Shown: piece by piece, positions 1 through 64,000 of the stretch
How positions within the stretch are numbered: position 1 is the first letter of the stretch
Layout: the number at the start of each line of letters is the position of its first letter
Source: Azolla caroliniana
Taxonomy: Eukaryota > Plantae > Polypodiophyta
NCBI GenBank assembly: GCA_043228905.1
Contig: JBHGNT010000009.1
Location: forward strand, 18,476,001-18,540,000
Direction: 5' to 3'
DNA: 64,000 bases
Notes under the pieces: model-generated
The model's input: only the letters and a program-made list of their open reading frames with translations
Databases searched by the model: none
What the model was told of the DNA's origin: nothing
Program-made: the position numbers and the translations under genes

Positions 1-2360
1 TAATCAAATAGATGAGGCTTCCGACAATCTGTCGAAACCGTGTCGGGTTGCATGCCCTTCCCGAGTCTTGACGTTTCTATCCAGAGAGGTCGAGATGGGC
101 TTACAGTTTGCCATCCCGAACTTGAAGAACATATTCAGCGCATAATGACGCTAGCTGATCAAAATATGCCTTCGAGGGTACGGATCACTTCGATCTCGAG
201 GAAGTAATGAAGGTCTCCGAGATCCTTCATTTCAAACGATGCCGCAAGCTGAGACTTCACGCGGCGGATTTCATCAAGGTCGGCACCGGCGATGACTAAA
301 TCATCAACGTACAAGAGCAGGTTGACCGGTCCATATTGCCCTTGCCGAACAAATAGAGAAGAGTCTGATTTCAATGGCGCAAACCCCATCCTACGCAACT
401 GTTGCGTAATCTTTGCGTTCCAAGCTCGCGGGGCTTGCTTTAGTCCATATAAGGATTTCTTCAATTGGCAAATTGCCGAGGTGTTTTGTTCGGATAGAAA
501 TCCGAGGGGTTGTACCATGTACACCTGCTCCTCAAGATCACCTTGCAGGAACGCGTTCTTTACATCCATCTGATGTAAATGCCACCCCTTTGCCACAGCT
601 ACCGCGAGCAAAACACGGACATTCGTCATCTTCGCGACAGGCACGAAGGTCTCGTCATAGTCCACGTTGTGCTTTTGTGCGTAGCCTTTCGCTACTAAAC
701 GGGCCTTGTATAGGCTAACTGAGCCGTCGGTGTTGTACTTAACCTTGTACACCCACTTACATCCGATCGGCTTCACACCTTTCGGTGCGTCAACCAGGTC
801 CCAGGTTTCATTTTCCGCCAATGCGCACATCTCTTCCTCCATTGCAGCACGCCAGTTCGCGTCTTTCGCCGCTTCTATGTAGCTCTCCGGCTCACGCACT
901 TCCGCCACTCACGTCATGAATGCGTAATGGTGCGCCATGTACTCATTATACCCGTACCTCTTTACGGGGTTCTTCTGGTGTGTAAATCGGCGTAATTCGT
1001 GATTACCCAATTTTGTGACCTTTTCGGTCGATTTTGACCTCTTCCGTGGAGGTTCCTTCTCGACTGGCTTGAGGTCAGATTCGCTTCAAACTGGCTCGGC
1101 ACTACCGAAATCGTATTCCGGCATCTTCTTATTCCCTTTCTCCTTGCGCGTAAACTGTCTCCGCAGTTCTTTACGCAGGGACATCACAGCCGAGTCTCCA
1201 CTACTCACCGTCTCATTATCTGGTTGGTCATCTTGGTCCAACCCCTCATTCAGCCCACTTAGCTGAAATGAGATCGGACTCTCTTAGAGCTCCGATTTCT
1301 TCATCGTGCAGAGGCATTTCGGCCTCGCTAACATCTTCCTCAGAATTTGGAATGGAGTCATGAGGAGTTGGAGGTGAAGGCAAGTACCACGAAGCAGACT
1401 CGTCGAACACGACATCTCGGCTTACGCGTACTTCCTTCATTCGAGGGTTATAACATTTATACCCCTTTTGTTCGTCTGGATAGCCGACTAAGATGCACTT
1501 TTCGGCTTTGGCGTCCAGCTTCCTCCTCTTTTCCTTTGGCACATGCACATATGCAATGCTACTGAAGATCCTCAAGTGTGCCAAGTTCGGCTTCTTCTCG
1601 AAATACATATCATGTGGCGACACTCCTCCATTAGCAGAAGTTTGATTTTGCAAGTAGACAGCCGTCTTCATGGCTTTAGCCCCATAGAATTTTGGCATAT
1701 GCTTCTCTTCAAGCATTGCCCTGGCCACTTCTTCAATCGTCTGATTCTTCCGCTCAGCCACGCCGTTCTGTTGCAGCGTGTATCTACATGAGAATTCACG
1801 TTGAATTCCCTCCTTCTGTAGATAACTTGTGAACTAGTTGGAGAAGTACTCCTTCCCATAGGCATTTGATCTTACGCCCTGTTTCCCTTTCCGCAAGGCT
1901 CTTCACCTTCAGGAAACATGCGAAGCCTTCGCTCTTCTTCTCAATCATGCATGCCCACATGTGCCGAGTGAAGTCGTCAATGAAGGTTACAAAGTAACGG
2001 CTTCCACCAAGACTCACGTTCTGTGTCAGACCCCACACATCTGAATGGATCAAATCCAACGGACTTCGACTACAATTATGCTCATTGGGGAATGGAAGTC
2101 GGTGTTGTTTTCCCATCTGACAGGCTTCGCAGACTTGGCCATTCCGGCCACGAAATTTCGGCAACCTGAAAACAATGTTCTTCGTCTACATTTCACGAAG
2201 CAGTGGAAAATTTACGTGGCCGAACCGCTTGTGCCACAGGTCGATATCCGATTCGACCTTTTGTCCTTCCGCGTACAACGCGATTCCAACTTGATTAGTG
2301 TCAAGGATAAACATCCTACCTTCACGATGCCCTTGCACGATTACTTTGCCTTCCACTTCT
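1..2360 (-). pseudogene. Copia pol remnant (integrase and reverse transcriptase)
   Basis: ORFs 159-908, 1246-1761 and 1796-2164 carry Copia RT and integrase motifs, broken by stops and frameshifts. Confidence 0.93.
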
Positions 2361-5300
2361 AACACCGGGTCATTTGAAACAGGTAATATGTCGCATTCTC
2401 TTTTTCATATCTTAGTGAGATGTTAAAAAATGCCTTATTTAAGCAGAATTTCAACAAGGCACGACGCATGTGTATGTGGTTTATGAAAACATAGCGAAAA
2501 AAAGAACTAACTAATATCACGTCAACAAAATCATCCAACGTATATTCTATCTACCATGTTTTTGTCCAAATCTTAGACAGGGGTGTATTTGTCAACACAA
2601 GTATAATAGTAACACGGGTCCTTGTGCATATTCTAAAAAGCATGCCCCATTGAATAAGTGACTTCTTCTAATTATGTGTGTATATTTAAATATAATACAT
2701 CTTAAAGCAAATTGTGAACCTCGCAATTAAGAGATACTACTATGTCAAGAGAAAATTTCCATTGACACGTGATACATGACACTGTCAATGTATAAATAAA
2801 CTAGTCTACAATAACATTCCAATCATACGAGTAAATGATAGAGTATAAACTTATCTCCGATATACCCCAAATGATAAAGGAGAGTTTAGATAACATGTAC
2901 ACATACAAGTATACTTAATTTCTAAGTTCAATGATTGTTACACGAAAATTATAAGTAAGCTCAACTTATATATTACGTCAAAATTTAACAATTCATATTG
3001 TTCAAAATTTACAATAAGCCATAACCATTCAATCGAATAATAAGTCTGGTAAAGCCGTCTACTCAGGATTAGCTCTTTCATCAGGATTGTCCTCATTGGC
3101 TTCGTCAGTACGCTAAGTTGAATTGTTAGTATGTTTAGACTCTGAAACGTCTTCTAATTCAACAAGTTGCCCTGCGTCTTCATCTATAGTTCCACAAGTT
3201 TTCTAAAAGTCATCTGGAACATCTATGTTTTATTGATATGCTTTGCCCCAACTTCTTGGTCTTGATCAGGACAACCCTAGATACCTTGGATCCTCATTTT
3301 GATGACATTAACTTGCTCAAGGTCCTTCTCTAATGCAACAGAGTTCCTGATAATCTTTAAGGCGTATGTTTTAGTAGTACATGACAGTAGAATGAAATTG
3401 CACAGGTAACATCAAACTGAAGAATAGAATATAACGTTAATCTAAATTGATGTAAGTTTTATATTATATACCTGTGTCAGAAAACTAATCTAAAACCCAT
3501 TGAAAATTTGAAACAATAAAATTTGAAAAAATAAAAAATCTTGGATTTTTAATTGGAATCCAATGCGATGCACTAGATTTCAGTTGAAAATCCAAGTTTT
3601 TTTTTTTTGTAATTTTTAAAATTTTTTCCATTAAAAAATAAAAAATGGATTTTCAGCTAAAATACTATGCACTACATTATATTTTAGTATATATAGCTAG
3701 AATCTAATGCAATGCGTTGGATTAGAGTCGAAAATCCATTTTTCTTTTTTCTTTTTCCAATGTTATTTATTTATTTATTTTCCATATAAAATAATAATAA
3801 ACGGCTTTTCAACTGAAATCCGATACACTACATCAGATCGTAGTCTATACAGCTAGACATTGATGCATTGCATCAGATTTTAGCTGGCAATCCTCTTTCT
3901 TTTCAATTGTTTTTCATTTTTTCAAAAAATAAATAAAAATATATTAAAAAGGTGGATTTCTAACTGAAATCTAATGCACTACATCGAATTTCAATTAAAA
4001 ATCCAAATTTCTTTTAGGTTTTTCATAAAACAATGAGATAATAAAAAAATATTACATTTTCAACAAAATCTGAACCATTGAGTCGGATTTCAATTGCAAA
4101 TTAATGTTTTATGAAAAAACATAAGAAAAATATTGGACTTTCACGGAAATCTGATGCACTGCATCGGATTTCTGTTCAAACTCAGTGATTTTGAACGGAA
4201 ATTCGATGCAGTGCATCGGATTTCCATTGAAAATCCTGTTGAAAACACATCATTTTAAATGGAAAAAATTACAATTTGTTTATTTTTAACACTTTTTTAG
4301 AGAAAAATATAAACAAATAAGAAAATTTGTAAACAAACAAGAAAAAGTGGACTTTCAATGGAAATCCGATGCAGTGCATCGGATTTCCGTTAAAAATCCA
4401 TTTTTTTCAATTCCTATATATTTATTTATGATAAAAACAAAAACAAATTCAAAATATCTGAAAAATTGGAAGCAAATAAGACAAAATGGATTTTCAATAG
4501 AAATCCGATGTAGTGCATCGGATTTCTATTGAAAACCCACTTTTTGCAATTTTTATTTATTTATTTATGGGAAAAAATGAAAAAAAATTTAAAAAATACA
4601 AAAAAATATTTTAAAATATGAAAATTTGGTAACAAATAGCAAAAAGTGGACTTTCAATAGAAATCCGATGCATTGCATCGGATTTCCTTTGAAAATTCAT
4701 TTTTTCAATTTCTATATAGTTATCTATGAGAAAATAGACAAACAAAATACCAAAAAAATTCTAAAAACTATCAAAATTTGGATTGAAAATCTATTTTTTC
4801 AATATTTATTTATTTTTTATAGAAAAAATTCAAAAAAATTCAAAAAAAAAGCAAATTTGGAAAAAAATACGTAAAAGTGGACTTTCAACCAAAATCCGAT
4901 GCAGTGCATCGGATTTCCGTTGAAAATCCATTTTTTCAATTTTTATTTATTTTTTTATGGGAAAAATTCAACAAAATTCAAAAAAAATCAAAAAAAAATG
5001 AAAATTTGGAAAAAAATACGTAAAAGTGGACTTTCAACCAAAATCCGATGCAGTGCACCCGATTTTCGTTGAAAATCCATTTTTTCAATTTTTATTTATT
5101 TTTTTATGGGAAAAATAAAAACAAATTCAAAAACAATTCAAAAAATAAGAAAATTTTCAAAAAAATAAGAGAAATTGGATTTTCAATTGAATCCGATGCA
5201 CGGAATTGGATTTCCATTGAAATATAATTTTTCAATTTTTATTTATTTATTTACGAGTAAAATAAAAAATGTTTATTTATTTATTTATGGGAAAATGTTT

Positions 5301-6310
5301 TATTTTTTCAATTTGTAGTTATTTATGTATTTTCGGGAAATCCATGCAATGTATCATATTTTAGTCTATGTAGCTAGAATTCAATGCAATGCATTAAAAT
5401 GCAAGAGTATTTTTTTAATGGAAATTTTTTTAAAAATTCCAAGACTTACAGGAATCTGATGCATTATATCCAATTCTAGATGTATAGAGTAAAATTCGAC
5501 ATGTTGCGTCAAATCTAGATGGAATGAATCAGATTTCTGTACGACATCAAAGGCTTACTATGAGAATCTAAGAAAAATGGAAAACATCTTTAAGACATTT
5601 TTTAGATTCTAATGATTTTGGTAGAAAGCTTCTCTCACATAATCTAATCTTGTAAATGGAAAGTACATAATGAAATATCATAACCAAAAAGTGAGGAGGA
5701 AAGATGCATCAAGCACATCTACTCTTACATTGGATAATGTTTATATATTAGTGTATGACTTATCTTTGACCAAAACAAGTTATCTGTGACAGACCACAAT
5801 GAAGAATCTACTAAAAGAGGATCTAGAATGTGGCTTCAGACACAACACAAAGACAAACAAGAAGCATGACTCATAAACTCGATGAGGTTGGATTGCAGGT
5901 GGATCAACACAATGCATTAGTTGCCATTGATGATGAGGATGAGACCTCATAAACTCGTACTAGTTCATCTAATGGGTATGAAGATGATGACATAAACTTG
6001 AAAAATTATTGTCCTGATACGTTAACTATAAATATTGTATTGCACATCAAGATTTGGATTCAGAATTTCTATAAATATTGGGGTTAGTCATTTTGGACAT
6101 TCATTTGTAAGTTTGGCATGTCCATTATTTAGGCATTTTTTTGAACACCTAAATTTCCGTACATGTTAAAAATCAATATATTTTTGGGTCATTTTTAAAA
6201 TTCCTTTACGTATGCGGCACCCCTTTTTGTGAATCACCCTAATTTGTGTCATTTTTTGATGGACAGTTCTCAAAATGCGACATATTACCTATTTCAAATG
6301 TCCCGATGTT
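2361..6310. mobile_element. Non-autonomous or decayed TIR DNA transposon, 37-bp TIRs, 4-bp TSD TTCT, superfamily unresolved
   Basis: TIRs at 2361-2397 and 6274-6310 match at 34/37. TTCT lies at 2357-2360 and 6311-6314. Removing the element plus one TTCT restores the Copia frame (HLGRFIE-VEGKVIVQGHREGRMFIL). Confidence 0.9.
3541..5520. repeat. Array of roughly 19 palindromic units (core GAAATCCGATGCA-N-TGCATCGGATTTC) separated by A/T-tract spacers
   Basis: Perfect copy at 4360-4388. Near-perfect copies centred near 4159, 4212, 4513, 4673, 4903 and 5053. Degenerate copies lie toward both edges. Confidence 0.9.
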
Positions 6311-7683
6311 TTCTATGAAGCGACCGAGATGCGTGAATCGAACCTGCATTCCCTGGTTGACGATCTGACCGATCGACACTAGGTTCTTCATTATTGTTGG
6401 GACGTGCAGCACATTCATGAGTTTCCCTTTCTGCCCGACGTGGCTGAGAGGAACTTCCCCAGCATGTTCAATGGTATGCGGAGTGTCATCTCCTGTTTCG
6501 ACCACTCCTTGTGATTCCGATTTCTCCAAGTACGAGAACCATTCCTCGTGACTCGTCATATGATTTGACGCTCTGGAATCAACATATCACACCTCGTTTG
6601 ATTTCGAGGTGTTCACGGCCATAGAATTGGTCTTATGCTTCATTACGAAGGCTGGGACCGATTTGTTTCCGGCTCGTCAGAGCCTTCTGCGTAATGCAAT
6701 CTCTAACACCTCTCTACGTCTCTTCGGCTCAATCCGTCTTTGTCCGAATCGGCTCTCTTTTTCCAGCACTCACTCTCCTTGTGGCCTTTCTTGCCACAGT
6801 ACCAGCAATCTGGCGCGGTCTTCTCTTGCCGTCTTCCGGCACCGCCATGACTCCCCCTGCTTGCGGAGGGTTCGGAATTGCTTCCGGCATCTCGATTATG
6901 TCATACATTCTGCTCTTTTCGGCCGCCTCCATTGCGCACCGATCTGCCTCGTCCACCACGACCACGGGGCCTATTATCCTCCGTGTAAAGCATCTTTCCA
7001 TCGGCGTGCGCACTCATCGACGCACCTATGTGGTTTTCTTCTACGAGCAACATTGACTGAAGCTCGAAAAACGAAGGCGAAATCTCCCTCATGCAGACTA
7101 CCGTTCGGAAAGGTCCGAACTTTGACGCCAAGCCACCAAGACAAACCTGCAACATTTCATCTTCCTCGACGTTCACGTTGATGGAGGCGAGAGAGTCGCA
7201 AATTTCTTTGAACTTGGTGGTGTAATCAGCCACCGACATATCTCTTTGTCGTACATTGTTGAGCTCCTGTTTGAGTTGCAGCTTTTTGGTCGTTGTGTTG
7301 GCGGCGAAAATCCTTTTGAGATTCGCCCACGTGTCCTTCGGCATCTTGGCATCCCGAATATAGCTCAAAAGTTGATCGCTCACACAAGAAGCAGTACAAC
7401 ACTCTGCTTGCCGCTTGTTCCCAAGCCAGATAGTCCCGGTGTGTCGAGTCGGGTGCCACATCGTTTGCTCCTTCGACATAACTCTAGTAGCCATGGCCGA
7501 GCAGGTACCGGTGCATCTTGTAAGACCAAGATGCGTAGTTGCTTCTGTCAAGCTTTTCAGTTGAAAGTGAGCTTCCCATTCCTCTATCCATAGTACTATC
7601 TTTTTCTTCTCCGAACGCGAACAACTTCAACTCTGTTTCGTCACAAACTTTTCTTGTCGGCTGCAGAGGACTTCAACCCTCGC

Positions 7684-7695
7684 GCTCTGATACCA
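7684..7695 (-). promoter_or_regulatory. Primer-binding site (tRNA-iMet) of Copia
   Basis: TGGTATCAGAGC on the minus strand, immediately after the LTR end. Confidence 0.92.
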
Positions 7696-8133
7696 TGTAA
7701 AAGAATACGTTGTGTGGAAGCGTGTGCGTAAACACAGAGTACATAGTTCGGAGGAATAAGACAGTTCAATAAAACATAGAAAACGTAGAGATGGAGAGGG
7801 AGAGGGAGAGACAGAGAGAGACAGAGAGAGACACTATAGATCAAATTCAAAATAATTCTCTATTCTATTCTGTACATACTTCGTGCTCAGGGAGCACCTT
7901 ATATACAAGCCTTGACAATCAGGCTGACACAAGTACTGACAGTACTTGAATGCTCTTAAATGAGCCGACTACACAAACTCCCAAAATTATTCCTTTACAA
8001 GGAATAACGCTCTAACGGCCTCTTCGGTTTTCACACCGATGCGGCCCTGTTGTGCGACCTTTTTCATGCACCCAATCTACGCACTAGGTTACGCTGCGTA
8101 CTTCGCACCGAATGTTGAGCTTGTCTCTCAACA
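7696..8133 (-). repeat. 5' LTR of Copia element (~438 bp)
   Basis: TG...CA termini, adjacent to the PBS. Its start (TGTTGAGAGACAAGCTCAAC) resembles the LTR start at 35898. Confidence 0.8.
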
Positions 8134-8234
8134 CTCGTCATATGTTTAATCATTGTATTTTTCATAGGATCTCTTGTCTCTTATCTTACCATTATATTAT
8201 TCGCCACGTTACACATTAGACAGCGCAATTACAT

Positions 8235-9589
8235 CAGTAGTTCTTCTTCACTTGTTGCAATCACCGATGTTCCTTTCCGATCCGGACCTCTCCAGTCCAA
8301 ACTCTTCTTCGAATCGATGGTGTCGGCCCTTGTCTCTTTCCGGAAATGCCGATAGTTCTTCTGGAGGTGCCCCGGCTTCCCACAGTAGAAGCAAGTAGAC
8401 CTTCCTCTTGACTTCGATCTCGTCCCCGATTTGTCCCAGTTTTGGGGACTCCGATTTCGGCCTCTTCCCTGGTTTTGGTCATCTTCCATAACCAAAGTCT
8501 TCGGGTCGGTTCCGGATTCCCGATCCTTGCGGCGAGCTTCTTCATCTAGCAAGCTTGATTTTACCCTTGCTAGGGACAACTACTTTCCTTCCGGGTTGGC
8601 ATTGCCCAAAGTGACCATTAACGTCTCCCAACTGTCCGGGAGGGAACCTAGCAAGAGCAATGCAAGTACCTCGTCGACCAGAGGTACGTCAACCGAATTT
8701 GTTTGATTTATGAGCCCCTGGAATCCATTCATGTGCTCCGCCATGTTGGATTCGTCCTGGTACCGGAGTCTCACTAACTTCTGGAATACAAAAACCCGAT
8801 TTATAGTGTTTCTGCTCTTTAGCATGGTGCCGATTTTCTCCCAGAGCACATGAGCCTTACTTTCGTCATTGAAGTTGTTGTACAGGCTCATGTCGATGAA
8901 GCACCGTATGTATGTCGTCATCTTCATGTGCATCACCTCCCATGTCATGGCATTGATCTTGTCTGGTTTCTTGTCCCCAAACTGTACCAGCTGCCAGAGA
9001 TCTTTGACCACGAGCATATCCCTCATCTTCGACTTCCACACTGGGTAGTTGGAGTCGGTGAGCTTGAACATACTTCCGAATGAGTCTTCCATTTTCTTCT
9101 TTGGCTCTGATACCAATTTGTGCATAATAACGCTCGGCCACAACCGAGACACAAACACTTTATGAAAGAACAAAAAATAGAAATGGGGGTTCGTACACTG
9201 ACACAGAAGAGACGACACGGAATGTTTACGTGAAAAACCCTAACAAGGAAAAAACTAGGGGATACCACAAACCCCAACTATCACTATATGAGAAAGGAGG
9301 TACAATGTGAGACTCAAAGGCAACGACCTTGAGCTCTGTATCTTCGCCAACCGGCGGCTTTTCTTCTCTCTCTCTCTCTCTCTCTCTCTGTAGAACTATA
9401 ATACAACTAACAACCCTTGTCACTCACTAACATGTAATTGCTATGACTTTGCGACTATTTACAAATATAGCCTTTACATGCACACCAGAAACTTATTTAC
9501 AAATGTGTCCCTAGATCCGGTTAACATTGGATCCATTCGGATACCTTCCGGTCCGCTCCGGTTACTGCATCTGATCAAGTTACTTGTCA
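8235..9589 (-). mobile_element. Truncated second Copia family: LTR (~9119-9589), PBS (9104-9115) and gag with CCHC zinc knuckle
   Basis: gag motifs NYPVWKSKM, LLLGSLPDSWE and CFYCGKPGH; TGGTATCAGAGC PBS. The far LTR end is inferred from a TG start and the return to tRNA-repeat sequence. Confidence 0.88.
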
Positions 9590-10352
9590 TCGAAAAGAAG
9601 ATCTCATATGTGAATGTATAGAATCTCTTATTTCTCGTCATATGTTTAATCATTGTAATTTTCATAGGATCTCTTGTCTCTTATCTTACCATTATATTAC
9701 TCGCCACGTTACGGAGATGACCTTAAATGGGTTTATCGGATAAAGGTATGCGGAGTGACGTATGTAATCCATAGAAAAGCATTCATGACCATACAAATGA
9801 CCTTAGAGAAGAGATTTTGTCTCAAATTATCAATCTCTAATGTCTAGATATCGTTCTCTTGTCATCATACCACCCGCTAGATTCTTCCACTCGTACGTAA
9901 TTTTGCATTGTTGAATCTCAAATATGCTATCTTCTTTGAATTCTACTAGACTAACCAAATGAAAAGTATCACCCATGCGATGTCTTAGTGGTGGCCTTCG
10001 TGTAGATTGTTTCTAAATTTTAAACAACGTCATCCTTGTTAACGACTACATTCAAATACACATCATACAACAACTAGGCGTCATCACATTCTTTCCTATA
10101 CTAGCGTGTATTCAAACTAGGCCAGACAGGAGCATGATGAACCTAAGCAAGAACGGCATTGTTCATATGTTCCCTCGACCGAATTCGCATTAAAAACTTG
10201 TAAATGGCATTGGCGTAATAGATGATTACGTTCAAATACATAATCAATGTTATCCCTTCCCCAAGGTACACGCATGTATTGATTGCGCAACATTACCGAG
10301 TACTTTGTCAACATTTTATTTTGATTCTCGAAGAGAGGAACCTAATCCTAAT

Positions 10353-10425
10353 TTATCCTACTAGGGATCGAACCTAGAATCTCTAGTTTCGTAGACCAAC
10401 ACCTTATCCATTGGGCCGTAGGATC
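10353..10425 (-). tRNA. tRNA-Arg(ACG)-derived, probable pseudogene
   Basis: 73 nt: GATCCTACGGCCCAATGGATAAGGTGTTGGTCTACGAAACTAGAGATTCTAGGTTCGATCCCTAGTAGGATAA. A and B boxes and an ACG anticodon, matching plant cytosolic tRNA-Arg(ACG), with stem-weakening substitutions. Confidence 0.85.
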
Positions 10426-11377
10426 TTAGGTTTTCTGTTGGTTGTACTTCCATAAAGGATCGAGATTGACGTGCAATACACTTTTGAGGAGGATTTTGTG
10501 CCAAATAAACCATTCCATTTCTTTTACCTAAACATCATCATCCTCGTAAATGATGAATGAATGCATCCAGCCAAAACAATGAATACAAGATCTTATTCAC
10601 ATTTTCTAGATGGTTGAGACGAATGCGTATTATGACTCCAGGATTGTTCATCGTCGTGTTCTTGATGTCGTACACTAAGATCATGATTCTAAACCGATCC
10701 TACTTGGGGTCAAACCTAATGTGATAGATGATTACGTTCAAATACCGTGATAGATGATTACATTCAACTAACCCAATGTTATCCCTTCCCCAATACACAC
10801 ATGTATTGATTGCACAACATTACCGAGTACTTTGTCATCGTTGTATTTCAAACTGTCAATCTCTGATGTGTAGATATCGTTCTCATCTCATCATACCAAC
10901 CGCTAGATTCTTCCACTCATACGTAATTTTGCATTGTTGAATCTCGAATACGCTATCTTCTATTAATTCTACTAGACTAACCAAATGAAAAGTATCACAC
11001 ATGTGATGTCTTAGTGGTGGCCTTCTTGTACATTGTTTCTAAATTTTAAACGATGTCATCCTTGTTAACAACTACATTCAAATACACATCATACAACAAC
11101 TAGGCCTCATCACATTTTTGCTTTTACTAGCATGTATTCATCAAACTAGGTCAGACAGGAGCACGACGAGCCTAAGCAAGAAAGGAATTGCTCAAATGTT
11201 CCCTCAAGTGGATGCACATTAAAAACATGTAAACGGCATCGTCGTGATAGATGATTACGTTCAAATACGTAATGTTATCCCTTCCCCAAGGTACACGCAT
11301 GTATTGATTGCGCAACATTACTGAGTTCTTTGTCATCGTTGTATTTCGACTCTCAAAGAGAGGAACCTAATCTTAGT

Positions 11378-11450
11378 TGATCCTACTAGGGATCGAACTT
11401 AGAAACTCTAGTTTCGTAAACCAGCACCTTATCCATTGGGCCATAGGATC
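11378..11450 (-). tRNA. tRNA-Arg(ACG)-derived pseudogene
   Basis: Same 73-nt cloverleaf. Acceptor stem GATCCTA/TAGGATC is intact; the T-stem has a mismatch. Confidence 0.85.
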
Positions 11451-12388
11451 TTAGGTTTTTTGTTGGTTGTACTTCTGTTGAGGATCGTGATTCACAATAC
11501 ACTTTTGAGGAGGAATTTGTGCCATATAAACCATTCCATTTCTTGTTTGGGCTTGTTTGAATACAATTTGGGGAAGGGCTAATATTACATATTTGAACGT
11601 AGTCATCGATCACGACGACACCATTTACAAATATTTAATGTTCATTCGCTTGAGGGAACATATGAACAACGCCTTTCTTGTTTGGGCTCGTCATGTTCTT
11701 GTTTGGGCTTGTTTGAATACAAGTGAGTAGAGGCAAGAATGTGATCTTAATGTGTATTGATTGCTTTTACTCAAAAAGCGTGATCTTATATCTACAATTT
11801 TGATTGAATGCATTCATTTAGAAGGATGATGTTTAGGGAAATTACTCTATTTTGGCACAACAATAAGAAACTCACTGAATTTTTTATATGGTGAACTTGT
11901 TTTGTTTCAACATTAAAATTCGAGCATGTGTAAACTTTAGGGTGTTGTGAATCATTATTGGTTATACATATATAAACGCCAATTAATGTTTTTGTATCAC
12001 TTTTTAAGACAATGTGTTGTTTGTTTTCTACTCTTTCTCATCTAGCAGTGTTGCTGATTGAGAAAATATGTGTTTTCCTATGTTTATTTGAAGTATCGTA
12101 CACCACAGACATTTTTAATTCATGGTTTTCCATGGGTTATAACTTGACTTTGCCATGACATGTTAATAGAATGTGCATATTCGTAGGTGCATGAGGTTTG
12201 AATATTTATTTGTAAGGTATTGAGTAGGTTTTATGCTATTAGAAGAATGACCTAGATTTGGTCCTCTGATAATTAAGCCGGTAAAAAGTATCACGCTTGC
12301 ATGAAACATATCGATAAAAAAAACAAGTGTTGGTATATAGTTTTAATCGTGTGATGTTGGTTAGGCAAAAGTCTGGGCACCATCCTGC

Positions 12389-14807
12389 CTATTCGAACCA
12401 TTTCACAGCACGGCGCCCATAATACCGCTCAGGGTACGGCAAATCAGCAATTGTTTGTTTTGCTCTCGACTTAGAAGCCTGGCATATTTCTATGGCACCT
12501 ATAAATTAAGCACCCATTCCTTAGTTTTCTGGGATTATGATGTGTATATTATGAACCCATCTTGATGTACCATTTTCCTAGATTCGGAGAAACTAAACAC
12601 AATAATATCTTTTACCTTGATCTTGAATTGTTAGTCTTCTTGTTTCTTGATCGACCAGATCTGCTGCATGTAGACCTCTTATCTGGCCTTCTAAGACATT
12701 CACTAAGTCTTCTTTGGACTGCAAAAGACATTAAATAGGTTTGTTGACGAGAAACTCTAATGGGATTCAAGCCGAAATCCAATCATCTGAACTTTCTTTA
12801 TAAACCGTATGGATGTTTCTTTAAGAAGTTTTTTCCCAGCTCAAAAATAGTTTTTTTCCTCTCGAATCAAACTTGAAGGAACATTTACTCAGAAGACCAA
12901 CATTGCAGATAACTACTCCTAAAATGTGAAATGCTAACCAGTTTAGAATCATCCTTAGAGTTTCTTTCGTCTCGTTGAGCTCCCTCATTAACACCTGAGG
13001 AAAAGAAAAATGATTTTCAAGCCTTATCGAAATGTGGAAATGCACCTAATGAAATTGGTTTCAAAAATGTTCCTAAAGGCTATGATTGAACAATGATTTA
13101 CACTGTAATTATTTGACTCTTAACAGCATGATATATGAAGGGCAACAAAAAATGAGTGATCAAAAAATACATAAGTTTCTAGCTACTAACAGAAGTAGAC
13201 AAACCCTAGCTGAAACAATAAAATACAGTCAAAACAGGCTTTGTAATATAATCGTACAAAGCAATTAGCTCAATAGGATGAGTTTTCATCACAGTGACAC
13301 ATTAGACAGCGCAATTACATTTGGTTCAAAAAATTATAATATAACATCAGTATGCATCTTTATAATACACTCCAAATTCATAGAAAAACTTTGAAGTTCT
13401 AACAATGAGCAGTAGTTGTGTTATGTACAAACATAACCATACCAGAATTGAGGAAATTAGGGTAGAGAGAAATCCGTTGCCTGGTGCACAACCACTCAAC
13501 TAGCACTCATTAAGAATCTAACCTCTGGCCCTCCTCTTTCTTTAGTTATACAATAATTACATATCAATTATGTTAACTTTGCAATGAACAGATCATAAAC
13601 AATTCCACTGCTAGTAAAAGCAATGAAACAATCTTTTAATTCTTAGCTATGTTGTAAGTTTACATACAGCCATGAGTTTTCATGTAGAAAAAAGTAAAAA
13701 CAATCACCATAATGCATAGTGACCCTACAGACTCTAGCAGGCATAAAGAACAAGACTGTTAAGTACTATATATCTATATATAAAGCAGCGAAACTTACCT
13801 TTGAATTGAGGTGAAGGATTCCAATTAACACCTTCCATTTCTTTCTTAATCAACTCTTCTAGTTCTTCATCATCAAACCTTTGCCTTGCAACTACATCTC
13901 TGAGTTGAGCTACATACGCTCTTGCTTCTTTTCTCTGGCACTCTTTCATCTCCTCTAATTGACTCTCTTCTTCTGCTTCCCTCTCAGCTTTCATGGCAGC
14001 CAAGTGATCCTCAAACTCTATGTCCCCCTTCTTTTCTTCATTACATTGCAAGTAATCCTTCACTTGTAAGCTGTGGTAATTTCTGAGTTCAACATGTTGT
14101 CTCCTCAGAGCTTCGTATTCCTCCAGCCATCTCTGATTCATACTAATAAGATCTTCTTCGACAGCCATTTTTTCCTCTTCTCGAAGATGATCTACCATAT
14201 GCAAATGTCTTCTTAATATATCCACACCATGTTCATCATACGCTTGATCTTGTGAATCTTCACATTCAAGCAAGTTATACAAATTTCGATCCTTCTGATT
14301 CATATTTCGTTCATTTTGTCTTTGTCTTTTTTTCTCTACCTCTGCCTTCACCACTGCAACTTTCGAGTTATGCATAGACATATCATCAGCGGCTTCTTGA
14401 ATAGACTTCTCAAGTTTAGTCTCTCCAAGAGAATTAGGATTTTTCTGCAGCTTCTCTGCACTAGCAGACATAGCCCTAGCTTTAAGCCAAGCTCTTCTCT
14501 CTGCGAGGTTCATGCTACCAGTCCTGATCTCGTGGTTGAGAGTGCTTTCTTCATCTCCAAGTATGAAAGAAAGCCTTCTTCTTTTCTCATGAAGGACCTC
14601 ATTTCTGTGAGATCTGATGGCTTCTAGCTTCTCAGCGAGGTCACGGAAAGAAGTTCGAGGTTCGTTGGAGCTCTCGAACTGTGCATATCGCATCAGGTTC
14701 TTGTATTTATGCATGAAGTTGATCTTGTCTTGCAGGGCATTCTCGTACTGGCGTTCCTTGAACCGCCGGTCTTCGTTACCAGGCAATTTTCTTGGATGGA
14801 GATACAT
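12389..14807 (-). CDS. CFAP53: CFAP53/FAP53-like (trichohyalin-plectin-homology) coiled-coil axonemal protein; exons 14807-13799, 12994-12939, 12718-12616, 12498-12389; 425 aa
   Basis: All introns are GT-AG with consistent phases (1009+56+103+110=1278 nt, no internal stop). The pattern LHEKRRRLSFILGDEE...ERRAWLKARA...KLEKSIQEAADDM recalls the CFAP53 N-terminal half, and the protein ends YYGRRAVKWFE*. Family assignment is from recalled similarity only. Confidence 0.7.
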
Positions 14808-14833
14808 GACGGCAACGGAGAAGCAGGAGGTAC

Positions 14834-14871
14834 TAGCCCTAGCCCTAACCCTAACCCTAACCCTAACCCTA
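14834..14871 (+). repeat. (CCCTAA)n-type telomere-like tract just upstream of the CFAP53-like ATG
   Basis: GCCCTAGCCCTAACCCTAACCCTAACCCTAACCCTAA. Confidence 0.9.
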
Positions 14872-15109
14872 ATAGAAGAACAGCATTCTGCGACAGATCG
14901 AGAGAGACATTAGTTGTAGATTAGAGAGAGAGAGAAAGAGAGAGGTCAGTTACGGTGATTGAAGAGACGCACGCAGAGATCTCGCTTCAGCCTTCAGTTC
15001 ACACATACATAGATAAAAAATAAGTTGTGAACCTCCTTCTCCATTTCAAAGAAGAAGAAGAAGAAGAAGAAGAATGTGTGTATGTGTGTGTATGGGCCGA
15101 AGTTGTAAG

Positions 15110-15184
15110 TTAGGGTTAGGGTTAGGGTTAGGGTTAAGATTAGGGTTAGGATTAGGGTTTGGGTTTGGGTTTGGGTTTGGGTTT
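15110..15184 (+). repeat. (TTAGGG)n/(TTTGGG)n telomere-like tract with G-quadruplex potential
   Basis: Direct reading. A TGGGCC site-II-like motif lies at ~15093. Confidence 0.9.
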
Positions 15185-15420
15185 TCCGAGCCGTACCCCA
15201 GTCGGACCGGGACCGGACGAAAATACATTGAGAAGTGTTATGTTCCAATGATTCTCTCCCTCCCTCCCTCACATACTTGGATATCACATGCTATCTATCT
15301 ATCGTCCATCATTATTTGACATCTACCAAGTGTCTCCACACAACTCAATCACAATGGTATTGTATATTGTTCCCACAATAGTCATCCGAGGTTCTTGAGA
15401 AAGCTGTGTCTATTGCCAGT

Positions 15421-15986
15421 AATGTTGATAATGCTTGCTCTTGCCATATAAAGTGTCCCTTAATCATGTTTGAAGTGGTCTAAAGTTGTTGATTGATGTG
15501 TAATGTTGATAATGCTTGATCTTGCCATATGAAGTGTCCCTTAATCATGTTTGAAGTGGTCTAAAGTTGTTGATTGATGTGTAATGTTGATAATGCTTGA
15601 TCTTGCCATATGAAGTGTCCCTTAATCATGCTTGAAGTGGTCTAAAGTTGTTGATTGATGTGTAATGTTGATAATGCTTGATCTTGCCATATGAAGTGTC
15701 CCTTAATCATGCTTGAAGTGGTCTAAAGTTGTTGATTGATGTGTAATGTTGATAATGCTTGATCTTGCCATATGAAGTGTCCCTTAATCATGTTTGAAGT
15801 GGTCTAAAGTTGTTGATTGATGTGTAATGTTGATAATGCTTGATCTTGCCATATGAAGTGTCCCTTAATCATGTTTGAAGTGGTCTAAAGTTGTTGATTG
15901 ATGTGTAATGTTGATAATGCTTGATCTTGCCATATGAAGTGTCCCTTAATCATGTTTGAAGTGGTCTAAAGTTGTTGATTGATGTG
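15421..15986. repeat. Minisatellite, 7 x 81 bp, nearly identical copies
   Basis: The unit AATGTTGATAATGCTTGATCTTGCC...GATTGATGTGT starts at 15421, 15502, 15583, 15664, 15745, 15826 and 15907. Confidence 0.95.
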
Positions 15987-16192
15987 CTGTTATTATGGAA
16001 GTAAATTTGCAAATGTGATGTTCTTTAAGTAGATTTAACGTGAGTTCACATTAGACCAAGTAAAGGGTCTTCATGACCAATAATGGCCTTTCTCTTCAAG
16101 AATTAACATAATTTTGATCCTAAAGCATGCGATGCTCCTAATTTGCCATTCATAAACACACACTTTCACACACACACACATATCTATTAGGG

Positions 16193-16485
16193 TTAAGTGG
16201 CACAGATCGTCATAGGGCTACTGGAAAACAAGTCAACCACAATTGTCACCACTGCATACTCCTTCAATTCCATCCCTAACCACCGCAAAGTTGTCGCCCA
16301 CCTCCATAACCACTTCCCGGCGTTTGATGATGGCACAATCCTCATTGACCTCACATATGTGGCCGTGTAGATGGGTATCTTCATGTCCGCCTTCGGCATG
16401 TTCACAAACACCTTGAGGTTCACGTAGTCCCCTCGGCTCATGTTCACCCCCTTGGATCACCATAACCTCATCTTGCTCGTCACCA
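16193..16485 (-). pseudogene. Polyphenol oxidase C-terminal (KFDV-type) domain fragment
   Basis: DEQDEVMVIQGVNMSRGDYVNLKVFVNMPKAD...EVGDN...LG...AVVTIV resembles the PPO pattern EEEVLVIEGI...VKFDVFIN...LG...VVVTLV. No upstream tyrosinase domain seen; apparent frameshifts. Confidence 0.6.
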
Positions 16486-17265
16486 TAATAGACAACAACT
16501 ATAATTAAACCAAAACTTGTACAACACTCCTAGAAATACGGTAGAACCAAATATAACATAAATCCAATAGTTAATTTTAGAATAACAAATATTGCTCGTT
16601 ATTAATTCAAAAGGTAAAGAGAAAAGCATTTTTAAGGGGATGCTTTACACAAGGATATCTCCCAAAATTATTATATTTTTCAAATTAACTCCCAAACAAA
16701 ACCCTTATTCCAAGCCAAATAAAAGGAAAGTATATATACACACATACATACAAGGGAAGCTTTGGGCCATGTCCATGGAACCAGAGTCTAGACATGCCCG
16801 TGTAATGATTTAGAGCACTACATATATTATAGATCTAGGTACTAAAGTAAGCTTAAGATAAGGATAAAGAAATGAAAGATAGAAAGGAGAAAGACAAAAA
16901 AGGGTGTCGATCCACCCGACCACCCCCGAGCGAAGGGATCGAGACGGACTCGAGCCTCGATCGGCGTCCCATACCACCGCCGTGGCGTCGAGTCGTACCT
17001 GGTGCTGGCGCGCTCGCTACAAGAGTTGACCCACCACACGAGCAGAGTCTCGATGTAGTCAAAAGATGATCAAATGAGGGTAGCTAGGCCTCTTATTTAT
17101 AGCGATACCCAAGGCCCCCATGCAAGTTCACACTTGACCTAATGGGTTGTCTCAATCCCGAGGATTAAAAGTAATCCTCCCCTTCTTTACACTCTCGTTT
17201 AACCCTCACACTTATCCGCGTGTATAGAATACTACGATAAATTCTTACCACAGGATATTATATGG

Positions 17266-20200
17266 TCATGCCCGTAACATACTCCCCCTCTTTAAAACAT
17301 TGCACTCTTGCAATGGAAAGTTAGGGAAGTTAGTTCTAAGAGTTTTTTCGCGTTCCCATGTGGCATCTTTTATTGATTTATCCATCCATTTTATTTTAAA
17401 TTCTCGGATTTCTTTAGTACGTAATTTTTTTGTTTTAACATCGAGAATTCTTTCTGGTACATGTGGTTTAGAAGATATTTCTTCAGAAGTAACCAGAGTT
17501 TCAGTCGTAACTGTATTGTCGCCAGAACCTAGAAGTTCTTTTAGACGACTCACATGAAAGACTGGATGAATTCCGACACCATCAGGAAGAGCGAGACGAT
17601 AGGCTGATGACCCAATGCGTTTGAGGACTGTAAAAGGTCCACAAAACCGTGGGGCTAACTTAGCGCACTTACTCGTAGACAATGTCTTAGAATTGTGAGG
17701 TACACGTAAAAATACCTTCTGTCCAAGGTTGAATACACGAGGTTGCCTATGATGATCGGCATAAAAGCACGCTCTATCTTGAGCTGTTTTTATATTATCT
17801 CGTGCAATATGCAACATATCTTGCATATCCCGAAGAAAGTTTTGCGTACTTCGCAACTCATCATGATGTATATTAACATCAATCGGGGCTCGTGGCTGAA
17901 AACCATACATCAACATAAAAGGACTATATCCCGTCGACGTATGCTTGGAGCTGTTATAAGCAAACTCCAAATTTGGGAGATAACATTCCCATTTTGTTGG
18001 TTTTGCACCAACGTATGCTCGAAGCATGTCCTCAATAATTTGATTTACTCGTTCTGTCTGTCCATCGGATTGAGGATGATCCGTGGAGCTCATGCTCAAC
18101 GTAGTTTCTAACTTCTTAAAGACTTGTGTCCAGAAGTCACTAGTAAACTTTGGATCTCAATCACTCACGATATCCATCGGTAACCCATAAAAACGAAACA
18201 ATTCGTCAACGAATTGGTAAGCCAATTCAAGAGCTGTTACCGTGGTTTTAGTAGCAATAAATCTGGCCATTTTAGTTAGTCGATCAACGACAACCCAGAT
18301 GGCATCATGACCTTTTTGGGTGCGAGGAAGGCTAACAATAAAATCCATGGATATACTTTCCCACTTATTATTGGGAATGTCCAAGGGATGTAAAAGTCCT
18401 GCGGCTTTAAGTCACTCGGCTTTGTTAACCTGACACTGGTGACATTTAGTCACATAGTTATGTATGTCAGGACGCATCTTAGGCCAATAAAATTGAGTGG
18501 AGATGAGAACGAGTGTACGATGTATTCCAGGGTGCCCTGCTGAGGGTGCATCATGGCATTCAAAAAGAATCCTCTTTTTGACCTCGGGTAAATCTGGAAC
18601 ACAAACCTTCCCATTACGGTAGAGCAAACCGTTAGCAATGTGGAAGTATTCCTTCGAGGATGTGGTGGTGTTTGTTCCAGACTCAACTCTTGCCCAGTAT
18701 TTTGCGAAATAACTGTCATCAGGATACTTTCCTCGAAGGTGATCATAAAGATCTGATGATATTTCAATGAAGCTAAGCGTGTTAACTTCACGGATGCGAC
18801 TTAGTGCATCAGCGACAGTGTTCATGGAACCTTTACGATATCGTATGGAAAAATCAAAGTCCTGGATGAGATTAGCCCATCGTGCCTTACGACCTTTAAG
18901 GTCTTGTTGGTCACAAAAATATTTCAAGGACTCGTGGTCCGTAGTTACCACAAAGTGATTTCCATAAAGATAATGGCGCCATGTTTTGAGCGCATGTATA
19001 ACTGCAAATAATTCCTTTTCTTGAACGGTATACCGACTTTGAGCAAAATCAAGTTTCTTACTCTCGAATGTTATTGGTTTACCATCTTGATACAAGACAG
19101 CACCTATCGCATAATCACTTGCATCGGTTTCAACCTCAAAAGGTTTTGAAGGATCAGGTAAAAGAAGTGAAGGAGCCTTGCAAACCAAGTCCTTGAGTTC
19201 CTTAAAGGCAAGGTCTAGTGTAGCATTCCACACAATAGGTTTTGTAGACTTACGCGTTTGACCTTTTAAAAGATCAGTAAACGGCGTCGTCAATTGGGAG
19301 TAATTACAAAGAGACTTTCGCAAAAACCCCACAAAACCAAGGAATGATCGAACTTCTCGAATATTCCGAAGAGTGGGCCAAAGCTTGATTTTCTCAATGC
19401 GAGAAGGATCAATTTCAACTCCTCTTTCGGTTATGAGATGTCCTAGATAAGTAATTGATTTCTTGAAGAACTCACATTTTGAGATCTTCGCATAAAACTG
19501 TTTGTCACGCAATGTTTGTAAAACAAAGCGGACATGTCTAGCATGTTCTTGTAATGTACGGCTATAAACTAAAATATCATCCAAGAAAATAACGACAAAT
19601 TTTCCAAGTTGTTCTCGGAAAATGTCATTCATTTCTTGTTGAAAAGTAGCCGGAGCATTGGTCAAACCAAAAGGCATTTCCCAACAAATTGCGACTGCTT
19701 AGTCCCGGGCGCTTCGTTGGGTTTGTTATGGTCCTTCTTCGAAGTGCGTTGATAGCGAAGAACTATTTCAACGGCCTCTTCGAAGGATTTTGGATCCTTA
19801 TCGTGCACTATCCAGTGATAGTCCGAATTGGGGATGCCATTGACAAAACAAGCTATCAACCAATTGTCCCCTTCTAGACCCGATTTTTGGATTTGGGTTC
19901 TAGCATGGTGAACATAGTCTTCTAGCGAGGAAAATTTCCTGCTAAAGAGGTTCATTAAAGCTTGTGCTGCCTCGGTTCGAGAGGGAGGTTGCAGAAATTG
20001 GCCCTTAAAAACCGTGACAAAATCTGTCCAGGTATCGGGCAATTTCCCCATAGTACGGAGGCCACGCCACCAAGCGGCGGCCTTACCCCCGAGTTCTCGG
20101 CCGACATATGCAATCTTCGTACTATCTGGCGTGGGATAGAGCTCAAAATGAGACTCCCATCGTCCCAGCCATGTGCAGATTGCTTCTTCGGTTCTTTCCT

Positions 20201-20459
20201 TTTCGTCTCCGGTAAATGGCTTAACGACAAATGATGGTTCACCTTGTCGCTCATCAGGTCTATTAGTCTCACGTTGTAGACTAATGACACGTGCCTCAAG
20301 AGCACTCTGAGATTGCCGAAGTTCGGTCATCTGTTGAGCGGTGAAACTAAGGTATTGGGTTATTTGTGCCAAATACATCTCAGTAGACATTTGTCCAGGA
20401 GGATTCCCTTGAGTTCCTTCCGCTTGAGCGGATGACATCGGGTCGTTAATTTGAGCCAT
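17266..20459 (-). pseudogene. Chromovirus gag-pol remnant (protease and RT N-terminus deleted; in-frame stops near 18412 and 18157)
   Basis: Motifs MPFGLTNAPATF, FLDDIL, ETDASD, HPQSDGQTER, and chromodomain-like IKW...ATWE. Confidence 0.93.
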
Positions 20460-21557
20460 TAAAGATTATTTCTGGAAAAGAAATAGGATAAGGTCAGAGA
20501 TATAGTCATAACATCATGTCGTGATGTAAACATATCATGGGCGAGCATTAATCGATATCATTATCTCACGTCAATACCCCTCTAGACGTATGAGATGAGG
20601 TTCAAGATCAGGTTACTATGGTAACACAAAGGTGTTTTAAAAACTATGGGGGTGACAAATAAATGTCTTTCCCTGATCTCTATATCGATTTTTTTATGGT
20701 GGCTCCCCGAGGCTCAACCATGTATGTTCGCGTCATGAATTGTTTATACACGAAAAAAATGTTAATAATAAACTATGTTTCGGTGCCCACATATGTGGTT
20801 TCGGCTCTTTAAGTCCTATTACGAGGACCCCGAGGTGCACTTAGACTTTAAGTCTAAACATGTGTTATAGTCATATGTATCAAGGATGTTGTATGGTCTT
20901 GGTCATATTTGAACTCGAGACCTCGAGAACAAATACATTAAACACTTGAGCCAACCAAGTAAGTTGCTCTTCTCGAATGCTTAATGTTTGATGCGTATAA
21001 GAGATATGCGAGATCATATATGTTTTTTTTCAAAGAACATATATGTCAAGGGTCCTTATTTCGCCCTCATTTACCAAAACTATGTTGGTACGTTACCTAT
21101 CCTCAAGTCTCGTAATTACGATGGCATACGCCAAAGTGCAACCTAATGGTGAAGCCAAATGAGCCCTTGTTTCGTAGTAGGCTCACGTGGGCCATCACAT
21201 GGTCACGTCATTACGAATGCCTCTCGTAAGAACGAGCTCATGGTGGCATCGTATCCATGTAACGAGGGAGGGATGTTGGATACGTGCGTCATTGGAGCGA
21301 CCTCACTTGAAGTGGGTCAAGCCCTACGTACTCAACATCATTATGGCTATTGGCGTTTCTTTACGTAACGAAATCGAGGTCATCAACGGGGTTATCAACA
21401 ATAAAAAATTGTTGAAAAAGGGATGGTGACAACGCCATTCTCACAAAAATGTGAGGACGGCCACCAACATCCTTTTCCCGACCATGACAACTTTCGACAT
21501 AAACTCGTAATAGCGAATATACACATATGTTTACTTTTCACATATATACGATCAAAT

Positions 21558-24500
21558 TGTCAAGATTCGAACTCTTGACACGACCATGTTATAATCTACT
21601 ATTATGAGTTAACCAAGATATCTAGTACTAGTTATATATGTAATTGGTCCTTATTATTTTGCTAGCATCATGTGCATAGTTGCTCCCTTGTAGTATTTAC
21701 ACTTGTTGATCTGCGTGGCGCGTACAATCTAGTACGCATCAAGCCGGGGGATGAATGGAAAACCGCATTTCGAACACAATATGGGCATTTCGAATACAAG
21801 GTAATGCCTTTTGGTCTTACTAACGCTCCCGCAGTTTTTCAACATATGATGAACGATATTTTCCGGGAATATCTTGATCTTTTTGTTGTCATTTACCTCG
21901 ATGATATTCTCATTTTCTCGCCAAACATGGAGGAGCACACTCGCCAAGTCCGATTAGTTCTGGCCAAACTTCGCGAGCATGGCCTTTATGCCAAAGGCGA
22001 GAAATGCGAGTTCGACCGTACCTCGATCGAATTTCTGGGCTACATCATCTCGCCCACTGGCATCACCATGGATATGAAGAAGGTCTCTGTCATTCAGGTG
22101 TGGGCGACTCCAAGGCGACTTAAAGATGTGCAATCCTTCCTCGGCTTCGCGAATTTTTACCGTCGCTTCATCAAGGGGTTTTCCACCCTAGCACAACCTC
22201 TTATCGCTCTCACCCATAAAGGCACTCCATTTTTATGGACCTTGGAGGCACAAAATGCGTTCGACTCACTCAAACATGCATTCATCACTGCCCCGGTGCT
22301 GCTACATGCCGACCCCACAAAACCCTTCCAAGTCGAAACCGATGCCTCTGACTTTGCCATTGGCGCCATCTTATCCCAAGTAGACGACAACAACCTAATG
22401 CACCCAGTGGCTTACTATTCCCGAAAATTTATGGCATCCGAAATCAATTATCCCATTTATGACAAGGAGCTTGCTGCTATCATTGCTGCCTTTGAAGAAT
22501 GGCAACCCTACTTGGCCGGCGCACAACATCGTGTCCAGGTAGTGACTGATCATAAAAATTTAGTTTATTTTTCCACCACTTGTACTTTGAATCGAAGGCA
22601 GGCCCGTTGGTCTACATTTCTCGCCGACTACGATTTTGAGATCGTATTTCGACCTGGTGGCCAACATGGGAAGGCTGATGCCCTTTCTCGCCGAGCTGAC
22701 CTTGCACTCCGCCCTGGGGATGCTGCTTATGCTCAACAATCTAGACGTTTGTTGAAACCCGACCAATTGCATCTGTTTGCCACTTGTATGTTGCAGGATG
22801 ATTCTTTACTCCAACAAATCACTGATGCATCCAAGACCGATGCGTTCGCCAACGAGATTCGAGATAGTGTGCAAAACCCCTCCAAGGCGACCAAAAGGAA
22901 GGATCTTGACACCTTCACCATACAAGAGGGTTTGTTGTTCCGAGATCATCTCTTATACGTCCCAGAGGGCCCATGTCGCACCCGGGTGTTGCGGGAATGC
23001 CACGATGACCCACTTGCAGGTCATTTCGGGGTCGCGAAAACCCTCGAGCTAATCTCTCGGGGGTATTAGTGGCCACAACCATGGAAGCTGGTCAAAGAAT
23101 ACATAAAGAGTTGTGAGGTTTGTGCTCGCTCCAAAGCCATTCATCATCGGCCATATGGCTTACTACAACCGCTTCCATGTCCTCGTCGTCCTTGGGCCTC
23201 TATCTCTATGGACCTGATAACTGATCTACCCTTGGTCAATAACTATGACTCGGTGTTGGTCGTTGTCGATCGGTTTACGAAGATGGCTCACTTCACTCCA
23301 TGCTCCAAAACCATTTCCGGAGAAGGAATGGTGCATCTCCTACTCAACAATGTAGTACGCTTGCATGGACTCCCCGATGATGTCATCTCGGATCGCGGAC
23401 CCCAGTTTGTCTCTCACTTCTGGCAGCGCCTGCTACAAACTTTAGGCATCTCTGTCAAGTTGTCCTCCGCTTATCACCCCCAAACTGACGGGCAAACGGA
23501 GCGTGTCAACCAAATCCTTGAGCAGTATCTTCGGTGCTCGGTTAGTTACCAACAAGATGATTGGGTCAACTTACTTTCGCTCGCAGAATTCGCCTACAAT
23601 AATTCTCTCCATGCATCGACTGGCGTCACTCCCTTCTTTGCCAACTACGGTTTACATCCTCGCTTCAACATTTCCCTTCCTACCACTTCCGTGAACCCTT
23701 CGGCGGAGGATCGTGCCCGCATTTTGGAAGAAGTACATCATGATTTATCCTTGGAGCTTAGTCTTGCTAATGAACGATACAAGAAGCAGGCTGATCGCCA
23801 TCGATCTTCCACTCCACACTTTGTCGTTGGAGACATGGTCTGGTTGTTACGTCGACACATCTCTACTACTCGTCCATGTGCGAAACTTGATTACAAGAAG
23901 TTGGGACCATTCCGTATCATCGAGTGCATCAATCCCGTCGCCTTCCAGCTCGCCCTTCCATCCCACTTCCGGATTCACGATGTTTTTCATGTCTCCCTCC
24001 TCGAACCCCATTATGCTTCACAACTCCCAGGACGTCAAGCCCCACCACCACCACCTGTGCAATTGACGACAGGGGAGGAATACGAGGTCGACCAAATCCT
24101 TGACTCGCATTGGCACCGTCGACACTTGCAATACCTCGTCCTATGGAGGGGTTACCCCATGTCTGAGGCCACATGGGAACCATCGGCAAATTTACAAAAT
24201 GCCCCAGAGGTCGTCCAAGATTTTCATCATCGATATCCCCACAAACCAGTGGCCGATTTGGGAAGGCGGCGGCGTAAGAAGGGGGATAATGTCAAGATTC
24301 GAACTCTTGACACGACCATGTTATAATCTACTATTATGAGTTAACCAAGATATCTAGTACTAGTTATGTATGTAATTGGTCCTTATTATTTTGCTAGCAT
24401 CATGTGCATAGTTGCTCCCTTGTAGTATTTACACTTGGCACATGCATGCATACCTACATGCTCTATTGTAGATTCACATGCGTGCAACAAGTATGCATGC

Positions 24501-24642
24501 CATGTAGTATAAATAGAGGAGTTCACCTTGAAGGAATTCAAGGTGAACAACACCAGTTATGGAGTCTTTCCTTTAGTACTATCTTCTTTGTTGTCCATTT
24601 GGTTATCTTCTTCGTTGTCTCTTGAGTTTATGATCCATGACA
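21558..24642 (+). mobile_element. Nested Ty3/Gypsy chromovirus, TSD CAAAT; 5' LTR truncated (21558-21705), 3' LTR 24290-24642
   Basis: TG...CA ends with CAAAT at 21553-21557 and 24643-24647. PPT AAGAAGGGGGATAA. RT (YLDD), RNase H, integrase and chromodomain (EYEVDQIL...YLVLWRGY...ATWEP). One in-frame TAG at 23067-23069. Confidence 0.97.
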
Positions 24643-25987
24643 CAAATACGTATATATGTGACCACATATGCCTATATTAAACATATCGTTATATTAAATA
24701 GCCACAAATGATGTGATCGAGATACGTAATCGAGGTATATACCTCTCCGCACACGAAACATCCACAAATAAGAGATCATCGTAATACGCAATTAAGGTAT
24801 TGACCTCTTACGCATACGAGACCAACCGCATATCGTTTACAACAAATCAAGGTATTAAACTCATACGCAAACGTAACATATGTTCGTGAAAGTAATACGT
24901 AATTGAGGTATTAACCTCGTACGCATACGACACTCATCACATATTATTAATATGTCAAACGAGGTATTGACCTCGTGCACATATGTAAACGTTTTAGATA
25001 ATCAATTAAAGACCACTACAACATCATTGACTTAATGAAAAAAATTACATATAAACTAAACACATGATTAGATGGGAGAAGAGAGAATAGAAAGAAAAAT
25101 TATGGAAAGAGTTACCGAAGTTCTTTGTTGATCGTTGTCTGGATCAAGGCCAACTGCACAACGATCGATCAGCATCAATCAAAAGACAAATGAAAAACAA
25201 AGAAACATTAGTACAAAGCTCTGATACCAAATATTATAGATCTAGGTACTAAAGTAAGCTTAAGATAAGGATAAAGAAATGAAAGATAGAAAGGAGAAAG
25301 AGAAAAAAGGGTGCCGATCCACCCGACCACCCCCGAGCGAAGGGATCGAGACGGACTCGAGCCTCAATCGGCGTCCCATACCACCGCCGTGGCGTCGAGT
25401 CGTACCTGGTGCTGGCGCGCTCGCTACAAGAGTTGACCCACCACACGAGCAGAGTCTCGATGTAGTCAAAAGATGATCAAATGAGGGTAGCTAGGCCTCT
25501 TATTTATAGCGATACCCAAGGCCCCCAGGCAAGTTCACACTTGACCTAATGGGTTGTCTCAATCCCGAGGATTAAAAGTAATCCTCCCCTTCTTTACACT
25601 CTCGTTTAACCCTCACACTTATCCACGTGTATAGAATACTACGATAAATTCTTACCACGGGATATTATATGGTCATGCCCGTAACAACATAGGTAGTGCT
25701 CACCCGACAAAAGTAGATAGATAATGTTTATTTGGGGTGTGTGTGTGTGTGTGTGGTCAATGAGTTGGAGAGATTTAACTTCCACGTCAGACCGACCGGA
25801 ATCTATGGGCATATCACATGTTGAGGATCAAACTTGGGTTCTCTCAAATTATACTAGAGCCTCGACGAGGGGGGCATTTGTCTTGACCTCTATTACTGTC
25901 ATCCACCTTACTACCGTTGATTGTAGCTTTATATTAACACTTGTTTGCCCGTGGAACTGACTAGATGCTTTGAGAATAAACATCTAG

Positions 25988-26005
25988 TTCCTAGCAATGG
26001 TGCCA
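25988..26005 (-). other. Possible decayed tRNA-Asp-type PBS (Athila/Tat-like remnant)
   Basis: The minus strand reads TGGCACCATTGCTAGGAA, similar to TGGCGCCGTTGCCGGGGA. No coding support. Confidence 0.3.
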
Positions 26006-27694
26006 AAAGATGTGTGATCGATCATTAAGGTGTTCTTGCGTGAAGTGCATTTCTTCTTGGGTAGGATTATGTGACATATGAGGTTGTGTTGGGGGGATTG
26101 AGTTGAGCAAGAACATGTACATATATGTGTCTATTGTTTCTTAAGCATGCTAATGAAGTGCTAAAGACTTTAGCAAACTTTGGACCAACCTTTCAAACTC
26201 TAACAACACTTAATTAAGAAGATAAGAATCAACTTCTTAAACTTAGTATAAGCACTTTAATTAGTTAAAAAGATGATTACATTAAAGGGATGGAATCGCA
26301 ATATGTACATACTTCTATAAATAACCTACATACATACAAAGTTGAGCCTTAAATATATTTGTCTGGCTTCATGACTGTTTCTTCTGATGCGTGATTCCTT
26401 TTGGGTTTATATATACTGCAAGATTTTCCGTTCCAGATTTTCTGATTTAGGCGTAAGCCTGCTTTCTCGTCCATTTCTTTATCTTTTTCAAGAAAGATCA
26501 TCCTAAATCTGTACCTCTGCCATAAAGACAAATCACGGTTACTTTCTCTTACGATGGGATGTTAGCCAAGTTTATATAGCTCAATCGTTTTCTGTGTGTG
26601 CCATGCGTAGGTAGGCATCACTTTGAATCCCTGCAAAGTATTTGCTTATTATGCCCATTGATTTTCTTGATTTATTGGTCGAGTTTGGATTAAATTAGTT
26701 TCTTTCTCCAGCTATAATAGGTTGCTTCTGCCGTCTCTGAGATTCTTGTGAACCGAACGAGATATAGATGCAGTTTATCTTCCTTCTCCTTCTTCTTCTA
26801 ATGAATCATTTACATTGCTCTCTGCTCTTGGTAGGGAGATATAATGGACATCTTAACGACATCCACTTGAAGCTTGAGAGAGAGAATTCATGGAGCTTCG
26901 CCATGGCCATGAATCCAAGCTCGTGCAGAGAATCTACACCAAAACCTCTCATCTATTTGTGTGATTCCATTACCCTAAAGTTTGGTTCCCTACTTTTTCC
27001 CCCACAAACCCTAACGTGTAGAATATGCGTGGAAAATTAGTAATATGTGTCGATTCAAATCCAACCCCCAATATAATTTGTTCAAATATAAATTGATTGA
27101 AATGTTCAAATATAAATTAGGAAACATGATTTGTACAGAGGGACATGATTATCTCCATGCCTCCATCATTACAGAAAACCTTAATTGCAATTGGCATCGG
27201 AATCATGTGATTTATACAGAGGGGCATACAAATATCCACATGCCTCCATCATTACACAAAGGCGTAACATAAATTGATTGAAATCATCCACGGTAAATAG
27301 AAATGAACAAAACATATTGCAATGAAGCCTACTTCACAGCCTTACAGCATGACATGAATCAGTTGGTAGCTTCCAGAGTAAAAACATATAAAGAGACAAA
27401 TCAAAGGTGAATTAGGAATATATTGTTCAAATTTGGATTCAAACGAGGCATAATACACAGCCTTCATATTAAGGCTTCTCTACCTTTGAACACATAATTA
27501 ACACTAAAAAATGGATCAAAAAATACCATTGGTTTTGGTCGTTATTTAGGGCAACACCATCAGTTTTGCCGGTTAATTAATTGAAAGCTAATTAATCCAT
27601 TTGGCTAAACATGAATCAAATAATGATCCATCGGGCATATCGTCCACTTCCAGTAATTTATTATGTTACGTTATTGTTATTATTGTTCAATTTT

Positions 27695-28218
27695 CTTAGC
27701 CTCTCCTATCTGCGAGGTGCACCAGTCTTAATTTGTCCCTGCTATTATTTTGCAGTTAAAATTAGTGAGAACGAATAAAATAAGACTCACACTAACTTCA
27801 TTAGATTGAACATATTTCGAACAATTAGAAAACTGAGTTCTGAGCATACCGTGCACAAACCCAGAGCCAAATCAGCAGCAATAAAAGTATCCATGTCTGT
27901 GACAAGTCATCACAGTTCCCCAACCAGCCTGCTTCTACATCTTTACCCCCTCTCTATGCTCTCAGATACTGAACCTATTTTGGTTCACCTACACATATAG
28001 CTTACATTTCAGTTATAAATAGGAATCGAAATCCCACTAAATTCTTGCGTATCTAGCAAAAAATTGCCAAACATTGAGCCAAAATCCACCAAATTCTTTG
28101 CAAATCTAACTATATATAATGTTCGAGAAAACTGTCATAAACTTGAGCGACCATTGTAACCTTCAAAAGAAGTCCATTGCATGATGATTCCTTGATTGCC
28201 TTAAGTACTCTCTGCCCA

Positions 28219-28275
<57 letters not shown>

Positions 28276-28596
28276 GAAGGTTTATAAAGTGTCTTTTAGA
28301 AACTAATAAGGTGTCTTATGTATTTAACGTGTGTGAACATTAGAATATATTGAAACAATTAAGAGCTTGTCTCTTGGGTTTCTCACACTTTTACCGCGTT
28401 GGGTTTGTGACCAAAAGATCAATCTCCAACAATCTCGACTTTTTCACCAATTTGTGCAGTGAACTTGCTGTAGTGATCCCAATCATCTTTGATCAAATTG
28501 GGTCTTCAATTGACCCGATGGGATACTGCTCAATGAAGGACTTAGAACAGATCAATTCAATTGATCTCCAGTTATATTTTGGCTGCCATTACTGTT
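27695..28596 (-). pseudogene. ENO: Enolase 3'-half fragment with introns (4 exons), frameshifted
   Basis: Exons translate to SFIEQYPIGSIEDP..DDWDHYSKFTAQIGEKVEIVGD..LLVTNPTR, KAIKESSCNGLLLK, VNQIGSVSESIE..KQAGWG..DTFI..DLALGLCT and GQIKTGAP. GT/AG borders are mostly retained. Confidence 0.92.
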
Positions 28597-28708
28597 CTAA
28601 GCATAAAAGAAAACATAATACAACTTCAGTTATATTTTGGTTTTCAGTGAAGAGAGAAGTGATATATAAGAGTTATTCTGAGAGAGAAACCAAACCCTGG
28701 AAGGAAAA

Positions 28709-28771
<63 letters not shown>

Positions 28772-29247
28772 GAAGGAGAAGCCCTAGAGGAGGTTTTGCT
28801 TTAATTCATTGTAGCAGGAGAAGGAAGGCGCAATGGAGTGAGTCTCAAAGTTTTCAGTTCAGAGAAGGGGATGGTGTTGGGTGTCTCAGAAACCCTAATT
28901 AATTATAATTAGGTTTATTAAATTAATTAGGACGCGCCTGCCAGAAGCAAATGCCCAACCTTCTCTTCTGCTCTGCCAAATGAGAAAAGAAAGGACAACA
29001 CACAGAAAGAAAGGTTTCCATTTCCATCAATAAATTATGGGCAGCCATCCCATCGCATTTCATTTGTCCCACATACAAAGGCATACACGTAGAATGGGGG
29101 CAGGCATGAAGAAGAAGGAGAAGCCCACAATCATATATGTATATGTATATGTAAGTAATGGACACACAAACTTTGGGCCTAAATGTCACGATACATGTGG
29201 AAATGGGCAGCTATATGTCCCACATACAAATGGCATCTATCCTATAT

Positions 29248-29288
29248 GTCCCACATACAATGGCATATGGCCACGAACCCTATAAATA
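29248..29288 (+). promoter_or_regulatory. USE-like GTCCCACATAC, 22-bp spacer, TATAAATA (copy 1)
   Basis: The same spacing occurs at 38082/38115, 40872/40905 and 46987/47020. Resembles the plant snRNA USE RTCCCACATCG. Confidence 0.55.
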
Positions 29289-29309
29289 GGGACTAGGGGG
29301 CCACTTGTG

Positions 29310-29549
29310 CTACACATACAAAAATCATGGCTAAGAACAAAGTGCTCTTAGCTATGAAAAAGGCCATGGCTTGCATTGAGCAAGATGTGGCTTATTGCCT
29401 CTTACTCCTCTCCGTCCTCTCCGCCTTCAGAAAAGTGGAGCAAGAAAGAAGGGAAGAAAGGAGTAAGAATAAGGCCAAAATATGGCCTCTCCCATAAATC
29501 GGGAGTGGCCATAACTGGTATAACGCCCATCAGGTGTCCAGGGGACACC
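29310..29549 (+). ncRNA. Candidate structured RNA (six consecutive hairpins) or 56-aa sORF 29327-29497, copy 1
   Basis: Stems ATGGCTAAGA/TCTTAGCTAT, AGGCCA..CTTGC/GCAAG..TGGCTT, TCTTACTCCT/AGGAGTAAGA, TATGGCC.CTCCC/GGGAG.GGCCATA, CTGGT/ATCAG and GGTGTCC/GGACACC, downstream of a TATA box. Confidence 0.45.
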
Positions 29550-30014
29550 ACCCCCCCCCCAAAACCCAAAACCCAAGGAGGAGTAAAAATATGGCCCCTA
29601 CCATAAATCGAGAGTGTCCATAATTGGTATAACGCCCATCGGACACCCCCCCCCCCCCAAACCCTAATCCATTGTCCTTGTCATGCATTCCCAATATATC
29701 GGGTTGTTTCAACCAAGCCTAACCCACCATGTCATCTATGTTGAATTGCTCCTCAAATCCAAACATACTTACATGAAATTTATTTCACTATGACCCTATT
29801 CATTATAATTTGACCTAAAAACATGAAGATAAACACTACTATTATTAGAACGATCGTAACGAGGCGACAATCCTCCCCGATGAATATACCTTCCAATTCC
29901 ACAATCTCTTTGATTCCCCTCATTCAAATTCTTGGCACAATCCTTCGTCTCACAAAGAAGGGTGGAACAAGGCCCCCAAAAACTGCCCCCCAACCACGAC
30001 AAACAAAAGTTATT

Positions 30015-30100
30015 GGGCTTGGATGGAATACGACAAATTCTGGCTCAAGTGGTGTAAACTCGGGGACATTGATTTTGAGCACACCATTCTCCATGGTTGT
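30015..30100 (-). pseudogene. Possible small heat-shock protein (alpha-crystallin) C-terminal fragment; again at ~41616-41700
   Basis: MENGVLKINVPEF and MENGVLTINVPEF resemble the sHSP motif MENGVLTVTVPK. Confidence 0.45.
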
Positions 30101-31789
30101 GACCCTCAAACTCATTTAATAATAAGTGTATGCATATACCCATATGTAATGTATGTATATATATATCATGCATGCATGCATGAATGTATGTATGTATGTA
30201 TGTATGTATGTATGTATGTATGTATGTATGCATTTATCATGCAGGTAACTTGCGAGAAATGTATAAAAGAGTCATACTAAAATGTCCACCAAGAAAAGTC
30301 AACATATGTGTGTGTGTGTGTGTGTCATTATTTTCACATAGGGAGTTTTTAGTGCAGAGTAACTCCCTTTCTTAAGACAAGACGCTATGCTTGTTGATTT
30401 GGTTCTGTAGGTCAAAATTGGCCTCGTCATAGATGATAAAGCATCTATTCTATTCTTCTACTCCCCCCAAAATGAATGTCTATATAGGTTCGACCATGCC
30501 AGGCTTGGCATCACTTGACACTTATGTTTGTACTCGATCTCTCATATGCATGTACATATTTTTCCGTTGTTTATCTTCAAACCACGAAAAAAATCCTCAC
30601 ACTACTATCTCACCCTAATATGAATACAACTACTGCCTTATCAAAAGTAATAAAGTGAAAATGGGAGAATGTGTTTAGATTGGAGGTTGTTTACAATATG
30701 TGCCATTTACAATATGCCAATATTGTTTTCCTACCCAACAAATCTTCTTTTTGTTCATATGCAACTATTGCTAGAGTGGGAGTAGATAATTTGCCTTTTA
30801 GGCTGAAGCAATATCATGTTCTTCATGTGGTTTAATTCTCCACCAATAGCATTGGCTAAACATAGAAGAATGTGATGGGGGGTTGTGTCTCAAGTGATTA
30901 TGATTCTCAAAGGGGTCGAACTATTACGTTAGTCTATTCAAACATATTTGCATTATTCCAATATTGTTCATCTTCATGGCAATCAAGGTAAGAGTGCCAC
31001 AAAGACTTTTCAAATTTCAAGTTGTCATCGTGGATAGACATACCAACATTTTGTTGTATTATCATTCAACCCTTGTTACAGTTGAAGCTTTGTGGGCATG
31101 AGAGTCTTGGCACACCTTGCACTTGGCTAACCATGTGGTCATGCACATGTGTTTGTTGGCAATAAATAATAGTAGTTTTGCCCCTTGCGTTGAACCTAAG
31201 AAATTGATGTGTGCACCCTAAATTGAACCCATGTCCTCTAAATATTTATCAATGTCTATTATGGCTAAGTTACCTCATTAAATGTAGTTAGAATTGGGGA
31301 GGTTGGGAGCTAATAGGCCCCCAAAGATAGCACAGTTGCGTAAGAGACTTTGGGTTTTTCTTGTCGATTTTCATTCCAGGCTGGTATATTCTTATCTGTA
31401 GTACTTGAGGGTTGTAGACGAGCCCAAGTGTAATGGGAATGAGGATGGATCTCTTCTTGAGCTCACATCATGGGATCCTTCTCTACCAATCACAAGTTTT
31501 GGAGATTTGTGCTAGAGAGACAAGTAACTTAATTCTGAGGGGGAGCCCTCATTAAAGGCACATGCACACAAGCATTCATAGAAATTACAATAGTTAACGA
31601 TACATACACATAAATGCATACATACATAAACACAAATACATATATGGGGTGAATATTACACATATGGATCCATACAAAAAAAGGGTAAATATAATTGCTA
31701 TAGTGTGAAAGCGTAAAGACGATTGTTTTTGTAAATGCTTATGTATGGCTTAGTTATGAATGTATACATGTAAAATATGTGTGTGTATG

Positions 31790-32742
31790 TATAAGTATCA
31801 CACAATACATATACGTAGAAGAAGAAGGACAAGCTCACAATGATATATATATGTAATGGACAGACAATCTTTGGGCCCACACACAATACATGTAGAAATG
31901 GGCAGACATAACTGGTATAATGCCCATCAGGTGTCCAGGGGACACCACCCATCTTCTTCTGTACCCCGTCCAGTATGTACATATTTGTCCTCCCATCTTC
32001 CTGTTTCTTTGACCTCTGATGATTTAGTTTTTGGTGGTAGTACATATTTGTCTGGCTTCATGACTGTTTCTTCTGATGCGTGATTCCTTTGAGTTTATAT
32101 ATACTACAAAACTCCCAAAGCTTCTTTTCCATTCCAGATTTGTCCACTTCTTATCGTTTTTTGAAAGATTAAGAAATGGACAAATCTGGAACGGGTTACC
32201 TTCTCTTACAATGGGATGTTGTCAAGTTTTTAAGCTCAATTGTTTCTGATTGTCATGCGTAGTAGGCATTACTTTGAATCCCTGCATAATATTTGCTTAT
32301 TATGCCCATTGATTTCTTGGTCGAGTTTGGGTTAAATTAGTTTCTTTCTCCTGTTGTTTGTTTTGCCATCTCTGAGATGCAGTTTAGCGAACACTAATGA
32401 AAGTATTACCCTAAAGGCTCTTTACCCCCTCCAATATGCAAGGTGCACCAATTTTAATTTGTCCCTGCTATTATTTGGCAGTTAGAATTAGTTAAAATGA
32501 ATAAAATAACACTCACACAAACCCACAGCCAAATCAGCAATAAAAGTATACACTCCCACTCCTGTGACTAGTCATCATAGTTACCCAACCAGCCCGCAAC
32601 AACATCTTTACCGCCTCTATGCTCTCAGATACTGAGCTTATTTTGGCTATGAAAAGGAATCGAAATCCCACTAAATTCTTGCATATCTAGCAAAAAGTTG
32701 CCAAAACATTGAGCCAAAATCCACCAAATTCTTTGCAAATCC

Positions 32743-32785
<43 letters not shown>

Positions 32786-32845
32786 GTTCAAGAAAACTGT
32801 CATAAACTTGAGCCGCAATTACCTTCAAAAGAAGAGCATTGCTTT
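31790..32845. repeat. Mosaic module, rearranged copy D (part of promoter region, last two hairpins 31911-31947, three enolase exons 32430-32842)
   Basis: Direct similarity to 26355-26770, 27700-28180 and 29100-29550. Confidence 0.85.
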
Positions 32846-35800
32846 TGTCGGCTTGGACCAACATGGAAGCTCCCCCTTCTTATGAATGTCCCTCGATTGT
32901 TTTCGCTTTCTTGTCGAATTTGGGAGCTATTTTCATAGGTCGGACCTCGTTTACCTAGTCCTTGGTTGAATCGGCCTCTTCTTGCTCGACCGCGTCCTCT
33001 TCCACCGTCTGAGTGTTTGTATAGCATGTGGCCTTCAATGTCCCATTCAGAAAGACGACGAACGAACTTGCATCAAAATTGTCTTGCATGTACCGATCAT
33101 AATGAAGAATTTGGTCTCGGTCAGCCAAATTGTTGAGCAAGGCATGCAAGTTCGATTCAACCATGGTGGTTGTTTCATCAAGAAGGAAGGCCGACTCATC
33201 GCTTGTGGTTGAAGGGAAGGCCAAATGTTTATCCTTGAGCCGAATGAGGTGAAATTGGCCATGTTTGCAAAGGGCGTCAAAGCCGATACACACATAGAGT
33301 TATGGCACAAGAGAATTGGCCACATCAATCTCAATAAACTCAAGGTGATGCAATCGAAAGGAGTCATCATCGGGCTCTCGACCTTCAAAGAGAAAGAGAT
33401 TGAAGGCGTATGTGCAGCTTACCAATTCGGCAAGCAACACTGGAACTCGTTCCCGAAAGAGAGGAACGTGAGCAAAGGCATACTGGATGTAATTCATTCC
33501 AACGTAGGGGGACTGGCTCAGACGACAACATTCGGAGGATGTCGATACTATGTCACCTTTATCGACGACTTCTCCAGGCACACATGGATCTTCTCCATGC
33601 GATAGAAGAGTGAAGTGTTAAGACACTTCCAAAAATTTAAGAATGAAGTCGAGAAAGCCATAGGTCAGCATGTTCGATGTCTTCGGTCAGATGGAGGTAA
33701 GGAATACTTCTCCCATGCATTTACGATATACCTTCGATAGGAAGGAATCAAGCGACAATTTTCGTGTCGACATACACCACAATACAATGGAGTGGCCGAA
33801 CGCAAATATCGGCACATCCTTGAAGTAGCACGAGCCATGCTCAACGGGAAGCACATGCCGAAGTCATATTGGGCCGAAGCAGCAAATACTGTCGTCTACC
33901 TCATGAACTAGTGCACAACATCCCATGTAAGGATATTCGGCTCACTTGCATATGTGCATATTCCCGACGAAATGCGGCAAAAGCTAGATCCCAAGTCGGA
34001 GAAGTGTATTCCCTGGAGCAAAAGGGGCACAAGTGCTTCAAACCCTCTACTCGGAATGTTTGTATAAGTTGGGATGTCATCTTTGATGAATCAACATCGT
34101 GGTACGAACTGGAGCCGACTCCTCTCGAATCATTTCCAGTCGACCCGAACTTGGCCAACCAAGAGATAGAAGACGAAGATCAATTGAGGCATATGTTCGA
34201 AGAAAGTCCGATCATGACCAAGGTCAGTTGGCCACAAGAGACCCCAAACGACCAAAGCACATATCGGCCAAATCCGAAGATGGACAAATGCAAGGCCAAA
34301 ATGCCAGAATATGAAGATAATCAATTTGACAGCAATGAATCAGCTCACTCACTCAACAGTGAGCTTGATGACTTTGATGCGCCTCTTATGAGGTCATCCA
34401 GAGTTAAGAAAGCACTCACATTGGCAAATGAAAAACTCCAACGCTCCACCCGTGAGAAGAATCCAGTTAGCCGATTCGACTACACGGACTATATGGCATA
34501 CCACTATGCCTTTATGATGAAGGTGGCAGCCAAGGCTCCACTATGGGTGGAAGCAATGAACGAGGAGATGCGAGCACTATGCAAGAACGAGACGTGGGAT
34601 CTCGTTCCCCACTCACCACACAAAAAGGTGATCGGCTACAGATGGATTTACAAGGTGAAGTATAATGTTGACGGCTCCACCAACCACCACAAAGCCCAAC
34701 TCGTAGCAAAAGGATACGCACAAACACATGGAGTCGACTATGAAGAGACCTTTGCCCCGATGACAAAGATGACAACTATGCGGACCGTGATTGCACTTGC
34801 AGCGACGAAAGGGTGGCATCTCCATCAAATGGACGTCAAGAACGCCTTTCTTCAAAGCGAATTAGAAGAGGAGGTGTATATGGTACAACCATCTAGCTTT
34901 GAATCAAGCACCCATCCGAAAGTAGTCTGCCAACTAAAGAAGCCACTCTACGTCCTTAAGCAAGCACCACGTGCTTGGTGTTCGAAGATAACACAATATA
35001 TTTATTGAATCGGCTTCAGAATGTCTAAATCCGACAACTCTCTCTATGTTAGAAGCGATTCTGGAAGTTTGATTGTCATCATCCTATACATGGATGATCT
35101 GGTCATTGGAGGTAAAAGTTTAGTCGACATGAACAAGGTCAAGTTCCTCCTCTCCGACAAATTCGAGATGACGGACATGAAGGAGCTCCATTACTTCCTA
35201 GGTATTGAAGTAATTCGGACTCCATCCAACATTATGATCTCTCAACGACAGTACATCCTCAACTTGTTATACAAGTTCGAGATGACTAAGTGCAAATCTG
35301 TGGCAACCCCTCTCAATCGAAACCTCAAACTGGATGCTAACTCCGGCATGGAAGAATGCGAGCCGACTCAGTATTGACAATTGATCGGGAGCTTCATCTA
35401 TCTCACAATCACTCGACCCTACCTCAACTACCCGGTCGATCTCCTTAGTCAATTCATGCAAACTCCACGAGATATTCATTTGGATTGTGCTAAGCGAGTA
35501 TTACGGTATGTGAGCAACACATTGGACTGTGGCATTCTCTACAAATTGGCCACACCAATTCGACTCGAAGGGTACACAAATATCGACCGATGATCGACCT
35601 CCGGATTTGTTTTCTCCCTCGGTAATGGAGCAATATCCTCTAGTAGTAAGAAGCAGTCGGTTGTTGCACTTTCGAGCACATAGGCCGAATACAGGGGCGC
35701 AACTATGGCTGCATGTGAAGCCGTATGGCTCAAGAGGATTTTGAAGGATCTGGGTGTTCCCATCAAGAATCTGACTCCCCTTTAATGCGACAACATGAGC

Positions 35801-36214
35801 AATATTTATTTGGCTCGAAACCTAGTGTTCCACGTGCGCATGAAGCATATTGAAGTGCACTATCACTTCATCCGAGAGTATTGAGCTTGAGGGGGTGTGC
35901 TGATCAAGCTCAACCCAGTCTAGTGTGTGAACACATCCTTTGAGAATCTATGAGCACTCAAAGGTCAAAAGTTACCACTACTCTCTACACATTAACTATA
36001 TGTCATAGAATCATATTCTATGACACATAACTAATGAGTTTCCACATTCCCCATGACAAATGAGCTTCGATAGTTAATGAAGAGAGAGGGTGACTATATA
36101 AAGCACCCTCCTCCTACTTTGTAATGTGTCGATTAATCTCCTTTGTAATATACATCTTCTTGAGTATTATATTTTCCATTCTATCTATCTTGTGTCTCTC
36201 TCCTCTCCTCTTCT

Positions 36215-36247
<33 letters not shown>

Positions 36248-36314
36248 CACATCTCTGACCTATTCCGTTGCACAGAATCACCATCGATTCTTTACATTTC
36301 TCAACGACATTACA
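32846..36314 (+). mobile_element. Degenerate Copia (integrase-RT-RNase H, PPT, 3' LTR ~35898-36314) with an inverted gag piece at 32846-33025
   Basis: Motifs LWHKRIGH, FIDDFSR, QMDVKNAFL and YMDDL; PPT TGAGGGGGTG; LTR TG...CA. Confidence 0.92.
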
Positions 36315-37050
36315 TTCTGAACTTGTTGTATAAGTTCGGCATGACCGAATGCAAATTTGTGGCAACCCCTCTCTATTGAAACCTAAAGCTTGGTGCTGAC
36401 TCTAGCACCACCGAGTCCGAACTAACACGATATCATCTGCTTCACCATCACACGACTCAACCTTAGCTAACCGGTCGGTCTCCTTAGCCAATTCATGCTG
36501 ACACCTCACAATATTCATCTGGACTATGTTAAGAGATTGTTACGATATGTAAGTGGTACGATGAATTATGACATCCTCTACAAATCGGCAATGTCGATTC
36601 GACTCAAAGGGTACACAGATGCCGACTAGGCTGGCTACAAAGCCGACAAACGATCAACCTCCAGGTTTGTCTTCTCCCTCAAGCAATATCCTAGAGCAGT
36701 AAGAAGGAGCAAACAGTCGCGTTGTTGAGCATAGAGGCCAAATACAGGCATGCGACCGTTGTTTCTTGTAAAGTCATATGGCTGAAAATGTTCTCAAGGC
36801 TCTAGATGTCTCAATCAAAGATCCAATCCTGTTGTATTGTGATAACCTCATCAACATACATTTTGCTCGAAACCCGATTTTCCACGCTTGGGACAAAGCA
36901 CATCGGGGTGCATTATCACATTATCCGAGACCGTGTCCTGGCTGGAGATGTCAACCTGCAACATATCGATACGAGCTTTCAAACGACCAACATCTTCACG
37001 AAGACCCTGGGAGCCAACAAGTTGTGGTAGTTGATGATGAACCCGTCAAC
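36315..37050 (+). mobile_element. Further Copia RT/RNase H fragment
   Basis: ILNLLYKFGMTECK, LLYCDN and TKHIGVHYHIIRDRV. Confidence 0.88.
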
Positions 37051-37068
37051 AAACTTGACCTGCCAACA

Positions 37069-37171
37069 AACTCGATACATTGTATCAAGTTGCAGCCTCA
37101 TGTGCCTCAACTCGATACATTGTATCGAGTTGGGTCTCTTTCTCTCCTAACTCGATACAATGTATTGAGTT
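37069..37171. repeat. Three 23-bp palindromes (AACTCGATACA-W-TGTATCGAGTT consensus) at an exact 40-bp period
   Basis: Centres at 37080, 37120 and 37160; the two 17-bp spacers differ. Confidence 0.9.
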
Positions 37172-37380
37172 TAAACACCAAAAAGCCTCAAAACAAGACT
37201 TTAGAGGCTAAGAAGTAGAAGAAAAGGTGACCTTAAAAATAGAAAAATTTATACTTTCACTAGGTAAAATAGCCATGTTTTGCATGAAATAAACTTCAAT
37301 TCATAAAATCATTGACCAACTTCATAATTGTGAAAACGAAGGTGCGGAAGCGTTAGACAACCGGCTTAGCCGGATAGCAA

Positions 37381-37442
<62 letters not shown>

Positions 37443-37454
37443 AACACACAGAAG

Positions 37455-37845
37455 GTATTCAACTTAGTATGTCAACATATCTTGAACGAATTGCACTATA
37501 TGTCGAGCATGTGAAGAGCAAGTGACATTCATCCTCTACCATGCCTTCATTGCATACTTTACATGTCTTCAAATTCGTTACATTTTGATACCATCATGCA
37601 ACTTCAATACCTAACTTGTGAGATCGAGTGCGAAGTAGTGTAAGGGCTCTACGAGCATTGCTACTCATATTGGTAATGAGATAAGGTTGGATACGATCAA
37701 TAGACATTCTTGATTTATATTGAGACCAACATTCAGGGTTGACATTTGCAATGTAGTATTCTAGCTTTGTCCTCTTAGCATCCTCCCACTTCATCCTTAA
37801 TAACTCCACCAACCTTTCCTCAATCATTACATATTGCATAGCAAA
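37455..37845 (-). mobile_element. LINE ORF2 C-terminal zinc-knuckle fragment
   Basis: LTLLRTRSHKLGIE...CKVCNEGMVEDECHLLFTCSTY. Confidence 0.8.
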
Positions 37846-38081
37846 ACACAAAAAAGGTTTCCATTTCCATCAAACTATGGGCAGCCATCCCATCCCATTT
37901 CATGTTATTTGTCCCACATACAAAGGCATATCTATGAAACCCCTAACACACAATATATACATACATGTAGAACTTAGAAGAACAAGGACAAGCCCACAAT
38001 GATATATGTATGTAATGGACACACAAACTTTGGCCCACACACAATAAATGGGCACACATATGCCCATTGCCCATCCCATAT

Positions 38082-38384
38082 GTCCCACATACAATGGCAT
38101 ATGGCCAAGAACCCTATAAATGAACCAAGGGGCACTTGTGCTACACATACAAAAATCATGGCTAAGAGTAAAGTGCTCTTAGCAATGAAAAAAGCCATGG
38201 CTTGCATTGAGCAAGATGTGGCTTGTTGCCTCTTGATCCTCTACTTTCTCTCTGCCTCCAGAAAACTGGAGCAAGAAAGTGAGGAAGAAAGCGAGGAGTA
38301 AGAATAAGGCCAAAATATGGCCTCTCCCGTAGATTGGGAGTGGTCATAACTGGTATAACGTCCATCAGGTGTCCAAGGGACACC
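38082..38384 (+). ncRNA. USE-like/TATA plus hairpin unit, copy 2 (sORF 38158-38301, 47 aa)
   Basis: Same architecture as copy 1, with stem-preserving differences. Confidence 0.45.
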
Positions 38385-39667
38385 ACCCTACCCCCCCAAA
38401 AAAACTCTAAACCCCCTTATTAACATACTCACCCAAATCTTGTATCCATCCAAAACACCCCTAATACATATGTGGAAATCACATGATTCCTTAAATCAAT
38501 CCATGGTCCATTAAGGGGGAAATTCTTATATATCTTTTTCACTTCGACCAACATATTTTTCGCTCACTTAATTTTTGATTAATCGATCCCATTGATTGTG
38601 GTTAGTCAAATTGTCCAATTCATTTACATTATACAAAACACACTAATAACCAATAAAATTCTAGGAGATGTGTTTTGTTGGTGGGACTATTAACAATTAC
38701 ACACACAATTACACAAATAGCTGCCCGCTGATAATTATATTAGAGAGGTAATTCGCATACAACTACCCCGCATATGAATTGTGAGCTTTAAATGATAAGA
38801 GGAGAAAAAGAGTAGGAAAAAAGATGAGTATCCATTACGTATCCCATAGGAGAAATCAGAAGCAAAAGCTGCTGGGTTTGGATGGAATACACAACCTAAA
38901 TTGATGGCTATCAAGTTTAACCCGAGACATCAATGGTGACAGTGACTGTGAGCAGACCATTCTTTTTCAGGAGGAACAGCATTGTTTGATGAGATATTCA
39001 CCAATTCGAAGGAAATTTTAGAGGCCAATGGAGCATTTCTTCTATCTAATCATCCAAGTTTAGTTGTCTTTGAAAATTCGAGAAAACAATTCTCAATCCA
39101 TGTCAGACACGAGACGGGATTAAATTAAATTTCATGATCTACATATAAATTCCATGACACACTACACAAGATTTACACAAAAGCCTGGCATTTTCATATT
39201 CAAAATGCATAATTTTGCTCCTGTTACATAATCCATTATCCATTACAGCCTGGTCCTCTTTAGATGTATATTGAGTTCACATTAGACCAAGTAAAAGGTC
39301 TTCATGACCAATAATGGCCTTTCTCTTGAAGAATTAACGTAATTTAGATCCCAAAACATGCAACACTCCTGTTTTGTTATGCATAAACACATTTTCACAT
39401 TGGAGACAACATTGATGTGGACAAGCTCCCATGCCGGGACATGGTCACAGCCACACACACACACACACACACACAGAATATAAGTAAACTTTGAAAGAAG
39501 TAATATAATAAGGGAAATGTGAAAAATAGAACTTGTTACAACACGGATGGAAGGTTTATAAAGTGTCTTTTAGAAATTAATAAGGTGTCTATGTATTTAA
39601 AGGGCATGAACATTAGAATATATTGAAACAATTAAGAGCTTGTCTCTTGGGTTTCTCACACTTTTGC

Positions 39668-39867
39668 CGTTGGGTTTGTGACCAAAAGATCAATCTCCAA
39701 CAATCTTGACTTTTTTTTCACCAACTTGTGCAGTGAACTTGCTGTAGTGTTCCCAATCATCATTGATCAAATTGGGTCTTCAATTGACCTGATGGGATAC
39801 TCAATGAAGGACTTAGTACAGATCAATTCAATTGATCTCCAGTTATATTTTGGCTGCTATTACTGTT
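39668..39867 (-). pseudogene. ENO: Enolase exon fragment
   Basis: Same exon as 28395-28596. Confidence 0.88.
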
Positions 39868-40871
39868 CTAAGCATAAAAGAAAACATAATACAACTTCAG
39901 AATATAAAGCACAGATCATAATGGTTACAAAATGCATGGATAAGACTTTATACACCATTTAGACAGTTAGTTGAGTTTCAGTGGTATATACCATTTCCGT
40001 GGTTCTGATGGAAAATCAGGAGAATACACTCTCATATCTGAATTATGATGGCTTTTCCCAGCTCTTCAAGCACTCGCATAGAGTTTCTTCGAAAGAATTA
40101 GGGTTTGACATTGGAGAAGAATATGGTACAAAAGAAAAAGACGCAGATGATGATGATGATGATGATGATGGTAGTGGTGGCGACGAGGAAGAAAACACAG
40201 CCGCCATGCCATGGAGGAGGTAAGTTTTGTTTGTTTCTGGTGACTACTTTCAAGACGCAAATAATAGGAGAGAATAGAATAGAGATTTCTGAGGGAGAAA
40301 CTGTAAAATGGTTTTCGGTGAAGAAGAAGAAGAAGAAGAAGAGAGGAGTGATATATAAGAGTTATTCTGAGAGAGAAACCAAAGTTTTGCTTGATAGTTT
40401 TGCTTTAATTCATTGTAGCAGGAGAAGGAAGGCGCAATGGAGTGAGTCTCAAAGTTTTCAGTTCAGAGAAGGGGATGGCGTTGGGTGTCTCAGAAACCCT
40501 AACTAATTATAATTAGGTTTATTAAATTAATTAGGACGCGCCTGCCAGAAGCAAATGCCCAACCTTCTCTTCTGCTCTGTTTGTGTTCTGTCTGTCTCTC
40601 TCTGCCCAAATGAGAAAAGAAAGGAAAACACACAGAAAGAAAGGTTTCCATTTCCATCAATAAATTATGGGCAGCCATTTCATTTCATTTCATTTGTCCC
40701 ACATACACGTAGAATGGGGGCAGGCACGAAGAAGAAGGAGAAGCCCACAATAATATGTATATGTAATGGACACACAAACTTTTGGCCTAAATGTCACAAT
40801 ACATGTAGAAATGGGCAGACATATGCCCATCCCATTTAATGTCCCACATACAAATGGCATCTATCCCATAT

Positions 40872-41173
40872 GTCCCACATACAATGGCATATGGCCACGA
40901 ACCCTATAAATAGGGACTAGGGGTCCACTTGTGCTACACATACAAAAATCATGGCTAAGAACAAAGTGCTCTTAGCTATGAAAAAGGCCATGGCTTGCAT
41001 TGAGCAAGATGTGGCTTATTGCCTCTTACTCCTCTCCGTCCTCTCCGCCTTCAGAAAAGTGGAGCAAGAAAGAAGGGAAGAAAGGAGTAAGAATAAGGCC
41101 AAAATATGGCCTCTCCCATAAATCGGGAGTGGCCATAACTGGTATAACGCCCATCAGGTGTCCAGGGGACACC
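40872..41173 (+). ncRNA. USE-like/TATA plus hairpin unit, copy 3 (sORF 40951-41121, same 56 aa as copy 1)
   Basis: Nearly identical to copy 1. Confidence 0.45.
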
Positions 41174-42544
41174 ACCCCCCCCAAAACCCAAAACCCAAGG
41201 AGGAGTAAAAATATGGCCCTTGCCATAAATCGAGAATGTTCATTGGACCCCCCCCACACTCAAATCAATCCATTGTCCTTGTCATGCATTCCCTATATAT
41301 CGGGTTGTTTCAACCAAGCCTAACCCACCATGTCATTTATGTTGAATTGCTCCACAAATCCAAACATACTTACATGAAATTTATTTCACTATGACCCAAT
41401 TCATCATAATTTGACCTAAAAACATGAAGATAAACACTACGATTATTAGAACGGTTGTAACGAGGCGACAATCCTCCCCGATGAATATACCTTCCAATTC
41501 CACAATCTCTTTGATTCCCCTCATTCAAATTCTTGGCACAATCCTTCGTCTCACAAAGAAGGGTGGAACAAGGGCCCCAAAAACTTCCCCCAACCACGAC
41601 AAACAAAAGTTATTGGGCTTGGATGGAATACAACAAATTCTGGCTCAAGTGGTGTAAACTCGGGGACATTGATTGTGAGCACACCATTCTCCATGGTTGT
41701 GACCCACACACTCACTTAATAATATGTGATTAAAATTAGTCACGGGGACTCCACTATATATAAGAAGGTTGTATCACGTGCCTTTATGACATAATTTATA
41801 AACTCCTTATACGTATGTTTTTTCTTCTATTCTAGTGACCCTTTTGTTGGAAAAAGATTAATAAAAATACCCCTTATTAATAATATATTTTTTGATAACC
41901 ACCCATTTTAAATACCCTTACATATAAAATATACGTGCACACATAGTTTCCAATCCTAAAACGGATCAATGACCATCTTTACAATTGATGACTCACAAAA
42001 TTATGAATGAACATTAAACATCATATGCAAATTCCTAACAATTTTGCATTGATGAATCTTGAATACGCTATCTTCTATAAATTCTGCTCTAACCAAATGA
42101 AAAATATCACGCTTCGTGTAGATCGTTTCTAAATTTTAAATGACGTCATCCTTTTTGACAACTACATTGAAATACACATCATACAACGACTAGGCATCAT
42201 CACATTCTGGCCTCTACTCGCTTATATTCAAATAGGCTAGATAGGTGCACGACGAGCGTAAGAAAGAAAGGCATTGTTCATATGTTCCCTCGAGCGAATG
42301 CGCATTAGCGGGATCGTCGTGATCGATGATTACTTCAAATACATGATGTTATCCCTTCCCTAATCCACGCATGTATTTATTGCGCAACATTACCAAGTAC
42401 TCTTGATCGATGATTACTTCAAATACATGATGTTATCCCTTCCCTAATCCACGCATGTATTGATTGCGCAACATTACCAAGTACTCACCAAGTACTCTGT
42501 CATCGTTGTACTCTGATTCTCAAGAAGAGGAACCTAATCTTAAT

Positions 42545-42617
42545 CAATCCTACTAGGGATCGAACCTAGAATCTCTTGTTTCGTAAACCAACGCCTTGTC
42601 CATTGGGCCATAGGATC
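42545..42617 (-). tRNA. tRNA-Arg(ACG)-derived, probable pseudogene
   Basis: GATCCTATGGCCCAATGGACAAGGCGTTGGTTTACGAAACAAGAGATTCTAGGTTCGATCCCTAGTAGGATTG. Confidence 0.85.
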
Positions 42618-42886
42618 TTAGGTTTTCTGTTGGTTTTACTTCCATAAAGGATCAAGATTAACATGCAATACACCTTTGAGGAGGATTTTGTGCCAAATAA
42701 ACCATTCCATTTCTTTTCCCTAAACATCATCATCCTCACAAATGATGAATGAATGCATCCAGCCAAAACAATGGATACAAGAGTTGATTCACATTTTCTA
42801 GATGGTTGAGACGAATGCGCATTATGACTCCATGATTCTTAATCGTCGTGTTCTTGACGTCGTACACTAAGATCACGATTCTAAAC

Positions 42887-42959
42887 CGATCCTACTAGGG
42901 GTCGAACCTAGAATCTTTGGTTTCAAAGACCAACACCTCATCCACTAGACCATAGAATG
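42887..42959 (-). tRNA. tRNA-Arg(ACG)-family body with anticodon TTG, pseudogene-like
   Basis: CATTCTATGGTCTAGTGGATGAGGTGTTGGTCTTTGAAACCAAAGATTCTAGGTTCGACCCCTAGTAGGATCG. A 3' remnant of the same variant lies at 10695-10718. Confidence 0.75.
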
Positions 42960-45155
42960 TTCGACCTATGATTAAATAGAAGATACCGCATATGAATGTA
43001 TACGATCTCATATTTCTCATCATATTTCTTAAGCATCGTATTTTTCATAGTATCTATTGTCTCTTATCTTACCACTATATTCCTAGCCACATTACATAGA
43101 TGAGCTTAAATGGGTTTATCGGATAAAGGTATGCGGTGTGACGTATGTAATCCATAGAAAAGCATTCATGACCATACAAATGACCTTAAAGAAGAGTTTT
43201 TGTCTCAAACTATCAATCTCTAATGTCTAGATACCGTTCTCATTTAGTCATGCCACCTGCTAGATTCTTCCACTAGTAATTAATTCTACATGACTAACCA
43301 AATGAAAAGTATTGGTAGCCTTCGTGCACACATAGTTTCCAATCCAAGAAGGGATCAATGACCATCTTTACAATTGATGACTCGCAAAATTATAAATGAA
43401 CATTAAACATCATATGCAAATTCCTAGAAATCCTTCATCAAGTGCCACATAGATTAAAAACATAATGTGTAGGATGCCTATGTTGAATTCGGGTTCTATG
43501 AGGCTCACACGGAGGGTATGTGCTCGGGTAATGCTATGCTCTTCGGATGATGTGGTGTTTTGGAGTTGTTTTTCTTGTTTCCTTTACACATATTGTTTTC
43601 CTTTTGACACTCAAGTTGGCCTGTAAGATATGAGTTGTATATTATCCTATGTACATTGCCTTAACTAATGGAAGTAGGTTTTTTTTGGAAAAAAGAAAAA
43701 CAATGTGTAAAGTATAAAGTAATGCACGCACAATTAGGAACATTACCCAAAAACACCAGACGTATAACATATATAAGCCACATATAAGTTTTATATTTAG
43801 TTTATTGAGACATATGGAGAATATAGAGTGATAAAAAACAATGTAATTTACAAAAAAACAATCTTGAACTTGATATATATATCTCTAAGAGCACACAAGG
43901 AACAATCTAAAATGCATATCAATAATGAAATTACTAACAATTTAACATTATGTTTGGTTTCATGGATAAACTTATATGAAGCCATAACATTATTTTTTCT
44001 CAAACACATTGATCAAACAAATGGCAACCTATTTTATATTTCCATTTGAAATGTAAGACATCATCTATTTATATATTTTTACCCAAATCAAAATCAAAAT
44101 GAAATAAAATAAATTATTTTGTTATTGCATTGTCTACTTAAAAAACTTATTACAATAAAGGTTACTCTCATAAAGACCAACTATATAAAAAGAAAACCCT
44201 AAAAAGTTCATTTTAGGATATAAATTTCATGTCGTTTCCATCTTCAATGTTGGACCTGTATTATAACATGTAACACCGAAGGAAATAAATCTTAATATAC
44301 ATGGAAGTAAAAAATATCTTAAATGAATCAGAAAAATATATTTGAAATATCGTAGGTTTATATTTGGTTTCTACTCTTTTCTCCTTTTCTTGTTAAAATA
44401 AAAAGCATAAACATTAAGTTACTTTAATATATATTATATATTATATATGTACATACATGTATGCAAGTATATAATTCCAAACAACTTATATATACATCCC
44501 TGGATTTCATTTCTAAAAGAAAATCGTTGAAAACTTTACAATCACTTTCGTTTAACATATACTTATCACATTTTGCATTATATGTGAGGCATTGGAATCA
44601 TGTGATTTGTACAGAGGGACATGGAAATATCTCCATGCCTCCATCATTACAGAAACCCTTAATTGCAATTTGGCATTGGAATCATGTGATTTATACAGAC
44701 TCCATGCCTCCATCATTACATTACACAACGCGTAACATAAATTGATTGAAATCATCCACGGTAAATAGAAATGGACAAAACATATTCCAATGACAGCATG
44801 ACATGAATCAGTTGGTAGCTTCCAGAGTAAAAACATATAAAGAGACAAATCAGAGGTGAATTAGGAATATATTGTTCAAAATTGGATTCAAACAAGGCCT
44901 AATTACACAGCCTTCATATTGAGGCTTCTCTCCCTTTGTATACATAATTAACACAAAAAAATGGATCAAAAAATACCATTGGTTTTCATCGTTATTTAGG
45001 GCAATACCATCAGTTTTGCGTGTTATTTAATTTAATGCTAGTTTTACTAGCAAACACTTAGGCTTAAACATGAATCAAATAATGATCCATCGGGAGCATA
45101 TCGTCTGGTTCCAGTAATTTATTATACAACGTTATTGTTATTATTATTCAATTTT

Positions 45156-45674
45156 CTTAGCCTCTCCGATCCGCAAGGTGCGCCAGTCTTAATTTGTTCC
45201 TGCTATTATTTTGCAGTTAAAATTAGTGAAAACGAATAAAATAACACTCACACAAACTTCACTAGATTGAACATATTTCGAACACTTAGAAAGCTGAGTT
45301 TATTTACCATGCACACACACCCAGAGCCAAATCAGCAGCAATAAAAGTATCCATTCCTGTGACAAGTCATCACAGTTCCCCAACCAGCCTGCTTCTACAT
45401 CTTTACCCCCCTCTATGCTCTCAGATACTGAACCTATTTTGGTTCACCTACACATATGGTTTACATTTCAGTTATGAAAAGGAATCGAAATCCCACTAAA
45501 TTCTTGCATATCTAGCTAAAATTTGCCAAACATTGAGCCAAAATCCACCAAATTCTTTGCAAATCTAACTATATATAATGTTCAAGAAAACTGTCATAAA
45601 CTTGAGCCACTATTGCCTTCAAAAGAAGTGCATTGCATGATGATTCCTTGATTGCCTTAAGTACTCTCTGCCCA

Positions 45675-45724
<50 letters not shown>

Positions 45725-46101
45725 AAGTAAACTTTGAAAGAAGTAATATAGAAAGGGAAATGTGAAAAATAGAAGGATGGACGGTTTATAAAGTGTCTTT
45801 TAGAAACTAATAAGGTGTCTTATGTATTTAAAGTGCATGAACATTAGAATATATTGAAACAATTAAGAGCTTGTCTCTTGGGTTTCTCACACTTTTGCCG
45901 TTGGGTTTGTGACCAAAAGATCAATCTCCAACAATCTCGACTTTTTTTTCACCAACTTGTGCAGTGAACTTGTTGTAGTGTTCCCAATCATCATTGATCA
46001 AATTGGGTCTTCAATTGACCTGATGGGATACTGCTCAATGAAGGACTTAGTACAGATCAATTCAATTGATCTCCAGTTATATTTTGGCTGCCATTACTGT
46101 T
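45156..46101 (-). pseudogene. ENO: Enolase 3'-half fragment with introns
   Basis: Includes QIKTGAPCGSERL and KAIKESSCNALLLK. Confidence 0.92.
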
Positions 46102-46986
46102 CTAAGCATAAAAGAAAACATAATACAACTTCAGAATATAAAGCACGGATCGGAATGGTAACAAAATGAGTGAATATATAACTGCATAATATAAAGCACA
46201 GATCATAATGGTTACAAAATGCATGGATAAGACTTTATACACCATTTAGACAGTTAGTTGAGTTTCAGTGGTATATACCATTTCCGTGGTTCTGATGGAA
46301 AATCAGGAGAATACACTCTCATATCTGAATTATGATGGCTTTTCCCAGCTCTTCAAGCACTTGCAAAGAGCTTCTTCGAAAGAATCAGGGTTTGACATTG
46401 GCGAAGAAGCAGATGATGATGATGATGATGATGATGATGGTAGTGGTGGTGACTAGGAAGAAAACACAGCCGCCATGCCATGGAGGAGGTCGAGAAGCCA
46501 CATCCTGCACAGTCAAGAAGCAAAAATAGGAGAGAATAGAATAGAGATTTCTGAGGGAGAAACCCTAAAATGGTGTAAAATTAATTATATAGGAACCCTA
46601 ATTAATTAGGTTTATTAAAAACTGTAAATTATATATGTATAGGACGCGCCTGCCAGAAGCAAATGCCCAACCTTCTCTTCTGCTCTTCTGCTCTGCTCTG
46701 TTTGTGTTCTGTATACATACAGACAAACTTTGGGCCCACACCATGAGAAGAAGAAGAATATGGGCAGGCATCCCATCCCATTTCATTTCATTTGTCCCAC
46801 ATACAAAGGCCACAAATTATACAATACAGACAAGTAGAAGAAGAAGAAACGAATGATTTATGTATATATGTAATGGACACACAAATTTTGGGCTCAGATG
46901 TCACAATATGTACATGTAAAAATAAATGGGCAGACATATGGCCATCCCATTTTATGTCCCACATACAAATGGCATTCATCCCATAT

Positions 46987-47284
46987 GTCCCACATACAAT
47001 GGCATATGGCCACGAACCCTATAAATAGGGACTAGGGGCCCACTTGTGCTGCTCACATACCAAAATCATGGCTAAGAATAAAGTGTTCTTAGCAATGAAA
47101 AAAGCCATGGCTTGCATTGAGCAAGATGTGGCTTGTTGCCTCTTGCTCCTCTACTCCCTCTCCGCCTCTAGAAAACTAGAGGAAGAAAGAAAGGAGAGAG
47201 AAAGGAGGAGTAAGAATAAGGCCGCTCCCATAAACGGGAGTGGCCATATATGATATAACGCCCATCAGGTGTCCAGGGGACACC
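46987..47284 (+). ncRNA. USE-like/TATA plus hairpin unit, copy 4 (sORF 47068-47253, 61 aa)
   Basis: Same architecture; inner stem CCTCTAG-AAAA-CTAGAGG. Confidence 0.45.
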
Positions 47285-47741
47285 ACCCCCCCTTAATACA
47301 CCCATCCAAATCCTCAATCCATCCAAAAACCCCTCTAATACGTGCATGGAAATCACATGATTCCTCAAATCAATCCATGCTCCTTGTCATGCATTCCCAA
47401 TGTCTCTAGATATAACTGTTTCTTGTCTTTGTCCACGTCTCTCATGACTTTAGCACATGGAAAGCCCAAACTAATTCATCTTCCGCACGGATTCACGAAC
47501 CGCATGTTCCACATCCTTTGCAATTTGTGAGAACCTCATTGATCTTGCAAATTGTGAGGACCTCGTTGATCTTCCCGTGTTTACGATAGCTTTGCACAAA
47601 AATGATGCGATCTTCAATGGTTTCAATGGTTGTTTCAACCAAGCCTAACCCACCATGTCATCTATGTTTAATAGCTCTTCAGTTCCAAACATACTTACAT
47701 GAATATTATTTCATAATGATCCCATTCATCATAATTTGACC

Positions 47742-47940
47742 TCCAGTCAATGCTATTGGTCGAAGAAAATCACGTCCGAACGAGGAGCAATGTATTAGAA
47801 GGACACATGCTCTATTCAAATTCGGATGGAGGAAGGGGACACTACCATGGAAGAAGAGGTTGTTTCGGCCAAGGTCGAAACAACCAAGGACAACCCCCTG
47901 AACAAAACTTATATTACCGACAAGATGTCGCAAACACGTG
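47742..47940 (+). mobile_element. Copia gag fragment
   Basis: LQSMLLVEENH..., homologous to the gag region in ORF 6901-7551. Confidence 0.8.
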
Positions 47941-47949
47941 ATAACATCA

Positions 47950-48776
47950 TTAGCACATGTTTTGTGATCATGTTATGAACCATGGTTTGTAGTATGTCAT
48001 GAGAAAATGTTTCAAGCTTGGTTTGTGATGCCAATATTAGCATATGTCTGTGATCATGTTAATTAATCATGGTTAGTGGGTGATGATGATGGTGATGGTG
48101 AGGAGTGGGAAGATACATATTGGGACATTTGTTTAAACCGAGTATAGAGATTGCTTTACAACTACAATGGGTTGCAAGGATTTCTTTTGTTTAATGTGGT
48201 TGGAGGAGGATTGGGGTTAGGTCTCAGTTCATTATTGTGAAAATGCATGTTGGTCGATTGCAGCAAGAAATCGAAGCTTTTATTCGCCATTTAACCTCTA
48301 TCTCAGGTTTTAAATGAATATTTCTAAGCTAACCGGAGAATTCATGTTTAAGGGTTGTTTTCAATGAAGGTTAAATTTATGTTAAATGATGCATTTTGGG
48401 GGCCTAGGGTTTATACATGTCCATGAAATGCTAAGGTTTGGGCAATCAGGGTTTAGGGATTAGGATCATTGTAAGAAGGATAATTCATGGAGAGATCATA
48501 ATATAATTCGCAGAATCCTAAGTGATTATGTAATTTGGGCTTATTAATCCAAATGTTAGGTCTCTACGTCGTAGTAGAGCATTACAACATTGGGTTATCA
48601 ATACACTCCCTTATAGAACACATGGAGATCACCGTCCTACTCGACAATGAGGCCATTTACAACATCTATCGTCACTCCCTAGGAATTAAGTGCGCAAACC
48701 TACACCAACCTCAATAGCCTCATGTCTCAAACCATATCATCCATCACAATTTCGCTACGTTTCAATAGTGCCTTGA
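47950..48776 (+). pseudogene. TUA: Inverted partial duplicate of the neighbouring alpha-tubulin (end of intron 2, exon 3, intron 3, start of exon 4)
   Basis: NGLQGFLLFNVVGGG and [21 protein letters not shown]. The intron sequences match the reverse complement of 51480-52505. Confidence 0.93.
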
Positions 48777-49139
48777 TAGTGAGGCCATCTACAACATCAA
48801 TAGAGATGAGGCATCTACGTATACTTTTAAATGCTTACGTATACACGTACGAATTACATGTAGATGTACTGGTACATCATATAATGTAGGTCAAAGAAAA
48901 AATGTCTTTGATAATGAGTGCCATGAAGCTCGAATGTGATTTATGAGTTTGGATGTATTGACGGATGAGGAAAATTATCAAAAACATTTGCATGAGTATA
49001 ACAGACATATTGACAAAAAGGGAAGAATATGGGAAGTTACTCAACAATTTTCCCAAACACAAGAAAAAGCACATGCATGTGAGAAATTTTGGACAAACCT
49101 TAAGGGGAAACATGTTGAGAGTTAAGGTGATTAAATCTT

Positions 49140-49730
49140 TATAATATATATATACACCCTTTTGTTCATGACAAGAGATTCACAAAAGCTTATGAAGACA
49201 TTGGAAGAATTTTGTACACATACTAAGTTGAGGGTCGATAACTCTAAAAGAAGCTCATGTTTGTGAAGAGCCCAAAATAAGGATAATCCTTATACTATAT
49301 AATATTGAGCCACTTTATAGAAAACTTTAAATACCTTGGCCTTGAAATTCATTCAAATCATAGATGGAATAAATGTGTTACTTGGCACGCTTCGAGGTGG
49401 GAAGAGAGCATGCATCTCTTTAGAAATAGCTTTTTTGAAACTTTAGTGACATTAGTGCTTCTCTTGGGCAGTCACACCCATAACTTATAACTAGTTTCTT
49501 ATTACAAAATTTCTGTAAGTTGAGAAATAAATGTCATAAACCCTCATTGAAACGTGATCACCTTCCATTCATATAATAGACAAGGAAAGGGGTGTTGAGT
49601 ACATGTTAAAGGTTCAAGAAAGTCCTTCACATCAACTTCTTAGAGTCGCATAGGAAGTGAGCCAAACGATTTAAAAGACACACAAAAGCAATTTTTTGTG
49701 TTATGATTGGATACAATATTTGAAAAAAAC
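49140..49730 (+). mobile_element. Decayed LINE reverse-transcriptase C-terminal fragment
   Basis: LMKTLEEFCTHTKLRV...ENFKYLGLEI...FETLV. Confidence 0.65.
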
Positions 49731-50437
49731 TGACTAGTCAATTGTGTGTTGCATTCCAATGACAAAATCATTTCCATCTCCATACACAAAAGTCACATTT
49801 ACATGTGTAAGCATGTCCCCTAGTTCTCAAATTATACCATTGCTTCCTCTTGGAATGAGTGGCATTGTAATTTGTGGGATGAGGCATAATGGGGCAATGG
49901 TCATGCAACTTTCAATAACATGGGGTTCGTTTTTACTACATTTTCAACCCTAGGTTTATCCATACATGTCGTTTTTTACATTCAAATTTGAACAATTATT
50001 GAGCGACCAATTTCTAGAACATACATCAAAATGTATTTGTTAGTTCCATGAGTTATATTTGATCCCCAAGGACAATGATGAATTTGCATATCTTCAGATC
50101 AGTTGTAACTTTTTGCTTCCACTAAAAAAGATTAAAAGATTATGTGAAAGATAAGGAGCATAATTAATCAAAAATCTTTGGGTGATATGATAAAGAAGTT
50201 CCCTACATGTTGCACACCAATTCGGTTCACGGGTTATCATGTGGGAAAGGTAATTTAAGTGAGACAGGCCGACAAAATTGTTGCCGATCATATTATAATG
50301 TGAATAGGACGTAGATGGAAATGCAGACATATAGAGAAAGGCTTCAACAAGGGTAAGTGTGAACTCATGAATGCGTGGAGTTCATGAAGAAACATTTGAA
50401 AAACCTTTATTTCAATGAATGAACGGGCCAAGAGATG

Positions 50438-50476
<39 letters not shown>

Positions 50477-50530
50477 AGTAAAATTTGCATCTTCAAGCTA
50501 GGATAAGAAAAATGTAACAAAAATGAAGAG

Positions 50531-52959
50531 TTACAGGTTATAATCGTCATTGTCTTCGTAGTCATCATCGTCAGTAGGATTTGAGTCTTCACCGACTTCG
50601 GCATAGTCACGCTCGAGGGACGCAAGGTCCTCTCGAGCCTCTGAGAACTCGCCTTCCTCCATACCTTCACCCATGTACCAATGCACGAACGCGCGCTTAG
50701 CAAACATGAGGTCAAACTTGTGGTCTATCCGCGAGAACACCTCGGCAACCGCCGTGTTGTTGCTCACCATGCAAACCGCACGTTGCACCTTGGCAACATC
50801 ACCTCCTGGAACGACTGTGGGTGCTTGGTAATTGATGCCACATTTGAACCCCGTGGGGCACCTAGTAAAACACGAACAGTTTAGCATTTGCTCTAGTTCT
50901 TTAACGACAAATATGTGGCGATGAAAACAAATTAGCATTGTAGGTCGAGCTCGATCCAAGACATTACCAGTCGACGAACTGAACCGTCCGCTTTGATTTC
51001 ACATTTACAATAGCCACGTTCACATCTTTGGGCACGACATCACCTCGGTACATGAGGCAACAAGCCATGTACTTTCCATGGCGTGGGTCACACTTGGCCA
51101 TCATCGATGCAGGCTCGAAGACAGCATTCGTGATCTCCGCCACGGACAACTGCTCGTGGTACGCCTTCTCGGCCGACACGAGGGGCGCATACGAGCACAA
51201 CATGAAGTGTATCCTAGGGTAAGGTACCAAGTTGGTCTGGAACTCGAGCACGTCCACGTTCAAGGCACCGTCGAAGCGTAGGGAAGTTGTGATGGATGAG
51301 ATGGTTTGGGACACAAGGCGGTTGAGGTTGGTGTACGTCGGGCGCTCAATTCCTAGGGAGCGACGGCATATGTCATAGATGGCCTCATTGTCTAGGAGCA
51401 CGGTGACATCAGTATGTTCTAGAAGGGAGTGTGTCGATAACACACTATTGTAAGGCTCCACTACGGCCGTAGAGACCTGACATTTGGATTAATAAAGCCC
51501 AAATTACGTAGTTGCTAGGATGTGGTCGAGATATACTATGATCTTTCCGACAAATTACCCATGATCCTAATCCCTAAACCCTTGGTTTGCCTAAACCTTA
51601 GCATTTCATGGACATGTATAAACCAACCTTAGAACCCCAAAAAATGCATCATTTTAGCATTACACCCTTCATTGAAAACAACCCTTCAAAAAAACGAAAG
51701 ACCCCCTCCCCCCCCTCCCCCAAAGTGCATCATTTTAGCATTACACCCTTCATTGAAAAACAACCCTTCAAAAAAAAAAGAATGGATTCTCTTTGGCTAG
51801 CTTAGAAAATCTTCATTTTTGAAAACCTGAGGTGAGGGATAGATGGTGAAGCCGAGCTTCGATTTCTTGCCGTAATCGACCGAAAGGCGTTCCAGCAATA
51901 ATGAACCGAGGCCTGACCCCGTGCCTCCTCCGACCGCGTTAAACCAACCTTAGAACCCCAAAAAATGCATCATTTTAGCATTACACCCTTCATTGAAAAC
52001 AACCCTTCAAAAAAACGAAAGACCCCCTCCCCCCCCCTCCCCCAAAGTGCATCATTTTAGCATTACACCCTTCATTGAAAAACAACCCTTCAAAAAAAAA
52101 AGAATGGATTCTCTTTGGCTAGCTTAGAAAATCTTCATTTTTGAAAACCTGAGGTGAGGGATAGATGGTGAAGCCGAGCTTCGATTTCTTGCCGTAATCG
52201 ACCGAAAGGCGTTCCAGCAATAATGAACCGAGGCCTGACCCCGTGCCTCCTCCGACCGCGTTAAACACGAGAAATCCTTGCAGCCCATTGCAGTTGTCGG
52301 CCAATCTCCGCACTCGGTCCAAACAAATGTCCAATATATCTCTTCCCACTGCTCACCATCACCATCACCCACTAACCATGGTTAATTTTCATGATCTCAA
52401 ACATTTGCTACTATTGGCATCACAAACCAGACTTGGAACATTTGCACCTCACATCAATACTACTACTAAGCATGGTTCATAACATGATCACAAACATATG
52501 CTATAATTGACATTACCAACAACAATCCCCAATATTTGCTACTGTGACATTACTAGTAACAATGGTTCATTGCATGGTCACAAACATTTTCAATTGATAT
52601 AGTTAAGTGTTCACTACATGATCACAGACATATACTACTGACACCCTCACATCATTTGTGGCTGTGGTATTTCATGATCACCATCGATGCCATGGTTGCC
52701 AACATTTTCTACTGACATTGACACTACCCATTAGGATTCATAACTACATGATTGCGAACCATTTGGTAATGGCATTACTAATGTTAACCATGGTTAATTA
52801 CATCATTGTGTAATGACATTGACACTACCCATTAGGATTCATTACATGATCACGATTCACCATTTGGTAATAGCGTCACTAATATTAACCATGGTTAATT
52901 ATATATTTAAAACTTCAATGCAGCCAACTTGATTGCTATATAATTTCATCATCATTAAC

Positions 52960-53038
<79 letters not shown>

Positions 53039-54201
53039 GGTCACCTGTATAATGGCCCCTAGCAAAGTTGTTGGCGGCATCTTCTTTCCCCGATATGAGT
53101 TGCTCGGGATGGAATAATTGTCTGTATCTACCCGTCCGGATCTCATCGATCACTGTCGGTTCCAAATCCAACATGATTGCCCGTGGCACATGCTTTCCCG
53201 CCCCCGTCTCGCTGAAGAATGTGTTGAACGCATCATCCCCACCACCAATAGTACGTGGTCACTGTCCCACAATGCACCTCCATTTGCCATTAACACAACA
53301 CATTTGTGTGACATGACAAAGTACTAGGAGCCAAGGTCATCCGGGCAATATCGAGGATCTAGTTATGCGTTCTTAGACCTTATGCACAACACTTTGGTAC
53401 TCTAGTTGTACATCCACACGTATATATATGTATAATATGTATGTACCACACAAGAATTTGAAGAGGATAGGAAGGATTTAATAGAGACTTTGTGGCTGGG
53501 ATTGGCATAAATTCAATAACCCACCAACAAATTTAGTAGATGATAAGCCATGGATCGGAATGAAGTTAGTGACAAACAAGGTAGTAGCTTTAAGTGCTTG
53601 GAAAATGGAGTTTTACGACAAGGAATTAATTAAACACGCCATCATCGAACCTTATTCAGAATAGAAAGGCATTACTATCAAATCTCTCAATATTTACTAA
53701 GACAGTGTCATTATTTTGCTCAACTAGAGGCATCTATACCTCTGCTTTCAAGGGTTTTAAAGGCAAATTTGACAACAATGCAAAACTGGTCAAATGACTG
53801 TAAAGTCGGATTTTCTTTCGTATTTCTACGGAACAATCTGTGTTGTAGAGAAACTCAATGATTGTATTCCAAAACTATGTCAAGAAGAAAAACCTATAAA
53901 TATTCGACAAGGAAACATCACAAGTCACTAGGGACTAAATTTAAAACTAACCGACAAATGCTTAATATACAACCAACATTGTAACTCATGTAGGTTAAAG
54001 GTCAATCAAATGCACATGCTCAATAATTATATAGCATGGGGTCTAATTAGGGAAATAATTAGTGACTTAATTACTACGATTCCCAAACCTCGGCAATAAT
54101 CCATCTGGTTTGATACCGTGCTCGAGACAGAAAAGCTCCCAGCACGAGTTCCCGACCTGCATGCCTGCTTGACCGATGTGTATGCTAACCACCTCTCTCA
54201 T
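50531..54201 (-). pseudogene. TUA: Alpha-tubulin, exons 54201-54089, 53261-53045, 52348-52149, 51476-50968, 50861-50531; apparent +2 frameshift at the start of exon 2 (recent pseudogene or sequence error)
   Basis: [20 protein letters not shown] and [16 protein letters not shown]. Exon sizes are 113/217/200/509/331; exon 2 must be 215 nt to keep frame. Confidence 0.9.
51619..52265. repeat. ~321-bp tandem duplication covering the 3' part of tubulin exon 3 and the start of intron 3
   Basis: Near-identical units. Junction microhomology TAAAC at 51940-51944. Confidence 0.93.
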
Positions 54202-57200
54202 GGTTGACAATTGCTTGTAAAATGAGTGATTTTATAAACTTATTTCAAACTATTAAAACAAAAAAAATTGGGGATTTCTCAAAATTATAATTATATGATA
54301 TGCTGTTGTTGATCCTCGGGTCCGAATCACAGAAGAATGTCGAATGGAGATTGATTGAATCCGACGAGATGTTTTATAACCCCATGAAATCTTCTACAAC
54401 CTTTGTGTTATCAAAAGTATAGGCCTTCAACTGCATGTATGTGATTAGAATGATTAGATTCTCCCGCCCTCTCTTTTAAAACGAATTGATCGAGTACATA
54501 AATCCTTTCAATTTCTCTTAAAAACATTTGGCACCGAAAGAGTAATTAAGGCGTGATTAGCAGGAGGAGCATAATTAGAAGGCGCTTAAAAAAGCAGAGC
54601 AGATTGTGATTGCAGAAAGCTAAGTATTAAGCTCTTGTTGGAGCCTGACGAGCTTTTTTTCTGTGCAGGAAGATCTTTTCTCTGTACTTTCGACCAAATC
54701 AAAATCACAGATAACGACGAACGACGTTTCATGCCAATCAACGCGCTCTTTTGGTACAAAACAGAAAGAAAGAAGCAAAACAGAGAGGGCTGCCCTTTTC
54801 ACACTACTTCTTTATGTCCGGACAAGCCTCCACACCACATCTTTATGTCCGGACAAAATCTCGGATTGAAAATATATCCTTCATTCAACTTGGTCTCGGT
54901 TTCGGTGTTCTCGAGTCTTCGGACTCGTCTCTGGCCTCGCCCTTCCCATACAAGATTTCATGTCCCCCCCCCCCCCCCTAAACATTACTGCCATGTGGTA
55001 CGGAAAATGTATCTTCAGTCTCGGAGATCGCCCCACACCCCGTTCCCACTTCGAGTTTTCGAATTCTTGGATCTGTCGAAATGATCATAATCCGCTTTCC
55101 CATCGTTTTTTTCACACCTTTTCTGTCCAGACAAATTGTTAAAAATAATTACGTTGTGGCATGAAAGAAGTGTATGTGTGCAAATGGAATGCATGTGTCA
55201 TTGATTTCCCTAATTCATGTACCATATCCTCTTTTGATGAATGTCCCTTACTATAGGCAAATAGATCTTTCTTACTGATTTGTCTGATGATGGGGGTTAA
55301 GTAGGTAGGTCGAATTCAATTTCTATCTACAAAAGGGAATGGGAGGAGTTGGCCCTAGAGTGTCCACTTTATCGGAGAACTTAACCAACATGAAGGACTC
55401 TTGAAATTTGTCTTAAAACCATTACAAATTGTGTGCATTATTTGCTTTTAAGACTAACGAAAGAAAGCACACGGTTAGCCTATTGCCAATAAAGGGATGT
55501 AACAAACATGTAAAGAAGCACAAAATGCACAACTGCTTCTAGGATATATCAATTTGACCTTATCGATTAATTGTGGGATGAAAGATGGAGCTTTTGCCAT
55601 ATCACTCTACAAGGCGGATACCTTGTTTGTTAGATAATTGCCCGAAGTCATGGATGATTGATAATTTTTATTAAAGAAAACCTGAATGAGAGAAAAAGGA
55701 GCGTTTGTAAATCAACCACATTGGAGATGCACGATTCACCAATAACTCTATGGCACTAACTTAAATTGGATGAGATGCAACTAGTTGGGCATCATCTTCA
55801 TGATCATGACATCACTCCTCAAACTCCAACTTTCATACCATCATTGATGCTGAAATTTACTAGGCCACATTCTCCTAATGTGCAAAAGATCAATGATAGC
55901 TCAATCCCAATATGCATGAAGTTGAATGGCCATCAAGTTGTTCTCACAATTCCATTGATTTTGGAGCTTTCTTTGTGCAATGCTTCTCTCACCTCCTCAC
56001 AAGAATGTGAATAAAAACTACAATTTCACTTACATCCAACAATGCAATGTGATACAGATGGTGACCCATGTTGACACTCTTGCAAGCCTCTTCTCCAAAT
56101 GAACCAAGCGCACTTTATTTCTCTTCAATGTCAAACTCCCTAGCCACCCAAGTCTAGCAAATGATTAGTCATGCAAATGAATTGCACAAGCATCAAAACC
56201 TTAAATCAAGCATTTGGGTTGTGAATATGAGTGTAACAAAAAGAAGGTAAGATCCCCTATAACAAAGTTATTGAATGATGACATTATTTGCTGATGATGA
56301 AGCACCCCAATAGGGAAATGAAAAAGAGGGTAGAAATTATATTTATTTGGCATGATTTTCACCACAGAAAGAATACATGAGCTAGTACTTAGGGGTGGAT
56401 GCCCTAAGAATAGCGTATGTATAATAAACGCTTACTAAACATTGTCACTTTACAACATTTTGTGTAAATGTGTTGGTTATTTTCAATATTTTGAAAAAAA
56501 AATGTATTTCTTATACCTAAAATGTGTAAATTCATGTATCTTTTCTTAGTCACGAAACAAGGGGAAACAATCTCTATTCTAGGTAGTGAGGCATTGATTA
56601 AAGTAGTTCAACGGGTATCAAGCTATAAAAAAAATGAGGTAAATCATTCATACATAAGAGCATTCAAGGTATCATTTTCATGATCATGGTATAACTAAGA
56701 GTAAACACTATTTAGGGTTTTGTTAAGTCTAGAACGTTTAGGATTTCTAGCAACATGATGATCTTTTGAGATGTAAGGAAGTCAATGTCCAATATGCGTG
56801 CACAATGTTATGGCTAGAGGTTGTCCTAATTAGAACGTTACTTCTGTTGCTTCTTGCCAATGAGACCAACGATCTTGAAGAATGTGGGGATTCACAATCA
56901 TGTGGATTAAGCTCACAACATTTGTGATGAGGTATAGGCCATATTTTATGACCCATTAAGGTATTTCTAGGTTCTTTATTATTGACACCATAACACATAC
57001 CCCAAATTTGGATTCAAAGGTCAACGATTTATTGTATGGTAAATTTACTCTATGTATCCCCCATTAAAGTTGGGTTCAATTTGAAACTATTATCTAGATG
57101 GGACCTTCTATTCGAGCCCCCAAACTTAGTTTCAATTTGAATCTATTTACTAAGATGAGACCTTTTGTTTTACATTTAATTGATGCAAAAATGGTGTGTA

Positions 57201-57826
57201 TGATATTTAAAAAACTAAAAAGGCAATCAACATCGTAAAGGTAAGTGTGTGTTGTTTGATTTTTCGAACCATTATCAACTATAATGTTGTTTGATCAATC
57301 ATTTATGGAAATCATGGTGGTACAGGATAAAGTCTTGTTTCTCGTGGACCAAATAAATCCATTAGACCCAATATTCTTATTTTTGTTTGTCGAGACCCAT
57401 ACTAATACTACTAGGATTATTTATTTATTTATTATTATTCAACAATGTGATGCAATATGAGGAGCAGGAGCAGGAGCACGGTGAGGAGCGCGCACGTTGG
57501 CTAGTTGTGCGCCGTTGTTCAAGATCTCGCACAGCGGCTATCGCAGGAGGGAGTTTTGGCCGCTCGTCAGTGGTTGTTCTGCTCAGCGGTGTTGTCAAGG
57601 TTGCAGGGAGGGTGTTGAACGCAATAGATTCCTTTCTCCTAAAGCGCGTCAAGGTCACAGGAAGCATTGGAGTGTTTGTTGGCTGCACAGAGCGCCGTGA
57701 ATGAACCAAATCGATGCTGAGTTTCCCTACCCCTACAGTGTTAGGTACGTTTTTTATTAGGGTGTAAGGATAAGATTAGAGCATTAGAGGGCAAGGGAGC
57801 CAAAGGGCAGCGGGCTACAAAAGAAC

Positions 57827-60115
57827 ATGGTGGCAAGGGAGCCATCTAAGGGTAGTAAAGCAGATTCCATATCATCGATTAAAGTACGAGCGGCAAGGGT
57901 GCCGCCCGTCCGGTGGGTGGAGTCCAGGTATGCATTACAAAGGATGGTTAATGGTCGGGAGAAGCAACAGGTTGGGAATTTGAAACACAGGGAAGCAAGT
58001 GACGCATGGAAAGACGTAGGGAAACATATTAATGGAGGAGTTGGTAGGATATGTAAGGAATTGGTGAATCAGACAGATACGAGGGGATGGATGGAAGAGA
58101 TGATTAGGGCTCCTTCCAACAGTATGGTTGCAACCTTCTTCACAGTTGATGGCAATGAGGATTCACAAGTGTGGGGAGAATCGGATGTTTGGAAAGGAGA
58201 TGCCCGGAAGCAAGAAGCTGGGGGAGATCATTCCAACCTTGCATTATGGCAAAAGGACGAAGAGGGAGTAGAAGAGGGGCAGCGGGAACCGCAAGGAGGA
58301 TCGCCTCAAGGGTTGCCTATGGTGGAGAGTGAGGCCACAGAATACACGTTACAAGTGGAAAATCATTTGCAAGAATGTGGTTAGGCACATAATGCATGCA
58401 TGAGAGGAGATCATGATAAGGATTTGAAAATGGTGGAGACTTCTAATGTATTGGATGTTTTTTTGTCTGACGAAGAAAGTACAATCCTAAATGTCGAGAT
58501 CAAAAGATTAAAGAAATGTTCGTTCATTTGTAAGCTACTTGGTGGTAAGCCCAGTAGAGGTATGGTCCGTGATATGCTACAGGTAGCCTTAATGGATAAG
58601 GTCCCACATATAAAGAATGTGGATAATATGGGACGAAATTTCTTTCGCATTGAACAGATCGAAGGGAATGATGTATCGCAAATTATCAATATGAAATGTG
58701 TAGAACTCAAATATGGAAGAGCTCTGTTGTTGGAGTGGCATGCTAATTTCAATGTTATGGATGAGGCTAAGAAAATTGGTAATCCCATGGTGATATCTAT
58801 GGTATTCCCTAATCTGCCTCGACACTTATATCCTTTGATGCAAAATATTGGGGAGAAGATTGGCACAATTTGTCCTTCAAAGGCAACCATGGTAGACAAA
58901 ATCCGAGACTCCCCTAAGATTAGGGTGCTTGTGCAAAGTTTGTCCACACTTCCCTCTCTAATTAGAGTGCATGATGTGGAGGCAAGATTGATAGATGTGG
59001 AAGTGGAATATGAGGGTTTACCTGGCCAATGTTTCTATTGTAAAAGAAAGGGGCACATTGCCAAGGAATGTCCAAGGAAGATTAATAGAAATGTAAGGGG
59101 GGAGAAGGTTACGGGGCCATTAGATAAGCAAGAGACTATAAGAGCAACAAGATTGAGTACCCTCAATGGGGCTGAGAAGGCGAACACTAGTGCAAATGGC
59201 TGGACTCGTGTTTTGGGACTCAAAAATGGCTTGCAACGAGAAGTAAACACGGATATGCCTCATGTAGATTTGAGAAATCGTTTTGAAGTGTTGCAAGAAG
59301 AGGAGGACCTAGCACAGGATTCAAGGAAAACTATTATTGAAGAGGTGGTAGCATGTACACCCGAGGTCATGTTAAAAAGTGCAACACTTAGACAAGAATC
59401 TACCATGAGCTCCCCTTCCTCCATTGGCAAAAGTGGAAGTATGGGATTGAGAGCAATGAAAGACTGGTTACGTAATGGGAGGTGTCAAGAAAGCTCATCC
59501 ATCACTCCCGAAATTCAGAAGTTGCAAGCGTTGGGACAAGGAAGTAAGGAGGTAGATGTTAGAGTTCCAATCAAATTTGTTAGGTCAAAAATATTGGAAG
59601 GGGACATGCTGGACAAGGGATATAGGTTTAGTCAACAGGCTCTCACAAGACTGATTGATTTGTCACATGGGGAAGCTCTAGGGCTAAGGGTTTATGTAGT
59701 TGTTGTTGAACGAAACAAGTTGTCGGCTATAGGCTTCTCTTTTGATCTAACAGACCTAGAGGTTACAACCAGTAACATGCCACGGATCTCCAACTTTATA
59801 GAAGTCAAGGCGCACAAATATTTTCACAGCCTGCCTATAACCTGGAATGGAGATAATTAGATGTTGATGTGGCTGAATGCTGGAATGATATGTGGGAATT
59901 TTGATAATTCTTGCATTAAAAAACAGATTTTACTATGCCTAGAGGAGACGGTAGACTCCCTCGATGAGGTGTTGCACTTCCATGAGGAGGAAATGGCAGA
60001 AGCTATGAGGCAAGATGTTGTTTTAGGATGGGAGAGGATCAAGGCGGGAGGTTGGGCATGGGCTCGTAGGGAGAGACTATGTCCGGCTTGGGAGACTTCA
60101 CAATTGATCTCATGA
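57827..60115 (+). pseudogene. LINE ORF1 (~760 codons, two in-frame TAG stops at 58382 and 59858)
   Basis: ORFs 57827-58384, 58400-59860 and 59861-60115 are all in one frame. Confidence 0.8.
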
Positions 60116-63100
60116 AATTAATCACGTGGAACATACAAGGTCTAGGTGGTAGCAAATGTATGTTGGAGAGGAAGAACCTTCGCCAAGAGTTCAAATCCCC
60201 TAGCTTTAGGGGGATCCCAGACATTTTGCTCTTGCAAGAGCACCATTTGAGTGCGAACTGCGGGGGATTGGCATACTTTTTGGTCCCCAACGTAGGGTGA
60301 GCATGGTAGAAAAGGGGGTGTTTGTACATCTATCAAGAATAATCCAGATATTATTGTTGTGGGCCAAGGCACCATCGTGGAGGGACGTGCCATCTATGTG
60401 ACTGTTAGATGGCAACAACGCATCATTGGAATAATAAATGTGTACACGCCCAATTCGATAGTGATGCGGGCCCTTTTTTGTAGGCAATTGGCCGATGGCA
60501 GATGCATGGATCCTCACAGGGGATTTTAACATGACTATGCACACAAAGGACAAGGTGGGGGGCATGCATACGGTGGTGCAGGGGTCAGATTTAGTTGCAT
60601 GGGATTTGTTGATGGGCAGAATGGGAGTGAAAGATGCTTGGTATGTACTAAAAAAGCCTCGGAGCTCGCTATGCTTCTCAAGAGCAAGCTGCAATATAAA
60701 TTGCTATTGTATGTCTCGCATAGACAGAATATACATAAGCTCGGAACTGGAAAAATATGGCAGCAATGTTGAAATCATCACAGGTTCAACTTACTCTTAT
60801 CACATGCCGGTTACGATTACGTTGGTCAATCAGAGGTGGAAAAAAAGGGACTGCAATTTGAGGATTAGTAGTAAACTTTTTGAGGATGTGGAGGTGGGAA
60901 GTAAGATAAGGAGTATATGGGAAAATAATCTAGTTGGTTGTGGTGCATTGGATAAGCTTGGAGGAAAGATTATTGAAACTTCAAATTATTTGCATGAAGA
61001 GACTAAAAATAGAATTGTGAGGTCTAAGGAAAGAGAGGTGAGATTAAGAAGATCGATAGCGGTTGCCCAAAGAATGCTTCAGAAAAATCCCAAGTGCCAA
61101 TGGTTGAGATCAGGTCTGGAGGTTGCTAAAGAAACACTACAACGGTTGATTGTGTCAAGAAATAAGATGGTATTCAAGAGTTCAGCAGCTTGGTGGAGCA
61201 GGAATGGGGACAAGGTGAACCAACAATTTTTTAAGTTTAAAAAACCGAGCACAAATGGTAACTTCAATCTAAAACTGATTAAGGACGATGGTTCACTGTC
61301 AGAAGATGTATCAGAGATCATGGAGGCAATCACATCTCACTATAGTGGGATACTCTCAAATAGTTTTAGTCTCCCAGACCAACCTTCACTGGCAGAATTT
61401 GTACTTTAGGGAATGCAACCAAGAATTTTAGAGGTTGCACAAGTTAAGTTGTAAGGGCCACTCTTAGAAGAGGAGGTGTCAAACGCTCTGGCAAGTATAT
61501 GTAGTACGTCTTGTCTAGGCGTCGATGGATTATCAAAAGAAAAATTTTGAAACTTTTTGGGAAGTAATTAAGGTTGACTTGGTTGTTGGACTAAATGAGG
61601 CATGGGATGTTGGGTACCGTCCTGAGCATTTTAAAGAGGGACTAATATTTCTAATTCCTAAGGTAAAGGGTATAGTAACGGATGTGAGGCAATGGAGACC
61701 AATTACATTGCTCAACACAATCTATAAGATTTTTGCTAATATTATGGCGAAGAGGGTCAAACCCCACCTGCATGCGATAATTAAAGTTGGACAAACAGGA
61801 TTCATGGAAAATAGATGTATAATTGATAATGTGTTGACCTTTTGGGAGGCGATTGCCCTGGCAAAGAAAACCAATCAACATATTGCATGTCTCATGCTTG
61901 ACTTCGAGAAGGCATATGACAAAGTACAGTGGCCTTTTTTAGATAAAGTCATGGAGCGGTTGGGACTACCCTTAAAATGGATATCAGTTGCGTTTGCCCT
62001 TTACAAAGGAAGCTTGAGTAGGGTGTTGGTATTAGGGCAATGGGGCCCATCAATTCCATTATGCAAGTCTGTCAAGCAGGGGTGCCCGTTGGCCCCCTAT
62101 CTTTATTTATTTATTTCAGAGGCATTCTCTTTCTTTTTAAATAGACCGAATGCAAGAATTCGGGGATTGGTTGTCCCACATGCTTGCAAGGACTTGTTGG
62201 ACTCCATGTATGCAGATGACACTATGTTCTATCTACAAGGCAATGATGTTAATTTACAGCAGGCTGAAACACGGATTGAGTTGTTTTGTAAAGCATCAGG
62301 TGGGAAAATTAATTGGAACAAAAGTAGAGGGTTTTGGGTAAGTCCAAACTCATGGCTGCTTTGGCAACCTAATGCTAATTTTCAATGGGTCCCTAATGGA
62401 AGGGCTGTTAAATATTTGGGCTTTTTGGTGGGAGTAGAGATTCAGAAAAATCAGCAGCTTGAGCAAGTGAAAGACAAAATCAGAAAAAAAACTTCGGTTA
62501 TGGGCATCAATAAAGCTTTCCCTTGCAAATAGAGTGGTTGTGGTAAAACACATTTTATTGGCCACCATGTGGCACTCATTGGCATGTTGGATGTTAGATA
62601 AAGATTGCATCAAAAATATTAAGGCAATGGTGAGAGGGTTCCTTTGGTCGGGTAGAGATCATGAGACGACGTCAGCTAAAGTGACCTGGAGTTGTTTGAT
62701 CAAGGCAAAAAATCAAGGTGGACTAGGCATGGTGGATCCGGTTCACCAAAGTAAGGCTTTACTCGGTAAGCTCCTGGTGTGAAGTCTCCAACCTGGACCA
62801 GAATTGTGGAAATTGCTTCTTAGAGACAGAACTGAACTCTAGTGTCCGAGGAATGGCGGCCCTTGGAAGGCAAAGAAGTGGTGGTTGTTCAGTCCAGGCC
62901 TAAAGTTAAAAGAACCTATTAGCATGGAGGATAGGGTGGCCCGCACCATAAATAGGGCCTGGTCAAGTTTAAGAGAGGGGTTGGTCTTAATGCGGCCAAA
63001 AATGATGGAGGAACAACTCCGTCAACCACTATTTTGGAACCCCAGGATAAGAGATGATGACGGTATGATGCTTGGCCAGAAAAAATACTTGCCATGGGGG

Positions 63101-64000
63101 CAATGGTAGGGTACAATGTTAGTTCAGTAAGAGACTGGGAGGATTTCAAAAGGAAAAGAAGGGAGGGTCTGGTTGGTAGTCCTAAGTTTATTGGCTGGCT
63201 GGAAAAGGTGACCTGTTTGATAGATAAGGCTGTTGATGGTCTAGTTAGGCTGAATGAAGAAGAGGGGGTATGGTTTGGGTGGTTTGTAGGTGAGGGCCAT
63301 GCACAAATTATCCGAGGAAGGTGCCCATCTAATGAGTATCGTTTGTGGGCAACCTAAGTGTTGTGGCAGAGAATGGCCAATGGTTGGCAGTGCGAGTGGC
63401 AGTGTTGGAAGGTAAGGAGTGGCAAGTAAACCCGGACCTAGGGAAGTTGGAATCTGATTGTAAGCTTTGGATAGTTGACAACAAGCCTATATGTGATTTG
63501 GATTGGGATTCACTAGAGGTGTGGTGACAGAAACTGGGAACGGACAAACTGGAACGGTTTTTCGTGTACACTACTAAGTTAGGAAGGCAAATCATTAGCT
63601 CCAAATCGATGGGTGTTGCTCTAACTCGCAATAGTTGGAAGGATAAAGGAATTTCTGATGACTTCTTGAAGTCGTTTTGGAGGAGGCTATGGGCGTCCAA
63701 TATGCCAGAAAAAATAAAGCTTTGGTTGTGGCTTCTTAGTCACAAAGCGGTACCGGTGGGGGAGTGGCTTAGGTGTCGTGGTGGTGAGGCTGGTTGCAAG
63801 ATTTGTTGACACCCTTTGGAATAAATTCCTCATTGTTTTTGGAATTGCAAAGAAGCTATTAACATTTGGGGTAGAAGTCTCAGGATAGTGGCAGCATGCG
63901 GCGTGAATGGGAGAGTTGTATGGGGATCTGTACAGGGGCTGAAGTTCACAGGGGAAGGCTAGGTTGAACAGTTAAACCCCCACAATCATGGATTTATAGT
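60112..64000 (+). pseudogene. LINE ORF2 (APE endonuclease-RT), many stops and frameshifts
   Basis: Motifs as listed for the LINE. Confidence 0.92.

Follow-up and report, generated by a model that had tools for sequence, protein, structure and literature searches.

The plant RNAs that have USE/TATA promoters make up a very short list, namely the snRNAs, U3, 7SL, MRP, telomerase RNA and the Cuscuta miRNAs. A stretch of 64,000 nucleotides from the fern Azolla caroliniana, analyzed here over its whole length and referred to as the window, carries several copies of a unit in which a USE-like box lies at a fixed short distance from a TATA motif and is followed by a dense block of hairpins that overlaps a small open reading frame (ORF). 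The question raised by this locus is whether the unit is a gene and, if so, of what kind. Should it be transcribed as its motifs suggest, an orphan would be added to the short list of USE/TATA-driven plant RNAs. Should it not be transcribed, the unit would be an ordinary palindrome-rich repeat module and an example of how extreme fold z-scores and promoter-like motifs can arise in tandem repeats. The unit is also a test case for how a conserved hairpin block is to be read, i.e., as RNA structure, as a micropeptide gene or as the outcome of palindrome maintenance at the DNA level.

Copies, relatives and promoter-like motifs

The unit is a real, conserved and gene-like member of a tandem family specific to the fern lineage, and this family is an orphan. 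An earlier examination of the letters of this stretch (the sequence-only reading) had claimed four copies. Those four are borne out, and an internally deleted fifth at 31795-31950, which had been missed, brings the total to five:

29002-29560, + strand: copy c1, the whole unit, with upstream repeats, boxes, TATA, structured/ORF block and C-run (delimited by self-comparison and alignment)
31795-31950, + strand: copy c5, with the upstream part and the terminal hairpin H5 kept, and the proximal box, TATA and ORF gone by internal deletion
37846-38401, + strand: copy c2, with boxes at 37911 and 38082, TATA at 38115 and an ORF at 38158-38301 (47 codons, C-terminal frameshift)
40640-41180, + strand: copy c3, with boxes at 40696, 40841 and 40872, TATA at 40905 and an ORF at 40951-41121
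46773-47292, + strand: copy c4, with boxes at 46794, 46956 and 46987, TATA at 47020 and an ORF at 47068-47253 (61 codons)

The last codons of the c4 ORF are shifted by an 11-nt deletion, and the deletion in c5 removed most of the downstream block while sparing the last hairpin. Copy c3 is identical to c1 from the ATG through H5, and these two copies are near-identical, so that the window holds only three independent full versions of the unit. All five copies lie on one strand; two of the four successive gaps between them measure about 2.8 kb and the other two about 6 kb each. One of the 6-kb gaps holds a truncated Copia element (32.9-37.2 kb), the other a block with tRNA genes. Copies on the same strand with gaps of about 2.8 kb, and longer gaps that contain insertions, therefore describe a tandem array, the period of which is about 2.8 kb in those parts that later insertions have left intact. 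The region as a whole is rich in transposons (the Copia fragment and a chromovirus at 16.8-25.7 kb), and the modules that surround the unit recur in mosaic order across the window and in one of its relatives, L013. An occurrence of ATTATGGCTAAG at 31258 was considered and set aside as a chance occurrence that is no copy of the unit.

Thirteen related loci were found on public contigs, L001-L008 through protein clusters and L009-L013 by scanning metagenome contigs for a DNA pattern. L013 shows 95-100% identity with the modules of c1 and c3 and has in common with them a mosaic of neighboring modules; the “metagenome” contigs are therefore taken to come from the same plant or one very close to it, and all 13 contigs appear to derive from the same fern or a close one. 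Window copies and related loci are distributed among the following subfamilies:

W: c1/c3/L013, c2 and c4
A: L001-L003, L009 and L010
B: L004-L008 and L012
D: L011
E: a truncated convergent copy on L007

In c1, the elements on either side of the hairpins are:

29066-29076, + strand: distal GTCCCACATAC box
29217-29227, + strand: middle box, within a 31-bp local duplication of the proximal box
29248-29258, + strand: proximal USE-like box, 22 nt before TATA
29281-29287, + strand: TATAAAT
29551-29560, + strand: C-run, at which homology between copies repeatedly stops
29561-29660, + strand: decayed, partial tandem duplicate of the unit's 3′ portion (a second H4/H5-like segment and C-run), present only in c1, c3 and L013

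The 11 exact matches to the box GTCCCACATAC in the 64-kb window are confined to the + strand and to the four full units; with one mismatch allowed, the window contains 13 matches vs. 0.7 expected. Exactly 22 nt separate each proximal box (29248, 38082, 40872 and 46987) from a downstream TATAAAT (29281, 38115, 40905 and 47020), and each full copy has one or two extra boxes upstream of the proximal one; this arrangement is exactly the one that the sequence-only reading had described for the four copies. The 22-nt spacing is found as well in the A contigs examined (L001-L003, L009 and L010) and in the B contig L006; L011 has 12 nt instead. No indel interrupts the box, the 22-nt spacer or TATA in W, A and L006, within a neighborhood that is rich in indels. 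W, A, L006 and D retain the box; in most of the B copies it is mutated, as is TATA. Both GTCCCACATAC in W and GTCCCACATAG in A match the plant USE, RTCCCACATCG, at 9 of 11 positions, bearing in mind that this consensus may not be the fern's own; the agreement covers the first nine bases, and the last two are AC or AG instead of CG. The sequence flanking the USE-like box is AAAGGCAT. In angiosperms, a USE-TATA spacing of 23-24 specifies Pol III and one of 32-34 specifies Pol II (PMC8287931). As the motifs are read here, the promoter would consist of the repeated GTCCCACATAC boxes, with the proximal one fixed 22 nt from TATA, and transcription would start some 30 nt after TATA, i.e., at about 29309-29312 in c1.

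Fold and conservation of the hairpin block

The block downstream of TATA consists of five consecutive hairpins, H1 to H5, followed by the C-run. Their positions in c1 are:

29325-29357, + strand: H1, 12-13 bp, which includes the ATG
29361-29393, + strand: H2, 7+5 bp, the inner 5 bp being invariant across all lineages
29397-29474, + strand: H3, a long imperfect hairpin of 25-31 bp, its 5′ arm rich in pyrimidines and its 3′ arm in purines
29481-29513, + strand: H4, with the stop codon of the ORF in its loop
29533-29549, + strand: H5, the terminal hairpin, 7 bp with a 3-nt loop, within the best-conserved 44 nt of the unit

The description of this block as tiled by stems and closed by GGTGTCC-NNN-GGACACC and a C-run, already given by the sequence-only reading, holds on both counts. 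The terminal hairpin and the C-run occur in all copies, and in subfamily A an indel remodels H4 into a longer perfect stem of 9+4 bp with a four- or five-base loop. The ~240 nt past the predicted start fold at -96 to -106 kcal/mol, vs. -62 to -65 kcal/mol for dinucleotide shuffles; the corresponding z-scores are -6.9, -6.6 and -9.2 in the three window versions, and extend from -6.6 to -9.6 over subfamilies W and A. In a 120-nt sliding scan, the fold signal is limited to 29240-29600, with z near 0 in the flanks, and the structured block therefore coincides with the stretch that the TATA box would transcribe.

The stability of H3 is partly compositional (when its arms are shuffled separately, z is only -1 to -5), and this hairpin contains large asymmetric bulges. 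Moreover, the minus strand folds about equally well, in single sequences as in the consensus (-73.8 vs. -72.6 kcal/mol), and a DNA-level palindrome or an antisense RNA would therefore fit the fold equally. An asymmetry between strands based on G-U pairs was rejected as an argument, the count being circular and RNAalifold performing equally on the minus strand. The paired differences between c2 and c4 that had been advanced as covariation are real; as evidence of covariation they are weak, with compensatory changes in 2 of 70 consensus pairs and an RNAalifold covariation term of +0.44. Both of these pairs are transitions in identical sequence context in the two arms, and could have arisen by methyl-cytosine decay in parallel or by template switching inside the palindrome.

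Conservation takes the form of islands centered on the unit. The ORF and H4-H5 (223 nt) are identical in c1, c3 and L013, the flanks of which differ by 2-5%, and the ORFs of L010 and L009 are identical at 180 of 180 bases between flanks that differ by 10-29%. Within subfamilies, the unit is constrained or else homogenized, and gene conversion instead of selection could be the source of this identity. Conservation of the unit does not exceed that of its flanks in the older pairs (c4-D, c2-c4 and c2-D), which fits c2, c4 and D being decaying copies. Between W and A, identity is about 94% in the 3′ hairpins outside the ORF vs. 83% in the ORF. Retention of the fold was evaluated by introducing transitions and transversions into c1 at random, as many of each as had been observed, a comparison that assumes c1 to be close to the ancestor. 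The folding energy of these random mutants is -69 to -79 kcal/mol (sd about 8), vs. -98, -105 and -113 kcal/mol for the real c2, c4 and A sequences (p ≤ 0.01 each); in c2 and c4 the fold is retained despite the frameshifted ends of their ORFs. In the same test, D (-74 kcal/mol) and B (-54 kcal/mol) behave like neutral decay, and in subfamily B the ORF is retained and the fold is lost (z -1.2 to -1.7).

Coding potential, candidate classes and rival readings

The ORF of c1 is located as follows:

29327-29497, + strand: ORF of 56 codons plus stop, in the context AAAATC-ATG-GCT

The first ATG after TATA (29327, 38158, 40951 and 47068 in c1 to c4) opens ORFs of 56, 47, 56 and 61 codons, respectively, with A at -3 and GCT after the ATG. 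The ORF spans H1 to H4, i.e., 70% of the predicted product and, because of this overlap with the hairpin block, the label “non-coding” is not established. In the predicted protein, an amphipathic, charged N-terminus is combined with a hydrophobic core of 14 residues and a tail rich in Lys, Glu and Arg. Pfam yields nothing above threshold for it (a BhlA holin match is sub-threshold), a word-indexed protein search finds no homologue, and an exact-protein contig look-up with the c3 ORF returns no record; an exhaustive search of 1.84 billion representatives retrieves only two small clusters, both of the unit's own family. The possibility that the ORF is exon 1 of a longer gene was discarded, as D and B have lost the candidate GT donor that follows the ORF and no longer protein that shares the N-terminus occurs among the 1.84 billion representatives.

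Comparison with known RNA families agrees with the sequence-only reading, which had not recognized the sequence as U6, U3, 7SL, MRP or telomerase RNA. Rfam covariance models applied at gathering score to the whole window give only four tRNA matches, all away from the unit, a permissive scan of 29000-29700 reaches at best 21.6 bits vs. a threshold of 70, and eight related loci give zero matches. Telomerase RNA was rejected for want of a telomere-template permutation near the 5′ end; telomere-like 8-12-mers are present only after the C-run and vary between copies. Pol II snRNA genes have, a short way past the RNA, a 3′ box with the consensus CA(N)3-10AGTNNAA. Within the partial duplicate of c1, c3 and L013, a match to it lies ~27 nt downstream of H5, and none is present in A, c2 and c4. 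Candidate transposon features fared likewise. A primer-binding site, TGGTATAACGCC, located before H5, was rejected as its TGG is unconserved in A and c4, and no tRNA-complementary site follows the unit. The Copia fragment lies between c5 and c2 and is truncated at its 5′ end; the idea that c1 or c5 forms its LTRs together with c2 was abandoned, these copies being without termini, primer-binding site or matching repeats. A pattern scan of IMG/VR for a viral origin gave no match.

Our preferred reading, which is held tentatively and falls somewhat short of an even chance, is that the unit is a tandemly arrayed gene for a structured RNA, probably transcribed by Pol II and possibly also coding. 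It would be a lineage-specific small gene, transcribed on its own within the same-strand array, and its product, ~240 nt long with five consecutive hairpins, would end near the conserved terminal hairpin and C-run. Pol II is the likelier polymerase because no T-run terminator follows, and the product is read as a structured RNA because it is mainly the fold and the 3′ hairpins that evolution has kept. The ORF of 47-61 codons would be incidental or would provide a second, weakly constrained function; the fold is better supported statistically than the ORF, and the ORF cannot be dismissed. Indeed, that the unit is instead a small protein-coding gene, in which a Pol II TATA promoter would drive a short mRNA for a protein of 47-61 residues, is a possibility of some weight, if a doubtful one. 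The hairpins would then be secondary, arising in part because Leu/Phe/Ser codons are followed by Lys/Glu/Arg codons and in part serving regulation. On the one hand, the ORF begins at the first ATG after TATA in a good context, and its frame (frame 0, sense) is the only one of six that is open in all seven lineages; on the other hand, the probability of neutral retention of the ORF is 0.36-0.59 per lineage, and ORFs of at least 47 codons occur in 7-12% of dinucleotide shuffles. W1, A and D proceed in frame to a common stop with a shared WPLP ending despite indels of 3, 6, 6 and 3 nt, and B has a compensating pair of -1/-2 indels, yet only 5 of 9 indels are multiples of three, the ATG has become ATA in D and E, and c2 and c4 have C-terminal frameshifts. 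Substitutions are in excess at third codon positions (29 vs. 18 and 19, p about 0.04), and a count-based pN/pS that ignores transition bias is 0.45 in frame vs. 0.8-0.9 in the other sense frames. However, the antisense frame that shares third positions gives 0.31-0.40, as low as or lower than the ORF frame, and once the strong transition bias (kappa 3.0) is accounted for in a maximum-likelihood codon model, omega is 0.76, no different from 1 (likelihood-ratio p = 0.26); the A and B contigs, having been found through called ORFs, moreover make the sample biased for such ORF tests. Retention of the ORF in B after loss of the fold, and the compositional share of H3, favor the coding gene; the better conservation of the non-coding 3′ hairpins, and the lack of a Pfam family or of relatives beyond two own-family clusters, count against it.

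The structured RNA gene has further to be weighed against an unlikely reading, in which the unit is not a gene but a module rich in palindromes that belongs to a composite tandem repeat or to an unrecognized mobile element, its promoter motifs and ORF being incidental, its hairpins DNA inverted repeats created and repaired by template switching, and its identity the result of gene conversion or recent amplification. The equal folding of both strands, the mosaic order of neighboring modules in the window and L013, the transposon-rich setting with its Copia fragment and chromovirus, the older pairs in which the unit is conserved no better than its flanks, the frequent break of homology at the C-run, and compensatory changes that are transitions in the same context in both arms are all in keeping with such a module. 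Against it, the structured block is bounded by TATA and the C-run instead of being spread through the repeat, the box, 22-nt spacer and TATA are indel-free in W, A and L006, and identity tracts are centered on the unit in two separate subfamilies. Nor were terminal inverted or direct repeats, a polypurine-tract logic or a transposon protein tied to the unit found, and the sole motif resembling a primer-binding site is the one with the unconserved TGG. Transcription by Pol III as a type-3 (U6-like) non-coding RNA, a SINE-like family or, as a variant, a USE-driven small-RNA precursor derived from H3 is very improbable. The box matches 9 of 11 positions of RTCCCACATCG, and its 22 nt to TATA are near the 23-24 of angiosperm Pol III genes (PMC8287931); likewise, H3 offers 25-31 imperfect pairs, and the interface-induced MIRNA loci of Cuscuta campestris, a large lineage-specific family with a U6-like promoter, show that a USE can drive hairpin RNAs (bioRxiv 10.1101/2022.07.06.498962). 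T-runs, however, mark the end of the Cuscuta loci and of plant Pol III genes, and no run of at least four T occurs within 600 nt in c1, c3 and c4, a caveat that the sequence-only reading had itself raised; in c2, the first such run is at +393 from the predicted start. Two or three boxes per unit are unlike snRNA genes, and the large asymmetric bulges of H3 disfavor a small-RNA precursor, MIRNA precursors having a duplex of about 21 nt in which mismatches are few. SINEs would not be expected to yield these copies by retroposition, since each carries its own external upstream promoter and ends in a C-run, and they stand in a same-strand tandem array ~2.8 kb apart without tail, target-site duplication or similarity to tRNA, 5S or 7SL. 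What stands of the earlier interpretation is a discrete, conserved, gene-like unit with a USE-like box, TATA and a structured block that belongs to no Rfam family, and what is not supported is its attribution to Pol III, to a SINE-like family or to an element that moves the mosaic module.

Comparison with known gene systems

A more specific version of the structured RNA gene is conceivable, albeit rather unlikely to be right in all its parts: that of a fern-lineage tandem family with an snRNA-type promoter from which Pol II would transcribe an undescribed five-hairpin RNA of ~240 nt with a conserved terminal stem-loop then ACCC, and which would represent either an abundant small RNA of a new class, nuclear or cytoplasmic, or a bifunctional RNA that encodes a peptide of ~56 residues as well. 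A short perfect stem-loop then ACCC also marks the 3′ ends of replication-dependent histone mRNAs in animals and green algae; the histone mRNAs of land plants are polyadenylated. This likeness is one of form only, given that the unit has a 7-bp stem with a 3-nt loop of different sequence and no histone ORF.

Closer parallels are found among plant snRNA-type USE + TATA genes, including orphan ones such as Arabidopsis AtR8/telomerase RNA (PMC6765143; PMC8287931), with which the unit has in common a box that starts with RTCCCACAT and a fixed short distance to TATA. It also resembles these genes in its predicted short structured product (~250 nt) and in being multi-copy, with the putatively transcribed region conserved and the spacers diverged. 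It departs from plant snRNA-type genes in that its box ends in AC or AG and not CG, in that two or three boxes are present per unit, and in that it has no T-run terminator, conserved 3′ box or Rfam match; unlike telomerase RNA, it has no 5′ telomere template, and an ORF extends over 70% of the predicted product. The Cuscuta MIRNA loci are similar in that a USE-type promoter precedes a hairpin RNA that is not an snRNA. They differ by their single miRNA hairpin, by a canonical USE that lies about 55 bp away from where transcription starts and by their poly-T terminators, vs. five hairpins and no T-run in the fern unit.

Plant micropeptide genes provide the remaining comparison. Like them, the unit has a TATA, a short leader, an ATG in good context and an ORF of ~50 codons, without homologues outside the lineage and with weak constraint. 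Unlike them, it folds with an extreme z of -7 to -9.6, its non-coding 3′ hairpins exceed the ORF in conservation, and it occurs in a tandem array with apparent concerted evolution.

Repeats in and around the unit array

The window carries an almost intact chromovirus-type Gypsy element at 16821-25686. Matches to RVT_1, RNase H, integrase, chromodomain and Ty3 capsid come from its open reading frames (ORFs), but these are arranged as two opposed blocks, so that its interior seems to be rearranged or nested. On the related public contigs L009 and L010, a paralogous empty site is found in which sequence corresponding to 16553-16824 directly abuts that corresponding to 25689-25979. An 81-bp tandem repeat (seven copies, 99% identity) lies at 15419-15986, where comparison with the same two contigs would lead one to expect a unit of subfamily A. 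Two short telomere-type arrays in the window are in opposite orientation and about 240 bp apart, and on L002, L009 and L010 the units of subfamily A are preceded by arrays of this kind at a distance of 150-400 bp.

Telomere-type repeats and Gypsy terminal repeats in the window
14833-14872, short array of six-base telomere-type repeat, CCCTAA orientation
15109-15183, short array of six-base telomere-type repeat, TTAGGG orientation
16821-17279, Gypsy long terminal repeat, 459 bp
25228-25686, Gypsy long terminal repeat, 459 bp (the two 98.5% identical)

Several subfamilies also have, 10-30 nt 3′ of the C-run, recurring short motifs that resemble telomere repeats or telo-boxes (AAACCCTAA, CTAAACCC, CCCTAAAC, AAACCCTAACCC), in varying form.

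Telomere-like or telo-box-like motifs past the C-run
29650-29670, window
38405-38415, window
also on contigs L001, L010 and L011

Further retroelement ORFs (zinc knuckle, RVT_1) are found at 58400-62532; the one-mismatch matches to the USE-like box at 58601 and 62173 both fall within them and look like chance.

tRNA gene blocks

Two homologous blocks, 9593-11544 and 42112-43285, share 82-89% identity and contain tRNA genes; the second is located within the unit array, with copies c3 and c4 on either side.

tRNA genes in the two blocks
10353, minus strand, tRNA-Arg(ACG)
11378, minus strand, tRNA-Arg(ACG)
42545, minus strand, tRNA-Arg(ACG)
42887, minus strand, tRNA-Gln(TTG), block 42112-43285

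Related units in public metagenome assemblies

Contigs L001-L013 come from public ENA assemblies (ERZ10343xx-10344xx and ERZ272272xx) labelled “metagenome,” which include low-coverage host plant DNA with 95-100% identity to the window. It is for this reason that the small fern ORF is found in metagenomic protein catalogues, with a letter-for-letter copy in the ESM Atlas.

On L007, positions 1-795 hold two members of the unit family arranged tail-to-tail, a plus-strand subfamily B copy facing a truncated minus-strand copy, and the arms at 287-360 and 601-674 are 91% complementary. In the truncated copy the ATG is replaced by ATA, a change that converts a G-U pair of the first hairpin (H1) to A-U.
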